Positions 1 through 64,000 of a stretch of DNA of 64,000 bases are shown here, piece by piece. The stretch comes from TPA_inf: Saccharomyces (Eukaryota). The first letter of the stretch is position 1. Every line of letters begins with the position of its first letter. The notes beneath the pieces are model-generated. The model ran no database searches. It was not told where the DNA came from and saw nothing but the letters and a program-made list of their open reading frames with translations. The position numbers and the translations under genes are program-made. The stretch lies in NCBI GenBank assembly GCA_000146045.2, contig BK006938.2, positions 864,001-928,000 of the forward strand, read 5' to 3'.

Positions 1-708
1 TCTGTACCTATGGCCCCAGATACGTTCAATGTTAAGCCCAGCGGTACAATAACGGGGAACAAAGTAAATGTAGAACTGTTAAAAATCGAACTAAGCGGTC
101 AAAACGCCGATGGCGCTATTACGAATATATCTCCTGGTTACAGTAACGCAGCGATCTCTTCTTCAAATTCGACAGATGAATCATCCTTCGATTTGAACAA
201 CATCCTATCTTCAATGCAACAAAAGCACGCGGAAAAATCATTTGCCAAATCCATGCAAGGGGTGAATGAACAAATTCCAGCGAATGACGTCTGCCATCAA
301 GCCCAGAGGCCAATGCAAGGTGGTCTGTATTCATCACAGCAACCTTCATCGATGTCTTCATTAAACTCCGCGTATCAGAATGCCTCGATGCCTCCATCTG
401 CCTCCATGGTATCCTATCCCTATCCTTTTTTGAACCAGCAGGGGCAAGGGGTCTTTCCGCCTTATAATGCACAAAATTTACAATGGCAGAGCGAAGCTTA
501 CTCATTAAAGTCAATGAATTTTGCAAATCCAACGTGGCTAGGTGACCAGTACCAGACATCTGCGCCGTCGTCAGCATATGCGCAAGCGCAACGGCAAATG
601 TTTCAACAACCTATGCAGCAAGATGTGGGGAAGTACATGCAATTTCCTTTTGACGCCCAAAGCAACACGGACAGCATGAGGGGAAACAGTCGGAATAATA
701 TGTTTTAA
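1..708 (+). CDS. EBS1: 3' (C-terminal) part of an ORF that is open from base 1. Q/S/N/P-rich low-complexity tail ending ...GNSRNNMF*. Position upstream of and convergent with UME6 suggests EBS1 (YDR206W).
   Basis: Reading frame is open from position 1 to the stop at 706-708. Identity is inferred from synteny with UME6, which I recognise confidently; I do not recall the EBS1 C-terminus itself. Confidence 0.55.
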   Translation, partial: SVPMAPDTFNVKPSGTITGNKVNVELLKIELSGQNADGAITNISPGYSNAAISSSNSTDESSFDLNNILSSMQQKHAEKSFAKSMQGVNEQIPANDVCHQAQRPMQGGLYSSQQPSSMSSLNSAYQNASMPPSASMVSYPYPFLNQQGQGVFPPYNAQNLQWQSEAYSLKSMNFANPTWLGDQYQTSAPSSAYAQAQRQMFQQPMQQDVGKYMQFPFDAQSNTDSMRGNSRNNMF

Positions 709-868
709 TATTGTTCGTTTTTTATCATAGTTTTTCAAATCTTCATATGAATACTAGGTAGAAATTTGGCTTATCAGTACGAATGAATTACAGTTTGACT
801 GATTTGTACACGAGAATTGACGTATAACTTCTTTTGAAAGTCTTTGAAATTACATGGTAGTACATACA

Positions 869-889
869 TATATATATATATATATATAT
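869..889. repeat. (TA)n dinucleotide microsatellite of about 10 units in the EBS1/UME6 convergent 3' intergenic region
   Basis: Run of tatata... read directly at 869-889. Confidence 0.9.
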
Positions 890-1011
890 GTTATATTATT
901 GTTAATTAAATATTATTATGCGTATTTTCCTTTTCTTTATTAGTATAGTATTAATGACAGTAATAATAATAATAATAGTAACAATATCTCTTTTTTTTTT
1001 TCAGTGAGCTT

Positions 1012-3522
1012 TTATTTTTTTTTCATTGCTCTTCTTTTGGCCTCTTTTGTTTTTTTCTTGATTTCCTCCAGTTTCATCTGTTTTTTCTTTGGATCAGATA
1101 CAAAATCTGGTTTGAACGCGTCATAGTGACAGTCCAATTTCAACCTTTCACAGTTGAAACAGTGCGGTCTTTCCTCGGTACACTTCTTTTTCCTTAATCT
1201 ACAAATCCAGCAACCAGTACGGGACCTTGTACCTTGAGACGTTGAGGAAGTAGCATTATTCGATTCTTGAGAATTGTTTGCTTTTGATTTCGAAGTAGTA
1301 TTATTTGGTCTTTTCTTTGATGACTGTTTCGCCTTTGATTTTGCCTTAGGCTTGACATTTTTTCCTTTAGATTTAGCGAAATCCGGCGAAGTAGCGTTAG
1401 GATAATCAGCGGTATATGCCAAGCCAGAAGAAGCCTTCAAAGATGGAGACGATGGAGCTGACGAAGTTGAGGATTCGCCAAGAGAATTATAATCGCTATT
1501 GGTTTGGCTTGCTACTCTTGCGTTTCCAACTGACCTTCTCGATTTTTTCAATGGTGGAACTTCCAGTTGCTGTTGTTGTTCTGGAGCAGAAAGGCGTCTG
1601 TCTATTCGCTTACCATTCTTATTCCAAGTAACTTGCCTTGTCCTTGACTCAAAAGTGGGATCTAAAACCTTTTTAGAGTTTAGATTTAAATGGTAAGGAG
1701 ACAAGTCTTGATTTTGGTCCTGGTCTTCATCAAAAACAGCTGTAGAATTGTTGCTTTCGAAAATGGGTTGTTGTTCGGAATTATGGATACGTAACAGAAT
1801 TGGTCTTAAGACACCCTTTGATGGAAAAGATGACGAATGAGGCCTACTAGCCGGCACACCGAGCGCATTTGTGTTATTCATGTCATTGACATTGGAAATG
1901 GGTTTATCATGAGTTCTATATGGGGATGATCTCATGTTTGATAGCACTGCTGCTGCTGTACCCAAGTCGTCGTCTAGTTTGGTAGATGAAGATGCAGAAT
2001 TCGGACCGAGCAATAATCTTGATCTCAATCCATCCAATTTAGAATTGATGTATTTCGGTGGAGGTGGTGGGATGTATTGTTCATTTGTATGGAAGGGACT
2101 ATTTCTATTGTTACGATTCGGCAAATCGCCGTAAAAAAACCCAGTAGAAGGTCTTGACGAAGTGGCAAACGGGTCTTCACCGCGATTGATATTGTTCCGT
2201 TGAGGGTTGTTGTTGTTTGTGCTTGTAAACGAAGATGCGGAAGTTGGAGGTTGAGAAGGTATTTGGTTGAACCTAAAATGCTGGAAATTGTTTCTGCTGG
2301 TAATGGAAGAGCTGGTGTTCGCATGTCGAGAGTTTGTAGGCGTATCCGTGTTTGAACTAGCATTGTTGGAGGATGATTCATTCAAAGAATAAGCCTCATC
2401 TCTGTATTTCGAATTTAGCCAGAACGATATGTTGATTTTTGATTCGTTCTCGTCCAGTTTTACATTTGGGTCTGTTATCTCTCTATCCTTGTTGAAATAG
2501 AAGTTCCTGGGCGCCACGCCCACGGCACATTGGTCATCATGCACATTATGCTGGACCTGAGAGTCGTTAGATGGACTGCCGCCGCGCTTAGTTCCGCCGC
2601 GCAAATACCCGCCAATCTCATTGTTATTAGAGGATTCTCTCGAATCTGAGCTTTGTATCGAATTATTGTCGTTGTTGTTGGTACTGTTGTTTCTGCTCAG
2701 TATCGACATAGGCGAATTGGTAGTCTTACCGTTGTTCTTGTTGGCGCTGGTAATGATGAGCGGCAAATCCGATCCTGTGCGGGAACGGATGCCCGAGCCC
2801 GTGCCCGCGCCCGAGCCTGCTGCGGTGGTACCGGGGGAAGAAACCGCTGGAGCTTGTGGTGGCGGCAAATGTATTTTTTTTTTGGCGCCGGCGACGATAG
2901 TAGTAGTGGCAGTGTTACTATTAGTGGAGGTGGAGGAGTAAGGGAAAACATCCTCGTTGGTTGCAGTATACTGCGGCTGAATAGCACCGGAAATTTGTGG
3001 GTCTGTAGCCTGTGCGACATGGCCATTGCACAATGACTTAGGATCCGAAGGTGTATTGGAAGGCGCGAGTGGGCTGGCGGCAGCATGCACAGCGTTATCG
3101 CTGTCACGGCGATCTTGAAGTGTAGTATTGGTCGTAGTAGTAGTATCGTTTTCCTTAGGATCGTCTTTGATATCTCCGCCACTTTGGACTTTCAAACTCG
3201 GCGAACCAGACGGAGTATGCACGGGAGTGTTGTTGGGCGCACATGTCGATTTCATAATAGAAAGCAAAGGGTTTTCATCGTAGGTTGTCTTGAGAGATTC
3301 GATGCTAGCACTGGAAATTGTAGGATGGCGGGAGTTAGCTCCATCACTAACTTCATCTTCTGCATGTTTTTTGCCGTCTTGGCTGCTATTCATCAGCGTG
3401 GCACGAGATGTTTTATTGTGCAAATAGTGATGATTGTTGGCGGTTGTTTCCATCGAAAGCAGAGAGGCAGCCGCATTAGATTCGTCCATGTGTTTGCTTT
3501 GAGAGCGCGCCTTGTCTAGCAT
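1012..3522 (-). CDS. UME6: Ume6, Zn2Cys6 transcriptional regulator of early meiotic genes, 836 aa
   Basis: 836-aa ORF with an ATG start. C-terminal Zn2Cys6 cluster CWICRLRKKKCTEERPHCFNCERLKLDC. S/T/N-rich N-terminal regions. N-terminus MLDKARSQSKHMDESNAAAS matches UME6. Confidence 0.93.
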   Translation of the reverse strand: MLDKARSQSKHMDESNAAASLLSMETTANNHHYLHNKTSRATLMNSSQDGKKHAEDEVSDGANSRHPTISSASIESLKTTYDENPLLSIMKSTCAPNNTPVHTPSGSPSLKVQSGGDIKDDPKENDTTTTTNTTLQDRRDSDNAVHAAASPLAPSNTPSDPKSLCNGHVAQATDPQISGAIQPQYTATNEDVFPYSSTSTNSNTATTTIVAGAKKKIHLPPPQAPAVSSPGTTAAGSGAGTGSGIRSRTGSDLPLIITSANKNNGKTTNSPMSILSRNNSTNNNDNNSIQSSDSRESSNNNEIGGYLRGGTKRGGSPSNDSQVQHNVHDDQCAVGVAPRNFYFNKDREITDPNVKLDENESKINISFWLNSKYRDEAYSLNESSSNNASSNTDTPTNSRHANTSSSITSRNNFQHFRFNQIPSQPPTSASSFTSTNNNNPQRNNINRGEDPFATSSRPSTGFFYGDLPNRNNRNSPFHTNEQYIPPPPPKYINSKLDGLRSRLLLGPNSASSSTKLDDDLGTAAAVLSNMRSSPYRTHDKPISNVNDMNNTNALGVPASRPHSSSFPSKGVLRPILLRIHNSEQQPIFESNNSTAVFDEDQDQNQDLSPYHLNLNSKKVLDPTFESRTRQVTWNKNGKRIDRRLSAPEQQQQLEVPPLKKSRRSVGNARVASQTNSDYNSLGESSTSSAPSSPSLKASSGLAYTADYPNATSPDFAKSKGKNVKPKAKSKAKQSSKKRPNNTTSKSKANNSQESNNATSSTSQGTRSRTGCWICRLRKKKCTEERPHCFNCERLKLDCHYDAFKPDFVSDPKKKQMKLEEIKKKTKEAKRRAMKKK

Positions 3523-4223
3523 CGTGAGTTAAGGTCCATGCAAATGGTTTGAGTGCGGTAGTGTCCTAGTTCCTGTGCGCTGTGCGAAGGTGGGCGCTTC
3601 TTACGATCACTGGTCTCTTGTCCTTGTCCTCTATGTTCTTTTCATTTTTCTTTTTGACGGCGGCAGTTTCCGCCTGGCATTGGTGAAAAGGCGCCTTGAA
3701 GCACGGCGGACGTGTCACCCGGACCGAAACAGAAGAGAAGTAGCGCAGTCTTGGCAATTATAGGATGCCCGAAATCCAACGTGCATTCTATTCTCGTGAT
3801 TATTCTCGTGATTTCGTGTGCAACCAATGGACTTTAAAAACTGCGCTCTACTACTTGTAGCAATGCATGTTTTGGGCAAGTGGGGTTGAGTGGAGTGTCA
3901 CCTCAGACGACGTGTCGCTTTTGTATATCCGTTTTTACGGACATAAGAACGTGCCGCCCATTCTGGGAAAACAAAACACAGGTTAAAAAAAAAAAGAAAG
4001 GAATGGATGGGGAATGGGACAGAGAGGAAAGATAGAGGTGGAAATAACAAAAGCGTGACAACAAAGAAGCAAATACGGAGGGACAAGCAAAGAAAAAACA
4101 AGGACAGAAACAAAAAATAGGAACAAGAAGTAGCACATTCATAAGCAAGAGAGTACGAAACCTGTTTACACCCCCCGAGACAGTTGCCCTATATCGCTTT
4201 TCCCTATCAATAGTTTCTAACTC

Positions 4224-6563
4224 ATGTCAGTCTTGCGATCACAACCTCCTTCAGTTGTACCGCTACATCTGACAACATCCACCAGTCGCAAAACAGAACA
4301 GGAACCATCGCTATTGCACTCTGCAATAATTGAGCGACATCAAGACCGTTCGGTGCCGAATTCGAATTCGAATCCGGATTCGAACCATCGAATAAAAAAG
4401 GATCGCAATAATCACACTAGCTACCATTCTTCATCGAATTCGGAGTCAAACATGGAAAGTCCTCGCTTGTCAGATGGTGAGTCTTCCACTCCGACCTCTA
4501 TTGAAGAGTTAAACCCAACAATAAATAATTCGAGGCTGGTGAAGAGAAACTACTCAATATCAATTGATCCTTTGCATGACAACAGCAATAATAATACGGA
4601 TGATGATCATCCAAACACCATAACTTCTCCCCGACCAAATAGCACTAGTAACAAGGAAATGCAGAAATATAGTTTTCCCGAAGGTAAGGAGTCGAAGAAA
4701 ATAACAACACCCTCGTTAAACTCGAATAATTGTTTGGATTTGGACAATTCCAGTCTTGTTCACACAGATTCGTATATACAAGACTTAAATGACGATCATA
4801 TTTTACTAAACAAGCGCGTTTCGAGGCGATCTTCCAGAATATCGGCAGTAACAGCAACTTCCACGACAATTAAGCAAAGAAGAAATACTCAGGATTCAAA
4901 CCTGCCCAATATTCCCTTTCACGCTTCCAAGCATTCTCAAATTCTACCTATGGATGATTCAGATGTAATAAAATTGGCCAATGGAGATACCAGCATGAAA
5001 CCAAATTCTGCTACTAAAATTAGTCACTCAATGACTTCTTTGCCTCTTCACCCACTTCCACAACCTTCTCAAAAGTCAAAGCAATATCATATGATATCCA
5101 AATCAACCACTTCTTTGCCGCCAGAGAATGACCACTACTATCAACACAGTCGTGGCACCAACCATAATCACGCTGCTAATGCTGCTGCTGTTAATAATAA
5201 TACTACTACTACTACCGCTGCTACGGGTCTGAAAAGATCAGAGTCTGCAACGGCAGAAATTAAGAAGATGAGACAATCTTTGCTGCATAAAAGAGAAATG
5301 AAAAGGAAAAGAAAAACATTTTTGGTGGATGACGATCGTGTTTTGATCGGTAATAAAGTCAGTGAAGGCCATGTCAACTTTATTATAGCTTATAACATGC
5401 TAACTGGTATTCGTGTCGCAGTGTCACGTTGTTCTGGCATAATGAAACCTTTAACTCCGGCAGACTTTAGATTTACGAAGAAGCTTGCCTTTGATTATCA
5501 CGGAAATGAATTGACCCCTTCTTCTCAGTATGCATTTAAGTTTAAGGACTACTGTCCCGAAGTCTTTAGGGAACTTCGTGCATTATTCGGCTTAGACCCT
5601 GCTGATTATTTGGTTTCGTTAACTTCCAAGTACATTTTGAGTGAGTTGAACTCGCCAGGTAAAAGTGGTTCATTTTTTTATTATTCGAGAGATTACAAAT
5701 ATATTATCAAGACCATACATCATTCTGAGCATATTCATCTGAGAAAGCACATACAAGAATACTATAACCATGTAAGAGACAATCCAAACACTTTGATTTG
5801 TCAATTTTATGGTTTGCATAGAGTGAAAATGCCTATATCGTTTCAAAATAAAATTAAGCATCGGAAAATTTACTTCCTAGTCATGAATAACTTATTTCCA
5901 CCACACTTAGACATTCACATTACTTATGATTTAAAAGGTTCCACATGGGGCCGTTTTACCAATTTGGATAAAGAAAGGTTGGCGAAAGATAGATCATATA
6001 GGCCTGTGATGAAAGATTTAAATTGGCTTGAAGAAGGTCAGAAAATTAAATTCGGTCCATTGAAGAAGAAGACTTTTTTGACACAGCTGAAAAAAGATGT
6101 GGAATTGCTTGCTAAATTGAATACAATGGACTATTCCTTGTTAATTGGCATTCATGACATCAATAAAGCTAAAGAAGACGACTTACAATTGGCGGATACG
6201 GCATCTATTGAGGAGCAACCACAGACTCAAGGACCCATAAGAACCGGTACCGGAACGGTAGTACGACATTTTTTTAGAGAGTTTGAAGGTGGAATTCGAG
6301 CATCTGATCAATTCAACAATGATGTGGATTTGATTTATTACGTGGGGATAATCGATTTCTTGACTAATTACTCAGTTATGAAGAAATTAGAAACGTTTTG
6401 GAGAAGTCTACGCCATGATACCAAGTTGGTGAGTGCCATACCTCCAAGAGACTACGCCAATAGGTTTTACGAATTCATAGAAGATTCTGTAGATCCTCTG
6501 CCCCAGAAAAAAACTCAATCGTCGTATAGAGACGACCCTAACCAGAAAAATTATAAAGACTGA
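4224..6563 (+). CDS. MSS4: Mss4, phosphatidylinositol-4-phosphate 5-kinase, 779 aa
   Basis: 779-aa ORF. C-terminal PIP kinase domain with motifs [31 protein letters not shown] and IIDFLTNY. Long Ser/Asn-rich N-terminus as in Mss4. Confidence 0.93.
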
Positions 6564-7073
6564 GTAGGGCACAGGTAAATAACCTATCGTCTATGTACTC
6601 AGTCTAATCTACTTTGATTTAATTTAATTCAAGTTATATAAATCTATTCTTTTCCCTTTAATTTTAATATTTTAATTTCAATCCTTTTCTTATTTTCTAT
6701 TTTTGCTTTTTTTTTTTCTTTTTTCCATATTCTCAGGCCACGTCAGGCTTGCATAAGCCACGCTAGCTAATAATTCAGCGAGACCCTATTCCAAACCTAA
6801 TTGTTCGGAACCATGCCATATCTCTTCCGCAGTGTGTGGCTAAGCGGCTTTAAGAGGATACGAAATGTCAAAAAACGAGAAAATTCGATTATATCTGTAC
6901 GAACTTTTCTTTGCGCTTACTGCCTGTTTACTTTGCTTTGCCTTCTACTGTTTTTTTTTGCTCGAGGCCGATGGTGAACTGCAACGTTATATAAACTAAA
7001 GTGCCAGAATAAAAATAAAGAAAGGCAAAGGGAGACTATCCGTCTTCGAAACAAGTCAAAAGAGCGAAAACTA

Positions 7074-7301
7074 ATGAGCCAACAACAAGGTTACTACCAA
7101 CAAGGACCCCCACAGCAAGGTTATTATCAACAAGGTCCACCACAACAAGGTTATTATCAACAAGGTCCACCGCAACAGGGTTATCCTCAGCAGCAACCAG
7201 TCTATGTCCAACAAGGTCAACCAAAGGAGGAAAGCTGCTTGGACAGTTGTTTAAAATGTTTGTGTTGTTGTTTCTTATTAGAATTGGTATGCGATAACTG
7301 A
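7074..7301 (+). CDS. YDR210W-type small protein (75 aa): four [10 protein letters not shown] repeats followed by a Cys-rich C-terminal segment ([21 protein letters not shown]), as in the CYSTM tail-anchored family
   Basis: Repeat structure and cysteine-rich hydrophobic tail read directly from the translation. Position between MSS4 and the Ty cluster matches YDR210W. Confidence 0.75.
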
Positions 7302-7420
7302 TTCGTTTGTTCAAGAAGTGGTCAATATAAAAAACGAAATCACATAGCCTTTCATCTATGCTGCGAAAGACTGTATAATTACTTTTAAGCAAAAATGTAT
7401 ATAATATGATGGGATCGTTA

Positions 7421-7766
7421 CGTTGGAACAAGAATTGACCATCGTTCATCTGTTGTTGAAATAAAATTTGAAGTTATTCGTCGTACTAGTATCCTATCAC
7501 ATGCGGTGTAAGAAATCACATTGTATGAGAAGCAATTATCTAATTTAATGGACGCTGAAGTTCAAGAATTGGTAATGTGACAGGATAATTAATTAACAGC
7601 ATATAAAATAAAAGAATAATATTTTTATTATATAAAAATATCGATCACTCTTGTGGATTTCTAAATCCTCGAAGAGAACTTTTAATGCATTCTATATGCC
7701 TAATAATAAAGTCGCTATCGAAAATATAATATCTATGCTTATCTATATTGAGAAATGGATGAAATT
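7421..7766 (+). repeat. Diverged solo delta (Ty1/Ty2 LTR) remnant, + orientation
   Basis: Recognisable but diverged similarity to the delta sequence, for example ...actagtat..tatca.atgcggtgtaagaa...ggatttctaaatcctcgaagagaact.... The terminal TGTTGG is degenerated to cgttggaaca. Confidence 0.45.
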
Positions 7767-7820
7767 TGAGATAATTGTTGGGATTCCATTGTTGACAAAG
7801 GCTATGATATTAGGTGTAAA
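7767..7820 (-). repeat. 3'-terminal 54 bp of an older solo delta (- orientation) that was split by the Ty2 insertion; the other part is at 13780-14044
   Basis: tgagataattgttgggattccattgttgacaaaggctatgatattaggtgtaaa is the reverse complement of a delta 3' end. It joins seamlessly with 13785-14044 once Ty2 and one copy of the 5-bp target duplication are removed. Confidence 0.7.
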
Positions 7821-8152
7821 TGTTGGAATAAAAATCAACTATCATCTACTAACTAGTATTTACGTTACTAGTATATTATCATATACGGTGTTAGAAGATG
7901 ACGCAAATGATGAGAAATAGTCATCTAAATTAGTGGAAGCTGAAACGCAAGGATTGATAATGTAATAGGATCAATGAATATTAACATATAAAACGATGAT
8001 AATAATATTTATAGAATTGTGTAGAATTGCAGATTCCCTTTTATGGATTCCTAAATCCTTGAGGAGAACTTCTAGTATATCTACATACCTAATATTATAG
8101 CCTTAATCACAATGGAATCCCAACAATTACATCAAAATCCACATTCCCAACA
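7821..8152 (+). repeat. Ty2 5' LTR (delta); contains the TYA start codon at 8112
   Basis: Begins TGTTGGAATAAAAATCAACTATC. Directly repeated at 13448. Confidence 0.85.
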
Positions 8153-9428
8153 TGGTAGCGCCTATGCTTCGGTTACTTCTAAGGAAGTCCCATCAAATCA
8201 AGATCCGTTAGCCGTTTCAGCTTCCAATTTACCGGAATTTGATAGAGATTCCACTAAGGTTAATTCTCAAGAAGAGACAACACCTGGGACATCAGCTGTT
8301 CCAGAGAACCATCATCATGTCTCTCCTCAACCTGCTTCAGTACCACCTCCACAGAATGGACAGTACCAACAGCACGGCATGATGACCCCAAACAAAGCTA
8401 TGGCCTCTAACTGGGCACATTACCAACAACCATCTATGATGACGTGTTCACATTATCAAACGTCACCTGCGTATTATCAACCGGACCCACACTATCCGCT
8501 GCCACAGTATATCCCACCGCTGAGTACTTCCTCACCTGATCCAATCGATTCACAGGATCAACACTCTGAAGTACCTCAAGCTAAGACAAAGGTGAGAAAT
8601 AATGTCTTACCACCACACACTTTAACATCAGAAGAAAACTTTTCTACATGGGTTAAATTTTACATCAGATTTTTGAAGAACTCTAATCTCGGTGACATTA
8701 TTCCAAATGACCAGGGTGAAATCAAAAGACAAATGACTTATGAAGAACATGCGTATATATACAATACCTTCCAAGCATTTGCCCCATTTCATTTATTGCC
8801 AACATGGGTAAAACAAATTTTAGAAATTAATTATTCTGACATCCTTACAGTCCTTTGTAAAAGTGTGTCCAAAATGCAAACTAACAATCAAGAATTAAAA
8901 GATTGGATAGCTCTTGCCAACCTTGAGTACAACGGAAGTACATCTGCTGATACATTTGAAATTACAGTCAGCACGATCATTCAAAGGCTAAAAGAAAACA
9001 ATATCAATGTTAGCGACAGATTGGCCTGTCAACTAATACTTAAAGGTCTATCCGGTGATTTCAAATACCTACGTAATCAATATCGTACCAAAACGAACAT
9101 GAAACTTTCCCAATTATTCGCTGAAATTCAATTAATATATGACGAAAATAAAATCATGAATCTAAATAAACCGTCCCAATACAAACAACACAGCGAATAC
9201 AAAAATGTTTCTCGCACATCTCCAAACACGACTAACACGAAGGTTACAACTCGTAATTATCATAGAACAAATAGTTCAAAACCAAGAGCAGCAAAAGCTC
9301 ACAATATTGCTACATCCAGTAAATTCTCAAGGGTGAACAGTGATCACATTAATGAATCAACCGTTTCATCACAATACTTAAGCGATGACAACGAACTTAG
9401 TCTTAGGCCAGCAACAGAAAGAATCTAA
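8112..9428 (+). CDS. TYA: Ty2 TYA (Gag capsid protein), 438 aa
   Basis: [26 protein letters not shown]... Ends ...[10 protein letters not shown] immediately after the frameshift heptamer. Confidence 0.9.
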
Positions 9429-12400
9429 GCCAACACGCACAATAGACTCGAATGACGAACTACCTGATCACCTTCTTATTGATTCAGGAGCTTCGCAAAC
9501 GCTTGTCAGATCAGCCCATTATTTACACCATGCAACACCCAATTCTGAAATAAACATAGTCGATGCTCAAAAACAAGACATTCCTATAAATGCCATTGGT
9601 AATCTTCACTTCAACTTTCAGAACGGCACCAAAACATCAATAAAAGCACTACACACACCAAACATAGCCTATGATCTATTAAGTTTGAGTGAGCTGGCTA
9701 ACCAAAATATTACTGCCTGCTTTACCAGAAACACTTTAGAAAGATCGGATGGTACAGTACTAGCTCCCATAGTCAAACATGGAGACTTTTACTGGTTATC
9801 TAAAAAATACCTAATTCCTTCGCACATTTCAAAGCTAACAATAAACAACGTCAACAAAAGCAAAAGCGTAAATAAATATCCATATCCGTTAATACATCGA
9901 ATGCTTGGACATGCTAACTTCCGAAGTATTCAGAAGTCTCTTAAGAAGAATGCAGTTACATATTTGAAAGAATCGGATATTGAATGGTCTAACGCTAGCA
10001 CATATCAATGTCCTGACTGTCTAATCGGCAAAAGCACGAAACATAGGCATGTCAAAGGATCACGACTAAAGTACCAAGAATCATATGAGCCTTTTCAGTA
10101 CTTGCATACCGATATATTTGGTCCTGTACATCACTTACCGAAAAGTGCACCTTCTTACTTTATATCGTTTACAGATGAGAAAACCAGATTCCAATGGGTG
10201 TACCCATTACACGACCGTCGTGAAGAATCTATCCTCAATGTTTTTACATCGATATTAGCATTTATTAAGAACCAATTCAATGCTCGCGTTCTAGTTATCC
10301 AGATGGATCGTGGCTCCGAGTACACTAACAAAACTCTTCATAAGTTCTTTACGAACAGAGGTATTACTGCATGCTATACAACCACGGCAGATTCTAGAGC
10401 ACACGGTGTCGCTGAACGATTAAATCGTACTTTATTAAACGATTGTCGCACACTGCTTCATTGCAGTGGTCTACCAAATCATCTATGGTTCTCAGCAGTC
10501 GAATTTTCTACTATAATCAGAAATTCATTAGTCTCACCAAAAAACGATAAATCTGCCAGACAACATGCAGGTTTAGCTGGACTGGACATTACTACTATAC
10601 TACCTTTCGGTCAACCGGTTATAGTTAACAACCATAATCCCGACTCGAAAATACATCCTCGTGGCATTCCAGGTTACGCCTTACATCCGTCACGAAACTC
10701 TTATGGCTATATTATCTATCTTCCATCCTTAAAAAAGACAGTAGATACTACCAATTACGTTATATTACAAAACAATCAAACGAAATTGGACCAGTTCGAC
10801 TACGATACACTCACTTTTGATGATGATCTCAATCGTTTAACAGCCCATAACCAATCTTTTATTGAACAAAATGAAACGGAGCAGTCATATGATCAAAATA
10901 CAGAATCTGATCATGACTATCAATCGGAGATTGAAATAAACTCTGATCCTCTAGTGAACGATTTCTCGTCCCAATCATTGAACCCTTTACAATTAGACAA
11001 GGAACCAGTCCAAAAGGTACGTGCACCAAAAGAAGTTGATGCCGACATATCTGAATACAATATTCTTCCATCTACTATACGATCTCGTACACCCCATATC
11101 ATTAATAAAGAGAGTACCGAAATGGGTGGTACCATTGAATCAGATACTACTTCACCTAGACACTCGTCTACCTTCACTGCACGAAACCAAAAGCGACCTG
11201 GTAGTCCCAATGATATGATTGATTTGACCTCACAGGATAGAGTTAATTATGGACTTGAAAACATCAAAACTACACGTTTGGGTGGTACGGAGGAACCATA
11301 TATTCAACGAAATAGTGATACAAATATCAAATACAGGACTACAAATAGTACGCCCTCAATAGATGACCGTTCGTCCAACAGTGAATCCACTACTCCCATC
11401 ATCTCCATAGAAACAAAGGCTGTATGTGATAATACACCCTCCATTGATACGGATCCGCCAGAATATCGATCTTCTGACCATGCGACTCCTAATATAATGC
11501 CTGACAAATCCTCAAAAAATGTTACGGCTGATTCTATTCTTGACGACCTCCCACTTCCTGACTTAACCCATAAATCTCCTACGGACACTTCTGATGTTGC
11601 AAAAGATATTCCACACATACACTCTCGTCAGACTAATTCCAGTTTGGGTGGTATGGATGATTCTAATGTTCTGACTACTACCAAAAGTAAGAAAAGATCA
11701 TTAGAAGATAATGAAACTGAAATTGAGGTATCCCGAGACACATGGAATAATAAGAATATGAGAAGTCTGGAACCACCAAGATCGAAGAAACGCATAAATT
11801 TAATTGCAGCAATAAAAGGAGTGAAATCGATCAAACCAGTTCGAACGACCTTAAGATATGATGAAGCAATTACATATAATAAAGACAACAAAGAAAAAGA
11901 CAGATATGTTGAAGCTTATCATAAAGAAATTAGCCAACTATTGAAAATGAACACTTGGGATACAAACAAATATTATGATAGAAATGACATAGATCCTAAA
12001 AAAGTAATAAACTCAATGTTTATATTTAACAAGAAACGTGATGGTACACACAAAGCTAGATTTGTTGCAAGAGGCGACATTCAACACCCCGATACATATG
12101 ATTCTGATATGCAATCCAATACCGTACATCACTATGCACTGATGACGTCATTGTCAATCGCATTAGACAATGACTATTATATCACACAGCTGGACATATC
12201 CTCTGCTTACTTATATGCTGATATCAAAGAAGAATTATACATAAGACCTCCACCACATTTAGGTTTGAATGATAAGTTACTACGTTTGAGAAAATCACTC
12301 TATGGTTTGAAACAAAGTGGTGCAAACTGGTATGAAACCATTAAATCATATTTAATAAATTGTTGCGACATGCAAGAAGTTCGCGGATGGTCATGCGTAT

Positions 12401-13425
12401 TTAAGAATAGTCAAGTAACAATTTGCTTATTCGTTGACGACATGATTTTATTTAGCAAAGACTTAAATGCAAATAAGAAAATCATAACAACACTCAAGAA
12501 ACAATACGATACAAAGATAATAAATCTGGGTGAAGGTGATAACGAAATTCAGTACGACATACTTGGATTAGAGATCAAATATCAAAGAAGCAAGTACATG
12601 AAATTAGGTATGGAAAAATCCTTGACAGAAAAATTACCCAAACTAAACGTACCTTTGAACCCAAAAGGAAAGAAACTTAGAGCTCCAGGTCAACCAGGTC
12701 ATTATATAGACCAGGATGAACTAGAAATAGATGAAGATGAATACAAAGAGAAAGTGCATGAAATGCAAAAGTTGATTGGTCTAGCTTCATATGTTGGATA
12801 TAAATTTAGATTTGACTTACTATACTACATCAACACACTTGCTCAACATATACTATTCCCCTCTAGGCAAGTTTTAGACATGACATATGAGTTAATACAA
12901 TTCATGTGGGACACTAGAGATAAACAATTAATATGGCACAAAAACAAACCTACCAAGCCAGATAATAAACTAGTCGCAATAAGCGATGCTTCATATGGTA
13001 ACCAACCATATTACAAGTCACAAATTGGTAACATTTTCCTACTCAACGGAAAAGTGATTGGAGGAAAGTCGACAAAGGCTTCGTTAACATGCACTTCAAC
13101 TACAGAAGCAGAAATACACGCAGTCAGTGAAGCTATACCGCTATTGAATAACCTCAGTCACCTTGTGCAAGAACTTAACAAGAAACCAATTATTAAAGGC
13201 TTACTTACTGATAGTAGATCAACGATCAGTATAATTAAGTCTACAAATGAAGAGAAATTTAGAAACAGATTTTTTGGCACAAAGGCAATGAGACTTAGAG
13301 ATGAAGTATCAGGTAATAATTTATACGTATACTACATCGAGACCAAGAAGAACATTGCTGATGTGATGACAAAACCTCTTCCGATAAAAACATTTAAACT
13401 ATTAACTAACAAATGGATTCATTAG
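9385..13425 (+). CDS. TYB: Ty2 TYB (Pol: protease, integrase, reverse transcriptase/RNase H), expressed as a Gag-Pol fusion by +1 ribosomal frameshift
   Basis: Uninterrupted 1346-codon frame overlapping the TYA 3' end by 44 nt. Integrase HHCC and DD35E region ([11 protein letters not shown]...CPDCLIGKS), RT YVDDM motif ([10 protein letters not shown]), RNase H region. Confidence 0.9.
9402..9408 (+). other. Ty +1 programmed frameshift heptamer CUU-AGG-C
   Basis: cttaggc sits in the TYA/TYB overlap. The TYB frame is +1 relative to TYA from this point. Confidence 0.85.
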
Positions 13426-13447
13426 ATCTATTACATTATGGGTGGTA

Positions 13448-13779
13448 TGTTGGAATAAAAATCAACTATCATCTACTAACTAGTATTTACGTTACTAGTA
13501 TATTATCATATACGGTGTTAGAAGATGACGCAAATGATGAGAAATAGTCATCTAAATTAGTGGAAGCTGAAACGCAAGGATTGATAATGTAATAGGATCA
13601 ATGAATATTAACATATAAAACGATGATAATAATATTTATAGAATTGTGTAGAATTGCAGATTCCCTTTTATGGATTCCTAAATCCTTGAGGAGAACTTCT
13701 AGTATATCTACATACCTAATATTATAGCCTTAATCACAATGGAATCCCAACAATTACATCAAAATCCACATTCTCTACA
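13448..13779 (+). repeat. Ty2 3' LTR (delta)
   Basis: TGTTGGAATAAAAATCAACTATC...TCTACA, followed by the duplicated GTAAA. Confidence 0.85.
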
Positions 13780-14044
13780 GTAAAGAATATACTGGAAGTT
13801 CTCCTCGATGATATAGGAATCCTCGAAATGGAATCTATATTTCTACATACTAATATTACGATTGTTCCTCATTCCGTTTTTATATGTTTCATTATCCTAT
13901 TACATTATCAATCCTTGCACTTCAGCTTCCTCTAACTTCGATGACAGCTTCTCATAACTTATGTCATCATCTAACACCGTATATGATAATATATTGATAC
14001 TATAACTATTAGTTGATAGACGATAGTGGATTTTTATTCCAACA
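13780..14044 (-). repeat. 5' 265 bp (in element orientation) of the older solo delta interrupted by Ty2; includes one TSD copy at 13780-13784
   Basis: Reverse complement reads TGTTGGAATAAAAATCCACTATCGTCTATCAACTAATAG...GAGGAGAACTTCCAGTATATTC, a delta sequence. It ends with tattccaaca at 14035-14044. Confidence 0.75.
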
Positions 14045-14089
14045 TATATTCACTCGTTTCTCCGAATGAAAATAAATAACATCTATTGA

Positions 14090-14302
14090 CTATTCCTTTT
14101 TGTTGATATATCATCATATGTGGTGAAAGAAGATGACAAAAAAATTGAGAACAAGAAATGCCAAGGTGGATAAAATAATATGATAATAAGCAACAATATA
14201 TAAAATGAAAGAGGAAATAATATCATCATTACTTAGAAAATACGACTCATCTCTGTGTCCCCTAGGAAAAGTTCAAGTATATCCTAAACCTGATACTATG
14301 GC
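14090..14302 (+). repeat. Diverged, 5'-truncated delta-like fragment between the two Ty elements
   Basis: gatatatcatcatatgtggtgaaagaagatgacaaaaaaattgagaacaag... resembles the delta segment TATATTATCATATACGGTGTTAGAAGATGACGCAAATGATGAGAAATAG but is heavily diverged. Confidence 0.35.
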
Positions 14303-14636
14303 TGAGAAATATGTGGGTAATTAGATAATTGTTGGGATTCCATTGTTGATAAAGGCTATAATATTAGGTATACAGAATATACTAGAAGTTCTCCTCGAGG
14401 ATTTAGGAATCCATAAAAGGGAATCTGCAATTCTACACAATTCTATAAATATTATTATCATCGTTTTATATGTTAATATTCATTGATCCTATTACATTAT
14501 CAATCCTTGCGTTTCAGCTTCCACTAATTTAGATGACTATTTCTCATCATTTGCGTCATCTTCTAACACCGTATATGATAATATACTAGTAACGTAAATA
14601 CTAGTTAGTAGATGATAGTTGATTTTTATTCCAACA
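14303..14636 (-). repeat. Ty1 3' LTR (delta)
   Basis: Plus strand reads tgagaaatatgtgggtaattagataattgttggg...tattccaaca, the reverse complement of a delta. Confidence 0.85.
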
Positions 14637-14658
14637 TACCACCCATAATGTAATAGAT

Positions 14659-17600
14659 CTAATGAATCCATTTGTTTGTTAATAGTTTAAATGTTTTTAT
14701 CGGAAGAGGTTTTGTCATCACATCAGCAATGTTCTTCTTGGTCTCGATGTAGTATACGTATAAATTATTACCTGATACTTCATCTCTAAGTCTCATTGCC
14801 TTTGTGCCAAAAAATCTGTTTCTAAATTTCTCTTCATTTGTAGACTTAATTATACTGATCGTTGATCTACTATCAGTAAGTAAGCCTTTAATAATTGGTT
14901 TCTTGTTAAGTTCTTGCACAAGGTGACTGAGGTTATTCAATAGCGGAATAGCTTCACTGACTGCGTGTATTTCTGCTTCTGTAGTTGAAGTGCATGTTAA
15001 CGAAGCCTTTGTCGACTTTCCTCCAATCACTTTTCCGTTGAGTAGGAAAATGTTACCAATTTGTGACTTGTAATATGGTTGGTTACCATATGAAGCATCA
15101 CTTATTGCGACTAGTTTATTATCTGGCTTGGTAGGTTTGTTTTTGTGCCATATTAATTGTTTATCTCTAGTGTCCCACATGAATTGTATTAACTCATATG
15201 TCATGTCTAAAACTTGCCTAGAGGGGAATAGTATATGTTGAGCAAGTGTGTTGATGTAGTATAGTAAGTCAAATCTAAATTTATATCCAACATATGAAGC
15301 TAGACCAATCAACTTTTGCATTTCATGCACTTTCTCTTTGTATTCATCTTCATCTATTTCTAGTTCATCCTGGTCTATATAATGACCTGGTTGACCTGGA
15401 GCTCTAAGTTTCTTTCCTTTTGGGTTCAAAGGTACGTTTAGTTTGGGTAATTTTTCTGTCAAGGATTTTTCCATACCTAATTTCATGTATTTACCTCTTT
15501 GATATTTGATTTCTAAGCCAAGTATGTCGTACTGAATTTCGTTATCACTTTCACCCAGATTTATTATCTTTGTATCGTATTGTTTCTTGAGTGTTGTTAT
15601 GATTTTCTTATTTGCATTTAAGTCTTTGCTGAACAATATCATATCATCAACGAATAAGCAAATTGTTACTTGACTATTCTTAAATACGCATGACCATCCA
15701 CGAACTTCTTCCATACCACACTGTTTTATCAGGTATGATTTGATAGTTTCGTACCAGTTCGCTCCACTTTGTTTCAATCCATAAAGTGATTTCTTCAAAC
15801 GTATCAACTTATCATTCATTCCTAAATGTGGTGGAGGTCTTATGTATAATTCTTCTTTGATGTCTGCATACAAATATGCCGAAGATATGTCTAATTGTGT
15901 AATATAGTAGTTATTGTCTAATGCAAGTGACAGGGATGTCATCAACGCATAATGATGTACAGTGTTGGATTGCATACCTGTATCGTACGTATCAGGATGC
16001 TGAATGTCACCTCTTGCAACAAATCTAGCTTTATGAGTTCCGTCACGTTTCTTGTTGAAGATAAACATTGAGTTTATTACTCTTTTAGGGTCTATTTCTT
16101 TTCTGTCATAATATTTGTCAGTGTCCCAAGTATTCATTTTCAATAGTTGGTTGACTTCTTTGTGGTATGCTTCGATATATTTTTCCTTTTCTTTAATATC
16201 TTTATTATAGGTGATTGCCTCATCGTATCTTAAAGTTGTCCGTATTGGTTTGATTGATTTTACTGCTTTTACAGCTGCAATCAGGTGAATTCGTTTCTTC
16301 GATCTCGGAGGTTCTAAACTACGCATATTCTTAGTATTCCATGTGTCTCGTGATACCTTAATTTCAGTTTCATTATCTTCTAATGATCTTTTCTTACTGT
16401 TGATAGTAGTATAGGCATTAGAGTCACCAATACCACCCAAACTGGAATTAGTTTGATGAGAATTTATCGGTGGGAGTTCTTTAAATGGGTCAGGGAATTC
16501 GGTAGGAGATTCTGGAGGTAGATCAGGGAGTGGGAGATCAGCGATGATAGATTCCTCGGTATTCTGTTCAGAAACAGTAGTTGGCGTTTTGATAGGAACA
16601 ATATTGTGCGATGAATTATTTTCCGGTGGAGAAGCATCGATTGAAGGTGAACGGTGTATAATCCTTTTCTCAGTCTCTTGGTCACTTATCTGCGGAACAG
16701 TTTTGTTGTTGGTACCACCCGTACTGGATATTGGTACGTTTGTATGATTAGTCTCATTTTCACTGTACGAGTCTGAGTGTCTGAAATCTTTAGATTTACT
16801 GGCGTACGACGACTCATGTGTGTTAGATTGGGACATGGGAGCAAGTAAAGGAACATCTAATCTATGCATACCACCCGAATCGGTACTCTCGATATCGGAA
16901 ATTTGGGGGGTGCTAGATCTCTTCTTAGATGGAAGAATATTAGATTCAGATATGTTGGGGTCAACTTCTCTGGGTGCGCGAATATTGGTTTTAGAAACAC
17001 GTTTCGAATCTTCAGTATGAGTTGACGGGGGTGTGGAATCGGTTGGACTCACAGCTTTTGAAAGGACATTTCTCGGTTGCTCAGGATATAGTTCAATATC
17101 AGATTGAAAGTCATGGTCTGATTCTATGTTAAGATCATTGGATTGTTGGATCTCATTTGACGCAATGAACGATTGATATGAAGCAGTTAAACGGTTTAAG
17201 TCTTCATCGAAAGTGAGTGCGTCGTAATTGAATTGATCTAATCTGGAGTCCTTGCCCTGAAGAATAACATAGTTAGTTGTATCTACTGTCTTCTTTAAGG
17301 ATGGAAGATAGATGATATATCCATAAGAGTTTCGAGACGGATGTAGAGCGTAGCCTGGGATGCCACGAGGATGTATTTTGGAGTTAGGGTTGTGATCATT
17401 GACGATAACAGGTTGACCGAAAGGTAACAAAGTACTGATATCAAGTCCTGCCAAGCCAGCATGTTGTCTTGCAGATTTTTTGCTTTTAGGTGAAGCTAGT
17501 GAATTTCTCACAATAGTAGAAAATTCGATTGCAGAGAACCATAAATGGTTCGGTAAACCACTACATTGCAGTTGAGTACGGCAGTCATCTAATAAGGTAC

Positions 17601-18621
17601 GGTTTAGCCGTTCAGCGACTCCATGTGCTCGGGAATCCGCTGTGGTTGTATAGCATGGAGTTATACCATTTTTTTCAAGGAATTTATGGAGAGTTCTGTT
17701 AGTATACTCAGAACCACGGTCCATTTGTATAACCAAGACACTGGCCTGAAACTGGTTTTTAATAAAAGCTAGTATCGTAGTAAAAACATCGAGGATAGAG
17801 TCCTCGCGACGGTCGTGTAATGGATAAACCCAACGGAATTTTGTTGTCTCATCAGTAAATGAGATGAAATAGGATGGTGCACTATTTGGTAGGTTGTGAA
17901 CTGGACCAAATATGTCAGTATGTAGGTATTGAAAGGGTTCGTATGAATTTTGGTATTTTAGTCGTGAACCTTTGATATGTCTGTGTTTGGTGCTTTTGCC
18001 GATTAAACAATCAGGACATTGATAGTCAATAGCACTAGACCAGTCGACATCTGATTCGTTAAAATACGTGATGGTGTTATTTTTAAGTGAGTATCGAATT
18101 GTCTGTGCATTGGCATGCGCAAGCATTCGATGAATGAAAGGATAAGGATATTTGCGTGTACTTTCACTTGTATGGACATTATTGATGGTGGGTACGGAGA
18201 TATTTGATGGAAGCAAGTACTTTTTAGATACCCAGTAAAAGTCTCCATATTTTACGATAGGTGCAAGTACAGTGCCGTCAGATCGTTCTAAGACGTTTTT
18301 GGTAAAGCATGCTGTGATATCTACTGCAGCCAATTCATTCAAACTGAGTAAGTCATAGGCTATGTTAGGAGTGTGCAATACCTTTATTGATGTTTTGGTG
18401 TTGTCCTGGAAGTGAAATTGTAGGTCACCAATAGCGTTAATTGGTATATTTCTTTTTTGAGCATCAACTACGTTTATGTCAGGATTAGATGATGCTGAGT
18501 GTATGTGATGAGCAGATCTTATAAGGGTTCGTGATGCTCCTGAATCGAGAAGGAGGTGTCCAGGGAGTTCATCATCAGAATGATTAGTATGATTTACTGT
18601 AGATTCAGTAAGTTTCTGGCC
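14659..18621 (-). CDS. TYB: Ty1 TYB (Pol: protease, integrase, RT/RNase H), expressed as Gag-Pol via +1 frameshift at CTTAGGC (reverse complement at 18619-18625)
   Basis: The track ORF 14659-18378 starts at a TTG. I translated the frame upstream by hand and it stays open to the frameshift site ([90 protein letters not shown]). IN, RT and RNase H motifs are present. Confidence 0.88.
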
Positions 18622-19927
18622 TAAGATGAAGGTCGTGCTTATTGTTCAATTGAATCGGTTCAGTAGTTGATTTACTGATGGAATCGTTGTCCGTGCTGGG
18701 AGAGTTAATAGATGTGGATACATTGTGAGCCCTGGCTGTTTTCGATTTCGAATTATTTGTTTTTTGAGGATTCCGAGCTATAACTTTGGGTTTGGTTGTA
18801 TTCGTATAGCTGCGAGAATCATTCTTCTCATCACTCCGATTTCTCCTGTAATTAGGTTTGCTGTTTCTCGATCCCTGTTGTTCTTCATAAATAGCATGGA
18901 TATCTAAGAACAGTTCAGCGACTGTCATATTTAGATGTCGATGACGTGTGTAGCGTAAAAATTTATATTCGCCAGATAGACCTCTCATAATTAATTGGCA
19001 TGCGACCTTGTTATTGATATGAATGCCATTATTGTTCAGTCTGTCGATAATGTTTGTGACTTTTGTTTCAAATGCATCTGCAGGTGTACTGCCATTATAT
19101 TGCAAATTTGCCAGGGTCACAATGTCGTTTGCCTCTTGGGTATCAGATTGCATTTTTTCAATACTTTTGGAAAGAATTTTCATGATATCCGTATAATCAA
19201 CGGATAGGATGTCTTTGACCCAGGTAGGTAGGAATTGAGAGGGAGCAAATATTTGAAAAGTGTTATACAAGAAGGTGAGTTCATCATCAGTGATCTGACG
19301 TACGGGTTTTCCGTTTACTGTCGGAATAATACCACCGAGATTCGAGTTTTGTAAAAATTTGATGTATGTTTTAACCCAATTTGGAAAGTCATTAGGTGAG
19401 GTTAACATTGGTGGTGGTCTGACATATTTTTTAGTGGATGTCATATCAGAGTCCGCTGAGGATGAATCAGTAAATGTATTACCTGACTCAGGTGATGGAG
19501 TGCTCAGAGGCGTTCCAACTGATGATGGATACTGCGGAAACTGTGATTGTGGCCCAGGTGGAAAGTACATAGGCGACATTTGATAAGGTGTATACGGAAT
19601 CATAGATGGGTGTCCGTAAAATGACCAACCAGATGGATTGGCTTGGTTTTGGGTCATCATGCACTGCTGTGGGTACGGCCCATTCTGTGGAGGTGGTACT
19701 GAAGCAGGTTGAGGAGAGGCATGATGGGGGTTCTCTGGAACAGCTGATGAAGCAGGTGTTGTTGTCTGTTGAGAGTTAGCCTTAGTGGAAGCCTTATCAT
19801 ATTCTTGAATTTTGGAAGCTGAAACGTCTAACGGATCTTGATTTGTGTGGACTTCCTTAGAAGTAACCGAAGCACAGGCGCTACCATGAGATATATGTGG
19901 GTAATTAGATAATTGTTGGGATTCCAT
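18605..19927 (-). CDS. TYA: Ty1 TYA (Gag), 440 aa
   Basis: [38 protein letters not shown]... Ends ...[10 protein letters not shown]. Confidence 0.9.
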
Positions 19928-20220
19928 TGTTGATAAAGGCTATAATATTAGGTATACAGAATATACTAGAAGTTCTCCTCGAGGATTTAGGAATCCATAA
20001 AAGGGAATCTGCAATTCTACACAATTCTATAAATATTATTATCATCGTTTTATATGTTAATATTCATTGATCCTATTACATTATCAATCCTTGCGTTTCA
20101 GCTTCCACTAATTTAGATGACTATTTCTCATCATTTGCGTCATCTTCTAACACCGTATATGATAATATACTAGTAACGTAAATACTAGTTAGTAGATGAT
20201 AGTTGATTTTTATTCCAACA
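19887..20220 (-). repeat. Ty1 5' LTR (delta); contains the TYA start
   Basis: Reverse complement begins TGTTGGAATAAAAATCAACTATC and ends ...AATTACCCACATATATCTCA. Confidence 0.85.
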
Positions 20221-20360
20221 ATGGCCTCTTTAACACTAATATCCCGACAATTTTCCCAAAATTCAAAGAATTCTCAGAAAGAGCTATTTTTTTTTTTAAT
20301 AAAATTATTAGTACTAATTCCAGTATAAATAACAATGTTATTTACGTCTCTTTCGAAAAT

Positions 20361-20493
20361 GCTCGTGTAGCTCAGTGGTTAGAGCTTCGTGCTTATAGCA
20401 ACATTCGGTTTCCGAAGTTTCTGTGCCAAAGACCTTTCAAACAGGCCTTTAAAAGCAACGCGACCGTCGTGGGTTCAAACCCCACCTCGAGCA
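20361..20493 (+). tRNA. tI(UAU): tRNA-Ile (anticodon UAU) with a 60-nt intron at 20398-20457; mature length 73 nt
   Basis: I folded it by hand. Acceptor gctcgtg/ctcgagc, D arm gctc-agtggtta-gagc, anticodon stem tcgtg/cgcga with loop c-t-TAT-a, intron immediately 3' of position 37, T arm gtggg-ttcaaac-cccac, discriminator A. The T9 run follows 7 nt downstream. Confidence 0.92.
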
Positions 20494-20500
20494 CTTTCTC

Positions 20501-20509
20501 TTTTTTTTT
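20501..20509 (+). terminator. RNA polymerase III terminator (T9) for the tRNA-Ile gene
   Basis: ttttttttt begins 8 nt after the tRNA 3' end. Confidence 0.8.
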
Positions 20510-20726
20510 CACACGCGTTTGCAACATGCCCGTATTACATGAGCTTATTTGACTTTAGATGGTTTTCAGTTCTTTTTTTTTTTTTTTTTTTTTTCAGTAG
20601 ATTAATGCGAAGAGTTAAATCACCAATTCAAAGATGGCAGATGGACCACCTTGTGGGATAAGTATAAAAATAACTAAAAGTGGTCTTGTGTTAAAAATAG
20701 AATAGAAACCACTCATAAGGCAAAAG

Positions 20727-22865
20727 ATGGCTGGAAAAAAGGGACAAAAGAAAAGTGGACTAGGCAACCATGGAAAGAACTCTGATATGGATGTTGAAGA
20801 TCGTCTCCAGGCCGTTGTCTTGACAGACTCTTATGAAACTAGGTTTATGCCACTGACAGCTGTCAAGCCAAGGTGTTTGCTGCCACTGGCTAACGTACCT
20901 CTCATTGAATACACCTTAGAATTTTTGGCTAAGGCTGGCGTACATGAAGTTTTCTTAATTTGCTCTTCTCATGCCAACCAAATTAATGACTATATTGAGA
21001 ATTCTAAGTGGAACTTGCCTTGGTCTCCATTTAAAATTACCACCATTATGTCTCCAGAAGCTAGATGTACGGGTGATGTTATGAGAGATCTAGATAATAG
21101 AGGTATCATTACTGGAGATTTTATTTTAGTCAGTGGTGATGTATTGACTAACATCGATTTCAGCAAAATGCTAGAATTTCACAAAAAAATGCATTTGCAA
21201 GATAAAGATCACATCTCGACAATGTGTTTGAGCAAAGCGAGTACCTATCCAAAAACAAGAACTATTGAGCCTGCCGCATTTGTCTTAGACAAATCCACCA
21301 GTAGGTGTATTTATTACCAAGATTTACCATTACCAAGCTCTAGAGAGAAGACTTCCATTCAGATTGACCCAGAATTGTTGGATAATGTCGATGAATTTGT
21401 CATAAGGAATGACCTCATCGATTGTAGAATTGACATTTGTACATCTCATGTACCTTTGATATTTCAAGAAAATTTTGACTACCAATCATTAAGGACAGAC
21501 TTTGTTAAAGGTGTCATTTCAAGCGATATATTGGGAAAGCATATATATGCCTATTTGACGGACGAATATGCTGTAAGAGTTGAAAGTTGGCAAACTTACG
21601 ACACCATTTCTCAAGACTTTTTAGGTAGATGGTGTTATCCCTTGGTCTTAGACTCTAACATACAGGACGATCAAACGTATTCTTATGAATCAAGACATAT
21701 ATACAAGGAAAAAGACGTTGTTTTGGCCCAATCCTGTAAAATTGGTAAGTGCACTGCAATTGGATCAGGAACAAAAATCGGAGAGGGTACGAAAATTGAG
21801 AATTCCGTGATTGGAAGGAACTGCCAAATCGGTGAAAATATTAGAATCAAGAACAGTTTCATTTGGGATGACTGTATCATCGGAAATAACAGTATAATTG
21901 ACCATTCATTAATTGCCTCTAATGCCACGTTAGGGAGTAATGTACGCCTAAATGATGGCTGTATAATTGGTTTCAACGTTAAAATTGATGATAATATGGA
22001 TTTAGATAGAAACACAAAAATATCTGCCAGTCCATTAAAAAATGCCGGCTCAAGAATGTATGATAATGAAAGCAATGAGCAGTTTGACCAAGACCTTGAT
22101 GATCAGACACTAGCCGTTTCTATTGTTGGAGATAAGGGTGTTGGTTATATTTACGAAAGCGAGGTGTCTGACGATGAAGATAGTTCTACAGAAGCCTGCA
22201 AAGAAATAAACACTTTGAGTAACCAATTAGATGAGTTATACTTAAGTGACGATTCAATTTCTTCCGCCACTAAAAAGACAAAGAAAAGAAGAACGATGTC
22301 TGTCAATAGTATATACACGGATAGAGAAGAAATTGATTCTGAATTTGAGGACGAAGATTTTGAGAAAGAAGGTATTGCCACCGTGGAGCGTGCTATGGAA
22401 AACAATCATGATCTTGACACAGCATTATTAGAATTGAACACCTTGAGAATGAGTATGAACGTGACATATCATGAGGTGAGAATAGCAACAATAACTGCAT
22501 TATTGAGAAGAGTTTACCACTTTATTGCAACTCAAACATTAGGTCCCAAGGACGCTGTGGTGAAGGTTTTTAATCAGTGGGGACTGTTGTTCAAGAGACA
22601 AGCCTTTGATGAAGAAGAGTATATTGATTTGATGAACATCATAATGGAAAAAATTGTAGAACAGAGTTTTGACAAACCGGATTTGATTCTATTTAGTGCA
22701 TTGGTTTCTCTATACGATAATGACATAATTGAGGAGGATGTCATTTATAAATGGTGGGATAATGTTTCTACTGACCCTCGCTATGATGAAGTCAAGAAAT
22801 TAACTGTAAAGTGGGTTGAGTGGTTACAGAATGCTGACGAAGAATCTTCCTCAGAAGAGGAATAA
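20727..22865 (+). CDS. GCD6: Gcd6, catalytic epsilon subunit of translation initiation factor eIF2B, 712 aa
   Basis: 712-aa ORF. N-terminal nucleotidyl-transferase-like region. Left-handed beta-helix hexapeptide repeats (IGKCTAIGSGTKIGEGTKIENSVIGRNCQIGENIRIKNS...). Acidic W2 C-terminus ...NADEESSSEEE. Confidence 0.92.
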   Translation: MAGKKGQKKSGLGNHGKNSDMDVEDRLQAVVLTDSYETRFMPLTAVKPRCLLPLANVPLIEYTLEFLAKAGVHEVFLICSSHANQINDYIENSKWNLPWSPFKITTIMSPEARCTGDVMRDLDNRGIITGDFILVSGDVLTNIDFSKMLEFHKKMHLQDKDHISTMCLSKASTYPKTRTIEPAAFVLDKSTSRCIYYQDLPLPSSREKTSIQIDPELLDNVDEFVIRNDLIDCRIDICTSHVPLIFQENFDYQSLRTDFVKGVISSDILGKHIYAYLTDEYAVRVESWQTYDTISQDFLGRWCYPLVLDSNIQDDQTYSYESRHIYKEKDVVLAQSCKIGKCTAIGSGTKIGEGTKIENSVIGRNCQIGENIRIKNSFIWDDCIIGNNSIIDHSLIASNATLGSNVRLNDGCIIGFNVKIDDNMDLDRNTKISASPLKNAGSRMYDNESNEQFDQDLDDQTLAVSIVGDKGVGYIYESEVSDDEDSSTEACKEINTLSNQLDELYLSDDSISSATKKTKKRRTMSVNSIYTDREEIDSEFEDEDFEKEGIATVERAMENNHDLDTALLELNTLRMSMNVTYHEVRIATITALLRRVYHFIATQTLGPKDAVVKVFNQWGLLFKRQAFDEEEYIDLMNIIMEKIVEQSFDKPDLILFSALVSLYDNDIIEEDVIYKWWDNVSTDPRYDEVKKLTVKWVEWLQNADEESSSEEE

Positions 22866-23231
22866 AAGTCCACGCAGTACCCTGCATAATCATGTATTAC
22901 CATAAAAAGGCTTTAATATGAGAAAAAGGTGAGCGCTATATAGATTTAGTAATTTACATGTTACAGAAGCAAAAAGCAAATATATATATATTTTTTATCA
23001 TATTAGTTTTTATCCTCAGTAGTACTACTGAAATAATAATCTCAGATTTTTTTTTTTCACTTGCCGAGGGACCTTGTCCTAAGTGGCAAAGAACTGAAAA
23101 AAAAAAAAATTGAAATGCGGTGGTATCACATGAAGAGTAAATAACTTAAGCAAAAGAGAGGCCACTGAGAGAGTACAAGAAAGGGACAATAACAATAGAC
23201 AGAAGACTTTTATATTTGTAATAACTTAGCG

Positions 23232-24911
23232 ATGTCCCAATTATTCAATAACTCGCGCTCAGATACCCTTTTCCTAGGAGGTGAAAAAATAAGTGGTGAT
23301 GATATTCGTAATCAGAATGTTTTGGCTACTATGGCTGTGGCTAACGTCGTCAAGTCATCTTTAGGCCCCGTTGGACTGGACAAAATGCTTGTTGATGACA
23401 TTGGTGATTTTACCGTCACCAACGATGGTGCCACTATTTTGTCTTTGTTAGATGTTCAACATCCAGCTGGAAAAATTTTAGTAGAATTGGCTCAACAACA
23501 GGACAGAGAAATTGGTGACGGTACTACTAGTGTTGTTATTATTGCTTCTGAGTTGTTGAAAAGAGCTAATGAATTAGTCAAAAATAAGATTCATCCAACT
23601 ACCATCATAACTGGTTTCAGGGTTGCATTAAGAGAGGCTATTCGTTTTATAAATGAAGTTCTTTCCACAAGTGTTGACACTTTAGGGAAAGAGACGTTAA
23701 TTAATATAGCCAAGACTAGTATGTCCTCTAAGATCATTGGTGCTGACTCTGATTTTTTCAGCAATATGGTTGTAGATGCTCTTTTGGCTGTTAAGACGCA
23801 AAATTCCAAAGGAGAAATCAAGTATCCCGTAAAGGCTGTCAATGTGTTGAAAGCTCATGGTAAATCTGCCACTGAATCACTGTTGGTGCCAGGTTATGCT
23901 TTGAATTGTACAGTTGCTTCTCAAGCAATGCCTAAACGTATCGCCGGTGGCAATGTGAAAATCGCATGTTTGGATTTGAACTTGCAGAAAGCTCGTATGG
24001 CAATGGGTGTTCAAATCAACATTGATGATCCGGAACAATTGGAGCAAATCCGTAAACGTGAAGCTGGTATTGTTTTGGAAAGAGTGAAGAAGATCATTGA
24101 TGCTGGTGCTCAAGTTGTGTTAACCACCAAAGGTATTGATGATTTATGCTTAAAGGAGTTCGTTGAAGCTAAGATAATGGGTGTAAGACGCTGTAAGAAG
24201 GAAGATTTGAGAAGAATTGCACGCGCTACAGGCGCCACTTTGGTTAGTTCTATGTCTAACTTAGAAGGTGAGGAAACTTTCGAAAGCAGTTATTTAGGTC
24301 TTTGTGATGAAGTAGTTCAAGCCAAATTTTCTGATGATGAGTGTATCTTAATTAAGGGTACTTCTAAACATTCATCTTCTTCGATCATTTTAAGAGGTGC
24401 CAACGATTATTCTTTAGATGAGATGGAACGTTCTTTGCACGATTCTCTTTCTGTTGTCAAAAGAACGCTTGAAAGTGGAAATGTTGTCCCCGGTGGAGGT
24501 TGCGTTGAAGCCGCATTGAATATCTATTTGGACAATTTTGCCACCACAGTTGGTTCTCGTGAACAGTTAGCTATTGCTGAGTTTGCAGCTGCATTATTAA
24601 TCATTCCAAAAACTTTAGCTGTTAACGCTGCCAAGGATTCTAGTGAATTAGTTGCAAAATTAAGGTCCTACCATGCCGCTAGTCAAATGGCCAAGCCAGA
24701 GGACGTTAAGAGGAGAAGCTACAGAAATTACGGCCTAGATTTGATTAGAGGTAAAATTGTGGACGAGATTCACGCTGGTGTTCTTGAGCCAACCATAAGC
24801 AAAGTCAAATCCTTGAAATCAGCATTGGAGGCTTGTGTAGCAATTCTAAGAATTGATACAATGATTACAGTGGATCCAGAACCACCCAAAGAAGATCCGC
24901 ACGATCATTGA
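23232..24911 (+). CDS. TCP1: Tcp1/Cct1, alpha subunit of the cytosolic chaperonin CCT, 559 aa
   Basis: Chaperonin signature [20 protein letters not shown] loop, 559 aa. N-terminus [30 protein letters not shown]. Confidence 0.93.
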
Positions 24912-25750
24912 TTCTTTGCGTAATCCGAACGAGATTCTGTATCTGCATGTAAACTAATAAACCTATATAAAATTTAATTATATTTTTTTCAGCTAGTTCT
25001 ATTTTTGAATTTGATCGCTAACTCTGGGCAGTTGATAAGCGCTTCCCAGCTTTTCACGTGCGAGGTGGACTAATACGTAATAACGCGTACCTATTAGGAC
25101 TTCGTTGAGTTGTTTTTCTTGTCCAAATGCAGAAGCGGGTCCCTACAAACTATTGTGTTTGTTCGTAAACGAGCAGGAACCCTGTTAAAGGAAAAAAGCT
25201 TAACGCTAGCGTTACATTTTAGTAAGGCGGCAATAAAAAAGAATGCGGAGTGTATTCCATGAATTCAATTGCGCTTACTGCTAAGCCTGTTTCTAAACAT
25301 GATCCCCAGGGTGAATATCTCCCATAGTGGCTGTGTTATTCTGTCTAAATGTGGCAGCTAAATAAGGTTTTTTCCAAGCTATTTTTTTCTCTAAACGAGC
25401 GCACCTTAGCGGGATCGCGTCAAATTTTCGCCCAACGAATATTATTCTATTGTCTTCAGTGAATGTGCTTGTCGAAATCTATATATGCGCCGCCCTGGCA
25501 GGATCAGCAAATACAAGTTACTTGGAAAGTCGCGGCATAGAAAGTAGACACTTCTTTTGTCAAAGATTGATATTGCTTTCAGGGTGCGATAGTGCTGACT
25601 GTTCCTCTAAACAGCGATTTTTTACATACATTAACTTTTTGAAGTTGTAGGAACTATCTTTTCTCATTTATCCAACACTAAAACAAAATTGAGCTTTCCA
25701 GAAATAGTGAATCAAAAAAAGTTAAGTACAAATATTTACAGTTCAGCAGT

Positions 25751-28492
25751 ATGAGCGAAGTCGGTATACAGAATCACAAGAAAGCGGTGACAAAACCCAG
25801 AAGAAGAGAAAAAGTCATCGAGCTAATTGAAGTGGACGGCAAAAAGGTGAGTACGACTTCAACCGGTAAACGTAAATTCCATAACAAATCAAAGAATGGG
25901 TGCGATAACTGTAAAAGAAGAAGAGTTAAGTGTGATGAAGGGAAGCCAGCCTGTAGGAAGTGCACAAATATGAAGTTGGAATGTCAGTATACACCAATCC
26001 ATTTAAGGAAAGGTAGAGGAGCAACAGTAGTGAAGTATGTCACGAGAAAGGCAGACGGTAGCGTGGAGTCTGATTCATCGGTAGATTTACCTCCTACGAT
26101 CAAGAAGGAGCAGACACCGTTCAATGATATCCAATCAGCGGTAAAAGCTTCAGGCTCATCCAATGATTCCTTTCCATCAAGCGCCTCTACAACTAAGAGT
26201 GAGAGCGAGGAAAAGTCATCGGCCCCTATAGAGGACAAAAACAATATGACTCCTCTAAGTATGGGCCTCCAGGGTACCATCAATAAGAAAGATATGATGA
26301 ATAACTTTTTCTCTCAAAATGGCACTATTGGTTTTGGTTCTCCTGAAAGATTGAATTCAGGTATCGATGGCTTACTATTACCGCCATTGCCTTCTGGAAA
26401 TATGGGTGCGTTCCAACTTCAGCAACAGCAGCAAGTGCAGCAGCAATCTCAACCACAGACCCAAGCGCAGCAAGCAAGTGGAACTCCAAACGAGAGATAT
26501 GGTTCATTCGATCTTGCGGGTAGTCCTGCATTGCAATCCACGGGAATGAGCTTATCAAATAGTCTAAGCGGGATGTTACTATGTAACAGGATTCCTTCCG
26601 GCCAAAACTACACTCAACAACAATTACAATATCAATTACACCAGCAGCTGCAATTGCAACAGCATCAGCAAGTTCAGCTGCAGCAGTATCAACAATTACG
26701 TCAGGAACAACACCAACAAGTTCAGCAACAACAACAGGAACAACTCCAGCAATACCAACAACATTTTTTGCAACAGCAGCAACAAGTACTGCTTCAGCAA
26801 GAGCAACAACCTAACGATGAGGAAGGTGGCGTTCAGGAAGAAAACAGCAAAAAGGTAAAGGAAGGGCCTTTACAATCACAAACAAGCGAAACTACTTTAA
26901 ACAGCGATGCTGCTACATTACAAGCTGATGCATTATCTCAGTTAAGTAAGATGGGGCTAAGCCTAAAGTCGTTAAGTACCTTTCCAACAGCTGGTATTGG
27001 TGGTGTTTCCTATGACTTTCAGGAACTGTTAGGTATTAAGTTTCCAATAAATAACGGCAATTCAAGAGCTACTAAGGCCAGCAACGCAGAGGAAGCTTTG
27101 GCCAATATGCAAGAGCATCATGAACGTGCAGCTGCTTCTGTAAAGGAGAATGATGGTCAGCTCTCTGATACGAAGAGTCCAGCGCCATCGAATAACGCCC
27201 AAGGGGGAAGTGCTAGTATTATGGAACCTCAGGCGGCTGATGCGGTTTCGACAATGGCGCCTATATCAATGATTGAAAGAAACATGAACAGAAACAGCAA
27301 CATTTCTCCATCAACGCCCTCTGCAGTGTTGAATGATAGGCAAGAGATGCAAGATTCTATAAGTTCTCTAGGAAATCTGACAAAAGCAGCCTTGGAGAAC
27401 AACGAACCAACGATAAGTTTACAAACATCACAGACAGAGAATGAAGACGATGCATCGCGGCAAGACATGACCTCAAAAATTAATAACGAAGCTGACCGAA
27501 GTTCTGTTTCTGCTGGTACCAGTAACATCGCTAAGCTTTTAGATCTTTCTACCAAAGGCAATCTGAACCTGATAGACATGAAACTGTTTCATCATTATTG
27601 CACAAAGGTCTGGCCTACGATTACAGCGGCCAAAGTTTCTGGGCCTGAAATATGGAGGGACTACATACCGGAGTTAGCATTTGACTATCCATTTTTAATG
27701 CACGCTTTGTTGGCATTCAGTGCCACCCATCTTTCGAGGACTGAAACTGGACTGGAGCAATACGTTTCATCTCACCGCCTAGACGCTCTGAGATTATTAA
27801 GAGAAGCTGTTTTAGAAATATCTGAGAATAACACCGATGCGCTAGTTGCCAGCGCCCTGATACTAATCATGGACTCGTTAGCAAATGCTAGTGGTAACGG
27901 CACTGTAGGAAACCAAAGTTTGAATAGCATGTCACCAAGCGCTTGGATCTTTCATGTCAAAGGTGCTGCAACAATTTTAACCGCTGTGTGGCCTTTGAGT
28001 GAAAGATCTAAATTTCATAACATTATATCTGTTGATCTTAGCGATTTAGGCGATGTCATTAACCCTGATGTTGGAACAATTACTGAATTGGTATGTTTTG
28101 ATGAAAGTATTGCCGATTTGTATCCTGTCGGCTTAGATTCGCCATATTTGATAACACTAGCTTATTTAGATAAATTGCACCGTGAAAAAAACCAGGGTGA
28201 TTTTATTCTGCGGGTATTTACATTTCCAGCATTGCTAGACAAGACATTCCTGGCATTACTGATGACAGGTGATTTAGGTGCAATGAGAATTATGAGATCA
28301 TATTATAAACTACTTCGAGGATTTGCCACAGAGGTCAAGGATAAAGTCTGGTTTCTCGAAGGAGTCACGCAGGTGCTGCCTCAAGATGTTGACGAATACA
28401 GTGGAGGTGGTGGTATGCATATGATGCTAGATTTCCTCGGTGGCGGATTACCATCGATGACAACAACAAATTTCTCTGATTTTTCGTTATGA
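25751..28492 (+). CDS. UPC2: Upc2, Zn2Cys6 sterol-regulatory transcription factor, 913 aa
   Basis: N-terminal Zn2Cys6 CDNCKRRRVKCDEGKPACRKCTNMKLEC, long poly-Q/Q-rich linker, conserved C-terminal ligand-binding/activation domain. 913 aa. Confidence 0.92.
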   Translation: MSEVGIQNHKKAVTKPRRREKVIELIEVDGKKVSTTSTGKRKFHNKSKNGCDNCKRRRVKCDEGKPACRKCTNMKLECQYTPIHLRKGRGATVVKYVTRKADGSVESDSSVDLPPTIKKEQTPFNDIQSAVKASGSSNDSFPSSASTTKSESEEKSSAPIEDKNNMTPLSMGLQGTINKKDMMNNFFSQNGTIGFGSPERLNSGIDGLLLPPLPSGNMGAFQLQQQQQVQQQSQPQTQAQQASGTPNERYGSFDLAGSPALQSTGMSLSNSLSGMLLCNRIPSGQNYTQQQLQYQLHQQLQLQQHQQVQLQQYQQLRQEQHQQVQQQQQEQLQQYQQHFLQQQQQVLLQQEQQPNDEEGGVQEENSKKVKEGPLQSQTSETTLNSDAATLQADALSQLSKMGLSLKSLSTFPTAGIGGVSYDFQELLGIKFPINNGNSRATKASNAEEALANMQEHHERAAASVKENDGQLSDTKSPAPSNNAQGGSASIMEPQAADAVSTMAPISMIERNMNRNSNISPSTPSAVLNDRQEMQDSISSLGNLTKAALENNEPTISLQTSQTENEDDASRQDMTSKINNEADRSSVSAGTSNIAKLLDLSTKGNLNLIDMKLFHHYCTKVWPTITAAKVSGPEIWRDYIPELAFDYPFLMHALLAFSATHLSRTETGLEQYVSSHRLDALRLLREAVLEISENNTDALVASALILIMDSLANASGNGTVGNQSLNSMSPSAWIFHVKGAATILTAVWPLSERSKFHNIISVDLSDLGDVINPDVGTITELVCFDESIADLYPVGLDSPYLITLAYLDKLHREKNQGDFILRVFTFPALLDKTFLALLMTGDLGAMRIMRSYYKLLRGFATEVKDKVWFLEGVTQVLPQDVDEYSGGGGMHMMLDFLGGGLPSMTTTNFSDFSL

Positions 28493-28696
28493 TAGAAAAT
28501 TTAAAAGTGCAGAATATTCGAAATAGATTCCCAAAAAAAAAAAAAGGGATATTGTGTTACCCAGTTCACAATGGAATTTTCTAGAAGAAAAAACAAAGAA
28601 GCCTCGCAACAAACCAAGATGGATTCAAAATGCCTACTTACCGCATTGTATGTGGGAGAATGAACATATCTGTAATTGTATTATATAAAAGTAGTT

Positions 28697-28698
<2 letters not shown>

Positions 28699-28731
<33 letters not shown>
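28699..28731. repeat. Poly(dT) tract of 33 nt in the UPC2-AHA1 intergenic region
   Basis: Uninterrupted run of 33 T read directly from the sequence. Confidence 0.95.
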
Positions 28732-28735
<4 letters not shown>

Positions 28736-28874
28736 GTAATGCAAATACAAAAAGAACTGCAGGCATTTTGAAAGTTCACTCGTATAGGAAACTTTGATAG
28801 AGAGGCAATTCCTTACTTTCGTTATTCCTTTCAGTCTTATTCTTAATCGTTTATAGTAGCAACAATATATCAAT

Positions 28875-29927
28875 ATGGTCGTGAATAACCCAAATAACTG
28901 GCACTGGGTCGATAAGAACTGCATCGGATGGGCCAAGGAGTATTTCAAACAGAAACTGGTTGGAGTGGAGGCCGGTTCGGTGAAGGATAAAAAGTATGCC
29001 AAAATCAAGTCTGTTTCGTCCATTGAAGGTGATTGTGAAGTTAATCAGCGTAAGGGGAAGGTTATATCTTTGTTTGATTTGAAAATCACGGTGTTAATAG
29101 AGGGACACGTGGACTCTAAGGACGGATCGGCATTGCCATTCGAGGGTAGCATTAACGTTCCTGAAGTTGCCTTCGATAGCGAGGCCTCAAGCTATCAATT
29201 TGACATATCTATATTTAAGGAGACTAGCGAATTGAGTGAAGCCAAGCCACTAATTAGATCCGAGTTATTGCCCAAGTTGAGACAAATTTTCCAACAATTT
29301 GGCAAGGATTTGCTGGCCACCCATGGTAATGACATTCAGGTGCCCGAATCTCAGGTGAAATCTAACTACACAAGAGGTAACCAAAAAAGTAGCTTTACCG
29401 AAATCAAGGACTCCGCTTCAAAGCCAAAAAAGAATGCACTTCCCTCTTCTACTTCAACTTCAGCACCAGTCTCCAGCACCAACAAAGTCCCCCAAAACGG
29501 AAGCGGCAATAGTACATCTATTTATTTAGAACCAACTTTTAATGTGCCTTCCTCCGAGCTCTACGAAACGTTCCTTGATAAGCAACGCATATTGGCCTGG
29601 ACCAGATCAGCACAATTTTTCAACAGCGGACCGAAGCTGGAGACCAAAGAAAAATTCGAGCTCTTTGGCGGCAACGTGATCAGCGAGTTGGTTTCATGCG
29701 AAAAGGACAAGAAACTTGTTTTCCACTGGAAACTCAAGGATTGGTCTGCCCCTTTCAACTCTACTATCGAAATGACTTTCCATGAGTCGCAAGAATTCCA
29801 TGAAACCAAATTACAGGTGAAGTGGACTGGCATACCCGTTGGCGAGGAAGATCGCGTGCGCGCTAATTTTGAAGAATACTACGTGCGTTCTATTAAATTG
29901 ACATTCGGCTTTGGTGCCGTATTATAA
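28875..29927 (+). CDS. AHA1: Aha1, activator of Hsp90 ATPase, 350 aa
   Basis: MVVNNPNNWHWVDKNCIGWAKEYF N-terminal Aha1 domain. 350 aa. Confidence 0.9.
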   Translation: MVVNNPNNWHWVDKNCIGWAKEYFKQKLVGVEAGSVKDKKYAKIKSVSSIEGDCEVNQRKGKVISLFDLKITVLIEGHVDSKDGSALPFEGSINVPEVAFDSEASSYQFDISIFKETSELSEAKPLIRSELLPKLRQIFQQFGKDLLATHGNDIQVPESQVKSNYTRGNQKSSFTEIKDSASKPKKNALPSSTSTSAPVSSTNKVPQNGSGNSTSIYLEPTFNVPSSELYETFLDKQRILAWTRSAQFFNSGPKLETKEKFELFGGNVISELVSCEKDKKLVFHWKLKDWSAPFNSTIEMTFHESQEFHETKLQVKWTGIPVGEEDRVRANFEEYYVRSIKLTFGFGAVL

Positions 29928-31034
29928 GATATATTGTTCTCATGTTTCAATAAAAGTATGCGTAAATATTTACATACCACTATTGGCATAGATAGAATGC
30001 AATACATCATGTAGTTCTGTACGGCATCCGCGCGGCTCCGATCGCCCGTCCTACTTTTGCGGCCCGGCGCCGACGGCCTCCCCGGAATTTACCAACGAAG
30101 AGGAAAATAAACTGGAGTTATAACGCCATTGGCGGGAAACTCCGAAACCATAGCGCCGTGGTCTTTCCCCGGTTTTTTGGCGCCGGGTGTGCTTGCGTTG
30201 TGTGAACGGCGCCCTGGCAGCTGAGGGGGAAGGGAAACGCCGGAGGCGACGGCAAGGATGACCATGGCGTCAAGGAACATGCGGAACATGCTAGAATGAT
30301 TGCCGAAAGGGCGGGCCCTAGTCAATGGCATCATGCGGGAACGTGCAGTAAAGCTCAATGTAACTTGATGCCTATCGGCGTTGTTCGAGCTAAGGACGAT
30401 GTGATAGACTGAGGAAGGGTGAACGTCGATAGTTAGCCGTTGTGAACTAAATAAAAGTGATATTTTTTCGTTGTTCTTTTCTTGGTTTGGCGGTGTTTTC
30501 ATTTGTTTTCATGTTTTACTTCGCCACAGGTTTTCAAAGAACAACGCCTTAAAAATAGGAAAACGTTTTCGCTACAGGTGTTGTTATTATTGTTGTTGTG
30601 CTGTTGTTTATTGTGCTATACTTGTGGTATTTATTCTGGACTTCCGATCGGAAATTTTCTTCCCTTGAAGACCTTTTGAAGACAACAGTTATATATCATT
30701 GATCTGAATTTCTCAGGCTATTTTCAAAATTCCATACCTCCTTATTCCAACATTTGCTCGACTACTATAGAAAAGCCTTATTCTTTTATCTTTGAAAGAA
30801 AGAAAAGGTGTCATAGCAAAAGTTTATTGTTACTCTGTTTTGATATACTCCCTCTTATTCGTTGGAAGTATAAGATTGATTTGCATAAATTAACCAATCA
30901 TTTTGCTACTTTCCCGGTTCTCCCTTTATTATAAACACTTCAGAAAAATATTCTGCTACTATTCCTTACTTTACTATAAGAATTTTGTTTTCCAAAAAAA
31001 AAAAATATAAAAAAAATAATCATACTCTATTACT

Positions 31035-34000
31035 ATGGCTAACGTAGAAAAACCAAACGATTGTTCAGGCTTTCCCGTTGTTGACTTGAATTCGTGCTTT
31101 TCTAACGGCTTCAATAATGAGAAACAAGAAATAGAAATGGAAACGGATGATTCACCGATTTTATTAATGTCATCATCAGCTTCCAGAGAAAACTCAAACA
31201 CTTTCTCTGTGATACAGAGGACGCCAGATGGAAAGATCATTACCACAAATAATAATATGAACTCCAAGATTAACAAGCAACTGGACAAGTTGCCCGAAAA
31301 TTTAAGGCTTAATGGTAGAACCCCCAGTGGGAAACTAAGGTCATTTGTTTGCGAGGTTTGTACGAGAGCGTTCGCAAGACAAGAGCACTTGAAAAGACAT
31401 TACAGATCGCATACAAATGAAAAACCTTATCCCTGTGGCCTCTGCAACAGATGCTTTACTAGGAGGGACTTACTGATCAGGCATGCTCAAAAAATCCATA
31501 GTGGTAATTTAGGGGAAACGATTTCCCATACCAAGAAAGTGTCGAGAACTATAACTAAAGCTCGGAAAAATTCTGCATCCTCAGTCAAGTTTCAAACTCC
31601 AACCTATGGTACTCCAGATAATGGTAATTTTTTGAATCGCACTACTGCCAATACAAGAAGAAAAGCAAGCCCTGAAGCTAATGTTAAACGTAAGTACTTG
31701 AAAAAACTGACGCGCAGGGCTTCATTTAGCGCACAATCAGCATCCAGCTATGCTTTGCCCGACCAATCTTCGCTAGAACAACATCCAAAGGATCGTGTTA
31801 AATTTTCTACGCCTGAATTAGTTCCACTTGACTTGAAGAATCCTGAACTTGACTCTTCGTTTGACCTGAATATGAATCTAGATTTAAACCTAAATCTAGA
31901 TTCCAATTTCAATATAGCATTAAACCGTTCTGATTCTTCTGGATCAACAATGAATTTGGATTATAAATTGCCCGAATCAGCAAATAACTACACATATTCT
32001 TCCGGCTCACCAACCCGCGCATATGTCGGCGCTAACACGAATTCTAAGAACGCTTCATTTAATGACGCAGACTTATTGTCGTCGTCGTACTGGATAAAAG
32101 CCTATAATGATCATTTGTTTTCAGTATCTGAAAGTGATGAAACTTCTCCAATGAACTCTGAATTAAACGACACTAAATTAATCGTCCCAGATTTTAAATC
32201 GACTATACATCATTTGAAGGATTCAAGGTCCTCCTCTTGGACTGTTGCTATAGATAATAATAGCAATAACAATAAGGTATCAGACAACCAACCTGATTTC
32301 GTCGATTTTCAAGAACTGCTGGATAATGATACTTTAGGTAATGATTTGTTAGAGACCACTGCCGTTTTAAAAGAATTTGAACTTTTACATGATGATAGCG
32401 TAAGTGCTACCGCCACGTCAAATGAGATTGACCTTTCCCATTTGAACCTATCAAACTCTCCAATTTCTCCTCATAAGTTAATTTATAAGAATAAAGAGGG
32501 GACCAATGACGATATGTTGATTTCTTTCGGACTCGATCATCCTTCCAATCGCGAAGATGATCTGGATAAGCTATGTAATATGACCAGAGATGTTCAAGCC
32601 ATATTCAGTCAATATTTGAAAGGAGAAGAGTCTAAACGATCCCTGGAAGACTTTTTATCAACGTCAAACAGGAAAGAAAAGCCAGATAGCGGCAACTATA
32701 CTTTTTATGGGTTAGATTGTTTAACGTTATCGAAAATATCAAGAGCTCTGCCGGCCTCCACTGTGAACAACAATCAGCCATCGCATTCCATAGAATCAAA
32801 GCTATTTAATGAACCAATGAGAAATATGTGCATTAAAGTGCTTAGATACTATGAAAAGTTCAGTCATGATAGTAGTGAGAGTGTCATGGACTCTAATCCA
32901 AACTTGCTGTCCAAAGAATTGTTAATGCCAGCTGTGAGTGAATTGAACGAATATTTAGATCTTTTCAAGAATAATTTCCTTCCCCATTTCCCTATTATTC
33001 ACCCAAGCTTGCTTGATTTGGATTTGGATAGCTTGCAACGATATACTAATGAGGATGGGTATGATGACGCTGAAAACGCGCAGTTGTTTGATCGATTAAG
33101 TCAAGGGACAGATAAAGAATATGATTACGAGCACTATCAAATCTTGTCCATTTCGAAAATCGTTTGTTTACCCTTATTTATGGCCACATTTGGTTCTTTG
33201 CATAAGTTCGGTTACAAATCTCAAACAATAGAATTGTATGAGATGAGTAGAAGAATTCTACATTCTTTTTTGGAGACTAAAAGAAGGTGTCGCAGTACAA
33301 CAGTAAATGACAGTTATCAGAACATTTGGTTGATGCAATCCCTAATATTGAGCTTCATGTTCGCTCTAGTTGCTGATTATTTGGAGAAAATTGACTCCTC
33401 TTTGATGAAAAGGCAATTGTCCGCATTATGTTCAACGATCAGATCAAACTGTTTACCGACAATTTCTGCAAATTCTGAGAAGAGTATCAATAATAACAAT
33501 GAACCTTTAACATTTGGTTCTCCTCTTCAATACATCATTTTTGAGTCAAAAATTAGATGCACCTTAATGGCTTATGATTTTTGTCAGTTCTTGAAATGTT
33601 TCTTCCATATTAAATTCGATTTGTCTATAAAGGAAAAAGATGTTGAAACCATTTATATTCCCGACAATGAGTCAAAATGGGCCAGTGAATCGATAATATG
33701 TAATGGGCATGTTGTGCAAAAGCAAAATTTTTATGATTTTAGAAACTTTTATTACAGTTTCACGTATGGACACTTACACTCAATACCAGAATTTTTAGGG
33801 TCATCTATGATTTATTATGAATACGATTTAAGAAAAGGAACCAAATCACATGTGTTTTTGGATCGAATCGATACGAAAAGGCTAGAGAGGAGTCTTGACA
33901 CTTCTTCCTATGGCAATGATAATATGGCAGCAACCAATAAAAATATTGCGATCTTAATTGATGACACCATAATTTTGAAAAATAATTTAATGTCAATGAG

Positions 34001-35006
34001 ATTCATCAAACAGATTGATCGCTCGTTTACTGAGAAGGTTAGAAAAGGACAAATAGCAAAGATATATGATTCCTTTTTGAACTCTGTGAGGTTGAATTTT
34101 TTGAAGAATTATTCAGTTGAAGTATTGTGTGAATTTTTAGTAGCGTTGAACTTTTCAATCCGTAATATTTCGTCTTTATACGTAGAAGAAGAAAGTGATT
34201 GCTCCCAAAGAATGAATTCTCCAGAGCTGCCAAGGATCCACCTGAATAATCAAGCGCTTTCTGTCTTCAATTTACAAGGCTATTACTATTGCTTCATCCT
34301 AATTATCAAATTTTTATTGGATTTTGAAGCAACTCCAAATTTTAAGTTACTGAGAATTTTTATTGAGTTGAGAAGCCTTGCGAATTCTATTTTACTTCCC
34401 ACACTTTCAAGATTGTATCCGCAAGAGTTTTCTGGATTTCCTGATGTTGTATTTACGCAACAATTTATAAATAAAGATAATGGTATGCTTGTCCCTGGTT
34501 TATCCGCAAATGAACACCATAATGGTGCAAGTGCAGCTGTTAAGACTAAGTTAGCCAAAAAGATCAATGTTGAAGGGCTTGCAATGTTTATTAATGAAAT
34601 CCTAGTTAACTCTTTTAACGATACCTCTTTTTTGAATATGGAGGATCCTATTCGAAATGAATTTTCCTTTGATAATGGGGACAGGGCAGTGACAGACTTG
34701 CCTCGTTCAGCACATTTCCTATCGGATACCGGCCTAGAAGGTATTAACTTCAGCGGCTTAAATGATTCGCATCAAACTGTTTCTACTTTGAATCTTTTAC
34801 GTTACGGGGAAAATCATTCATCAAAACATAAAAATGGTGGAAAGGGGCAAGGATTTGCCGAAAAGTACCAATTATCTCTGAAATATGTTACTATTGCCAA
34901 GTTATTTTTCACCAATGTTAAAGAAAACTACATTCATTGTCACATGTTAGATAAGATGGCAAGTGATTTCCACACTTTGGAAAATCATCTAAAGGGAAAC
35001 AGTTGA
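31035..35006 (+). CDS. ADR1: Adr1, C2H2 zinc-finger transcription factor for glucose-repressed genes, 1323 aa
   Basis: Two C2H2 fingers [23 protein letters not shown] and [24 protein letters not shown] near the N-terminus. 1323 aa. Confidence 0.93.
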
Positions 35007-35550
35007 CGATTATGTCTCGTTGCTGATATGTGTCGTCCCAGTACTCAACTCTTTCTGATGAGATTTTGAATATCTCATTTTATTTCTCATCAAACAGCCA
35101 TGCATGCGACTGAAGTGGACTACTGCGGGAGAACACCGATCTTATCTTTGAAATTGTTGCACAAAAATATTTCACTACCTTGGCGTTTCTCATCTCACCC
35201 ATTGGGGTGAATCTCGTTATTGCTCCTTATTTTGGTCCATTTTATATTAAATCCTGTATCATGTTTAACATTTTTCATCTTATACCTCATACAAAAAAGA
35301 AAAGCTATTTATGAAAGTTAGTTCATTACAAGATGCAAGCCTAAAATATATGCTTGATCTTAAAATTCATGTATAGAAGAAAAAGACCTTACCAACGTTG
35401 TTGGTTACCGTGTATAACTAATACCAATCTTGAACATTAACCACTCCTGGCGTGTGGGAGGATGTTCTTAGACTTAATTAAGAATCTCTAAATTTTTTTT
35501 TATTTAATCGTCCCTTTCTATCAATTATGAGTTTATATATTTTTATAATT

Positions 35551-38500
35551 TCATCTAACCTCAGAAATAGTGTTGTATATATCATTGTCCGTAATATCAT
35601 CGTGAAAACCAGTGTCCTCGTTAATTATTGTCTGAATTAGCCATTCTTTAGATTCAGTGTGAAATATGTAATTAAATTTCTTAAATTTCAGTGATATTTG
35701 ACTTCTCAATCTTTCGAGAAGCTTCATCTGAGATTTACCATTATTTTCGTTAGCATATATGAGAAACTTTAACTTTCGATTAGATAATTCTGATCCTATT
35801 CTGGGTACTAAAGAATCTAAGGCATTTAACAATGGCTCTGTATCATCTACATCAATATTGGGTAAATCAATTGTAAGCATTCTACCTGCGCTCAAACATG
35901 CAAAAGCAAATTTGACAAAACTGTCCAACTCAGATCTACCCCAAACAATAACAATGTAGTCATTTAACATTTTCTTCACTCCACATATCTGATCTCTTAA
36001 ATTAGATCCGCGTAAGAATTGTGTATAAAATGAAAAAATATTGTTGGATTTAATGATTCCTCCCTTTGATGGAGAATCTAACGATAACCGAAAACTTTCA
36101 CCCGAAGGTAATAGGTATTGGTATATTAAATGTGGTACTATTCTTTTCTTTTCAATGCATGCACTTATGAATTTCCAGTGTAGTGTAGGCCACCCCAACG
36201 CCAAAGTTTCTAAGTACTTTAAGCTTCTTAAATGCCGTTTTGTGATTAGGCAAGCAAATCTGCAGTCTGCAAATAGGGAATGAGGTTTCCAGGCTAGCTT
36301 CAAGGCCAATTCTCGAATATTATCTGTATTACCTTTATTGACTAAAGATTTAGCTAGCGGATGAGTGAAGTTAAATAAAGTGGAAAATCCTGACTCAATT
36401 ACAGTGCCGCCTTGCGATTCAATGGTCTGTCGAAGTTCCTCTCTATTTTCGAATAGGCTTGTCAAAACAAAAATACATTTATCAAATACATTCCCTGTTC
36501 TGATTTCACCAGAAGAAAAAAGCAGGCTTGGCGCTCCTGCATGTTCAGCTAATGCGTCTCTAGAATCCTTTTTAACAATTTCCTTCTTTTCGGAGCTCGA
36601 TTCTATTTCGTTATTGTACACTTCAGTATGCGTATTTATGTCCTTTTCGTCATCAGTATGTTTCTTCGGAGACAGAACATTGGTCATTGATTTCCTTCCC
36701 CTAATGGGATGTCTCAAGTACCTATACGCGTCGCCTTTATTTTTCTCATTATCTTCTAATATGATCTTCGCTCTTTTAGCCCACTCGCTTAGGTCAAGAC
36801 TGATCGAGCTTAGTGCTTTAATTAACGTCCTTTTCCCCAACAATCCGCTTGCATTTTTTTTTTTCAAATGAACCGTATCATATCCTCGAATACATCTTAT
36901 TATGTTGAGATCATGGCTACGACATTCTAGACCAACGACTACGTACTCATTTCCATCAAAGGTAACAGCATCCCCTATTCTAATATCTAAGTAGTAGATG
37001 TCCTCATCTTTGGTTAGCGATCTTCCTGTTTCGAAATAAATCCAACAGCCATCTTGATTAGTGTCAACTTCCAATAAAATACCCGGATAAAATTTGTAAT
37101 TCCACGTATACTGACACCATACCGCATTTCCAAAAATTATGTCGTCTTTCGATAAGAAACTATTATCTGCCGTTCTAATACCTTCAGGAAACACGTAAGA
37201 CTGTTCTTTAGAGTCTTTGCCCGAACCTGTCTCCCCTGTTTGTATGGTAATGCTGCAAGACGGTTCCCTTTTGATAGAAGCAGCATCCAAATCTGAATTT
37301 CTTTTGAGGTGTTTTGTCGGTGATGTCTTAGTGCTTCTGTTCTCCTCCTCTTCACCGATCTCTATTGTATCTTTTTGACGTCGCTTTATTGTTCTTCGGT
37401 TCTGAATAATCTCCTGTGACTCACTTGGAAATAATTGCATGAGGTTTTTCTGAAGTTCTGAGCTCTGTCCTTTGCTTTCGTGTTCAATCAAAGCTACATC
37501 CAAAGACTCTGTGCCATCTTGTTTATCTGAATTGCATTCTTTATTATCATCATGAAGCTGAAGTGAGTTCCCCTTGCTTTTTTTTATCTCCATTAAAGTT
37601 TCTTCCTCGACTACCAGCTTTTTTGGAGACGTTTGAAGATCTTGCTGCTCTTCAACTTCAGGCAGTTCTTGGGTTAGTTCAACCTCGCTCATGATTGTAC
37701 TTTCCTTTTTCGTATCAAGCTCATTTGGGGACATACGTTCTGTTTCATCACTTCCTGAATCAGATATTTGCTTTCCTGAAAGTTGTAAGTATATTCTATC
37801 GGTTATTTCCTTTTGTTCGTTGAAATCAGATGAACCGGCTATGATAATGTCATCTCTGGTAGCTGCATTTGAAGAATTTTGTATATCGTTTGAAAAAACA
37901 TTGTTTGTCTCTACTTCTCTCTCGTGTATATTAAATGTATCTTTTTCCTTCGGAATAGGTGAAGAATTCGAGGGTTTTGACATCGTATTCTTAGATGGTG
38001 AACTAGTCTCAGGAACTTCCAATATGGGTTCAAAATTAATCCGAGAAAGAGTAACGGGAGTTTCAAAGGTTGCATTCAAAGCATTTTGTTCAGGAGAATT
38101 TATTATTTGGGTTTTTATTTCTTCTGTCTGGCCAGTAGAATGAAAAACAGGTCCCTTCTGAGCAGATATGCCTTGGGAAAGCGATGAAACAATTATCTGT
38201 GTCTCTAATTCATTATTTGTTTCGGTATTGAAACTTTTAGATAAGGGTTGCGTATCGATTGAAATACTATCTAAAGGCATTTCCTGTGTTCTTGGATTAT
38301 TGACTATTTGCGTAGATCTATTGCTATTATTTTCCGTTTTGTCTTTTGAGTATCGGAATATCCACTTCTTGGATGGTTCCCGATTGTTTACACTCTCACT
38401 GGAATACATTTCTTCTTCCGCATTGTTGCGTGAAGGGGTGCCAGACACAGCACTATTAATATCGATATCTAAATTGTTCACGTCATTCTCTCTACCCGAA

Positions 38501-39480
38501 ACATTCAGATTCTTTTCCAATTCGTTAATCTCCTCTGATTCATTACTTTGTATTATTTGATTGTTCCGTTCTCTGAGATCATCTGATGAATAGTTCTCAC
38601 TTTTCTTTTTTACTGGATTTTTTTCCTCGATAGCTCCTATGTTATCTTCGTTATTGTTAAAAACCTTGTTTACATTTCTTGTGGTCCGGCCATTCCCGGT
38701 AATTTTGTTCTTGTCATAAGAGCTTATCGAATTAGGTGATTCTGCTGATATCATGATTTGAGTTTTTTGAACTCGTTCATCTTGCATTCCTCCACTTTTA
38801 CTTAATTCGTCTTTATATCTTTTAGGTGTAACAATTCCTTCCAATGCACAGTCATAATTATCAGCAGAACGTTCAGCCATCTGTACAAAAGTGGCATCCG
38901 CCTCTGTAACTTCTAATGACGCATTTTCTTCTCCATCATTCTGCTCTCCATAATAGCAAAACCCAGTATCTGACTTCAACTTTTTGAAGGTTTTCTGTTC
39001 CAATGGATCAGTTGGAGTTTGAAAAGTCATTTTTTTTCTTAACATCAGAGGAGTGTCTTCCAGATCGGAGCTTTGATATTTGGTCAAAAGATTTTCTTTA
39101 CCAGGGGTTCGATTGCTTTTGAAAAAGTTAGCAATTCGGTCAAGGTCAGGAGTCCTTTCATTATGCAATATGTTAGCATTTGGTCGATCATTATCTCCTA
39201 CTTCAATATTTAACTCATCATCATGTCTTGGACTCTCGTCAAGTAATCCCAGAGATTTTTGAAATATCTCACTTGTATTCATAAACTTGACAGGATTTGG
39301 ATTTGCTTTGGGACTTCCTTCGATTATGTTTGTGCTATTTACCTTGTTTTCCAACGGATCAACGGGAACATTCATTTCGTTCATGTCGCCATCAGCCAAG
39401 GGAGAATGCAGTGCTTCCTTTATAGCGCTTTGGGTGACTCGATCTGGAGAGCTTTTCCATTGAACTAACTGGCCTGACAT
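35551..39480 (-). CDS. RAD9: Rad9, DNA-damage checkpoint adaptor, 1309 aa
   Basis: Known N-terminus MSGQLVQWKSSPDRVTQSAIKEALHSPLADGD begins at the ATG at 39478-39480. The track's 33-codon extension starts at a TTG. Tandem BRCT region at the C-terminus. Confidence 0.9.
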   Translation of the reverse strand: MSGQLVQWKSSPDRVTQSAIKEALHSPLADGDMNEMNVPVDPLENKVNSTNIIEGSPKANPNPVKFMNTSEIFQKSLGLLDESPRHDDELNIEVGDNDRPNANILHNERTPDLDRIANFFKSNRTPGKENLLTKYQSSDLEDTPLMLRKKMTFQTPTDPLEQKTFKKLKSDTGFCYYGEQNDGEENASLEVTEADATFVQMAERSADNYDCALEGIVTPKRYKDELSKSGGMQDERVQKTQIMISAESPNSISSYDKNKITGNGRTTRNVNKVFNNNEDNIGAIEEKNPVKKKSENYSSDDLRERNNQIIQSNESEEINELEKNLNVSGRENDVNNLDIDINSAVSGTPSRNNAEEEMYSSESVNNREPSKKWIFRYSKDKTENNSNRSTQIVNNPRTQEMPLDSISIDTQPLSKSFNTETNNELETQIIVSSLSQGISAQKGPVFHSTGQTEEIKTQIINSPEQNALNATFETPVTLSRINFEPILEVPETSSPSKNTMSKPSNSSPIPKEKDTFNIHEREVETNNVFSNDIQNSSNAATRDDIIIAGSSDFNEQKEITDRIYLQLSGKQISDSGSDETERMSPNELDTKKESTIMSEVELTQELPEVEEQQDLQTSPKKLVVEEETLMEIKKSKGNSLQLHDDNKECNSDKQDGTESLDVALIEHESKGQSSELQKNLMQLFPSESQEIIQNRRTIKRRQKDTIEIGEEEENRSTKTSPTKHLKRNSDLDAASIKREPSCSITIQTGETGSGKDSKEQSYVFPEGIRTADNSFLSKDDIIFGNAVWCQYTWNYKFYPGILLEVDTNQDGCWIYFETGRSLTKDEDIYYLDIRIGDAVTFDGNEYVVVGLECRSHDLNIIRCIRGYDTVHLKKKNASGLLGKRTLIKALSSISLDLSEWAKRAKIILEDNEKNKGDAYRYLRHPIRGRKSMTNVLSPKKHTDDEKDINTHTEVYNNEIESSSEKKEIVKKDSRDALAEHAGAPSLLFSSGEIRTGNVFDKCIFVLTSLFENREELRQTIESQGGTVIESGFSTLFNFTHPLAKSLVNKGNTDNIRELALKLAWKPHSLFADCRFACLITKRHLRSLKYLETLALGWPTLHWKFISACIEKKRIVPHLIYQYLLPSGESFRLSLDSPSKGGIIKSNNIFSFYTQFLRGSNLRDQICGVKKMLNDYIVIVWGRSELDSFVKFAFACLSAGRMLTIDLPNIDVDDTEPLLNALDSLVPRIGSELSNRKLKFLIYANENNGKSQMKLLERLRSQISLKFKKFNYIFHTESKEWLIQTIINEDTGFHDDITDNDIYNTISEVR

Positions 39481-39780
39481 AGCCCTGATGTTGAAGATTT
39501 TCTCACTATGCTCTTTTCTATGGCGTTTCTCTATCTTGCTCACTTCACATTGCTCATCGTTGCAAATATCCACGAACAAAAATCCTCGCGTGTTTAATCA
39601 GAACTGCACTCTGAAAATTCAAAGCCGTGCCAGTAATAAGAAAGACACAAGGTTATATAGAGACACATCGAGAAAGTATATTATAGATTAAAAAAATTTT
39701 GCCTTATACTTTAGTGCACTTGAAAAAGCAATAAAATTTTATTTCATATGTATCTAACGCTAACAAGGCCGTATATTTAT

Positions 39781-41052
39781 TTAGACCTTATTTTGATGGG
39801 GAGCTGCCAACATTTTCTCCAATAAATCAATCTTCCTTTGATAGTCTTCAATAATTCTGTTTTTTTCGTCTATTTCTTTGTGTATTTGATAAGCATTTTC
39901 ATCGTTTGTATCTGGATTCCCAAGTGTTCTACTTGCACTATTTCTTCTGGTGGAAACATTGCTGACACTTCCCCTTGAGGTTTCGTCGATATAGCTATAG
40001 TTTGGAATATCATAGTTGTTTTTCTTCTCAGTTAACACTTTAGCCCTATAATTTTCATACAATACGTTGTTTGTTACATCTTTTAATTCCTGAAGGTGAG
40101 AACCTAACAGTATTGCTTTTAAGTATATAAAATCGGAGGTGTTTTGGTCTTCGACCACCAAGCTACCCCATTCGTACGTTCTGATATGCTCAACCCTATT
40201 TTCCGAATTTTTATTAAAAGTTTTGCTGCAAACAATGGCAAATGGCGATATTTCCTTGATCTTCGTGTCATTATCGTATTTGGATTTTGCTGAACTGGAA
40301 TCGATGTCCATATCGTACAGAGCTAATGTTTCGCCTAGGGTGTCACTTTTAAAATCAAAAACACGTATATTGTTCTGAGAGATTTCTTGGCGCACAATGT
40401 CTTTGTGTAAATTTAATTCAGTTTCTGTGAGACCATCGGCTTTTGGAATAATGGGAATTAAATTAACTTTATCACAAATCGTTTTCATTAACTCAATATC
40501 AAATTTTTTGACTCCTCTTGGAGTACTCTTCAGAAAGTATAAACAAACATGAGGCCTCCCATCAGTTTCTTTTGTGTTTCTCTTTATTCTGACCTCTTCT
40601 TTTAAAACATTTGCAAACTGTTGGTCTAAGTAGTTTTTTATAACAACAGAGCTTTGTGAATTGTCGACATTGTCACCGCAGCCTGGAAACAATATGATAT
40701 CTAATGTTATGGGTACGCCTAGTTCATCGTTCAAATACACTCTTCTGGTGACAAGCTTCAGCCCAGGACTCAAATGGGCTGTTTTATATCCAGGATCTAT
40801 ATCTTCGATGGCGTTTCCATTTTCTGGTGTTACATTATTTGTCACTTTATCATCATCATCATCATAATCCCCATCAGAAAGCGATATATCCTGACCGCAC
40901 AGATTGTTTAAAAACGTTGATTTGCCGCTGCCTTTTTCTCCAAGTAACAAAATTGACAACTGCAGTCCTTTCTTGTAACCCTTGCGACGTCTTAACTCAT
41001 CTCTGCTGAGAGTATGTTGTTCAAGAGCTGAGTGATCTTTCATTGGGAACAT
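39781..41052 (-). CDS. SPR28: Spr28, sporulation-specific septin, 423 aa
   Basis: Septin GTP-binding P-loop GEKGSGKSTFLNNL. N-terminus MFPMKDHSALEQHTLSRDEL from the ATG at 41050-41052. The upstream track extension begins at a TTG. Confidence 0.88.
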   Translation of the reverse strand: MFPMKDHSALEQHTLSRDELRRRKGYKKGLQLSILLLGEKGSGKSTFLNNLCGQDISLSDGDYDDDDDKVTNNVTPENGNAIEDIDPGYKTAHLSPGLKLVTRRVYLNDELGVPITLDIILFPGCGDNVDNSQSSVVIKNYLDQQFANVLKEEVRIKRNTKETDGRPHVCLYFLKSTPRGVKKFDIELMKTICDKVNLIPIIPKADGLTETELNLHKDIVRQEISQNNIRVFDFKSDTLGETLALYDMDIDSSSAKSKYDNDTKIKEISPFAIVCSKTFNKNSENRVEHIRTYEWGSLVVEDQNTSDFIYLKAILLGSHLQELKDVTNNVLYENYRAKVLTEKKNNYDIPNYSYIDETSRGSVSNVSTRRNSASRTLGNPDTNDENAYQIHKEIDEKNRIIEDYQRKIDLLEKMLAAPHQNKV

Positions 41053-41454
41053 TTGATTATTTACTGACTTTATGTACGTATAGTAGCTCTTTTTTTGTAT
41101 CGATTTATAAAAATGCCTGTTCTTACTATTCTTATGGGAATGACACAAAATGTAGACGCATGTCTTTTTCAGGCGTCCTTAATATGAGCGATCAAATTTC
41201 GCATCAAAAAAACTTTATTGAAGTTAGAATATATGAAAAAAAGCCACGAAATTTCTAAAGGCAACCACAAATTGTCTTATTATTGATAGAATATAAAAAA
41301 TAAGTCATTTATTTATATGTACATCTGTGCAAATGGTAGCGGCGCTCTTTAACTGTTTCTACATACCATGCATGCTTGTCTAAAACCATTTCGAAGTTCC
41401 GTTGCTAATTCAGAGAAAACTCTTCCAAGCAAAGTCGGTTTGAGGCGTTTTCTG

Positions 41455-42852
41455 TTATATATTAAAATCGGTATTAGCGTCAAGCCGTTTGATTACATGA
41501 TCATTCGTATTCGACCCACTAGGGTTATCCAATTCGATTTTGCGATAGCATATCTTATTACCGTCTGTAACAACCGCCTTTAATTTGCTTCTTTGATGAG
41601 GTTTGGATAATTCTATTACTGGGGAAGTGTGACTTCTTTGAAATTTATTTTCATCATTTTTCTCTGTTATTCCTTTACAGTTCGAGCTATTTTCTTTTAT
41701 AATTAATTGTTCATAATTTGCTATCTTTGTACTGTTGACTCTTTTAATTGCTAGAGGATTAGTTGTTTCACCGTTAAAATCGGGATAATGCCTTTCAATC
41801 TCCTCTAAATAACCTCTTGAGACGCTCCTTCTGCCAACTTTCGGTAGTATGTCAGAAGGGGGACTTATGATTTTCCTAAAATCTTCGTCATTAGCACTTA
41901 ACGAACTGGATAATTTCAATCTTGGATTGTCCTTTTTCTTTGTTTTTAATGGTCTGCTATCTCTAAAAATTAACTTCTCAAAAAGTTCGGCTTTATCCTT
42001 GACTTTATTAGATTTTCTCAATCTTGTGATTGAGTCAGACGATTCAGTAGATGTAGGCGTCATCTCTTTATAATCAGGATCTCGTGACTTAGTGAAATCC
42101 ATTGTAATATTATTCCAATCATCGTCCAGTAGTTTGGGCGATGAACTTGAAAATACAGAATTTGTTGAACTTCTAGAATAATTAGAAAATGTCGGAGAAG
42201 GGATAAAAGGTGGCTTTTTGACTAAGTCTTCTTCAAATGTTGTATTTTTTTCCAATCCGTGGAGAGAATGTATTTCTCCATTATTCTCCTCTATGTATGT
42301 ATCATCAGAATCCGCTGAATGGGTCCTAAATGCTTTATCATTGAGTTCGATGAATTGATTCATTCCTTGTAGTATTGCAGTATGAGCGATTTGCTCCCTT
42401 GTTATTTCTGTAGGTTCGTTCAAATCCATATTTAAATCTTTCACAGAGCCCTTTTCTTTGCTCTCAACTTCATTTGTTCTATAACTTATTGTCTTTCTAG
42501 CCGGATCAATAACGCCTAGTTTATATTTCCGCTGAACATTTCTTAATGATGCGACCAGGGATATGTTGTGACTATTTAAGGTTTTCATTGCCTTTCTATT
42601 AAAATTCAAAACATCAAAGACATCAACAAGAACATTTTTTGTCCACCACATATTCCCGTTTGAGCCGATAACAGCATTTCTGTAAACAATGTTCTCATTC
42701 GCCAGCATCCTTAGCAAGGTGCAAGTTTTCCCTATGTTTTGTAAATCATTCATATCCAGGTGAGACAATATTCGGAACAATAGGTTTAATGGTAAGTTTG
42801 TCAGGGACCTTTCCTCCAGCGGCATCTGTACACTACAAGAAAATAATGTCAT
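41455..42852 (-). CDS. MFB1: Mfb1, mitochondria-associated F-box protein, 465 aa
   Basis: F-box LTNLPLNLLFRILSHLDMNDLQNIGKTCTLLRML near the N-terminus. 465 aa. Confidence 0.88.
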   Translation of the reverse strand: MTLFSCSVQMPLEERSLTNLPLNLLFRILSHLDMNDLQNIGKTCTLLRMLANENIVYRNAVIGSNGNMWWTKNVLVDVFDVLNFNRKAMKTLNSHNISLVASLRNVQRKYKLGVIDPARKTISYRTNEVESKEKGSVKDLNMDLNEPTEITREQIAHTAILQGMNQFIELNDKAFRTHSADSDDTYIEENNGEIHSLHGLEKNTTFEEDLVKKPPFIPSPTFSNYSRSSTNSVFSSSSPKLLDDDWNNITMDFTKSRDPDYKEMTPTSTESSDSITRLRKSNKVKDKAELFEKLIFRDSRPLKTKKKDNPRLKLSSSLSANDEDFRKIISPPSDILPKVGRRSVSRGYLEEIERHYPDFNGETTNPLAIKRVNSTKIANYEQLIIKENSSNCKGITEKNDENKFQRSHTSPVIELSKPHQRSKLKAVVTDGNKICYRKIELDNPSGSNTNDHVIKRLDANTDFNI

Positions 42853-43329
42853 CTATGTGGTTGAAGGAACTATAACTAATTCTGGAACAAAAGTGAACTT
42901 TCCTTGTGCAGTTTGGCCAATTTGTTTTGATATTTTGTATGAGGATATTTAGCAAGTAGTAACAGAGACTCCTTGGTTATTTGAAAACTTTCCCTTTGTT
43001 TAAACTATAGCAAAGTATAACTTTCCTTTTCCTATTTTGTGAAAAAGTAAGTAAATATTGTTATCTCCTCCCAACTGGTTAAATACTGGGTAGGTGCACA
43101 AGCGTTTATAGTTTCTAAGAAGACAGCACCAGGAATAATGATAAACAGTTGTTTGGGTCAAAACAAAACGGGTATTGCCAATGCCTTTTAAAATACTTAC
43201 CCGGCCATAAAATGAATAATAATAGTGTATGAAGACTGTGTTGGAAGATGTTATGGTAGAAGCAGAGGCTTCCGCACTGCATTTAAGAAGCATAAAGGCA
43301 CTTCTGCTATTTCATTAAGAAGATTCGCT

Positions 43330-45438
43330 ATGGTGAGCATGTTCTCATTATTTCTGCTATTAATTGAGCAATCGCCGCTTGTAGCGTCATTGCAACAAAG
43401 TCAACGGCATATAGTGGGTGTTCCCTGGGAAAAGCAGCACTTGTATGACTCGAATGAACCAGATTTGACTAAATGGCACTGTTTGAACCACGAAGATATC
43501 GTATTGGATATAAGCCAGATTAATGATGGGGTTTGTGATTGTCCTGATGGTTCAGATGAGCCCGGCAGCGCCGCCTGCGTGGAAGATATATTCAAAAGCG
43601 TTGCAGAGGGAGGTGGTAAAGTGAATAAGTATTTTTATTGTGATAACAAGGGGTTTATTCCAAGATATATACGAAAATCGGAAGTCGCAGATGGTATTTG
43701 TGACTGCTGTGACTGTTCTGACGAGCTACTTTCTGGATATGAGCTCTTTGATGCTGGATCTAATTGTTCTCAGTTAAAAAACGAATTTGACATTATGGCC
43801 TCTAAAGAGTTATCAAGTTACCGGGAAGGTAAAGAGGCCCTAGAAGAACTGGAAAGAAAATACGGTACAAAGGAAGAGGCTATCACCCGTGGTAATTGCT
43901 TAGAAGAAGATAAGGAAAAAGCTTCTGCCGAGATAAAAGTACTCTCCAACAGGCTCTCAGAAAATCGAGCCAAATTAGAGCAGTTGAGAGGCGAGTACTT
44001 TAACCAATTAAGCCATGATCCCATTTTGTATCAATTTGAACAATTAAACAGTACTCGTTTGGGATCGGACATCCTTACATCGTTCACTATGGTTTCAAGA
44101 GTAAGTAAAGGTTACCAGGACATATTCAAGATTTTAAGTGATTTATCAGAGGCCTATACTCCCTCGCTAAATGATAAAGTTGTCAATGATAATATTAAAA
44201 AATTCAGAAAAGTTAGAAGACGGGCTGAAAAGGCTAAAATTAATGCAGATAGCAAAATTGATGATGAGCAGGCAGATAATCTTTACTTGTACTTTACAGA
44301 AGAAGTACCTCAAATTTTTTTGAAAAGAGAATCTGAGAACACGTTGAGGTACGTCATAGGAAAATCCAATTTTGTTCAAGCGCTAGTGGAGGGTAAAATT
44401 AACTATACCAACGATATCTTGGAGTATATCAGAGAATTCCGTTTGATTATGGATGATATTTCTCAGAATTACAATGTTAACTTTCAAGATGCAGGGGTCA
44501 AAAGTGCTGTCGATTCGTATAAAAACTACCTAGGTGAATACGGCGAACTGGCTGAATTAGAACCAGCTCACCCGTCAGAGAGCCTTTTGAGATCGTTGAG
44601 CGAAGTAACATCATTTGTGAACGAGAATGCACCAAAGGTATTGCCACCAGACGCTGTTGAGTCAGAACAAGATACGAACAGCGATCATATCGGTACTTCT
44701 GGAGATTTGCGCAATAAACTCAAAGAGATTCTATCTAAGCTGAATATTTTTTCATCTAGAAAAGATTTGGTCTCATTAGAGAAGAGATTCCGCTCTTGTG
44801 AAAGTCAAGTCAGTCTCCTGGAGAATGAATTAAAGCAAAAAATGGACTATAAGAAATTATTAGATGAAACTGAAGATGAAGGAACTAATTCTACTGCAGG
44901 AAATCTGACTGAGCTTTTAGAACTAATGGGATCACAATCCTATTGTCTTGACGACATACTGGACAACTATGTGTACACTATATGCTTTCAACGTCCAATG
45001 ACCGAAGGTGTCATATATCAAGCTGAGGATAAGGTTGACGGTAAAAAAGTTTTGATCGGTCGTTTTAAGACATCAGGTTTTAATGTTGACTTAAACATGG
45101 AAAAATACGCAGAACATTTAAAGGCCACATATGATGAGAAGAGTGATTTGATTTCAAACTTAGCAGCTATACAGGACGATGACGGTAACATGCAACATTA
45201 CGTATTCGGGAACTTAAACGAACTGAATAATGGTCTGGTACTAGAATACGAAAATGGAGACCAGTGCTGGAATGGTCCGCGCAGATCGGCTACTGTATTT
45301 GTTCGGTGCAGCGACAAATTCAAGATTCGGAGTGTACATGAAGCGACTAAGTGCAACTACATCTTCGATGTCGTTGGTCCTCTAGGCTGCAACAAGACTT
45401 TCGAATACGAGCCCCCTAAGTTCAATTTAAGTGAATGA
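43330..45438 (+). CDS. GTB1: Gtb1, glucosidase II beta subunit (ER), 702 aa
   Basis: Signal peptide MVSMFSLFLLLIEQSPLVASL. LDLa-type Cys repeats (DGVCDCPDGSDEPG, DGICDCCDCSDE). C-terminal MRH domain. The track start at 43225 is a GTG; the ATG at 43330 gives the 702-aa product. Confidence 0.88.
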   Translation: MVSMFSLFLLLIEQSPLVASLQQSQRHIVGVPWEKQHLYDSNEPDLTKWHCLNHEDIVLDISQINDGVCDCPDGSDEPGSAACVEDIFKSVAEGGGKVNKYFYCDNKGFIPRYIRKSEVADGICDCCDCSDELLSGYELFDAGSNCSQLKNEFDIMASKELSSYREGKEALEELERKYGTKEEAITRGNCLEEDKEKASAEIKVLSNRLSENRAKLEQLRGEYFNQLSHDPILYQFEQLNSTRLGSDILTSFTMVSRVSKGYQDIFKILSDLSEAYTPSLNDKVVNDNIKKFRKVRRRAEKAKINADSKIDDEQADNLYLYFTEEVPQIFLKRESENTLRYVIGKSNFVQALVEGKINYTNDILEYIREFRLIMDDISQNYNVNFQDAGVKSAVDSYKNYLGEYGELAELEPAHPSESLLRSLSEVTSFVNENAPKVLPPDAVESEQDTNSDHIGTSGDLRNKLKEILSKLNIFSSRKDLVSLEKRFRSCESQVSLLENELKQKMDYKKLLDETEDEGTNSTAGNLTELLELMGSQSYCLDDILDNYVYTICFQRPMTEGVIYQAEDKVDGKKVLIGRFKTSGFNVDLNMEKYAEHLKATYDEKSDLISNLAAIQDDDGNMQHYVFGNLNELNNGLVLEYENGDQCWNGPRRSATVFVRCSDKFKIRSVHEATKCNYIFDVVGPLGCNKTFEYEPPKFNLSE

Positions 45439-46053
45439 CTGGAAAATGAGTAGTTAGGCTTTTTTAGTAAGTAAACAACTAGGAAGGCCGATGCTGTGCC
45501 GTGATACTCTTTTCCGCAACAAAAGCAATATTTCCCTCGGCCAAAACGCGAAAAGACGATAAATAAGTATATCGTTCCAAATACTGATAGTTCTGTACGA
45601 CCTGTTGGAATAACGCGAAAAGAAGGGTACGGCGTAATCACCCCACACGGCTTGTATTTTTTTCGGAGAACTAAGTCATAGACGTAATGCTAATTTTTCC
45701 GTCTAGCCGATGTTTATGCGGCTTTTATTTTTTTTTTTTTTTTTTTCTCATCTTTGTTCTTCCGGTTTCCAAGATGTCTCACAGATTATTACAGTGAATT
45801 CCAAAATCATGTTTACTACTGGAATTTGTATGCATATGTTTTGGCAATCTTAAGCCTACGGATTTTAAATGTGATGGATATAACGAACAGTGTTTACTGG
45901 AGACTCACTTCTCTGGGCTTGAGTTTACGATGTATAGTCATATAAAAATGAAGAAATTTCTTGAGTGACAATTGCCGCCGTACTTCGTATTGTCTTTTCT
46001 TGACAGTGAGGGCGTATAAGATACATCGTACATACATAGAGACTCATTTAGTG

Positions 46054-47301
46054 ATGCTTGAATCGAGCAGTGATAAGATAAAGTTTGCGCCTATTAAAGA
46101 GGTAGATTACAAAAAACCGGTAAGTAAGAGTAAGAACTATACTCTTATTAATGACATCCAACCATTGGAGTGGTATTGTCACAATGATAGTGAAACGGGC
46201 TACCAACACACCATAAGTAACAAGACAGATGGTGGTAGAGGTTTATTCAGAGTGATGAAAAAATCGATGGAGACCAGAGTCGAGACCCAAACGTTATATT
46301 TCACAGATTTGCATACAGGCTTGTGTGGATTTGTTCAATTACTGTATTCTACGGTTATGGGTGGTATCTATAAAGGCTTCCAATTGAATTTCAAGGTTTT
46401 TGGCTCAGAAAGTAATAATACTGACTACGACGTTTGGGAAAGTTTTAAATTGGATGACATAGCTGAATTTCAACCATTAAAGTTTGTCTCTAGAAATGTT
46501 ATTTTTGAATTTTTGAGCAACAAAAATGAAAAATTAGGTTCCATTGGCCAGTTATCTATCAAATGTGATTTACCAACATGTAACAATACAATTCAAAATT
46601 TGAAAATCGATTTGTTGGTGGATTTGTTTCAAGGTTTTAAGATGAACCCCAACGGTTGCAATTATTATTTTGACAAACAAATCTCGATGAGTGACGAATT
46701 CGTTTCCTCAGACAAAATGATCAGACATGTTTTTGTGCCCAGAGGTAAATGTAATGGTAATATTTCCTACGATAAAAAACTCAATAGTGGGGACTTTCAA
46801 AATAAAAATATTTCATTAACTGATGTTCCTGTCGTTTATCTGGACGCTGTTCAAGGTCTTTTGCCGAATAAAGCAGCCAGTAAATGGAATTTCCTATGTT
46901 TTCAGAGCGAAAACTACTCTGTTTTAGCAATTGAATTCACTACTCCTCGAGATCATGATAACGTCACCGTAACAGTTTGGTCAATTACTGAAAAAAACAA
47001 ACTGATATCTATTGGTTCTTCTGTGCAGAGCCCAAAACGTCATGTTAGGTTCCGTGCTACGAGTACAGATAAGGAAAGCGGCTGGGTATATCCAACCTCT
47101 ATCAAGTTCCCCGGTGGATTTTCAGAACACGACTTGAGGCTGGTTAATCGATACGACGTTCTCGGTGAGTTACCAAGCATGGTCAGGTCGTTAGCTCAGA
47201 AAATTGTGAGCATCAAACCTTTCATTTATCAATACTGTCAACCTTCTAAATATAAGCACGAGAAAGGTATTTCTATCGTTGAGAGCACCTTCATTAGTTG
47301 A
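46054..47301 (+). CDS. Uncharacterised protein YDR222W, 415 aa (paralog of YLR225C)
   Basis: 415-aa product from the ATG at 46054 (MLESSSDKIKFAP...). The track start at 45961 is a TTG. Position between GTB1 and CRF1. Confidence 0.8.
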   Translation: MLESSSDKIKFAPIKEVDYKKPVSKSKNYTLINDIQPLEWYCHNDSETGYQHTISNKTDGGRGLFRVMKKSMETRVETQTLYFTDLHTGLCGFVQLLYSTVMGGIYKGFQLNFKVFGSESNNTDYDVWESFKLDDIAEFQPLKFVSRNVIFEFLSNKNEKLGSIGQLSIKCDLPTCNNTIQNLKIDLLVDLFQGFKMNPNGCNYYFDKQISMSDEFVSSDKMIRHVFVPRGKCNGNISYDKKLNSGDFQNKNISLTDVPVVYLDAVQGLLPNKAASKWNFLCFQSENYSVLAIEFTTPRDHDNVTVTVWSITEKNKLISIGSSVQSPKRHVRFRATSTDKESGWVYPTSIKFPGGFSEHDLRLVNRYDVLGELPSMVRSLAQKIVSIKPFIYQYCQPSKYKHEKGISIVESTFIS

Positions 47302-48098
47302 ACAAAAGCGTGAACACTTCCACATGAAATTCGTTTTTTGTCCTTTTTTTTCTCTTCTTTTTCTCTCCTGTTTCTTCTACCAACTTTACCTAATAATTAA
47401 TGTGTAATCGAATTTTTTTACATAATCACTACCTAATAACTAATTTATCATCACTTTTTTTTTTCATTTTGAGGCCACACTTTCCCCCATGGACTATTGC
47501 ATCATTGCGCCATGCTTCTTACTTGCGTAAGCCATAGAACGGAAATATCATGTTCCCCTTGCCGCATGCATATTGAAAACATCACGGGAACGAGAAGAAT
47601 GGCATTTTCGAAATAAAAAGAAATCATATTTCAAATGTTGGGGAGAGAAAGCAAAGGGGAATCAATAATCATTAAGGGAAGTCGATGAAAGTTTCCTTTT
47701 CCGAACTCTACCTCGCCTTATATAAAACCTTGGTCTAAACGGATAAACCGAGATGTAGTTGAGTTTGTGAATCCAGTTCTTGTCCTTCTTCCTCTTTCAA
47801 AAAGTGAAGCAATCAGTTGAGAGTGTAGCTATAGAGGTGTGTACTCTAGAAATCAGACTTTCATAGCAAGCAGACTTTTTTTTTGTTGAATCTTACTAGC
47901 GGATTTTTTAGAGTTTTCTTCTTCGGACTAATCTGTCAATGGTTCCAGTAAGATTAATGAGTCAAAAGCCCTCTATAATTGTATCGAGAAATTTCTTAAA
48001 AGAAGGAATATAATTATTGCGGTCACTAGAAAGTTATAAGAAGGTTACCATTTAACTGAACAGCAGCGGTATAGTACGGAATAAAAAAGTCTTTTAAA

Positions 48099-49502
48099 AT
48101 GTTGCTTAGTGCGCCTGTTAACAGTACCGTGCGGCGCAAGCCACACAGTCCAAATAAAAAAAAGCCAAAAGAGACAGGTACAGCTGCTTCCTTTTCGTCG
48201 TCCTCTTCAACTGTCGTCCTTTCATCCAATAATGATGGCAGCTTTGATGCTCTTTGGGACCCCTCTATAAGTAAGGCCTCGGATTTTGAGAGTAGCTATA
48301 TTAGTGCTAAACGATTAAAACCAGAAAGTAGTAATAGACAGAAAAAAAAAAATTCTTATAAATATTCTAGGGAGGAAAACACCAACGAGGTAGAGGAAAA
48401 GACGTCTCTTGGCAGCAGCTCTAAGACAGAAGCAGATAATATATTTAATGACCAGCTCACGTCAGCTGGCAATACTACATATGTCAGTAATAAGCGCGAT
48501 GTAAACTTCGGGGCGAATTCGGCTGTAGTACTGCTCGGTTTGCCAACAAGTAAAAGTGAATCTCACCGACAATACCACAGTCCTTCGGCTTCAACAACTA
48601 ATGAAGATGAAGAGGACATTGGTGTTGATATTTTAGTAGACAACCACATCGATAGTTGCGAAACAGTATCGATAAATAATAATAGAGGTATTACACACCA
48701 ATATCCAGAAACGGAATCAGATGTCGACTTTGATGAGGCCGTGATATTGACACCAATGGATGGTACGGATAAGGGAGTGAAAAATCCAAGACCACTCGAA
48801 AAAAAATATAGTAGCAGTTGTTTTGAGGACCGTACGCCCCTTAACTTGGATGATGGTCATTTCAGTGAATGCAATCATTTTTCTACATTAGATGTGTCTA
48901 GCTTTTTTCATCTCAACGAGCATGTGCATAAAATCGACGAAGTAGAGCTCGATGGACCTGATCGCACCTTTAGTCTAGACAACGTCGCTATTAATACAAG
49001 GAAAAAGGATATTGATTGCCTCTATAATAGTTCAAGAGAAGACTTATCCAACCTCACATGTTCTTCGGAAGGCCCAAGGAATGATAGTTATGATAGTGAT
49101 TACAACATTGATGAGGTCACTTATAGAGATGATGAATCAACAGATGAAGACGAGAGCTTACCAACCCCAGATCGAAAAAGGAAGAAAATTGGCCATAAAG
49201 CTTGCGAAATATTGGATTCTAAAAGAATTGGAATAAAAGTACCAAAGTTATACGTTTGGTCTTTAAGTGATAAACCGTTTAGTGTTATCGATGGGTTGTG
49301 CACAAAATCGCTGTACCCATTGAGTGATGACATAAATACTCCTGAAAGTTTGAGCTCATGCTCAAGCTCAGTAAGTTCACGGGAAAATCAAAAAGGAGAT
49401 GCAACATTTGATAATGATGCTATGATAGCCGACCTTCTAAACATAGGCGGACTCGAAGTAGAGAAGGCATCCAATGGCCATATTGAGCTCATAGGCGAGT
49501 GA
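48099..49502 (+). CDS. CRF1: Crf1, transcriptional co-repressor of ribosomal protein genes (Ifh1 paralog), 467 aa
   Basis: 467-aa Ser-rich ORF upstream of and convergent with HTB1. I recognise it as CRF1 mainly from position and length. Confidence 0.8.
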   Translation: MLLSAPVNSTVRRKPHSPNKKKPKETGTAASFSSSSSTVVLSSNNDGSFDALWDPSISKASDFESSYISAKRLKPESSNRQKKKNSYKYSREENTNEVEEKTSLGSSSKTEADNIFNDQLTSAGNTTYVSNKRDVNFGANSAVVLLGLPTSKSESHRQYHSPSASTTNEDEEDIGVDILVDNHIDSCETVSINNNRGITHQYPETESDVDFDEAVILTPMDGTDKGVKNPRPLEKKYSSSCFEDRTPLNLDDGHFSECNHFSTLDVSSFFHLNEHVHKIDEVELDGPDRTFSLDNVAINTRKKDIDCLYNSSREDLSNLTCSSEGPRNDSYDSDYNIDEVTYRDDESTDEDESLPTPDRKRKKIGHKACEILDSKRIGIKVPKLYVWSLSDKPFSVIDGLCTKSLYPLSDDINTPESLSSCSSSVSSRENQKGDATFDNDAMIADLLNIGGLEVEKASNGHIELIGE

Positions 49503-49867
49503 TTATTTGATATTCCAGAAGAATCATTATCGTCTTTTAAAGGAAAATATGATCGTTTGCGAAAAAATAGAAGCACTTTACTACTTGAATTGTCATAGAA
49601 TAGTAGGAAAACCTACTTAGTCAGCGAAGATCAACTTGGAATATCGTATGATGAGATGGAGAAAAATTTAGGGGCCGAAATGGATGGATCCACTTGAGAG
49701 AGGATCAAGGAATACTGAAGTGCAGCTGACGATCCAGTCAGCGACATCTGTCTTTTTTTAATTACTATTGCTGTGTACTTATAGAGTCGGTGGCATTTAT
49801 TTTATTTTTAGTATTTTTTTATACGTGCGTATTCTATTGTTCATTTTTTTACCAATTTTTTTTTTAT

Positions 49868-49878
49868 TTTTATATTTT
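49868..49878 (+). promoter_or_regulatory. Perfect match to the 11-bp ARS consensus sequence (WTTTAYRTTTW = TTTTATATTTT) in the AT-rich region 3' of HTB1
   Basis: Read directly from the sequence. An ARS has been reported at the 3' side of the H2A-H2B copy-I locus. ACS matches are common in AT-rich DNA, so function is unproven. Confidence 0.3.
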
Positions 49879-50316
49879 GTTTCTTGCGTGGAGTTTTTAC
49901 AGGAAGTTAATCACAACAGAGGGTTCAATCTCCAAGGCATAAAATAAACAAAAATTGTAATAGTTAGCAACTGCAATACGAATTAAAATTTGAGGAAAAA
50001 TCTAGTATTGTTCACACGAGCCAATGCTCTGAAGTTTCGAAAGCTAATAAATATCATGTGGAAACTTTTCTGAGTCATTAATAAGCAACACTATTTATTC
50101 TTCTTATAATTAGTCTTACAAGTAAACTGCCTTGCCGCATAAGCGCATTCCCTCTATGAGACCATTTGTAATTTCGAGAACACAATTTTACAACCGAGTA
50201 AATATCTTATAATCATTAAAATTATTAAACTATTATACAATTTTTTTTACTTTACTTTAATTTTTATATACCCATATAAATAATAATATTAATTATAACC
50301 AAAGGAAGTGATTTCA

Positions 50317-50712
50317 TTATGCTTGAGTAGAGGAAGAGTACTTGGTAACAGCTCTAGTACCTTCAGAGACAGCATGCTTAGCCAATTCACCTGGTAAGAT
50401 CAATCTAACAGCGGTTTGAATTTCTCTAGCAGAGATAGTAGACTTCTTGTTATACGCAGCCAATTTAGAAGCTTCAGTAGCGATTCTTTCAAAGATATCG
50501 TTAACGAAAGAGTTCAAGATAGACATGGACTTTTGGGAAATACCAGTGTCAGGGTGAGTTTGCTTCAAAACTTTGTAAATGTAAGAAGAGTATGTTTCCT
50601 TTCTAGCCTTGCTTCTCTTCTTACCATCAGTGGAAGTGGAAGTCTTTTTAGCGGCTGGTTTCTTTTCAGCTGGGGCTTTGGAGGCTGGTTTCTTTTCGGC
50701 TTTAGCAGACAT
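50317..50712 (-). CDS. HTB1: Histone H2B, copy 1, 131 aa
   Basis: [59 protein letters not shown]... The AKA and TSTSTD...KARK variants are those of HTB1 rather than HTB2. Confidence 0.95.
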
Positions 50713-50956
50713 TGTATGTGTGTATGGTTTATTTGTGGTTTGACTTGTCTATATAGGATAAATTTAATATAACAATAATCGAAAATGCGGAAAGAGAAAC
50801 GTCTTTAATAAATCTGACCATCTGAGATGATCAAATCATGTTGTTTATATACATCAAGAAAACAGAGATGCCCCTTTCTTACCAATCGTTACAAGATAAC
50901 CAACCAAGGTAGTATTTGCCACTACTAAGGCCAATTCTCTTGATTTTAAATCCATC

Positions 50957-51128
50957 GTTCTCATTTTTTCGCGGAAGAAAGGGTGCAACGCGCGAAAAAG
51001 TGAGAACAGCCTTCCCTTTCGGGCGACATTGAGCGTCTAACCATAGTTAACGACCCAACCGCGTTTTCTTCAAATTTGAACTCGCCGAGCTCACAAATAA
51101 TTCATTAGCGCTGTTCCAAAATTTTCGC
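50957..51128. promoter_or_regulatory. Histone UAS cluster (Spt10-binding 16-bp repeats, consensus GCGAAAAANTNNGAAC) in the divergent HTA1-HTB1 promoter
   Basis: Copies at 50957-50973 (reverse complement CGCGAAAAAATGAGAAC), 50992-51007 (GCGAAAAAGTGAGAAC) and 51113-51128 (reverse complement GCGAAAATTTTGGAAC), plus a weaker GTTC...GCG element at about 51060-51080. TATA-like tatataaata at about 51356. Confidence 0.8.
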
Positions 51129-51529
51129 CTCACTGTGCGAAGCTATTGGAATGGAGTGTATTTGGTGGCTCAAAAAAAGAGCACAATAGTTAACTCGTCG
51201 TTGTTGAAGAAACGCCCGTAGAGATATGTGGTTTCTCATGCTGTTATTTGTTATTGCCCACTTTGTTGATTTCAAAATCTTTTCTCACCCCCTTCCCCGT
51301 TCACGAAGCCAGCCAGTGGATCGTAAATACTAGCAATAAGTCTTGACCTAAAAAATATATAAATAAGACTCCTAATCAGCTTGTAGATTTTCTGGTCTTG
51401 TTGAACCATCATCTATTTACTTCCAATCTGTACTTCTCTTCTTGATACTACATCATCATACGGATTTGGTTATTTCTCAGTGAATAAACAACTTCAAAAC
51501 AAACAAATTTCATACATATAAAATATAAA

Positions 51530-51928
51530 ATGTCCGGTGGTAAAGGTGGTAAAGCTGGTTCAGCTGCTAAAGCTTCTCAATCTAGATCTGCTAAGGCTGG
51601 TTTGACATTCCCAGTCGGTAGAGTGCACAGATTGCTAAGAAGAGGTAACTACGCCCAAAGAATTGGTTCTGGTGCTCCAGTCTACTTGACTGCTGTCTTG
51701 GAATATTTGGCCGCTGAAATTTTAGAATTAGCTGGTAATGCTGCTAGGGATAACAAGAAGACCAGAATTATTCCAAGACATTTGCAATTGGCTATCAGAA
51801 ATGATGACGAATTGAACAAGCTATTGGGTAACGTTACCATTGCCCAAGGTGGTGTTTTGCCAAACATCCATCAAAACTTGTTGCCAAAGAAGTCTGCCAA
51901 GGCTACCAAGGCTTCTCAAGAATTATAA
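51530..51928 (+). CDS. HTA1: Histone H2A, copy 1, 132 aa
   Basis: [132 protein letters not shown]. The ...[10 protein letters not shown] tail is HTA1 type. Confidence 0.95.
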
Positions 51929-52455
51929 GATCGGTTCTGGTATTTTAAAGAAGGCGGAAGGAACTAAACTGCTTCTCCATTGTAACTATATTAAGTGTCT
52001 ATTAGACCTTTCTGTTTTTCCTTTTTATTTTTCTATATATAATTTATTGGGTATATAATTAACGGTAACATATGTCATGCATGATATAAATTTTTTGTTG
52101 TGTCTTCCTGTTTTCTCTGTTGCTCTGTTTAGGTTCATTGGGCACTGTTGCTTACTTGAACATGATTGAGTAGCAAACACATTCTGTGCTTTGTTCACTT
52201 TGATAGTGTGACGAAATTTTCACAACCAAAGGAAAAAAGCTCACGATTGCGCGATCCTGTCACGGAGAACTGTCCGCAGCAGCCCGCGGCTTCTGTCCTT
52301 ATTCGCCCATTTTTTTTTGATTTTCGACTTTTTCACTCTGGCTAGTTTTATTACGCATATTTGTATATATATATACGCATAAATTTCTGAAATGGATTAC
52401 CTGGTTTATCAGAAACGAGAGCTTTAATAAAGAAACATTAACGTTTCTCTGGTAA

Positions 52456-53154
<699 letters not shown>

Positions 53155-53570
53155 TGACCTTGCGCAATGTCTTCTAAATATCTTTTCTTTTTTTTAAATT
53201 AATGAAAATATAATAAATTTTTGTATGTGAGTACATATATCCGCAGTATACTATAAATGAAATAATAACATAAGTGTTTGTAACTGGCTATAACGTCCTT
53301 AAACATGTGCACTGCCATTAAGTACTTAGTCAATATTTTTATCGTTGAGAACGAACGCAAATCATATTACTAAATAGATGAACAAAAGCGCATCACATAA
53401 ACAAAAACGGTATAACAGTAATAGTGAAGCTTTTTATAAACCTATAACGAAATAAGCGCTTTTCAGGTTTTATAATTCAGTCAGAGTTCTAACTGGACAT
53501 CGTTTTGCAGGGGATAAAAAAAAAAAGGAAGCTTCAACCCACAATACCAAAAAAGCGAAGAAAACAGCCA

Positions 53571-56500
53571 ATGCCAAATGACAATAAGACACCCAATAGG
53601 TCCAGCACTCCCAAGTTTACTAAAAAACCAGTAACCCCGAATGATAAAATTCCTGAAAGAGAAGAAAAATCCAATGAAGTGAAGACACCTAAAATTCCAT
53701 TATTCACGTTTGCCAAAAGCAAAAACTATTCAAGGCCGTCAACCGCAATTCATACCTCACCTCATCAACCAAGTGATGTAAAACCGACTTCCCATAAACA
53801 GTTGCAACAGCCAAAATCCTCACCACTGAAAAAAAATAACTATAATTCTTTTCCTCACTCAAATCTGGAAAAAATAAGCAACAGCAAACTACTCTCCCTT
53901 CTTCGGTCCAAAACGTCAGCAGGAAGAATTGAATCAAACAATCCTTCACATGATGCTAGCAGGTCTCTAGCAAGTTTTGAACAAACAGCATTTTCCCGGC
54001 ATGCGCAGCAACAAACTTCTACCTTCAATTCAAAGCCTGTACGTACCATAGTACCGATATCAACATCACAAACCAATAACTCATTTTTATCAGGAGTAAA
54101 AAGCTTACTAAGTGAAGAGAAAATAAGGGATTACTCTAAAGAGATTCTAGGCATAAACTTGGCAAACGAACAGCCTGTTTTAGAGAAGCCACTTAAAAAA
54201 GGATCAGCAGACATCGGCGCCTCTGTGATTTCTTTGACCAAGGACAAATCTATCAGGAAAGATACCGTAGAAGAAAAAAAAGAAGAAAAGTTGAATATAG
54301 GTAAAAACTTTGCCCATTCTGATTCACTATCAGTTCCGAAGGTTAGTGCCGGTGACAGTGGTATATCACCGGAGGAGAGCAAGGCAAGAAGTCCTGGAAT
54401 TGCAAAACCGAATGCCATACAAACAGAAGTGTATGGAATAAATGAGGAATCTACTAACGAGCGTTTAGAAATAAATCAAGAAAAACCAGTAAAATTAGAT
54501 GAGAATAGTGCAAATAGTACGGTCGCATCGGCCTTAGATACCAATGGGACGTCAGCCACGACAGAAACTCTAACATCAAAGAAGATCGTTCCATCTCCAA
54601 AAAAAGTCGCCATTGATCAAGATAAAATAACACTGCACGATGAGAAAACACTTGCACCTTCGAAGCATCAGCCTATAACATCTGAACAAAAAATGAAGGA
54701 AGACGCCGACCTCAAGAGGATGGAAATCTTAAAGTCACCTCATTTGTCGAAAAGTCCAGCTGACAGACCTCAAGGGCGTAGAAACAGCCGAAATTTTTCC
54801 ACTAGAGATGAAGAAACTACAAAACTTGCTTTTCTTGTTGAATATGAAGGCCAAGAAAACAACTATAACTCTACTTCTCGAAGCACAGAAAAGAAAAATG
54901 ATATGAACACTTCTGCAAAGAATAAAAATGGTGAAAACAAGAAAATTGGTAAGAGGCCGCCTGAAATCATGAGCACTGAAGCTCACGTAAACAAAGTAAC
55001 CGAAGAAACCACAAAGCAGATACAGAGTGTACGAATAGATGGTCGAAAAGTGCTTCAAAAAGTACAAGGAGAATCCCACATTGATTCGAGAAACAATACC
55101 CTGAATGTTACACCATCAAAGAGGCCCCAGCTAGGAGAAATACCGAATCCTATGAAAAAGCATAAGCCTAATGAAGGGCGAACTCCAAATATCTCAAACG
55201 GTACAATAAACATCCAAAAGAAATTAGAGCCTAAGGAAATTGTGCGAGATATTTTGCATACGAAAGAATCATCAAATGAGGCTAAGAAAACTATTCAAAA
55301 CCCTTTAAATAAATCACAAAACACTGCTCTTCCTTCCACACATAAAGTTACACAAAAAAAAGATATAAAAATTGGAACTAATGACCTTTTTCAGGTTGAA
55401 TCTGCTCCAAAAATATCCTCAGAGATTGACCGGGAGAATGTTAAATCAAAGGATGAACCGGTTTCCAAGGCTGTTGAAAGCAAATCTTTATTAAATTTGT
55501 TTTCAAACGTACTCAAGGCTCCTTTCATTAAAAGTGAAAGCAAACCTTTTTCTAGTGATGCTCTGTCAAAAGAAAAAGCCAATTTTTTGGAAACTATCGC
55601 TTCCACTGAAAAGCCAGAAAATAAGACTGATAAGGTGTCTCTATCTCAGCCAGTTAGTGCAAGTAAGCATGAGTATAGCGATAATTTTCCAGTTTCTCTA
55701 TCTCAACCTTCAAAGAAATCTTTCGCAAATCATACAGAGGATGAGCAAATTGAAAAAAAGAAGATCTGCCGTGGGAGAATGAATACGATAATAACTCACC
55801 CGGGAAAAATGGAGCTGGTATACGTGTCCGACTCAGACGATTCTTCTTCAGATAATGATAGCCTAACTGACTTGGAAAGTTTAAGCTCTGGTGAATCAAA
55901 TGAAATCAAAGTAACTAATGATTTAGATACAAGTGCTGAAAAGGACCAAATTCAGGCAGGCAAATGGTTTGATCCTGTATTGGATTGGCGAAAATCTGAT
56001 CGTGAATTGACGAAAAACATTCTTTGGAGGATAGCTGATAAAACGACATACGATAAAGAAACAATAACTGACCTTATTGAACAAGGGATCCCAAAACATA
56101 GTTATTTAAGTGGCAATCCATTAACTAGTGTGACTAACGACATTTGCTCTGTTGAAAACTATGAAACATCAAGTGCTTTCTTTTACCAACAAGTGCACAA
56201 GAAGGACAGATTACAATATTTGCCATTATATGCAGTTTCTACATTTGAAAACACAAATAACACTGAAAAAAATGATGTGACCAATAAAAATATCAATATA
56301 GGGAAACATAGCCAAGAACAAAATTCTTCTTCCGCTAAACCATCCCAAATTCCAACCGTGTCTTCTCCATTAGGATTCGAAGAAACAAAGCTAAGTACCA
56401 CGCCTACTAAAAGCAATAGAAGAGTGTCGCATAGTGATACTAATTCTAGCAAACCCAAAAACACGAAGGAGAACCTTTCAAAAAGCTCTTGGAGGCAAGA

Positions 56501-57647
56501 ATGGCTTGCAAATTTGAAACTTATTTCCGTTTCGTTGGTTGATGAGTTCCCTTCGGAGCTTTCCGACAGTGATAGACAAATAATTAACGAAAAAATGCAG
56601 TTACTTAAAGATATATTTGCTAACAACCTTAAATCAGCAATTTCCAATAATTTTAGAGAGAGTGACATCATTATACTGAAAGGTGAAATAGAAGATTACC
56701 CAATGAGTTCTGAAATTAAGATTTACTACAACGAATTACAGAACAAGCCTGATGCAAAAAAAGCCAGATTTTGGTCATTTATGAAGACTCAGAGATTTGT
56801 TTCCAACATGGGATTTGATATTCAGAAGTCCTGTGAACCTGTTTCTATATCCACGTCGGTCAAACCACATGTGGTCGAGCCCGAGCATATGGCAGATGCC
56901 AAAATTATGCCTAAGGATATACTGCAAATTACAAAAAAACCGTTAATGGTTAAAAATGTGAAGCCTTCTTCTCCGCCAGATGTGAAGTCTTTGGTGCAGC
57001 TGAGCACAATGGAAACGAAAACCCTACCAGAAAAGAAGCAATTCGACAGTATTTTTAATTCTAACAAAGCAAAAATAATCCCTGGAAATGGGAAGCACGC
57101 ATCAGAAAACATCTCACTCTCTTTCTCAAGACCTGCGTCCTACGGCTATTTTTCTGTTGGAAAAAGGGTTCCAATCGTTGAAGATCGTCGAGTGAAACAA
57201 CTCGACGATATAACAGACAGTAATACAACAGAAATTTTAACTAGTGTTGACGTTTTAGGAACACATTCACAAACTGGTACTCAACAATCAAATATGTACA
57301 CATCAACCCAAAAAACAGAACTTGAAATTGATAATAAGGATAGTGTCACCGAATGTTCGAAGGACATGAAAGAAGATGGTCTTTCCTTTGTGGATATCGT
57401 TTTGTCGAAAGCAGCATCGGCGCTGGATGAAAAGGAAAAACAATTGGCTGTTGCAAATGAAATTATTCGGTCTTTGTCAGATGAAGTTATGAGGAATGAA
57501 ATTAGAATAACTTCACTTCAAGGTGATTTAACTTTTACAAAGAAATGTCTTGAAAATGCGAGAAGTCAAATATCTGAAAAAGATGCTAAAATTAACAAAT
57601 TGATGGAAAAAGATTTTCAAGTGAATAAGGAGATAAAACCGTATTGA
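53571..57647 (+). CDS. SIR4: Sir4, silent information regulator, 1358 aa
   Basis: N-terminus MPNDNKTPNRSSTPKFTKKPVTPNDKIPEREEKS from the ATG at 53571. The track's upstream 22 codons start at a TTG. C-terminal coiled coil (...LQGDLTFTKKCLENARSQISEKDAKINKLMEKDFQVNKEIKPY). Confidence 0.9.
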   Translation: MPNDNKTPNRSSTPKFTKKPVTPNDKIPEREEKSNEVKTPKIPLFTFAKSKNYSRPSTAIHTSPHQPSDVKPTSHKQLQQPKSSPLKKNNYNSFPHSNLEKISNSKLLSLLRSKTSAGRIESNNPSHDASRSLASFEQTAFSRHAQQQTSTFNSKPVRTIVPISTSQTNNSFLSGVKSLLSEEKIRDYSKEILGINLANEQPVLEKPLKKGSADIGASVISLTKDKSIRKDTVEEKKEEKLNIGKNFAHSDSLSVPKVSAGDSGISPEESKARSPGIAKPNAIQTEVYGINEESTNERLEINQEKPVKLDENSANSTVASALDTNGTSATTETLTSKKIVPSPKKVAIDQDKITLHDEKTLAPSKHQPITSEQKMKEDADLKRMEILKSPHLSKSPADRPQGRRNSRNFSTRDEETTKLAFLVEYEGQENNYNSTSRSTEKKNDMNTSAKNKNGENKKIGKRPPEIMSTEAHVNKVTEETTKQIQSVRIDGRKVLQKVQGESHIDSRNNTLNVTPSKRPQLGEIPNPMKKHKPNEGRTPNISNGTINIQKKLEPKEIVRDILHTKESSNEAKKTIQNPLNKSQNTALPSTHKVTQKKDIKIGTNDLFQVESAPKISSEIDRENVKSKDEPVSKAVESKSLLNLFSNVLKAPFIKSESKPFSSDALSKEKANFLETIASTEKPENKTDKVSLSQPVSASKHEYSDNFPVSLSQPSKKSFANHTEDEQIEKKKICRGRMNTIITHPGKMELVYVSDSDDSSSDNDSLTDLESLSSGESNEIKVTNDLDTSAEKDQIQAGKWFDPVLDWRKSDRELTKNILWRIADKTTYDKETITDLIEQGIPKHSYLSGNPLTSVTNDICSVENYETSSAFFYQQVHKKDRLQYLPLYAVSTFENTNNTEKNDVTNKNINIGKHSQEQNSSSAKPSQIPTVSSPLGFEETKLSTTPTKSNRRVSHSDTNSSKPKNTKENLSKSSWRQEWLANLKLISVSLVDEFPSELSDSDRQIINEKMQLLKDIFANNLKSAISNNFRESDIIILKGEIEDYPMSSEIKIYYNELQNKPDAKKARFWSFMKTQRFVSNMGFDIQKSCEPVSISTSVKPHVVEPEHMADAKIMPKDILQITKKPLMVKNVKPSSPPDVKSLVQLSTMETKTLPEKKQFDSIFNSNKAKIIPGNGKHASENISLSFSRPASYGYFSVGKRVPIVEDRRVKQLDDITDSNTTEILTSVDVLGTHSQTGTQQSNMYTSTQKTELEIDNKDSVTECSKDMKEDGLSFVDIVLSKAASALDEKEKQLAVANEIIRSLSDEVMRNEIRITSLQGDLTFTKKCLENARSQISEKDAKINKLMEKDFQVNKEIKPY

Positions 57648-57925
57648 CTTTTTATCATTCTACAAAAGACCAGTAACGAAGTGTACCCTGTTTTTCTTTG
57701 TCGTTTTCTTCTATAATGAACAATTTACTTTACGGTCTTTAATCGATTTTAATGATTAGTTGGGCTTTTGGCTACATATGTAAAATTACATATAATATAA
57801 TGGACACATAAGCAAAAAAAAAAAAAAAAAAAATAAACAAATGAGCAACCCATCAAATACCAAGAACAAAGAATTTAATATAATATATAGTTATTAAATT
57901 TAAATGTATATATGCAGTTCTGCTC

Positions 57926-59806
57926 TTATTTTGTGACCAATTTCTTTAAGTCATCCAAACCGACCTTGCCACTATTAGATTTGCTTGAATTTTGCGACGT
58001 TTCATGATAACATGTCGAGTGGAAATATTTGCCATTCACTTCAATAGTATTTTTCCAAACCCATTCACCAGATTCTTCATCATAAACGCCAGTAACGGTT
58101 TCCTTACAAATTGGACATTTGAAGGCCATATCTTGTGAAGTTTCTGGTACAACAACATATTTTCCCCGTATTTCCAACTCGTTACTTCTATCACTTCCTA
58201 AAGTGTTGTCTACAGAGCCTTCGTCATTTTCATCAGCGTGAATATTTAGGGCACTTTTATCGATATTTTTATTGGCATGCGGATCAGTATAATCATTTTT
58301 ATGCTTTGTGGAGGTAATTTCATCATCTTTGAAGGCTGCCCATTGAGAGTCACTCAAATACCAGTTTCTTGATTGAATATTTTTCCTTGTGGTAGTTGTA
58401 TTTAAGTTAGAGTTGCTTATGCCTGTATTTGCTGTGTTTTGTGATCCCTTAATTCTTGTATTTATTCTGAAATGCCAGTCCAAATGCTCATTTTGTAGTA
58501 GTTTTTCACTTTCTGAGTTGCCAAATCTCTTACCACACACGCTACATTTATTTGGCTTGGATCGGTATAATAAGTGAATAAGATTATTTTGGACGATGGG
58601 ATTTTCTTGAAGAAGAGTTTGTTCGGACAGCTGCAGGGATGGGTTATTCAAAACGTCGATGTTAACCGTGGCAAAATAAGCTTTGCAGTCAGAAAGAATA
58701 TCATTTAATAAGGGTATCTTTGGCAGGTTCTTCATCAATTGTTTTTCGTGTGAATCAAGAGAGTAGTTTGAGTGTCCATTTAGCTTTTTATAAAGCGTTA
58801 CGATGGATTCTTTTGGTGGAGTATATATGAGCCCTTCAGCCTTAAGAGATGCATAGAGGTTATTGATTTTGTTTAGGGACTTTTTTTTCTCAATTTCTTG
58901 AAAAGATTCAACGCCAGAAATATTACCAAAAAGAGAGGAAGATAAAGAATTCTGTTGGTTCGTTGTATCTGAATTATTTCCAAACAATGGAATCGCTGAA
59001 TTAGAGTTTTGTGTGTAAGAACCGACCATATCCTTAGTTTCGTGATACTGCTGCTGCTGCTGCTGTTGTTGTTGTTGCTGTTGCTGCTGTTGTTGCTGTT
59101 GCTGCTGAAGTTCGTGATACCTCATTCTTTCCTGCAAAACTTGTTGGTCCTGTGAGAAGACCTGCCTTAGTTGCATTTGAACTTGTTTCAGAGCATTGAG
59201 AGTTAGTTTTTCTCTTTTCAGTTCTTGTTTCAACTGAGATAAAACCAACAGTTTCATTTTTAATTTTTCATCATTTGGTTGATTCTTTAGCCTTTCACTA
59301 GTTAAACAAGTTAATTTATCAATGTCTCTTAATAGGAGGGGAACAGTCGGAGTTGGTAACATTGCTTGCAGGTTTTTCTGGTGGAGAGCACTGGCCTTTA
59401 TTAAAAACTGTTCAATTTTCTCCAGTGCTGAGCCTTCAAACAGAGGCAGGCCGGTGTCATTAGGATTCAACCAAAGCTTAAACATATTGATGAGTTTTGT
59501 TCTTGTGGTGTTGTCCACCAATAAGTATGTTCTTTTGTACAAGTTAAACAAATTTCTACTGAAGTAGATTGTGTATGGGCTGCCAACATTCTTACAAATG
59601 GAGTCCAAGGCATAAAAAGCGTATAGCTTCTGCTTAGGCATACATTTTTCAATTCTACTCTCAATGGCGTCAACAAAATATTGAGCACACGAAATGTTTT
59701 CTTCTGCTAACTTCGTGAGAGTGGTAATAATGGGTCTCGAGTTAAAAGTTAATTCTTCAAGAATACTGTTGAAATCCTTGACTATAACTTCTGTGTCGTG
59801 ATCCAT
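57926..59806 (-). CDS. PCF11: Pcf11, mRNA cleavage/polyadenylation factor CF IA subunit, 626 aa
   Basis: N-terminal CID domain (MDHDTEVIVKDFNSILEELTFNSRPIITTLTKLAEENISCAQYFVDAIESRI...), Q20 tract, C-terminal zinc-binding Cys/His clusters. 626 aa. Confidence 0.92.
   Translation of the reverse strand: MDHDTEVIVKDFNSILEELTFNSRPIITTLTKLAEENISCAQYFVDAIESRIEKCMPKQKLYAFYALDSICKNVGSPYTIYFSRNLFNLYKRTYLLVDNTTRTKLINMFKLWLNPNDTGLPLFEGSALEKIEQFLIKASALHQKNLQAMLPTPTVPLLLRDIDKLTCLTSERLKNQPNDEKLKMKLLVLSQLKQELKREKLTLNALKQVQMQLRQVFSQDQQVLQERMRYHELQQQQQQQQQQQQQQQQQQQQYHETKDMVGSYTQNSNSAIPLFGNNSDTTNQQNSLSSSLFGNISGVESFQEIEKKKSLNKINNLYASLKAEGLIYTPPKESIVTLYKKLNGHSNYSLDSHEKQLMKNLPKIPLLNDILSDCKAYFATVNIDVLNNPSLQLSEQTLLQENPIVQNNLIHLLYRSKPNKCSVCGKRFGNSESEKLLQNEHLDWHFRINTRIKGSQNTANTGISNSNLNTTTTRKNIQSRNWYLSDSQWAAFKDDEITSTKHKNDYTDPHANKNIDKSALNIHADENDEGSVDNTLGSDRSNELEIRGKYVVVPETSQDMAFKCPICKETVTGVYDEESGEWVWKNTIEVNGKYFHSTCYHETSQNSSKSNSGKVGLDDLKKLVTK
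59049..59107 (-). repeat. Mixed CAG/CAA trinucleotide repeat of about 20 units encoding the poly-Q tract of Pcf11
   Basis: Plus strand reads ctgctgctgctgctgttgttgttgttgctgttgctgctgttgttgctgttgctgctg. Confidence 0.9.
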
Positions 59807-60784
59807 AATGAAAAGAGAGTATTACAAATAGACCTAGTGTTTTCAAGTACAGTTTTCTTAACTGCTCCGAAAATTGTCCTGGTAATTCTTTGCAATGCAA
59901 AATTGAAAGAGAGACTTTTAAACTACTAAACCCTTAACAGTAGAACAACATTGTCTCATTAATTTTTGAAATTTCGCTTTCTTCCCATGCCTTAGGCCAA
60001 GTTCTCATCCAATGCGTCGAGTCCTTAAAAAAAATTCGCCCGGGTAAACTAAAACTTAGATGCACTAGGTAATACCATTTGGTGATAAAGGGAATAAAAA
60101 GCAGCAAATCCTAGCTCAATTACGAAACTCTGATCACTTGGGGCCCAGCTTCATTGGCTAAATTGGTGTATCCCTTGAACCGACTACGTAAGTACGTTTT
60201 GAAAAGTGTGTAAATCTATGTATAAAAGTACATCAAAAATTAGACTGAGAAAGTTCTGTATAGCTGTACTAATACATTAGGAATAGGCTAGACTTCTTCG
60301 CCGCTGGAATAAAACAGCTGGGCCTTCTCTTCATTGGTACCACTTGCTTTGCTCTATTGAAAGTACAAAGAATAGAGCAGACGAGTGTAAACATCCTATC
60401 TGCGTTCCAACAGAAGTGCGTATTGAAGTCATCTCATGCTAATGGCCATCTCATGTAGAATAGTAAGGAAAAACGTATCTAATTTATAAAAACTTGAGTT
60501 AGATCTCAAACTTCGGTAGATTGCGCCTTATTTAACGGATGATATACACTTATTCTACTGCTCACATTACTCGTTTTACAGGAAAAAATGGTCAATGCGG
60601 GCAAAAGAAAAAAATATTGGGCGATATGTTACAAGAAAAGGGTGAGATGGAAATTTATGCTAAACATTAAGTGGAAAAAAACCATATCCATACAATAGAA
60701 GTATATATTCTGAATAAAGGGTCAATTAAATTTCACCAAGGAATAAAATATTGTTAAAGAAAGTAACAGGAAGAGAAATCGGAT

Positions 60785-62146
60785 ATGCCTGACAATAATA
60801 CGGAGCAATTGCAGGGATCTCCTTCAAGTGACCAGAGACTGAGGGTTGACTGGGACAACGGTAACCATTTTGACGTCTCTCCCGACAGATACGCGCCTCA
60901 TCTATCTGAATTTTACCCAATTGTAAATAGTAAAAGACCAGTGGCTAGCAGTGCTGGCTCAGAAAATAACGACCATCTGGACGACATGAACCATTTACGT
61001 TCATCCAAAGTGTATTCAAAGGCCCGTCGGGCATCGAGCATAACTTCTGGTACGAGCACAATAAACGACTTGCAAACGCTAATCACAAAGAGAGATGTGA
61101 AAGAGACCCAGGAAGCCCTATCGACATTACTCAGGAACTCGAATGCTTATTCGGATTCGTTATTAAAGACATCTCAGAATGGGGCAGAAATTGCCCATTC
61201 CTTAGAAAACATTGCCAAGTTGAAGGGTTGCAATGATGAAACGGCGGAGAAACTATTGAGTGCCAGTGGGTTATTCTACCTTTTATCTAATCATCAGCTT
61301 ATAATGTCAAAGTATTTCAATGACTTGTTGGGAGATAATTTAATTGATGATATTGATGAATTCGAATTACAGACCAAGATAATGGAGAACAAGTTCAAAG
61401 CACAAAGCAAAGAGCAAAGTTTAAAATTGAAATTGCAGGAAAGACATAACTTCGATATCTCGAAAAGAAAAATAAGGAATTTAATCTCATACCGAGAGAG
61501 CCTTTCTAGCTTGCAAGCAAGGTTAGATCAACTGGAGACACTAAAGCACGATTTTTACATGGATTCATACGAACTTGTGGAAAATACATGCAACAAAGTA
61601 CTCAGCAAAGTTGCCACGGTATCTAGGGCACAAGTGGAAATTTCTGAAAATATTGCAAGGAAAGGTTGGTCTGGAGGCGGGCTAGACGAACTACTTTGTG
61701 ATGCAGACGACCCCTTCAGCAAAAAAGCAGATGGGCCATACGGGACCATCGGTGGTGATGGAGAGACTGCTGGAGAAGCATACAACAGCGATGAGGAAAC
61801 GGGTGGGAATGACGTGGTGCTCAATGAACTACTAGAAGGAACCAGCCAACCTTCCACATCAAAAACATCTTTACCCAAATCCAAGGGGTCCTCAACGGTA
61901 TCCACACCGAATCATTCACAGTCAAGTTCAAACAAGGACGGGGTACGAAACAATGGCGGCGGCAAAAATGGCGAAGATGAGGATACAGACAATTTGATGG
62001 GAACAGAAAATTCATTTTCTTTACCGCCTACGAGAAACTCTGCCGAGGAAACCACACAAACGTTTAAACAATTGTCCATTAAAGAAGATAATGACAATCA
62101 CAGCAGCGATACGGACGGCATGCAAGACCAGTCAAGTAATATATAA
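60785..62146 (+). CDS. IVY1: Ivy1, phospholipid-binding protein interacting with Vps33/Ypt7, 453 aa
   Basis: 453-aa ORF beginning MPDNNTEQLQGSPSSDQRLRVDWDNGNHFDVSPDRYAPHL. Position between PCF11 and COX20. Confidence 0.82.
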   Translation: MPDNNTEQLQGSPSSDQRLRVDWDNGNHFDVSPDRYAPHLSEFYPIVNSKRPVASSAGSENNDHLDDMNHLRSSKVYSKARRASSITSGTSTINDLQTLITKRDVKETQEALSTLLRNSNAYSDSLLKTSQNGAEIAHSLENIAKLKGCNDETAEKLLSASGLFYLLSNHQLIMSKYFNDLLGDNLIDDIDEFELQTKIMENKFKAQSKEQSLKLKLQERHNFDISKRKIRNLISYRESLSSLQARLDQLETLKHDFYMDSYELVENTCNKVLSKVATVSRAQVEISENIARKGWSGGGLDELLCDADDPFSKKADGPYGTIGGDGETAGEAYNSDEETGGNDVVLNELLEGTSQPSTSKTSLPKSKGSSTVSTPNHSQSSSNKDGVRNNGGGKNGEDEDTDNLMGTENSFSLPPTRNSAEETTQTFKQLSIKEDNDNHSSDTDGMQDQSSNI

Positions 62147-62292
62147 AATTTGTAACTCTATGTATGCTTTTTATATAGAAATGGAGAAAGTGAACAATTG
62201 AAGTTATAGTATTTTCGGAGAAATGTTGCATATATACATAGGAAAACGGTTAAAAGGCCCTGCTTCTACCTTCTGTTTCCCCCTCGTTCTTT

Positions 62293-62910
62293 TCACCAGA
62301 ACTTGTACCATTTCTTCTCAGAGGAGGCCTGAGATAAATTCTGGTTACTTTGTTCAAACTGACTCTGCTTTTCATTTTTGGCGGCCTCCCATTGCCCCGG
62401 CAGAGATGGGTCATGAGGGACATTATGGAGCATTGGTTTTTCCTTTTTCGCCACGGTTTCCTTTGCCAATTGTGCGATCTGGAAACTTTTTTGTCTCTTT
62501 AGCCTACATTGCTCCCATCCGACAATCGAGCCCAGTATCAGAGAGCTCATCGCCCAATTCGTGGCCTTAGTCGGGCTCTTATGGTATATAAATATAATAG
62601 ATCCCATCAAGAACATGCTGGAAAACCCGAGCATGCCCGCGTCTCTGAAGCACGGGATTGAAGTCAGCTTCTGCAAACTAAAATCACTCCATCTGATCGA
62701 GTCCCAAGCCTCTTTCAAAGTAGCCCGTTCTTGCTTCTTGGCCAACTGAGAATTGGACAAGTCATCGGCAAACTTGGGTGGAGTGTCTTCTAAGAGGATC
62801 TTTTGACCCCGCGAGTAATTTGTCAGCACGCGATCACCATCTGCTTTACCCTGCGGTTGTTGCTGCTGCTTTTGATCTTCTGTCTGATTTGACCACGGCC
62901 ACCAACGCAT
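62293..62910 (-). CDS. COX20: Cox20, mitochondrial inner-membrane chaperone for Cox2 maturation, 205 aa
   Basis: MRWWPWSNQTEDQKQQQQPQGKADGDRV... 205 aa with two predicted TM segments (IPCFRDAGMLGFSSMFLMGSIIFIY and ATNWAMSSLILGSIVGW). Confidence 0.88.
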   Translation of the reverse strand: MRWWPWSNQTEDQKQQQQPQGKADGDRVLTNYSRGQKILLEDTPPKFADDLSNSQLAKKQERATLKEAWDSIRWSDFSLQKLTSIPCFRDAGMLGFSSMFLMGSIIFIYHKSPTKATNWAMSSLILGSIVGWEQCRLKRQKSFQIAQLAKETVAKKEKPMLHNVPHDPSLPGQWEAAKNEKQSQFEQSNQNLSQASSEKKWYKFW

Positions 62911-63451
62911 CTTTATATTAACTGTTGAGCTGCTCGTTACGCACTGCTGTGGACTTCACTACAATGCTTTACCGAGCAGTGGAGTTTGATATAGTGGTGG
63001 TACCCCCGACGGTGCTATAATAAGCTTGCCTGCACGGCTTACCCTACCGCTCGGAAAGGCCGCCTTCGTCGCTCATTGGTCTGCGGCCGCGGGCGCTTTT
63101 TGGTCATTGTTCATATATGAAGAAAGAGCAGGAACGGAAATTTTTCATCTTGCCTTGCCCATTGTTCTGATCCATGCGTTGTTAGAAATACAACGTTTGC
63201 ATCATACCAAACTTCTCCATTCCGTCAGCTGATACTCTATTCGGTTGTGTGTTGCACCCTGCTCTGCTGTCTCTCAACCGTTCTTCCTTTACACGCCTTC
63301 CCTTCTCAGCTCGCGTTTCTTTTTTTTTTATCCCACTCTTTTCTTTTTTCTTTCCTATATATTGCCCATATAAGTTTGGTTGGAAGGAAAACTAATAGAG
63401 CTAGTTGTTGTCCCTCAATAATCATAACAGTACTTAGGTTTTTTTTTCAGT

Positions 63452-64000
63452 ATGCAACGCTCCATTTTTGCGAGGTTCGGTAACTCCTCTGCCGCTGTTT
63501 CCACACTGAATAGGCTGTCCACGACAGCCGCACCACATGCGAAAAATGGCTATGCCACCGCTACTGGTGCTGGTGCCGCTGCTGCCACTGCCACAGCGTC
63601 ATCAACACATGCAGCAGCAGCAGCAGCCGCTGCTGCCAACCATTCCACCCAGGAGTCGGGTTTCGATTACGAAGGCCTGATAGATTCCGAACTGCAGAAG
63701 AAAAGACTTGACAAATCGTACAGATATTTCAACAATATCAACCGATTGGCCAAGGAGTTCCCCCTAGCTCATCGCCAGAGAGAGGCGGACAAGGTCACCG
63801 TTTGGTGTTCCAACGACTATTTAGCACTTTCCAAGCACCCTGAGGTATTGGACGCCATGCATAAAACTATCGACAAGTATGGTTGTGGTGCCGGTGGTAC
63901 AAGAAACATTGCTGGCCATAACATCCCCACTTTGAATCTGGAAGCCGAATTGGCCACTTTACACAAGAAGGAAGGTGCCTTAGTTTTTTCGTCATGTTAC
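63452..64000 (+). CDS. HEM1: Hem1, 5-aminolevulinate synthase (mitochondrial), 5' part only; runs off the window
   Basis: ATG at 63452. Translation MQRSIFARFGNSSAAVSTLNRLSTTAAPHAKNGYATATGAGAAAATATASSTHAAAAAAAAANHSTQESGFDYEGLIDSELQKKRLDKSYRYFNNINRLAKEFPLAHRQREADKVTVWCSNDYLALSKHPEVLDAMHKTIDKYGCGAGGTRNIAGHN is open to the window end. The track omits it because there is no in-window stop. Confidence 0.9.
   Translation, partial: MQRSIFARFGNSSAAVSTLNRLSTTAAPHAKNGYATATGAGAAAATATASSTHAAAAAAAAANHSTQESGFDYEGLIDSELQKKRLDKSYRYFNNINRLAKEFPLAHRQREADKVTVWCSNDYLALSKHPEVLDAMHKTIDKYGCGAGGTRNIAGHNIPTLNLEAELATLHKKEGALVFSSCY

Follow-up and report, generated by a model that had tools for sequence, protein, structure and literature searches.

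Analysis of the window, a 64,000-nucleotide stretch of Saccharomyces cerevisiae S288C chromosome IV that runs from MSS4 to GCD6, confirmed that YDRCTy1-2 (Ty1-DR3) is a Ty1 whose last ~1.1 kb, i.e., the end of pol and the U3 of both LTRs, is derived from Ty2. The Ty1 portion comprises R-U5, the primer-binding site, gag, protease, integrase, and most of RT; the last ~810 nt of pol, the polypurine tract, and U3 are of Ty2 origin. We conclude, with a probability of about 0.9, that YDRCTy1-2 is an intact, recently inserted member of the known S. cerevisiae Ty1/2 hybrid class. The class was reported by Jordan & McDonald (1998, J Mol Evol 47:14; 1999, Mol Biol Evol 16:419) and is treated in PMC3511429, PMC4022208, and PMC7055915. 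Eighteen of the 32 S288C Ty1 copies have been reported as Ty1/2 hybrids, and the "18 recombinant Ty1/2 elements" fall in two groups (PMC3511429). The initial observation is thus correct, but the phenomenon is already known and YDRCTy1-2 is an ordinary case of it.

The element was identified as YDRCTy1-2 because its proteins match exactly, its flanking genes are MSS4, GCD6, and TCP1, and its coordinates agree with the published annotation. It is listed at chrIV 878301-884218 (-) in File S2 of Carr 2012, from which the offset follows (window position = chrIV coordinate - 863998). The exact database counterpart of Gag is Q12441 (Ty1-DR3 Gag), and fusing the frames at CTTAGGC reproduces exactly the 1755-aa database protein UniProt Q99231, "Transposon Ty1-DR3 Gag-Pol". 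Pfam rve and RVT_2 are on record for ORFs near-identical to its TYB. The two LTRs, 334 bp each with TG...CA ends, differ at one position, located in U5. The motif TGGTAGCGCC is the Ty1/Ty2 primer-binding site, which is complementary to initiator tRNA-Met, and the genes of the element are YDR210C-C/D. The polypurine tract TGGGTGGTA is the same in the adjacent Ty2. A complete Ty2, YDRWTy2-2 (Ty2-DR2), lies tail-to-tail with YDRCTy1-2 across a 523-bp spacer. The 5' LTR of YDRCTy1-2 is 140 bp from a tRNA-Ile gene, which was not called in an ARAGORN run; the insertion is upstream of this gene, its likely Pol III target.

Table 1. Positions in the window of YDRCTy1-2, its component parts, and its neighbors.
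Feature	Position	Strand	Basis and remarks
YDRCTy1-2 (Ty1-DR3), complete Ty1/2 hybrid	14303..20220	-	5918 bp; LTR pair, TG...CA ends, TSD, exact protein matches
TSD ATGGC	left copy 14298..14302, right copy 20221-20225	.	5 bp, intact, flanks YDRCTy1-2
5' LTR U3, Ty2-type	19981..20220	-	LTR nt 1-240
5' LTR R-U5, Ty1-type	19887..19980	-	LTR nt 241-334
Primer-binding site TGGTAGCGCC	19877..19886	-	immediately 3' of 5' LTR
TYA (gag), 440 aa, Ty1-type	18605..19927	-	ORF; exact Ty1-DR3 Gag match
+1 frameshift heptamer CTTAGGC	18619..18625	-	gag frame, element nt 1596
TYB (pol) part of Gag-Pol	14659..18621	-	intact up to stop codon
Ty2-like patch, not hybrid-specific	15523..15699	-	element nt 4522-4698; matches Ty2 copies
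pol crossover interval	15467..15489	-	element nt 4732-4754; 23 nt identical in Ty1 and Ty2
Ty2-derived tract: TYB 3' end, polypurine tract, 3' LTR U3	14397..15466	-	48/49 fixed sites; identity to Ty2
Polypurine tract TGGGTGGTA	14637..14645	-	immediately 5' of 3' LTR
3' LTR R-U5, Ty1-type	14303..14396	-	comparison with Ty2 LTR and informative sites
YDRWTy2-2 (Ty2-DR2), complete neighboring Ty2	7821..13779	+	5959 bp, TSD GTAAA
tRNA-Ile gene, intron-containing, anticodon TAT	20361..20493	+	Rfam tRNA match, 49.3 bits; sequence read

Diagnostic sites were defined as those fixed different between three Ty2 elements, two of which are metagenome (MEGAHIT) contigs that may be consensus-like, and four Ty1 elements from other strains. 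In YDRCTy1-2, all 24 fixed sites of U3 were Ty2-type, 1256 of the 1265 sites that lie between the start of R and element nt 4731 were Ty1-type, and from nt 4755 through the 3' U3 the Ty2 type returned (48/49), with a single Ty1-type site, nt 5544, within the Ty2 tract. Chance is excluded as the source of this pattern (Fisher exact p = 6e-79 and 5e-45). A sliding comparison in 100-nt windows gave the same picture. Identity to the four Ty1 elements was 99-100% across most of nt 297-3496 and 4313-4512, versus 39-90% to the three Ty2 copies; within TYA, the values were 98-100% and 44-85%, respectively. Dips against some of the Ty1 references occurred at nt 3497-3812, which is hypervariable, and at nt 3913-4312, and none of the seven references was close at nt 4213-4312 (81-89%). 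Beyond nt ~4755 and through U3, identity was 97-100% to Ty2 versus 77-97% to Ty1. The tract is 97-100% identical to the two Ty2 contigs other than YDRWTy2-2, and the U3 of the 5' LTR is only 79-81% identical to Ty1 LTRs. The initial annotation, which had proposed a recombinant with a Ty1-type 5' end and Ty2-type 3' Pol and U3 from comparison with the adjacent Ty2, thus holds against independent references, and uniform Ty1-like identity was not seen. Its 440-aa Ty1-type TYA and both peptide pairs that it quoted are present in the sequence, and its Ty1-type N-terminal Pol extends over about 80% of pol.

The pol crossover is bounded by the last fixed Ty1-type site, nt 4731, and the first fixed Ty2-type site, nt 4755, which places it at ~aa 1480 of Gag-Pol, and aa 1487 is the first residue diagnostic of Ty2. 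The switch had been placed near DMILFSK (aa 1428) and followed by ~400 aa of near-identity to the adjacent Ty2. A switch does exist and the near-identity is real, but Ty2-specific sequence starts later, and only 328 aa separate DMILFSK from the C-terminus, so that the tract is about 270-330 aa long. Over these 328 aa, there are two differences from YDRWTy2-2 (S1460G and G1478S). The Ty2-like patch at nt 4522-4698 is also found in three of the four Ty1 references (L001, L005, and L006), which have non-hybrid LTRs; only L002 differs. It is followed by five Ty1-type sites at nt 4704-4731. At the nucleotide level, YDRCTy1-2 is 39-90% identical to YDRWTy2-2 per 100 nt through gag and pol to nt ~4520; 11 mismatches were found at nt 4522-4731, and three in the 1092 nt from 4732 to 5823.

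The second junction lies in the LTR, between LTR nt 234 and 260. As had been noted for the first ~240 bp, the U3 is that of the Ty2 LTR: LTR nt 1-239 are the same in YDRCTy1-2 and YDRWTy2-2 (239/239, 100%), the first mismatches are at nt 240 and 260, and all informative sites from nt 260 onward are Ty1-type. R begins at nt 241 with GAGGAGAACTTCTAGTATAT, and in the 5' LTR with GAGGAGAAC. The LTR junction falls at the U3/R boundary, where strand transfer predicts one.

Judged by its sequence, the mosaic predates the insertion of YDRCTy1-2 at its present site, because both LTRs are hybrid and differ by one nucleotide, the TSD is intact, and the same LTR and pol junction occur at other loci. The element reached this site by ordinary retrotransposition, and both LTRs carry the Ty2 U3 because this process derives the U3 of each from the single copy at the 3' end. 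The hybrid itself most likely originated in a reverse-transcription step. Ty1 RNA and Ty2 RNA would have been co-packaged in one virus-like particle, and minus-strand strong-stop DNA from the Ty1 5' R-U5 would have been transferred onto R at the 3' end of the Ty2 RNA, which would put the junction exactly at U3/R. Reverse transcriptase would then have copied the Ty2 U3 and 3' pol and returned to the Ty1 RNA inside the 23 nt of identity, in the conserved region coding for RT/RNase H. The earlier proposal of a template RNA with a Ty1 5' end and a Ty2 3' end is supported by the types of R-U5, gag, and most of pol on the one hand and of 3' pol and U3 on the other. Retroviral copy-choice recombinants, e.g., inter-subtype HIV-1, arise in a like manner: differing RNAs are co-packaged, strand transfer occurs at R, and switching in conserved regions yields replicating mosaic lineages. 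Unlike these, YDRCTy1-2 is an intracellular Ty1/copia LTR retrotransposon with no envelope and no infection, and its parents are separate element families of one genome.

Alternatively, a chromosomal Ty1 and a Ty2 could have recombined at an ancestral locus, by ectopic homologous recombination or cDNA-mediated conversion, and the product could then have spread by retrotransposition. Ectopic Ty recombination is documented (PMC2996329, PMC3616911), and the product would be identical, since the RNA supplies both U3 through its 3' end and R-U5 through its 5' end. We regard this origin as unlikely, though not negligible: a junction exactly at U3/R is the automatic outcome of strand transfer, and the published view (PMC4022208) favors heterozygous particles, with recombination taking place in the course of reverse transcription, while neither point is exclusive. 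Template switching, and DNA-level recombination followed by retrotransposition, both yield a Ty2 U3 joined to Ty1 R-U5, and sequence alone cannot separate them.

The initial annotation had called for comparison with other hybrid copies, and parts of the mosaic were found at unlinked loci. Like other S288C Ty1/2 hybrids, YDRCTy1-2 combines Ty1 gag and 5' pol with a Ty2 segment in 3' TYB and both of its LTRs carry ~240 bp of Ty2 U3 on Ty1 R-U5; its Ty2 TYB segment exceeds 300 bp, which makes it one of the "long" type, and nothing categorical sets it apart. It falls within the hybrid group of Carr's Ty1 LTR alignment, where its 5' LTR is one of ~12 with a full Ty2 U3 (Carr 2012, File S6). A published table naming YDRCTy1-2 as a hybrid was not found, and its membership is based on the present tests and its place in that alignment. 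YDRCTy1-1 (chrIV 645,508-651,417; 227 kb away) has a 5' LTR identical over the aligned columns of File S6 and shares variants G4587, G4903, and T5274, but is Ty2-type at nt 4726-4731, so that its pol junction is further upstream; Carr's annotation places it inside a Ty3 LTR. Among the searchable copies of chromosomes I-VI, the chimeric 40-mer at nt 4722-4761, which bridges the pol junction, was found outside the YDRCTy1-2 locus only in YARCTy1-1 (chromosome I), which also has T5274. The LTR of YARCTy1-1, however, is Ty2-type only to ~nt 170 and then Ty1-type, and belongs to the second LTR group of Carr's alignment. No second copy combining this pol junction with a full-U3 hybrid LTR was found in the same set. 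Because YDRCTy1-1 shares the LTR with a different pol junction and YARCTy1-1 shares the pol junction with a different LTR mosaic, the history of the hybrids is not one simple event; such a network fits repeated recombination of any kind, at the DNA level included.

Local gene conversion, in which the adjacent inverted YDRWTy2-2 would have overwritten the 3' pol and U3 of a previously inserted pure Ty1, had been offered as an alternative. The proximity of the pair and its near-identity over nt 4732-5823 speak for it, and the pair has been documented as HS3, a hotspot of mitotic recombination (PMC3616911). Moreover, G at nt 4903 is present in both elements and lacking from the two metagenome Ty2 contigs; it is not private to the pair, however, being found also in YDRWTy2-3 and YDRCTy1-1. 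The 5' LTR U3, 5.3 kb away beyond Ty1-type sequence, is also Ty2-type with the same U3/R endpoint, and local conversion would therefore need a second, matching tract. A four-substitution haplotype of YDRWTy2-2 at nt 4575-4590, not found beyond its own locus in the S288C copies searched, is absent from YDRCTy1-2. At nt 5274, YDRWTy2-2 has A, whereas YDRCTy1-2, the chrIII and chrVI copies of Ty2, YDRCTy1-1, and YARCTy1-1 have T. Together with the shared LTR and pol junction at unlinked loci, these variants largely refute conversion from the neighbor, which we consider very improbable as the source of the Ty2 tract.

Pairwise comparison with YDRWTy2-2 gives no direction of transfer, and the 3' pol/U3 segment could in principle be an original Ty1 sequence acquired by Ty2, in which case the Ty2 copies would be the hybrids and YDRCTy1-2 a pure Ty1. 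Yet the segment is present in every Ty2 copy examined and only in a subset of Ty1 copies; Ty1' (L001) and other Ty1 have a diverged version, 77-90% identical. An ancient solo LTR that lies in the window and is fixed in all strains shares 94% identity with Ty1-type LTRs versus 79% with the Ty2/hybrid LTR, and Carr 2012 infers a recent arrival of Ty2 in S. cerevisiae from S. mikatae, Ty2 LTRs forming groups that cross species. These observations support entry of Ty2 sequence into a Ty1 backbone and make the opposite direction hardly credible. An assembly artefact can be dismissed almost outright: repeats are prone to chimeric joins of Ty1 and Ty2 reads, and two of the Ty2 references are short-read contigs, but both LTRs, the TSD, and the intact 1755-aa frame are mutually consistent, the protein exactly matches curated S288C entries, the junctions recur at other S288C reference loci, and the pair has been studied by PCR and arrays (PMC3616911).

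Canonical Ty1/Ty1' recombinants (Czaja et al. 2020, PMC7055915) are likewise mosaics of Ty1-related lineages found by sliding-window divergence. In those elements gag is where exchange occurred, with consequences for copy-number control, whereas the gag of YDRCTy1-2 is purely canonical Ty1, and its exchange is in 3' pol and U3.

The element at window 14303-20220 (hereafter, the hybrid) and the complete Ty2 element adjacent to it (the neighbour) were identified by exact protein look-ups, which placed the window on chromosome IV of Saccharomyces cerevisiae S288C. The 440-aa Gag of the hybrid exactly matches UniProt Q12441 ('Transposon Ty1-DR3 Gag'), and gag and pol, joined at the CTTAGGC +1 frameshift, give a 1755-aa product that exactly matches Q99231 ('Ty1-DR3 Gag-Pol'); the 438-aa Gag of the neighbour is Q03483 ('Ty2-DR2'). 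The 1755-aa Gag-Pol belongs, by exact look-up, to a cluster of 321 proteins, from whose members the reference proteins for comparison were drawn; a word-indexed homology search, which can severely under-report matches to long repeat-family queries, listed 2 for it. In File S2 of Carr et al. 2012 (PMC3511429), chrIV 878301-884218 (-) is YDRCTy1-2 and chrIV 871819-877777 (+) is YDRWTy2-2, both entries agreeing with window positions at an offset of 863,998; YDRCTy1-2 is labelled there 'Full, Active, Polymorphic' and is present in 4 of 30 strains. Entries under bacterial names, from Streptococcus uberis (GAA5351190.1 and GAA5349144.1/WP_461254127.1) and Parabacteroides merdae (MTT11453.1), share 90%-identity clusters with proteins of the neighbour, and are almost certainly yeast contamination of those assemblies.

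With its LTRs, target-site duplication, primer-binding site, polypurine tract, +1-frameshifted gag-pol, and integrase and RT domains, the hybrid has the features of an autonomous Ty1/copia LTR retrotransposon; products near-identical to its own have Pfam annotations for TYA, rve and RVT_2. Its reading frames are intact and its LTRs almost identical. The two elements lie tail-to-tail, separated by a 523-bp spacer made up mostly of old solo-LTR fragments. A tRNA-Ile gene sits 140 bp beyond the 5' LTR of the hybrid, and a site near a tRNA gene is the usual target context of Ty1. ARAGORN called no tRNA anywhere in the window, but this gene was detected with Rfam. Counting the two solo-LTR remnants and both elements, the region upstream of the tRNA gene has therefore been hit at least four times.

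Features of the hybrid, the neighbour and their surroundings (window positions)
Feature	Position	Strand	Length	Details
MSS4	4224-6563			flanking ORF
Old solo LTR (delta)	7749-7820 and 13780-14044	-		split by the Ty2 insertion
Neighbour Ty2	7821-13779	+	5959 bp	target-site duplication GTAAA
Second solo-LTR remnant	14064-14302	+		far more decayed (~65% identical); adjoins hybrid insertion site
Hybrid element	14303-20220	-	5918 bp	
Hybrid LTRs			334 bp each	TG...CA ends; one U5 position differs between them
Hybrid target-site duplication			5 bp	ATGGC
Hybrid primer-binding site				TGGTAGCGCC
Hybrid polypurine tract				TGGGTGGTA
tRNA gene (tRNA-Ile)	20361-20493	+	133 nt	intron-containing; anticodon TAT; followed by a T run; Rfam 49.3 bits
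GCD6	20727-22865			flanking ORF
TCP1	23232-24911			flanking ORF

Because the neighbour alone cannot tell which parent gave what, independent DNA references were fetched by way of plain pol ORFs: four Ty1 elements (L001, a Ty1'-like copy; L002, from strain YJM789; L005 and L006, from another assembly) and two Ty2 contigs (L003 and L004). Eight elements were aligned, i.e., the hybrid, the four Ty1, and three Ty2 including the neighbour; the fetched references came from other assemblies, and k-mers were in addition looked up in supplementary alignments from Carr 2012 (chromosomes I-VI). All three Ty2 differed from all four Ty1 at 1338 fixed sites. In U3 (nt 76-234 of the hybrid, read 5' to 3'), the hybrid was Ty2-type at 24 of 24 such sites; at nt 264-4731 it was Ty1-type at 1256 of 1265 (seven Ty2-type, two other); and at nt 4755-5698 it was Ty2-type at 48 of 49, the last being Ty1-type. 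The middle segment differed from both the 3' segment (Fisher exact p = 6e-79) and U3 (p = 5e-45). Within the 3' end of TYB (nt 4755-5544), 23 of 24 fixed sites were Ty2-type, and residues 1487-1725 of the protein follow the Ty2 pattern, unlike those of Ty1-JR2, JR1, GR2, ER1 and H.

Sliding comparison gave the same picture. Over most of nt 297-3496 and 4313-4512, the hybrid shared 99-100% identity with the Ty1 set and 39-90% with Ty2; the pattern was reversed from ca. nt 4755 up to where U3 ends (97-100% to Ty2 versus 77-97% to Ty1). Per 100-nt window, gag was 98-100% identical to the Ty1 references and 44-85% to Ty2. Against the neighbour, LTR nt 1-239 were identical, differences beginning at nt 240 and then nt 260; identity was 39-90% per 100 nt in gag and pol as far as ca. 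nt 4520, with 11 mismatches in nt 4522-4731 and only 3 in the 1092 nt of nt 4732-5823. Lower identity to some Ty1 references was observed at nt 3497-3812 and 3913-4312. The former stretch (window 16409-16724) lies in the part of pol for the hypervariable C-terminal region of integrase; here the hybrid and Ty1 L005 agree completely, but identity to L001, L002 and L006 is just 70-95%. The differences match SHNIV versus LHHVV protein variants and show sublineage mosaicism inside Ty1 itself. At nt 4213-4312 (window 15909-16008), the hybrid was 88-89% identical to the four Ty1 references and 81% to Ty2, with Ty1-type and Ty2-type sites interleaved; a third haplotype could account for this, as could a small exchange of older date.

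In pol, the crossover is confined to the interval between nt 4731 and 4755 (window 15467-15489), a 23-nt stretch, TACATGAAATTAGGTATGGAAAA, that is the same in both parents. The LTR junction falls between LTR nt 234 and 260, and R starts at LTR nt 241 with GAGGAGAAC. Identity to Ty2 rises already at ca. nt 4522, but the patch at nt 4522-4698 is shared by L001, L005 and L006, Ty1 elements in which the LTRs are purely Ty1 (only L002 differs), and is followed by five Ty1-type sites (nt 4704-4731). The patch is therefore outside the hybrid's own Ty2 tract, and a crossover at ca. nt 4520 was rejected.

Gag and 5' pol of the hybrid are thus Ty1-type, and both LTRs combine ca. 240 bp of Ty2 U3 with Ty1 R-U5 (Ty1-type at LTR nt 260-334), as defines the Ty1/2 hybrid class; YDRCTy1-2 shows all testable defining features of this class. 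A pure Ty2 was ruled out by the length of Gag (440 and not 438 aa), its low identity to Ty2, and the Ty1-type R-U5. The initial annotation, which had described a recombinant with a Ty1 5' part and a Ty2 3' pol and U3, a Ty1-type TYA of 440 aa, and a Ty2-like U3 of ca. 240 bp in both LTRs, was borne out on each of these points; the peptides it quoted are present in the translated elements, and uniform Ty1 identity was not seen in the sliding comparison. Its Ty2-like Pol C-terminus is indeed nearly identical to that of the neighbour, but it extends over 328 aa from DMILFSK (aa 1428), with two differences, and not over about 400 aa. Raw sequence alone was therefore enough to reveal a genuine recombination signature and to place its breakpoints roughly correctly.

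The phenomenon itself is already known. Jordan and McDonald (1998, 1999) reportedly described Ty1/2 hybrids. Two groups comprising 18 recombinant Ty1/2 elements were distinguished by Carr 2012 (PMC3511429), 18 of 32 S288C Ty1 copies are stated to be hybrids, carrying a TYB segment and 240 bp of U3 from Ty2 (Bleykasten-Grosshans 2013, PMC4022208), and matching sliding-window plots have been published (Czaja 2020, PMC7055915). As a member of a well-described class that makes up more than half of S288C 'Ty1' copies, YDRCTy1-2 brings nothing biologically new; the small additions made here are the narrowing of its crossover to a 23-nt interval and evidence against the adjacent Ty2 as donor.

The C-terminal protein pattern of the hybrid is present in every Ty2 compared; that of Ty1-JR2 is entirely different, and other S288C Ty1 are mosaics with varied switch points. 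The solo LTR split by the neighbour is fixed in all surveyed strains (Carr 2012, PMC3511429), and the larger of its two pieces (13780-14044) is closer to Ty1-type LTRs (94% identity) than to the Ty2/hybrid LTR (79%). Of the two U3 types, that of Ty1 is therefore resident and that of Ty2 a newcomer on a Ty1 backbone, and the reverse direction of transfer was rejected. As the simplest route, we infer that Ty1 and Ty2 RNAs would have been co-packaged, and that minus-strand strong-stop DNA synthesised on Ty1 R-U5 would have moved to the Ty2 3' R, placing the junction exactly at U3/R. Reverse transcriptase would then have copied Ty2 U3 and 3' pol and returned to the Ty1 RNA within conserved RT/RNase H sequence. 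Recombination in reverse transcription is also the published view (PMC4022208); by this route, two retrotransposon families would swap modules, one regulatory (U3) and one enzymatic (RT/RNase H). The same product would arise, as another possible origin, had Ty1 and Ty2 first recombined at the DNA level and the result then retrotransposed.

Gene conversion of the hybrid from the adjacent Ty2, offered by the initial annotation as an alternative, is disfavoured. Diagnostic 40-mers were looked up in File S7 of Carr 2012, which aligns S288C copies, for chromosomes I-VI. One variant, G at nt 4903, is common to the hybrid and the neighbour, but it is not limited to this pair, being found in YDRWTy2-3 and YDRCTy1-1 as well. 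The four-substitution haplotype of the neighbour at nt 4575-4590, found at its own locus only in these alignments, is missing from the hybrid, which carries the version of YDRCTy1-1, YDRWTy1-4 and other copies; at nt 5274 the neighbour has A, while the hybrid has T, as do the chrIII and chrVI Ty2 copies and YDRCTy1-1. Parts of the mosaic also exist at other loci. On chromosomes I-VI the chimeric junction 40-mer (nt 4722-4761) occurs only at the hybrid locus and in YARCTy1-1 (chromosome I), and the 5' LTRs of the hybrid and YDRCTy1-1 (chrIV 645.5 kb) are identical over aligned columns of the Carr 2012 LTR alignment (File S6). There the hybrid belongs to a group, some 12 LTRs in size, that has the full Ty2 U3; a second group (n=6) is Ty2-type only to ca. 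nt 170. Both LTRs of the hybrid carry the mosaic and are almost identical to each other. The 40-mer distributions, the LTR group and the matching LTRs therefore show that the mosaic predates insertion at this site. An assembly artefact was likewise rejected as its source.

The pol junction of YDRCTy1-1 is farther upstream than that of the hybrid, and the LTR mosaic of YARCTy1-1 is unlike the hybrid's; these differences show that Ty1/2 hybrids form a recombining network, not one clone. YDRCTy1-2 may be a second-generation recombinant, with a YARCTy1-1-type pol junction and a YDRCTy1-1-type full-U3 LTR. If so, this would suggest ongoing recombination among hybrid sublineages, as opposed to a single founding event.

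The neighbour and the hybrid make up an inverted repeat of 2.1 kb (window 11602-13707 / 14377-16482; 93% identity overall), whose inner ca. 1.1 kb, beside the spacer, is 99.7% identical because the Ty2-derived tract of the hybrid faces the neighbour. With a pure Ty1 in its place, the inner repeat would be only about 80-90% identical. This inverted pair has been identified as HS3, a hotspot of mitotic recombination (St. Charles & Petes 2013, PMC3616911), and its near-perfect inner repeat suggests that the Ty2-derived tract may contribute to the hotspot, a minor but testable side point. Taken together, this link and the second-generation origin of YDRCTy1-2 are tentative, and we would put the pair at somewhat under even odds. 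A second tail-to-tail Ty2(W)/Ty1(C) pair, YDRWTy2-3/YDRCTy1-3 at chrIV ca. 981-992 kb, is HS4 (PMC3616911); it lies ca. 100 kb away, outside the window. In the Carr 2012 alignment, the LTR of YDRCTy1-3 is likewise a hybrid with the full Ty2 U3, yet the element is Ty1-type at nt 4722-4761.

Follow-up and report, generated by a model that had tools for sequence, protein, structure and literature searches.

A conserved GC-rich island between AHA1 and ADR1 in Saccharomyces is likely an upstream regulatory region of ADR1

RESULTS

Layout and base composition of the AHA1-ADR1 interval

The DNA analyzed here is a single 64-kb stretch of Saccharomyces sequence (the window), in whose numbering all positions are given. 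ADR1, which encodes a zinc-finger activator of glucose-repressed genes, lies downstream of AHA1 on the same strand. Between the two genes are a GC-rich island and, closer to ADR1, a long zone that contains no ATG; an ORF annotated as YDR215C runs over the same region on the opposite strand. The coordinates of these features, and of the elements within and near the island that are discussed below, are collected in Table 1.

Table 1. Features of the AHA1-ADR1 interval, in the numbering of the window
Feature	Position	Strand	Remarks
AHA1	28875-29927	+	ORF (stop at 29927); the island begins just past its 3′ end
GC-rich island, probable ADR1 UAS/URS	30013-30420	none	57 to 61% GC, 39 CpG per 400 bp
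Second Mig1-type site, AAATTCCGGGG	30080-30090	-	Full motif in S. cerevisiae and S. mikatae
YDR215C, spurious noncoding ORF over the promoter	30089-30502	-	137 aa; frame broken in sister species
Inverted repeat with GGAG cores (TGGAGTT ... AACTCCG)	30113-30144	none	Candidate noncanonical Adr1 site
Mig1-type site, AAAAACCGGGG	30167-30177	-	Full WWWWNSYGGGG: GC box SYGGGG plus AT-rich flank
Most conserved island block, GCGTTGTGTGAACGGCGCCCTGGCAGCTGAGGGGG	30196-30230	+	Holds GCCCTGGCAG and a STRE-like AGGGG
Invariant 8-mer, CTATCGGC	30372-30379	+	Identical in six species
TATA-like element, TAAATAAAA	30448-30456	+	ATAAA core kept in the six-species alignment
Putative long untranslated ADR1 leader (ATG-free zone)	30514-31034	+	No ATG in 521 nt
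ADR1 coding sequence	31035-35006	+	1,323-aa ORF with C2H2 zinc fingers

The initial annotation of this DNA had described the island as far more GC-rich than the genome average of roughly 38%, as dense in CpG, and as lying about 0.6 to 1 kb upstream of ADR1, and calculation confirmed all three points. Positions 30022-30321 are 61.0% GC and positions 30022-30421 are 58.0% GC, values that no other stretch of 300 or 400 bp in the window exceeds (mean, 37.9%; standard deviation, 5.0% over 300 bp and 4.6% over 400 bp); at both lengths, the island stands about 4.5 standard deviations over the window mean. Scored over 100 bp at a time, GC content is 53 to 65% across 30000-30400 versus 28 to 45% on either flank. 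The 400 bp from position 30001 contain 39 CpG dinucleotides, the maximum for the window (mean, 11.7; standard deviation, 5.0), and the ratio of observed to expected CpG is 1.19 in the island, compared to 0.82 in the whole window. The distance to the ADR1 ATG is 615 to 1,015 bp.

CGG/CCG triplets, which are the half-sites of zinc-cluster proteins, exceed the expectation from base composition in the islands of all six Saccharomyces species compared here (z, 1.7 to 3.0). A search of the island for G-quadruplex motifs found none. Shorter GC-rich patches exist elsewhere in the window: some in coding DNA, at 2711-3100 and from 63457 onward, and two in other divergent promoters, at about 3551-3750 and 62996-63095. 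The ADR1 island is the largest noncoding GC-rich patch in the window, not the sole one.

Conservation across yeasts

We retrieved orthologous loci by way of the AHA1 orthologues and compared S. cerevisiae with S. mikatae, S. kudriavzevii, S. arboricola, S. uvarum, and S. eubayanus; more distant loci came from N. dairenensis, T. delbrueckii, Z. rouxii, and K. africana. ADR1 was syntenic in every locus retrieved. The island was found at the equivalent position in all six Saccharomyces species, with a GC content of 54 to 64%. In the six-species alignment, 36% of island columns are invariant, compared to 18% of the four-fold degenerate sites of AHA1, and the average identity with S. cerevisiae is 0.69 in the island versus 0.46 to 0.62 at those sites. 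Because both invariance and identity exceed those of the four-fold sites, the island is under purifying selection as nucleotide sequence. Whether the region is conserved as nucleotide sequence or as an ORF was a question raised in the initial annotation, and the six-species alignment decides for the former.

Outside the genus, the picture fades. N. dairenensis, K. africana, Z. rouxii, and T. delbrueckii likewise show a rise in GC content ahead of ADR1, weaker than that in Saccharomyces, and the number of 9-mers or longer words shared between the island and the ADR1 upstream regions of these four species is at chance level. One 11-mer of the inverted repeat, GAAACTCCGAA, is also present upstream of T. 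delbrueckii ADR1; this is marginally above chance and suggestive only.

Position of the island relative to the ADR1 leader

The 521 nt that precede the ADR1 ATG in S. cerevisiae contain no ATG at all, where 7.9 would be expected (P < 0.001). The other five Saccharomyces species have ATG-free stretches of 584 to 677 nt ahead of the ADR1 ATG (P < 0.001 for each), and the number of ATGs expected in these zones is 8 to 10 across the six species. The island, unlike the zone downstream of it, contains many ATGs. We read the ATG-free zone as the probable signature of a long untranslated ADR1 leader. Blumberg and coworkers are said to have described, in 1988, an ADR1 leader of roughly 510 nt, and the 521-nt zone agrees with this.

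Since the ATG-free zone begins at 30514, we place the start of ADR1 transcription downstream of the island, probably at about 30514 to 30530. The island ends about 100 bp ahead of the zone and would thus extend from about -510 to -100 relative to this presumed start, a position that fits upstream control DNA rather than leader. A role as a leader element for ADR1, one of the possibilities considered in the initial annotation, is for the same reason unlikely. The TATA-like element TAAATAAAA lies about 60 to 80 bp ahead of the point at which the ATG-free zone begins and, to the extent that the zone marks it, would lie at about this distance from the transcription start.

Conserved elements within the island

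Motif consensus sequences were taken from Table 2 of a review (PMC3897899). The Mig1 motif at 30167-30177 is an aligned full match in all six species. The second Mig1-type site, at 30080-30090, is partly conserved: outside the two species with the full motif, S. uvarum and S. eubayanus have the core of the GC box. Full Mig1-type motifs occur five times in the 64-kb window, and two of the five are in the island.

In the inverted repeat at 30113-30144, TGGAG is kept in six of six species and CTCCG in four of six. The repeat shows no covariation and hence gives no evidence for an RNA hairpin. The canonical Adr1 half-site, TTGGRG, is absent from 29990-30540. An Adr1 element of the UAS1 type was accordingly rejected, there being no inverted TTGGRG pair in the island, merely the GGAG-core repeat. 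The canonical Cat8 and Sip4 motifs are absent from the island as well.

Within the most conserved block, the 10-mer GCCCTGGCAG at 30211-30220 is invariant in the six species, and five of them have an aligned copy of the STRE-like AGGGG (30224-30228). GCCCTGGCAG and the 8-mer CTATCGGC are the longest invariant blocks of the island. The oleate response element CGGN3TNAN9-12CCG has a single match, at 30282-30305, which occurs in S. cerevisiae only and overlaps a 9-bp duplication specific to that species; a conserved Oaf1/Pip2 oleate response element was rejected on this ground. In all, recognizable motifs span a small fraction of the island's 400 bp.

For the unassigned blocks, a few factors come into question, and we list them as leads, with no claim attached: GCCCTGGCAG may resemble an Rfx1 X-box or a Rim101/PacC site, CATTCY at 30294-30299 may be a Tec1 motif, and GCGGCTC would point to Stp1.

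Published data on ADR1 regulation

Several published results bear on this region. Table S1 of Westholm et al. (2008) reports ADR1 on glucose as 2.7-fold up in a mig1 mutant and 5.0-fold up in a mig1 mig2 mutant, and flags the gene with "Mig1 site(s) in promoter: Y." ADR1 has also been reported as 9.6-fold up in a reg1 mutant, and deletion of MIG1 in an industrial strain raises ADR1 expression. In published ChIP-chip data, Adr1, Oaf1, and Oaf3 give signal on the intergenic probe iYDR214W, and the authors credited this binding to ADR1 regulation because YDR215C is dubious. The probe probably reaches just the first 70 to 80 bp of the island, where it adjoins the GGAG inverted repeat at 30113-30144.

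With the conserved Mig1 motif, the ATG-free leader downstream, and the published derepression in mig1 mutants, the evidence favors the function of a promoter element for ADR1, which was among those first proposed. We consider it likely that the island is noncoding, vertically inherited DNA whose role is that of an upstream control region (UAS/URS) for ADR1. The specific sites predicted here may mediate the published effects of mig1, Adr1, and the Oaf proteins. At the other conserved blocks, the factors named in this study are candidates.

Alternative explanations of the island

The high GC content of the island extends to bases that are not conserved. Among the six species, variable ungapped columns of the island are 48 to 67% GC, compared to 55% for the invariant columns, and island DNA that was inserted or that differs by indels in particular lineages is 47 to 62% GC; in the neighboring leader, variable columns are 34 to 43% GC. 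Because variable and indel bases are as GC-rich as invariant ones, the composition is not explained by motif content alone. Substitutions in the island on the S. cerevisiae lineage numbered 12 from AT to GC and 12 from GC to AT. Small as this count is, the balance suggests an equilibrium composition of about 57% GC within a genome of 38% GC, and the composition of the island itself seems to be maintained.

Three accounts of this are possible: turnover of GC-rich binding sites for factors, selection for a promoter that favors nucleosomes, or stable GC-biased gene conversion at a hotspot. The latter two make up an alternative in which high GC is itself what is maintained, either as a "covered" promoter, with ADR1 held tightly off in glucose in a state whose opening depends on remodeling, or through GC-biased gene conversion that has long persisted at a recombination hotspot in the promoter. 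It is established that GC content predicts intrinsic nucleosome occupancy better than other sequence properties do and that recombination hotspots of yeast are located in promoters; this knowledge speaks for the alternative, as do the composition of the variable and inserted bases, the balance of substitutions, and the weaker GC rise upstream of ADR1 in the four more distant species, which comes with no detectable sequence similarity. On the other hand, GC-rich factor sites that turn over, such as the overrepresented CGG triplets, could yield the same pattern, and the 12-versus-12 count that speaks for equilibrium is small. We regard maintained GC as possible, if on the whole unlikely. Somewhat more doubtful is the broader proposition that the island's composition, beyond its motifs, has been held at about 55 to 60% GC throughout the genus, as a compositionally encoded promoter state or as the footprint of stable gene conversion. 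Either way, maintained GC complements the reading of the island as a regulatory region rather than excluding it. A nucleosome feature, which had been raised among the possible functions, may well contribute, given that GC-richness reaches the nonconserved bases.

It is very unlikely that the island encodes a structured noncoding RNA or belongs to a structured ADR1 leader. Long helices do form (minimum free energy of the plus strand, -157.7 kcal/mol), and some RNA must cover the region, since reads assigned to YDR215C changed 18-fold upon Rio1 depletion in published RNA-seq. Against dinucleotide shuffles, however, the folding energy is unexceptional (z, -1.12 for the plus strand and +0.13 for the minus strand). 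The six-species consensus fold has a penalizing covariation term of +0.43 kcal/mol, many of its pairs are broken, and double changes occur in merely 7 of its 84 pairs. No Rfam family was found for the island at either gathering or permissive thresholds: the whole window gave nothing relevant at the gathering threshold, and at the permissive threshold the region gave E values of 0.27 or worse with scores far under the gathering values. The leader version of this alternative also has to contend with an ATG-free zone that begins downstream of the ATG-containing island. The structured element envisaged at the outset is thus unsupported by folding, by covariation, and by family matches alike.

We give even less credence to an origin of the island as a relic, whether the source was GC-rich DNA acquired horizontally or a gene that stood between AHA1 and ADR1 ahead of the whole-genome duplication. 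The preduplication yeasts T. delbrueckii and Z. rouxii do have a gene at this place, encoding a HAD-like protein of 565 to 609 aa (PF13344/PF13242) on the minus strand, as is YDR215C; yet tblastn searches with the two HAD-like proteins of the corresponding interval in eight postduplication species returned noise (best E value, 0.2), and the YDR215C protein has no homologue beyond S. cerevisiae. Searches of plasmid and phage collections by blastn gave no meaningful match, the sole phage match being a trivial one of 38 bp (E = 0.01). That all six Saccharomyces species have the island in synteny and under constraint argues against a decaying relic, and foreign DNA was rejected on the lack of plasmid or phage similarity and on this syntenic rather than patchy presence. 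An origin in foreign or ancient sequence, as suggested in the initial annotation, accordingly found no support.

YDR215C

The antisense ORF was held from the start to be noncoding, and the comparative data support this. The segment orthologous to YDR215C carries 8 to 14 indels of a length that is not a multiple of three in each of the five sister species, the orthologous frame contains 1 to 9 stops per species, and the ATG is retained in S. mikatae alone. S. cerevisiae itself has frameshifted or truncated variants of YDR215C (P0145, P0146, and P0147). Among 5.8 billion proteins, YDR215C matched five clusters at 92% identity or more, all labeled S. cerevisiae or unlabeled, and there was no homologue outside S. 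cerevisiae; a Pfam search found no family. GC content at codon positions 1, 2, and 3 is 0.53, 0.46, and 0.53, with no clear periodicity, although the sequence is short. YDR215C is a chance open run and not a gene, a judgment that rests on the comparative data and not on composition alone. The literature already rates it as unlikely to be protein-coding.

How so long a run arose is only partly accounted for. A scarcity of stop codons in GC-rich DNA had been offered as the simplest explanation. Stop-type trinucleotides are indeed rarer in the island, at a frequency of 0.068 versus 0.112. This scarcity falls short of explaining the length of the ORF, however: in shuffles that preserve local composition, the longest ORF averages 60 aa, and 137 aa is attained in just 0.5% of trials.

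The same excess over the local expectation (P of about 0.005 for the region) is one of two points in favor of YDR215C as a genuine, recently born protein-coding gene specific to S. cerevisiae; the other is that phenotypes have been reported for the ydr215c deletion, namely, 5-fold-higher S-adenosylmethionine and a vacuole-fragmentation score. With the frame broken by frameshifts and stops in five of five sister species, polymorphic for frameshifts and truncation inside S. cerevisiae, and lacking both a homologue elsewhere and a domain, we find such a gene scarcely credible. The deletion, moreover, takes out the greater part of the DNA upstream of ADR1, is 160 bp away from the stop codon of AHA1, and was scored in a vacuole screen in which aha1 scored too. 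Effects on the neighbors can explain the phenotypes because the deletion hits the ADR1 upstream region and adjoins AHA1; most likely, they reflect loss of the ADR1 promoter or disturbance of the AHA1 3′ end.

DISCUSSION

Taking the island as the likely control region of ADR1, we can sketch how it may work. In glucose, Mig1, with Mig2, would occupy the GC boxes at 30167-30177 and 30080-30090 and repress ADR1, presumably through Ssn6-Tup1 by the established general mechanism. Once glucose is exhausted, Snf1 would inactivate Mig1, and repression would be relieved. We imagine that activators would next work at other conserved GC-rich sequences, namely, the many CGG triplets, the inverted repeat with its GGAG cores, and the block that holds GCCCTGGCAG and AGGGG. 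Adr1 itself is probably among these activators, as are the zinc-cluster proteins Oaf1 and Oaf3, and ADR1 transcription would rise as a result.

This arrangement resembles the promoters of other regulators that are repressed by Mig1 and Mig2 and controlled by Snf1, such as CAT8 and GAL4 (Westholm et al. 2008, Table S1). As in those promoters, SYGGGG with an AT-rich flank is found a few hundred base pairs upstream; ADR1, like those genes, is derepressed in mig1 mutants and more so in mig1 mig2 mutants and encodes an activator of genes for alternative carbon sources. The ADR1 promoter differs in that its predicted Mig1 sites lie inside a continuous GC-rich stretch of about 400 bp, whose nonconserved bases are GC-rich too.

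A second comparison is with UAS1 of ADH2, the canonical Adr1 site, which consists of inverted TTGGRG half-sites. The island offers an inverted repeat with GGAG cores, and Adr1 has been seen by ChIP upstream of ADR1. Neither half-site of the island repeat fits TTGGRG, however, and binding of Adr1 to the repeat is something that we infer. The orientation of the half-sites in the 30113-30144 repeat is also, we take it, opposite to that in ADH2 UAS1.

With respect to composition, one can also compare the island with the CpG-island promoters of vertebrates. By the formal definition of a CpG island (at least 200 bp, GC content of at least 50%, and a ratio of observed to expected CpG of at least 0.6), the ADR1 island would count as one, with 400 bp, 57.6% GC, and a ratio of 1.19, although the ratio does not discriminate here, the entire window already standing at 0.82. 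The island fits in length, GC content, and ratio, and it lies at the promoter of a regulatory gene. Yeast, to our knowledge, is without CpG methylation; unlike in vertebrates, there is no methylation-driven depletion of CpG to escape, and the likeness is compositional only. If high GC were indeed maintained for its own sake, the island would represent a small yeast analogue of a promoter class of the CpG-island kind.

Apart from that possibility, the finding is largely ordinary, with nothing new in kind. Glucose repression of ADR1, its dependence on Mig1, the occupancy of the upstream region by factors, and the dubious status of YDR215C were already in the literature. What the present analysis contributes is a map of conserved elements for the ADR1 promoter, comprising the two Mig1 boxes, the GGAG repeat, GCCCTGGCAG/AGGGG, CTATCGGC, and the TATA-like element, and independent sequence evidence for an ADR1 leader of at least 520 nt that contains no upstream ATGs.

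There is also a value for annotation, in that YDR215C should not be handled as a gene. The S-adenosylmethionine and vacuole-fragmentation phenotypes and the large RNA-seq changes that have been tied to it are better seen as consequences of damage to the promoter of ADR1 or to the 3′ end of AHA1. In this respect, YDR215C is a typical case of the dubious ORFs that overlie promoters, from which it differs in no material way: it is unconserved, has no homologues, and overlaps DNA that controls a real gene.

The ADR1 upstream region and the ydr215c deletion

The standard ydr215c deletion (30089-30502) begins just 160 bp past the AHA1 stop codon (29927) and takes out the TATA-like element at 30448-30456 together with most of the region upstream of ADR1; its far end falls short of 30514, where the ATG-free zone ahead of ADR1 starts. 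One vacuole-fragmentation screen scored both ydr215c and aha1, and S-adenosylmethionine (SAM) has been reported to be 5-fold higher in the ydr215c strain. It seems likely that both ydr215c phenotypes, vacuole fragmentation and SAM, are effects on the neighboring genes.

Within the GC-rich island upstream of ADR1 (30013-30420), some changes are confined to single lineages. In the six-species alignment, the 9-mer GGAACATGC is tandemly duplicated in S. cerevisiae (window 30274-30291), while the other five species are without the duplication; it is this event that created the only match in the island to an oleate response element (ORE; Oaf1/Pip2). Simple-sequence insertions specific to S. uvarum and to S. 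eubayanus are listed in the table.

The leader of ADR1 (30531-31034) is also conserved, with 29% invariant columns and a mean identity of 0.62, a pattern that may reflect post-transcriptional control. At a deeper level, the AHA1-ADR1 interval of the pre-duplication species T. delbrueckii and Z. rouxii holds a HAD-like gene, which is missing from this interval in every post-duplication species examined; a remnant was sought in the Saccharomyces interval, and no trace of it was found.

Elements elsewhere in the window

The invariant 10-mer of the island, GCCCTGGCAG, is also present about 250 bp upstream of UPC2, directly preceded by a conserved TATATATG box. This second copy is kept in S. cerevisiae, S. 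arboricola, S. uvarum, and S. eubayanus, and differs by one base in S. kudriavzevii and by two in S. mikatae. The two copies could be sites for a common factor, or the match could be coincidence.

Two further short noncoding GC-rich patches were found in the window, both in divergent promoter regions. The full Mig1-type motifs of a second pair are spaced 165 bp apart. Finally, the tRNA gene at 20361-20493 is 133 bp long, compared to the 71 positions of the model, and therefore probably contains an intron.

Coordinates of features in the window and in orthologous loci (L004, S. arboricola; L005, S. uvarum; L006, S. eubayanus; L008, T. delbrueckii; L009, Z. rouxii)
Feature	Location	Strand	Context
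Simple-sequence insertion, A-run of ~25	L005 about 7250-7275		S. uvarum only, within island
Simple-sequence insertion, (GGCGAC)n expansion	L006 about 7400-7430		S. eubayanus only, within island
HAD-like gene (PF13344/PF13242), 565-609 aa	L008 8189-10018; L009 8130-9827	-	T. delbrueckii, Z. rouxii
Second copy of GCCCTGGCAG	window 25492-25501; L004 2144-2153; L005 2565-2574; L006 2551-2560		Upstream of UPC2
Invariant AAAGAAAGAAAA block	window 30795-30806		Within ADR1 leader
GC-rich patch, 54% over 200 bp	window about 3551-3750		Between 836-aa ORF (-) and 779-aa ORF (+)
GC-rich patch, 65% over 100 bp	window about 62996-63095		Upstream of 205-aa ORF (-)
Pair of full Mig1-type motifs	window 6337-6347 and 6501-6511		Near 3′ end of 779-aa ORF (4224-6563)
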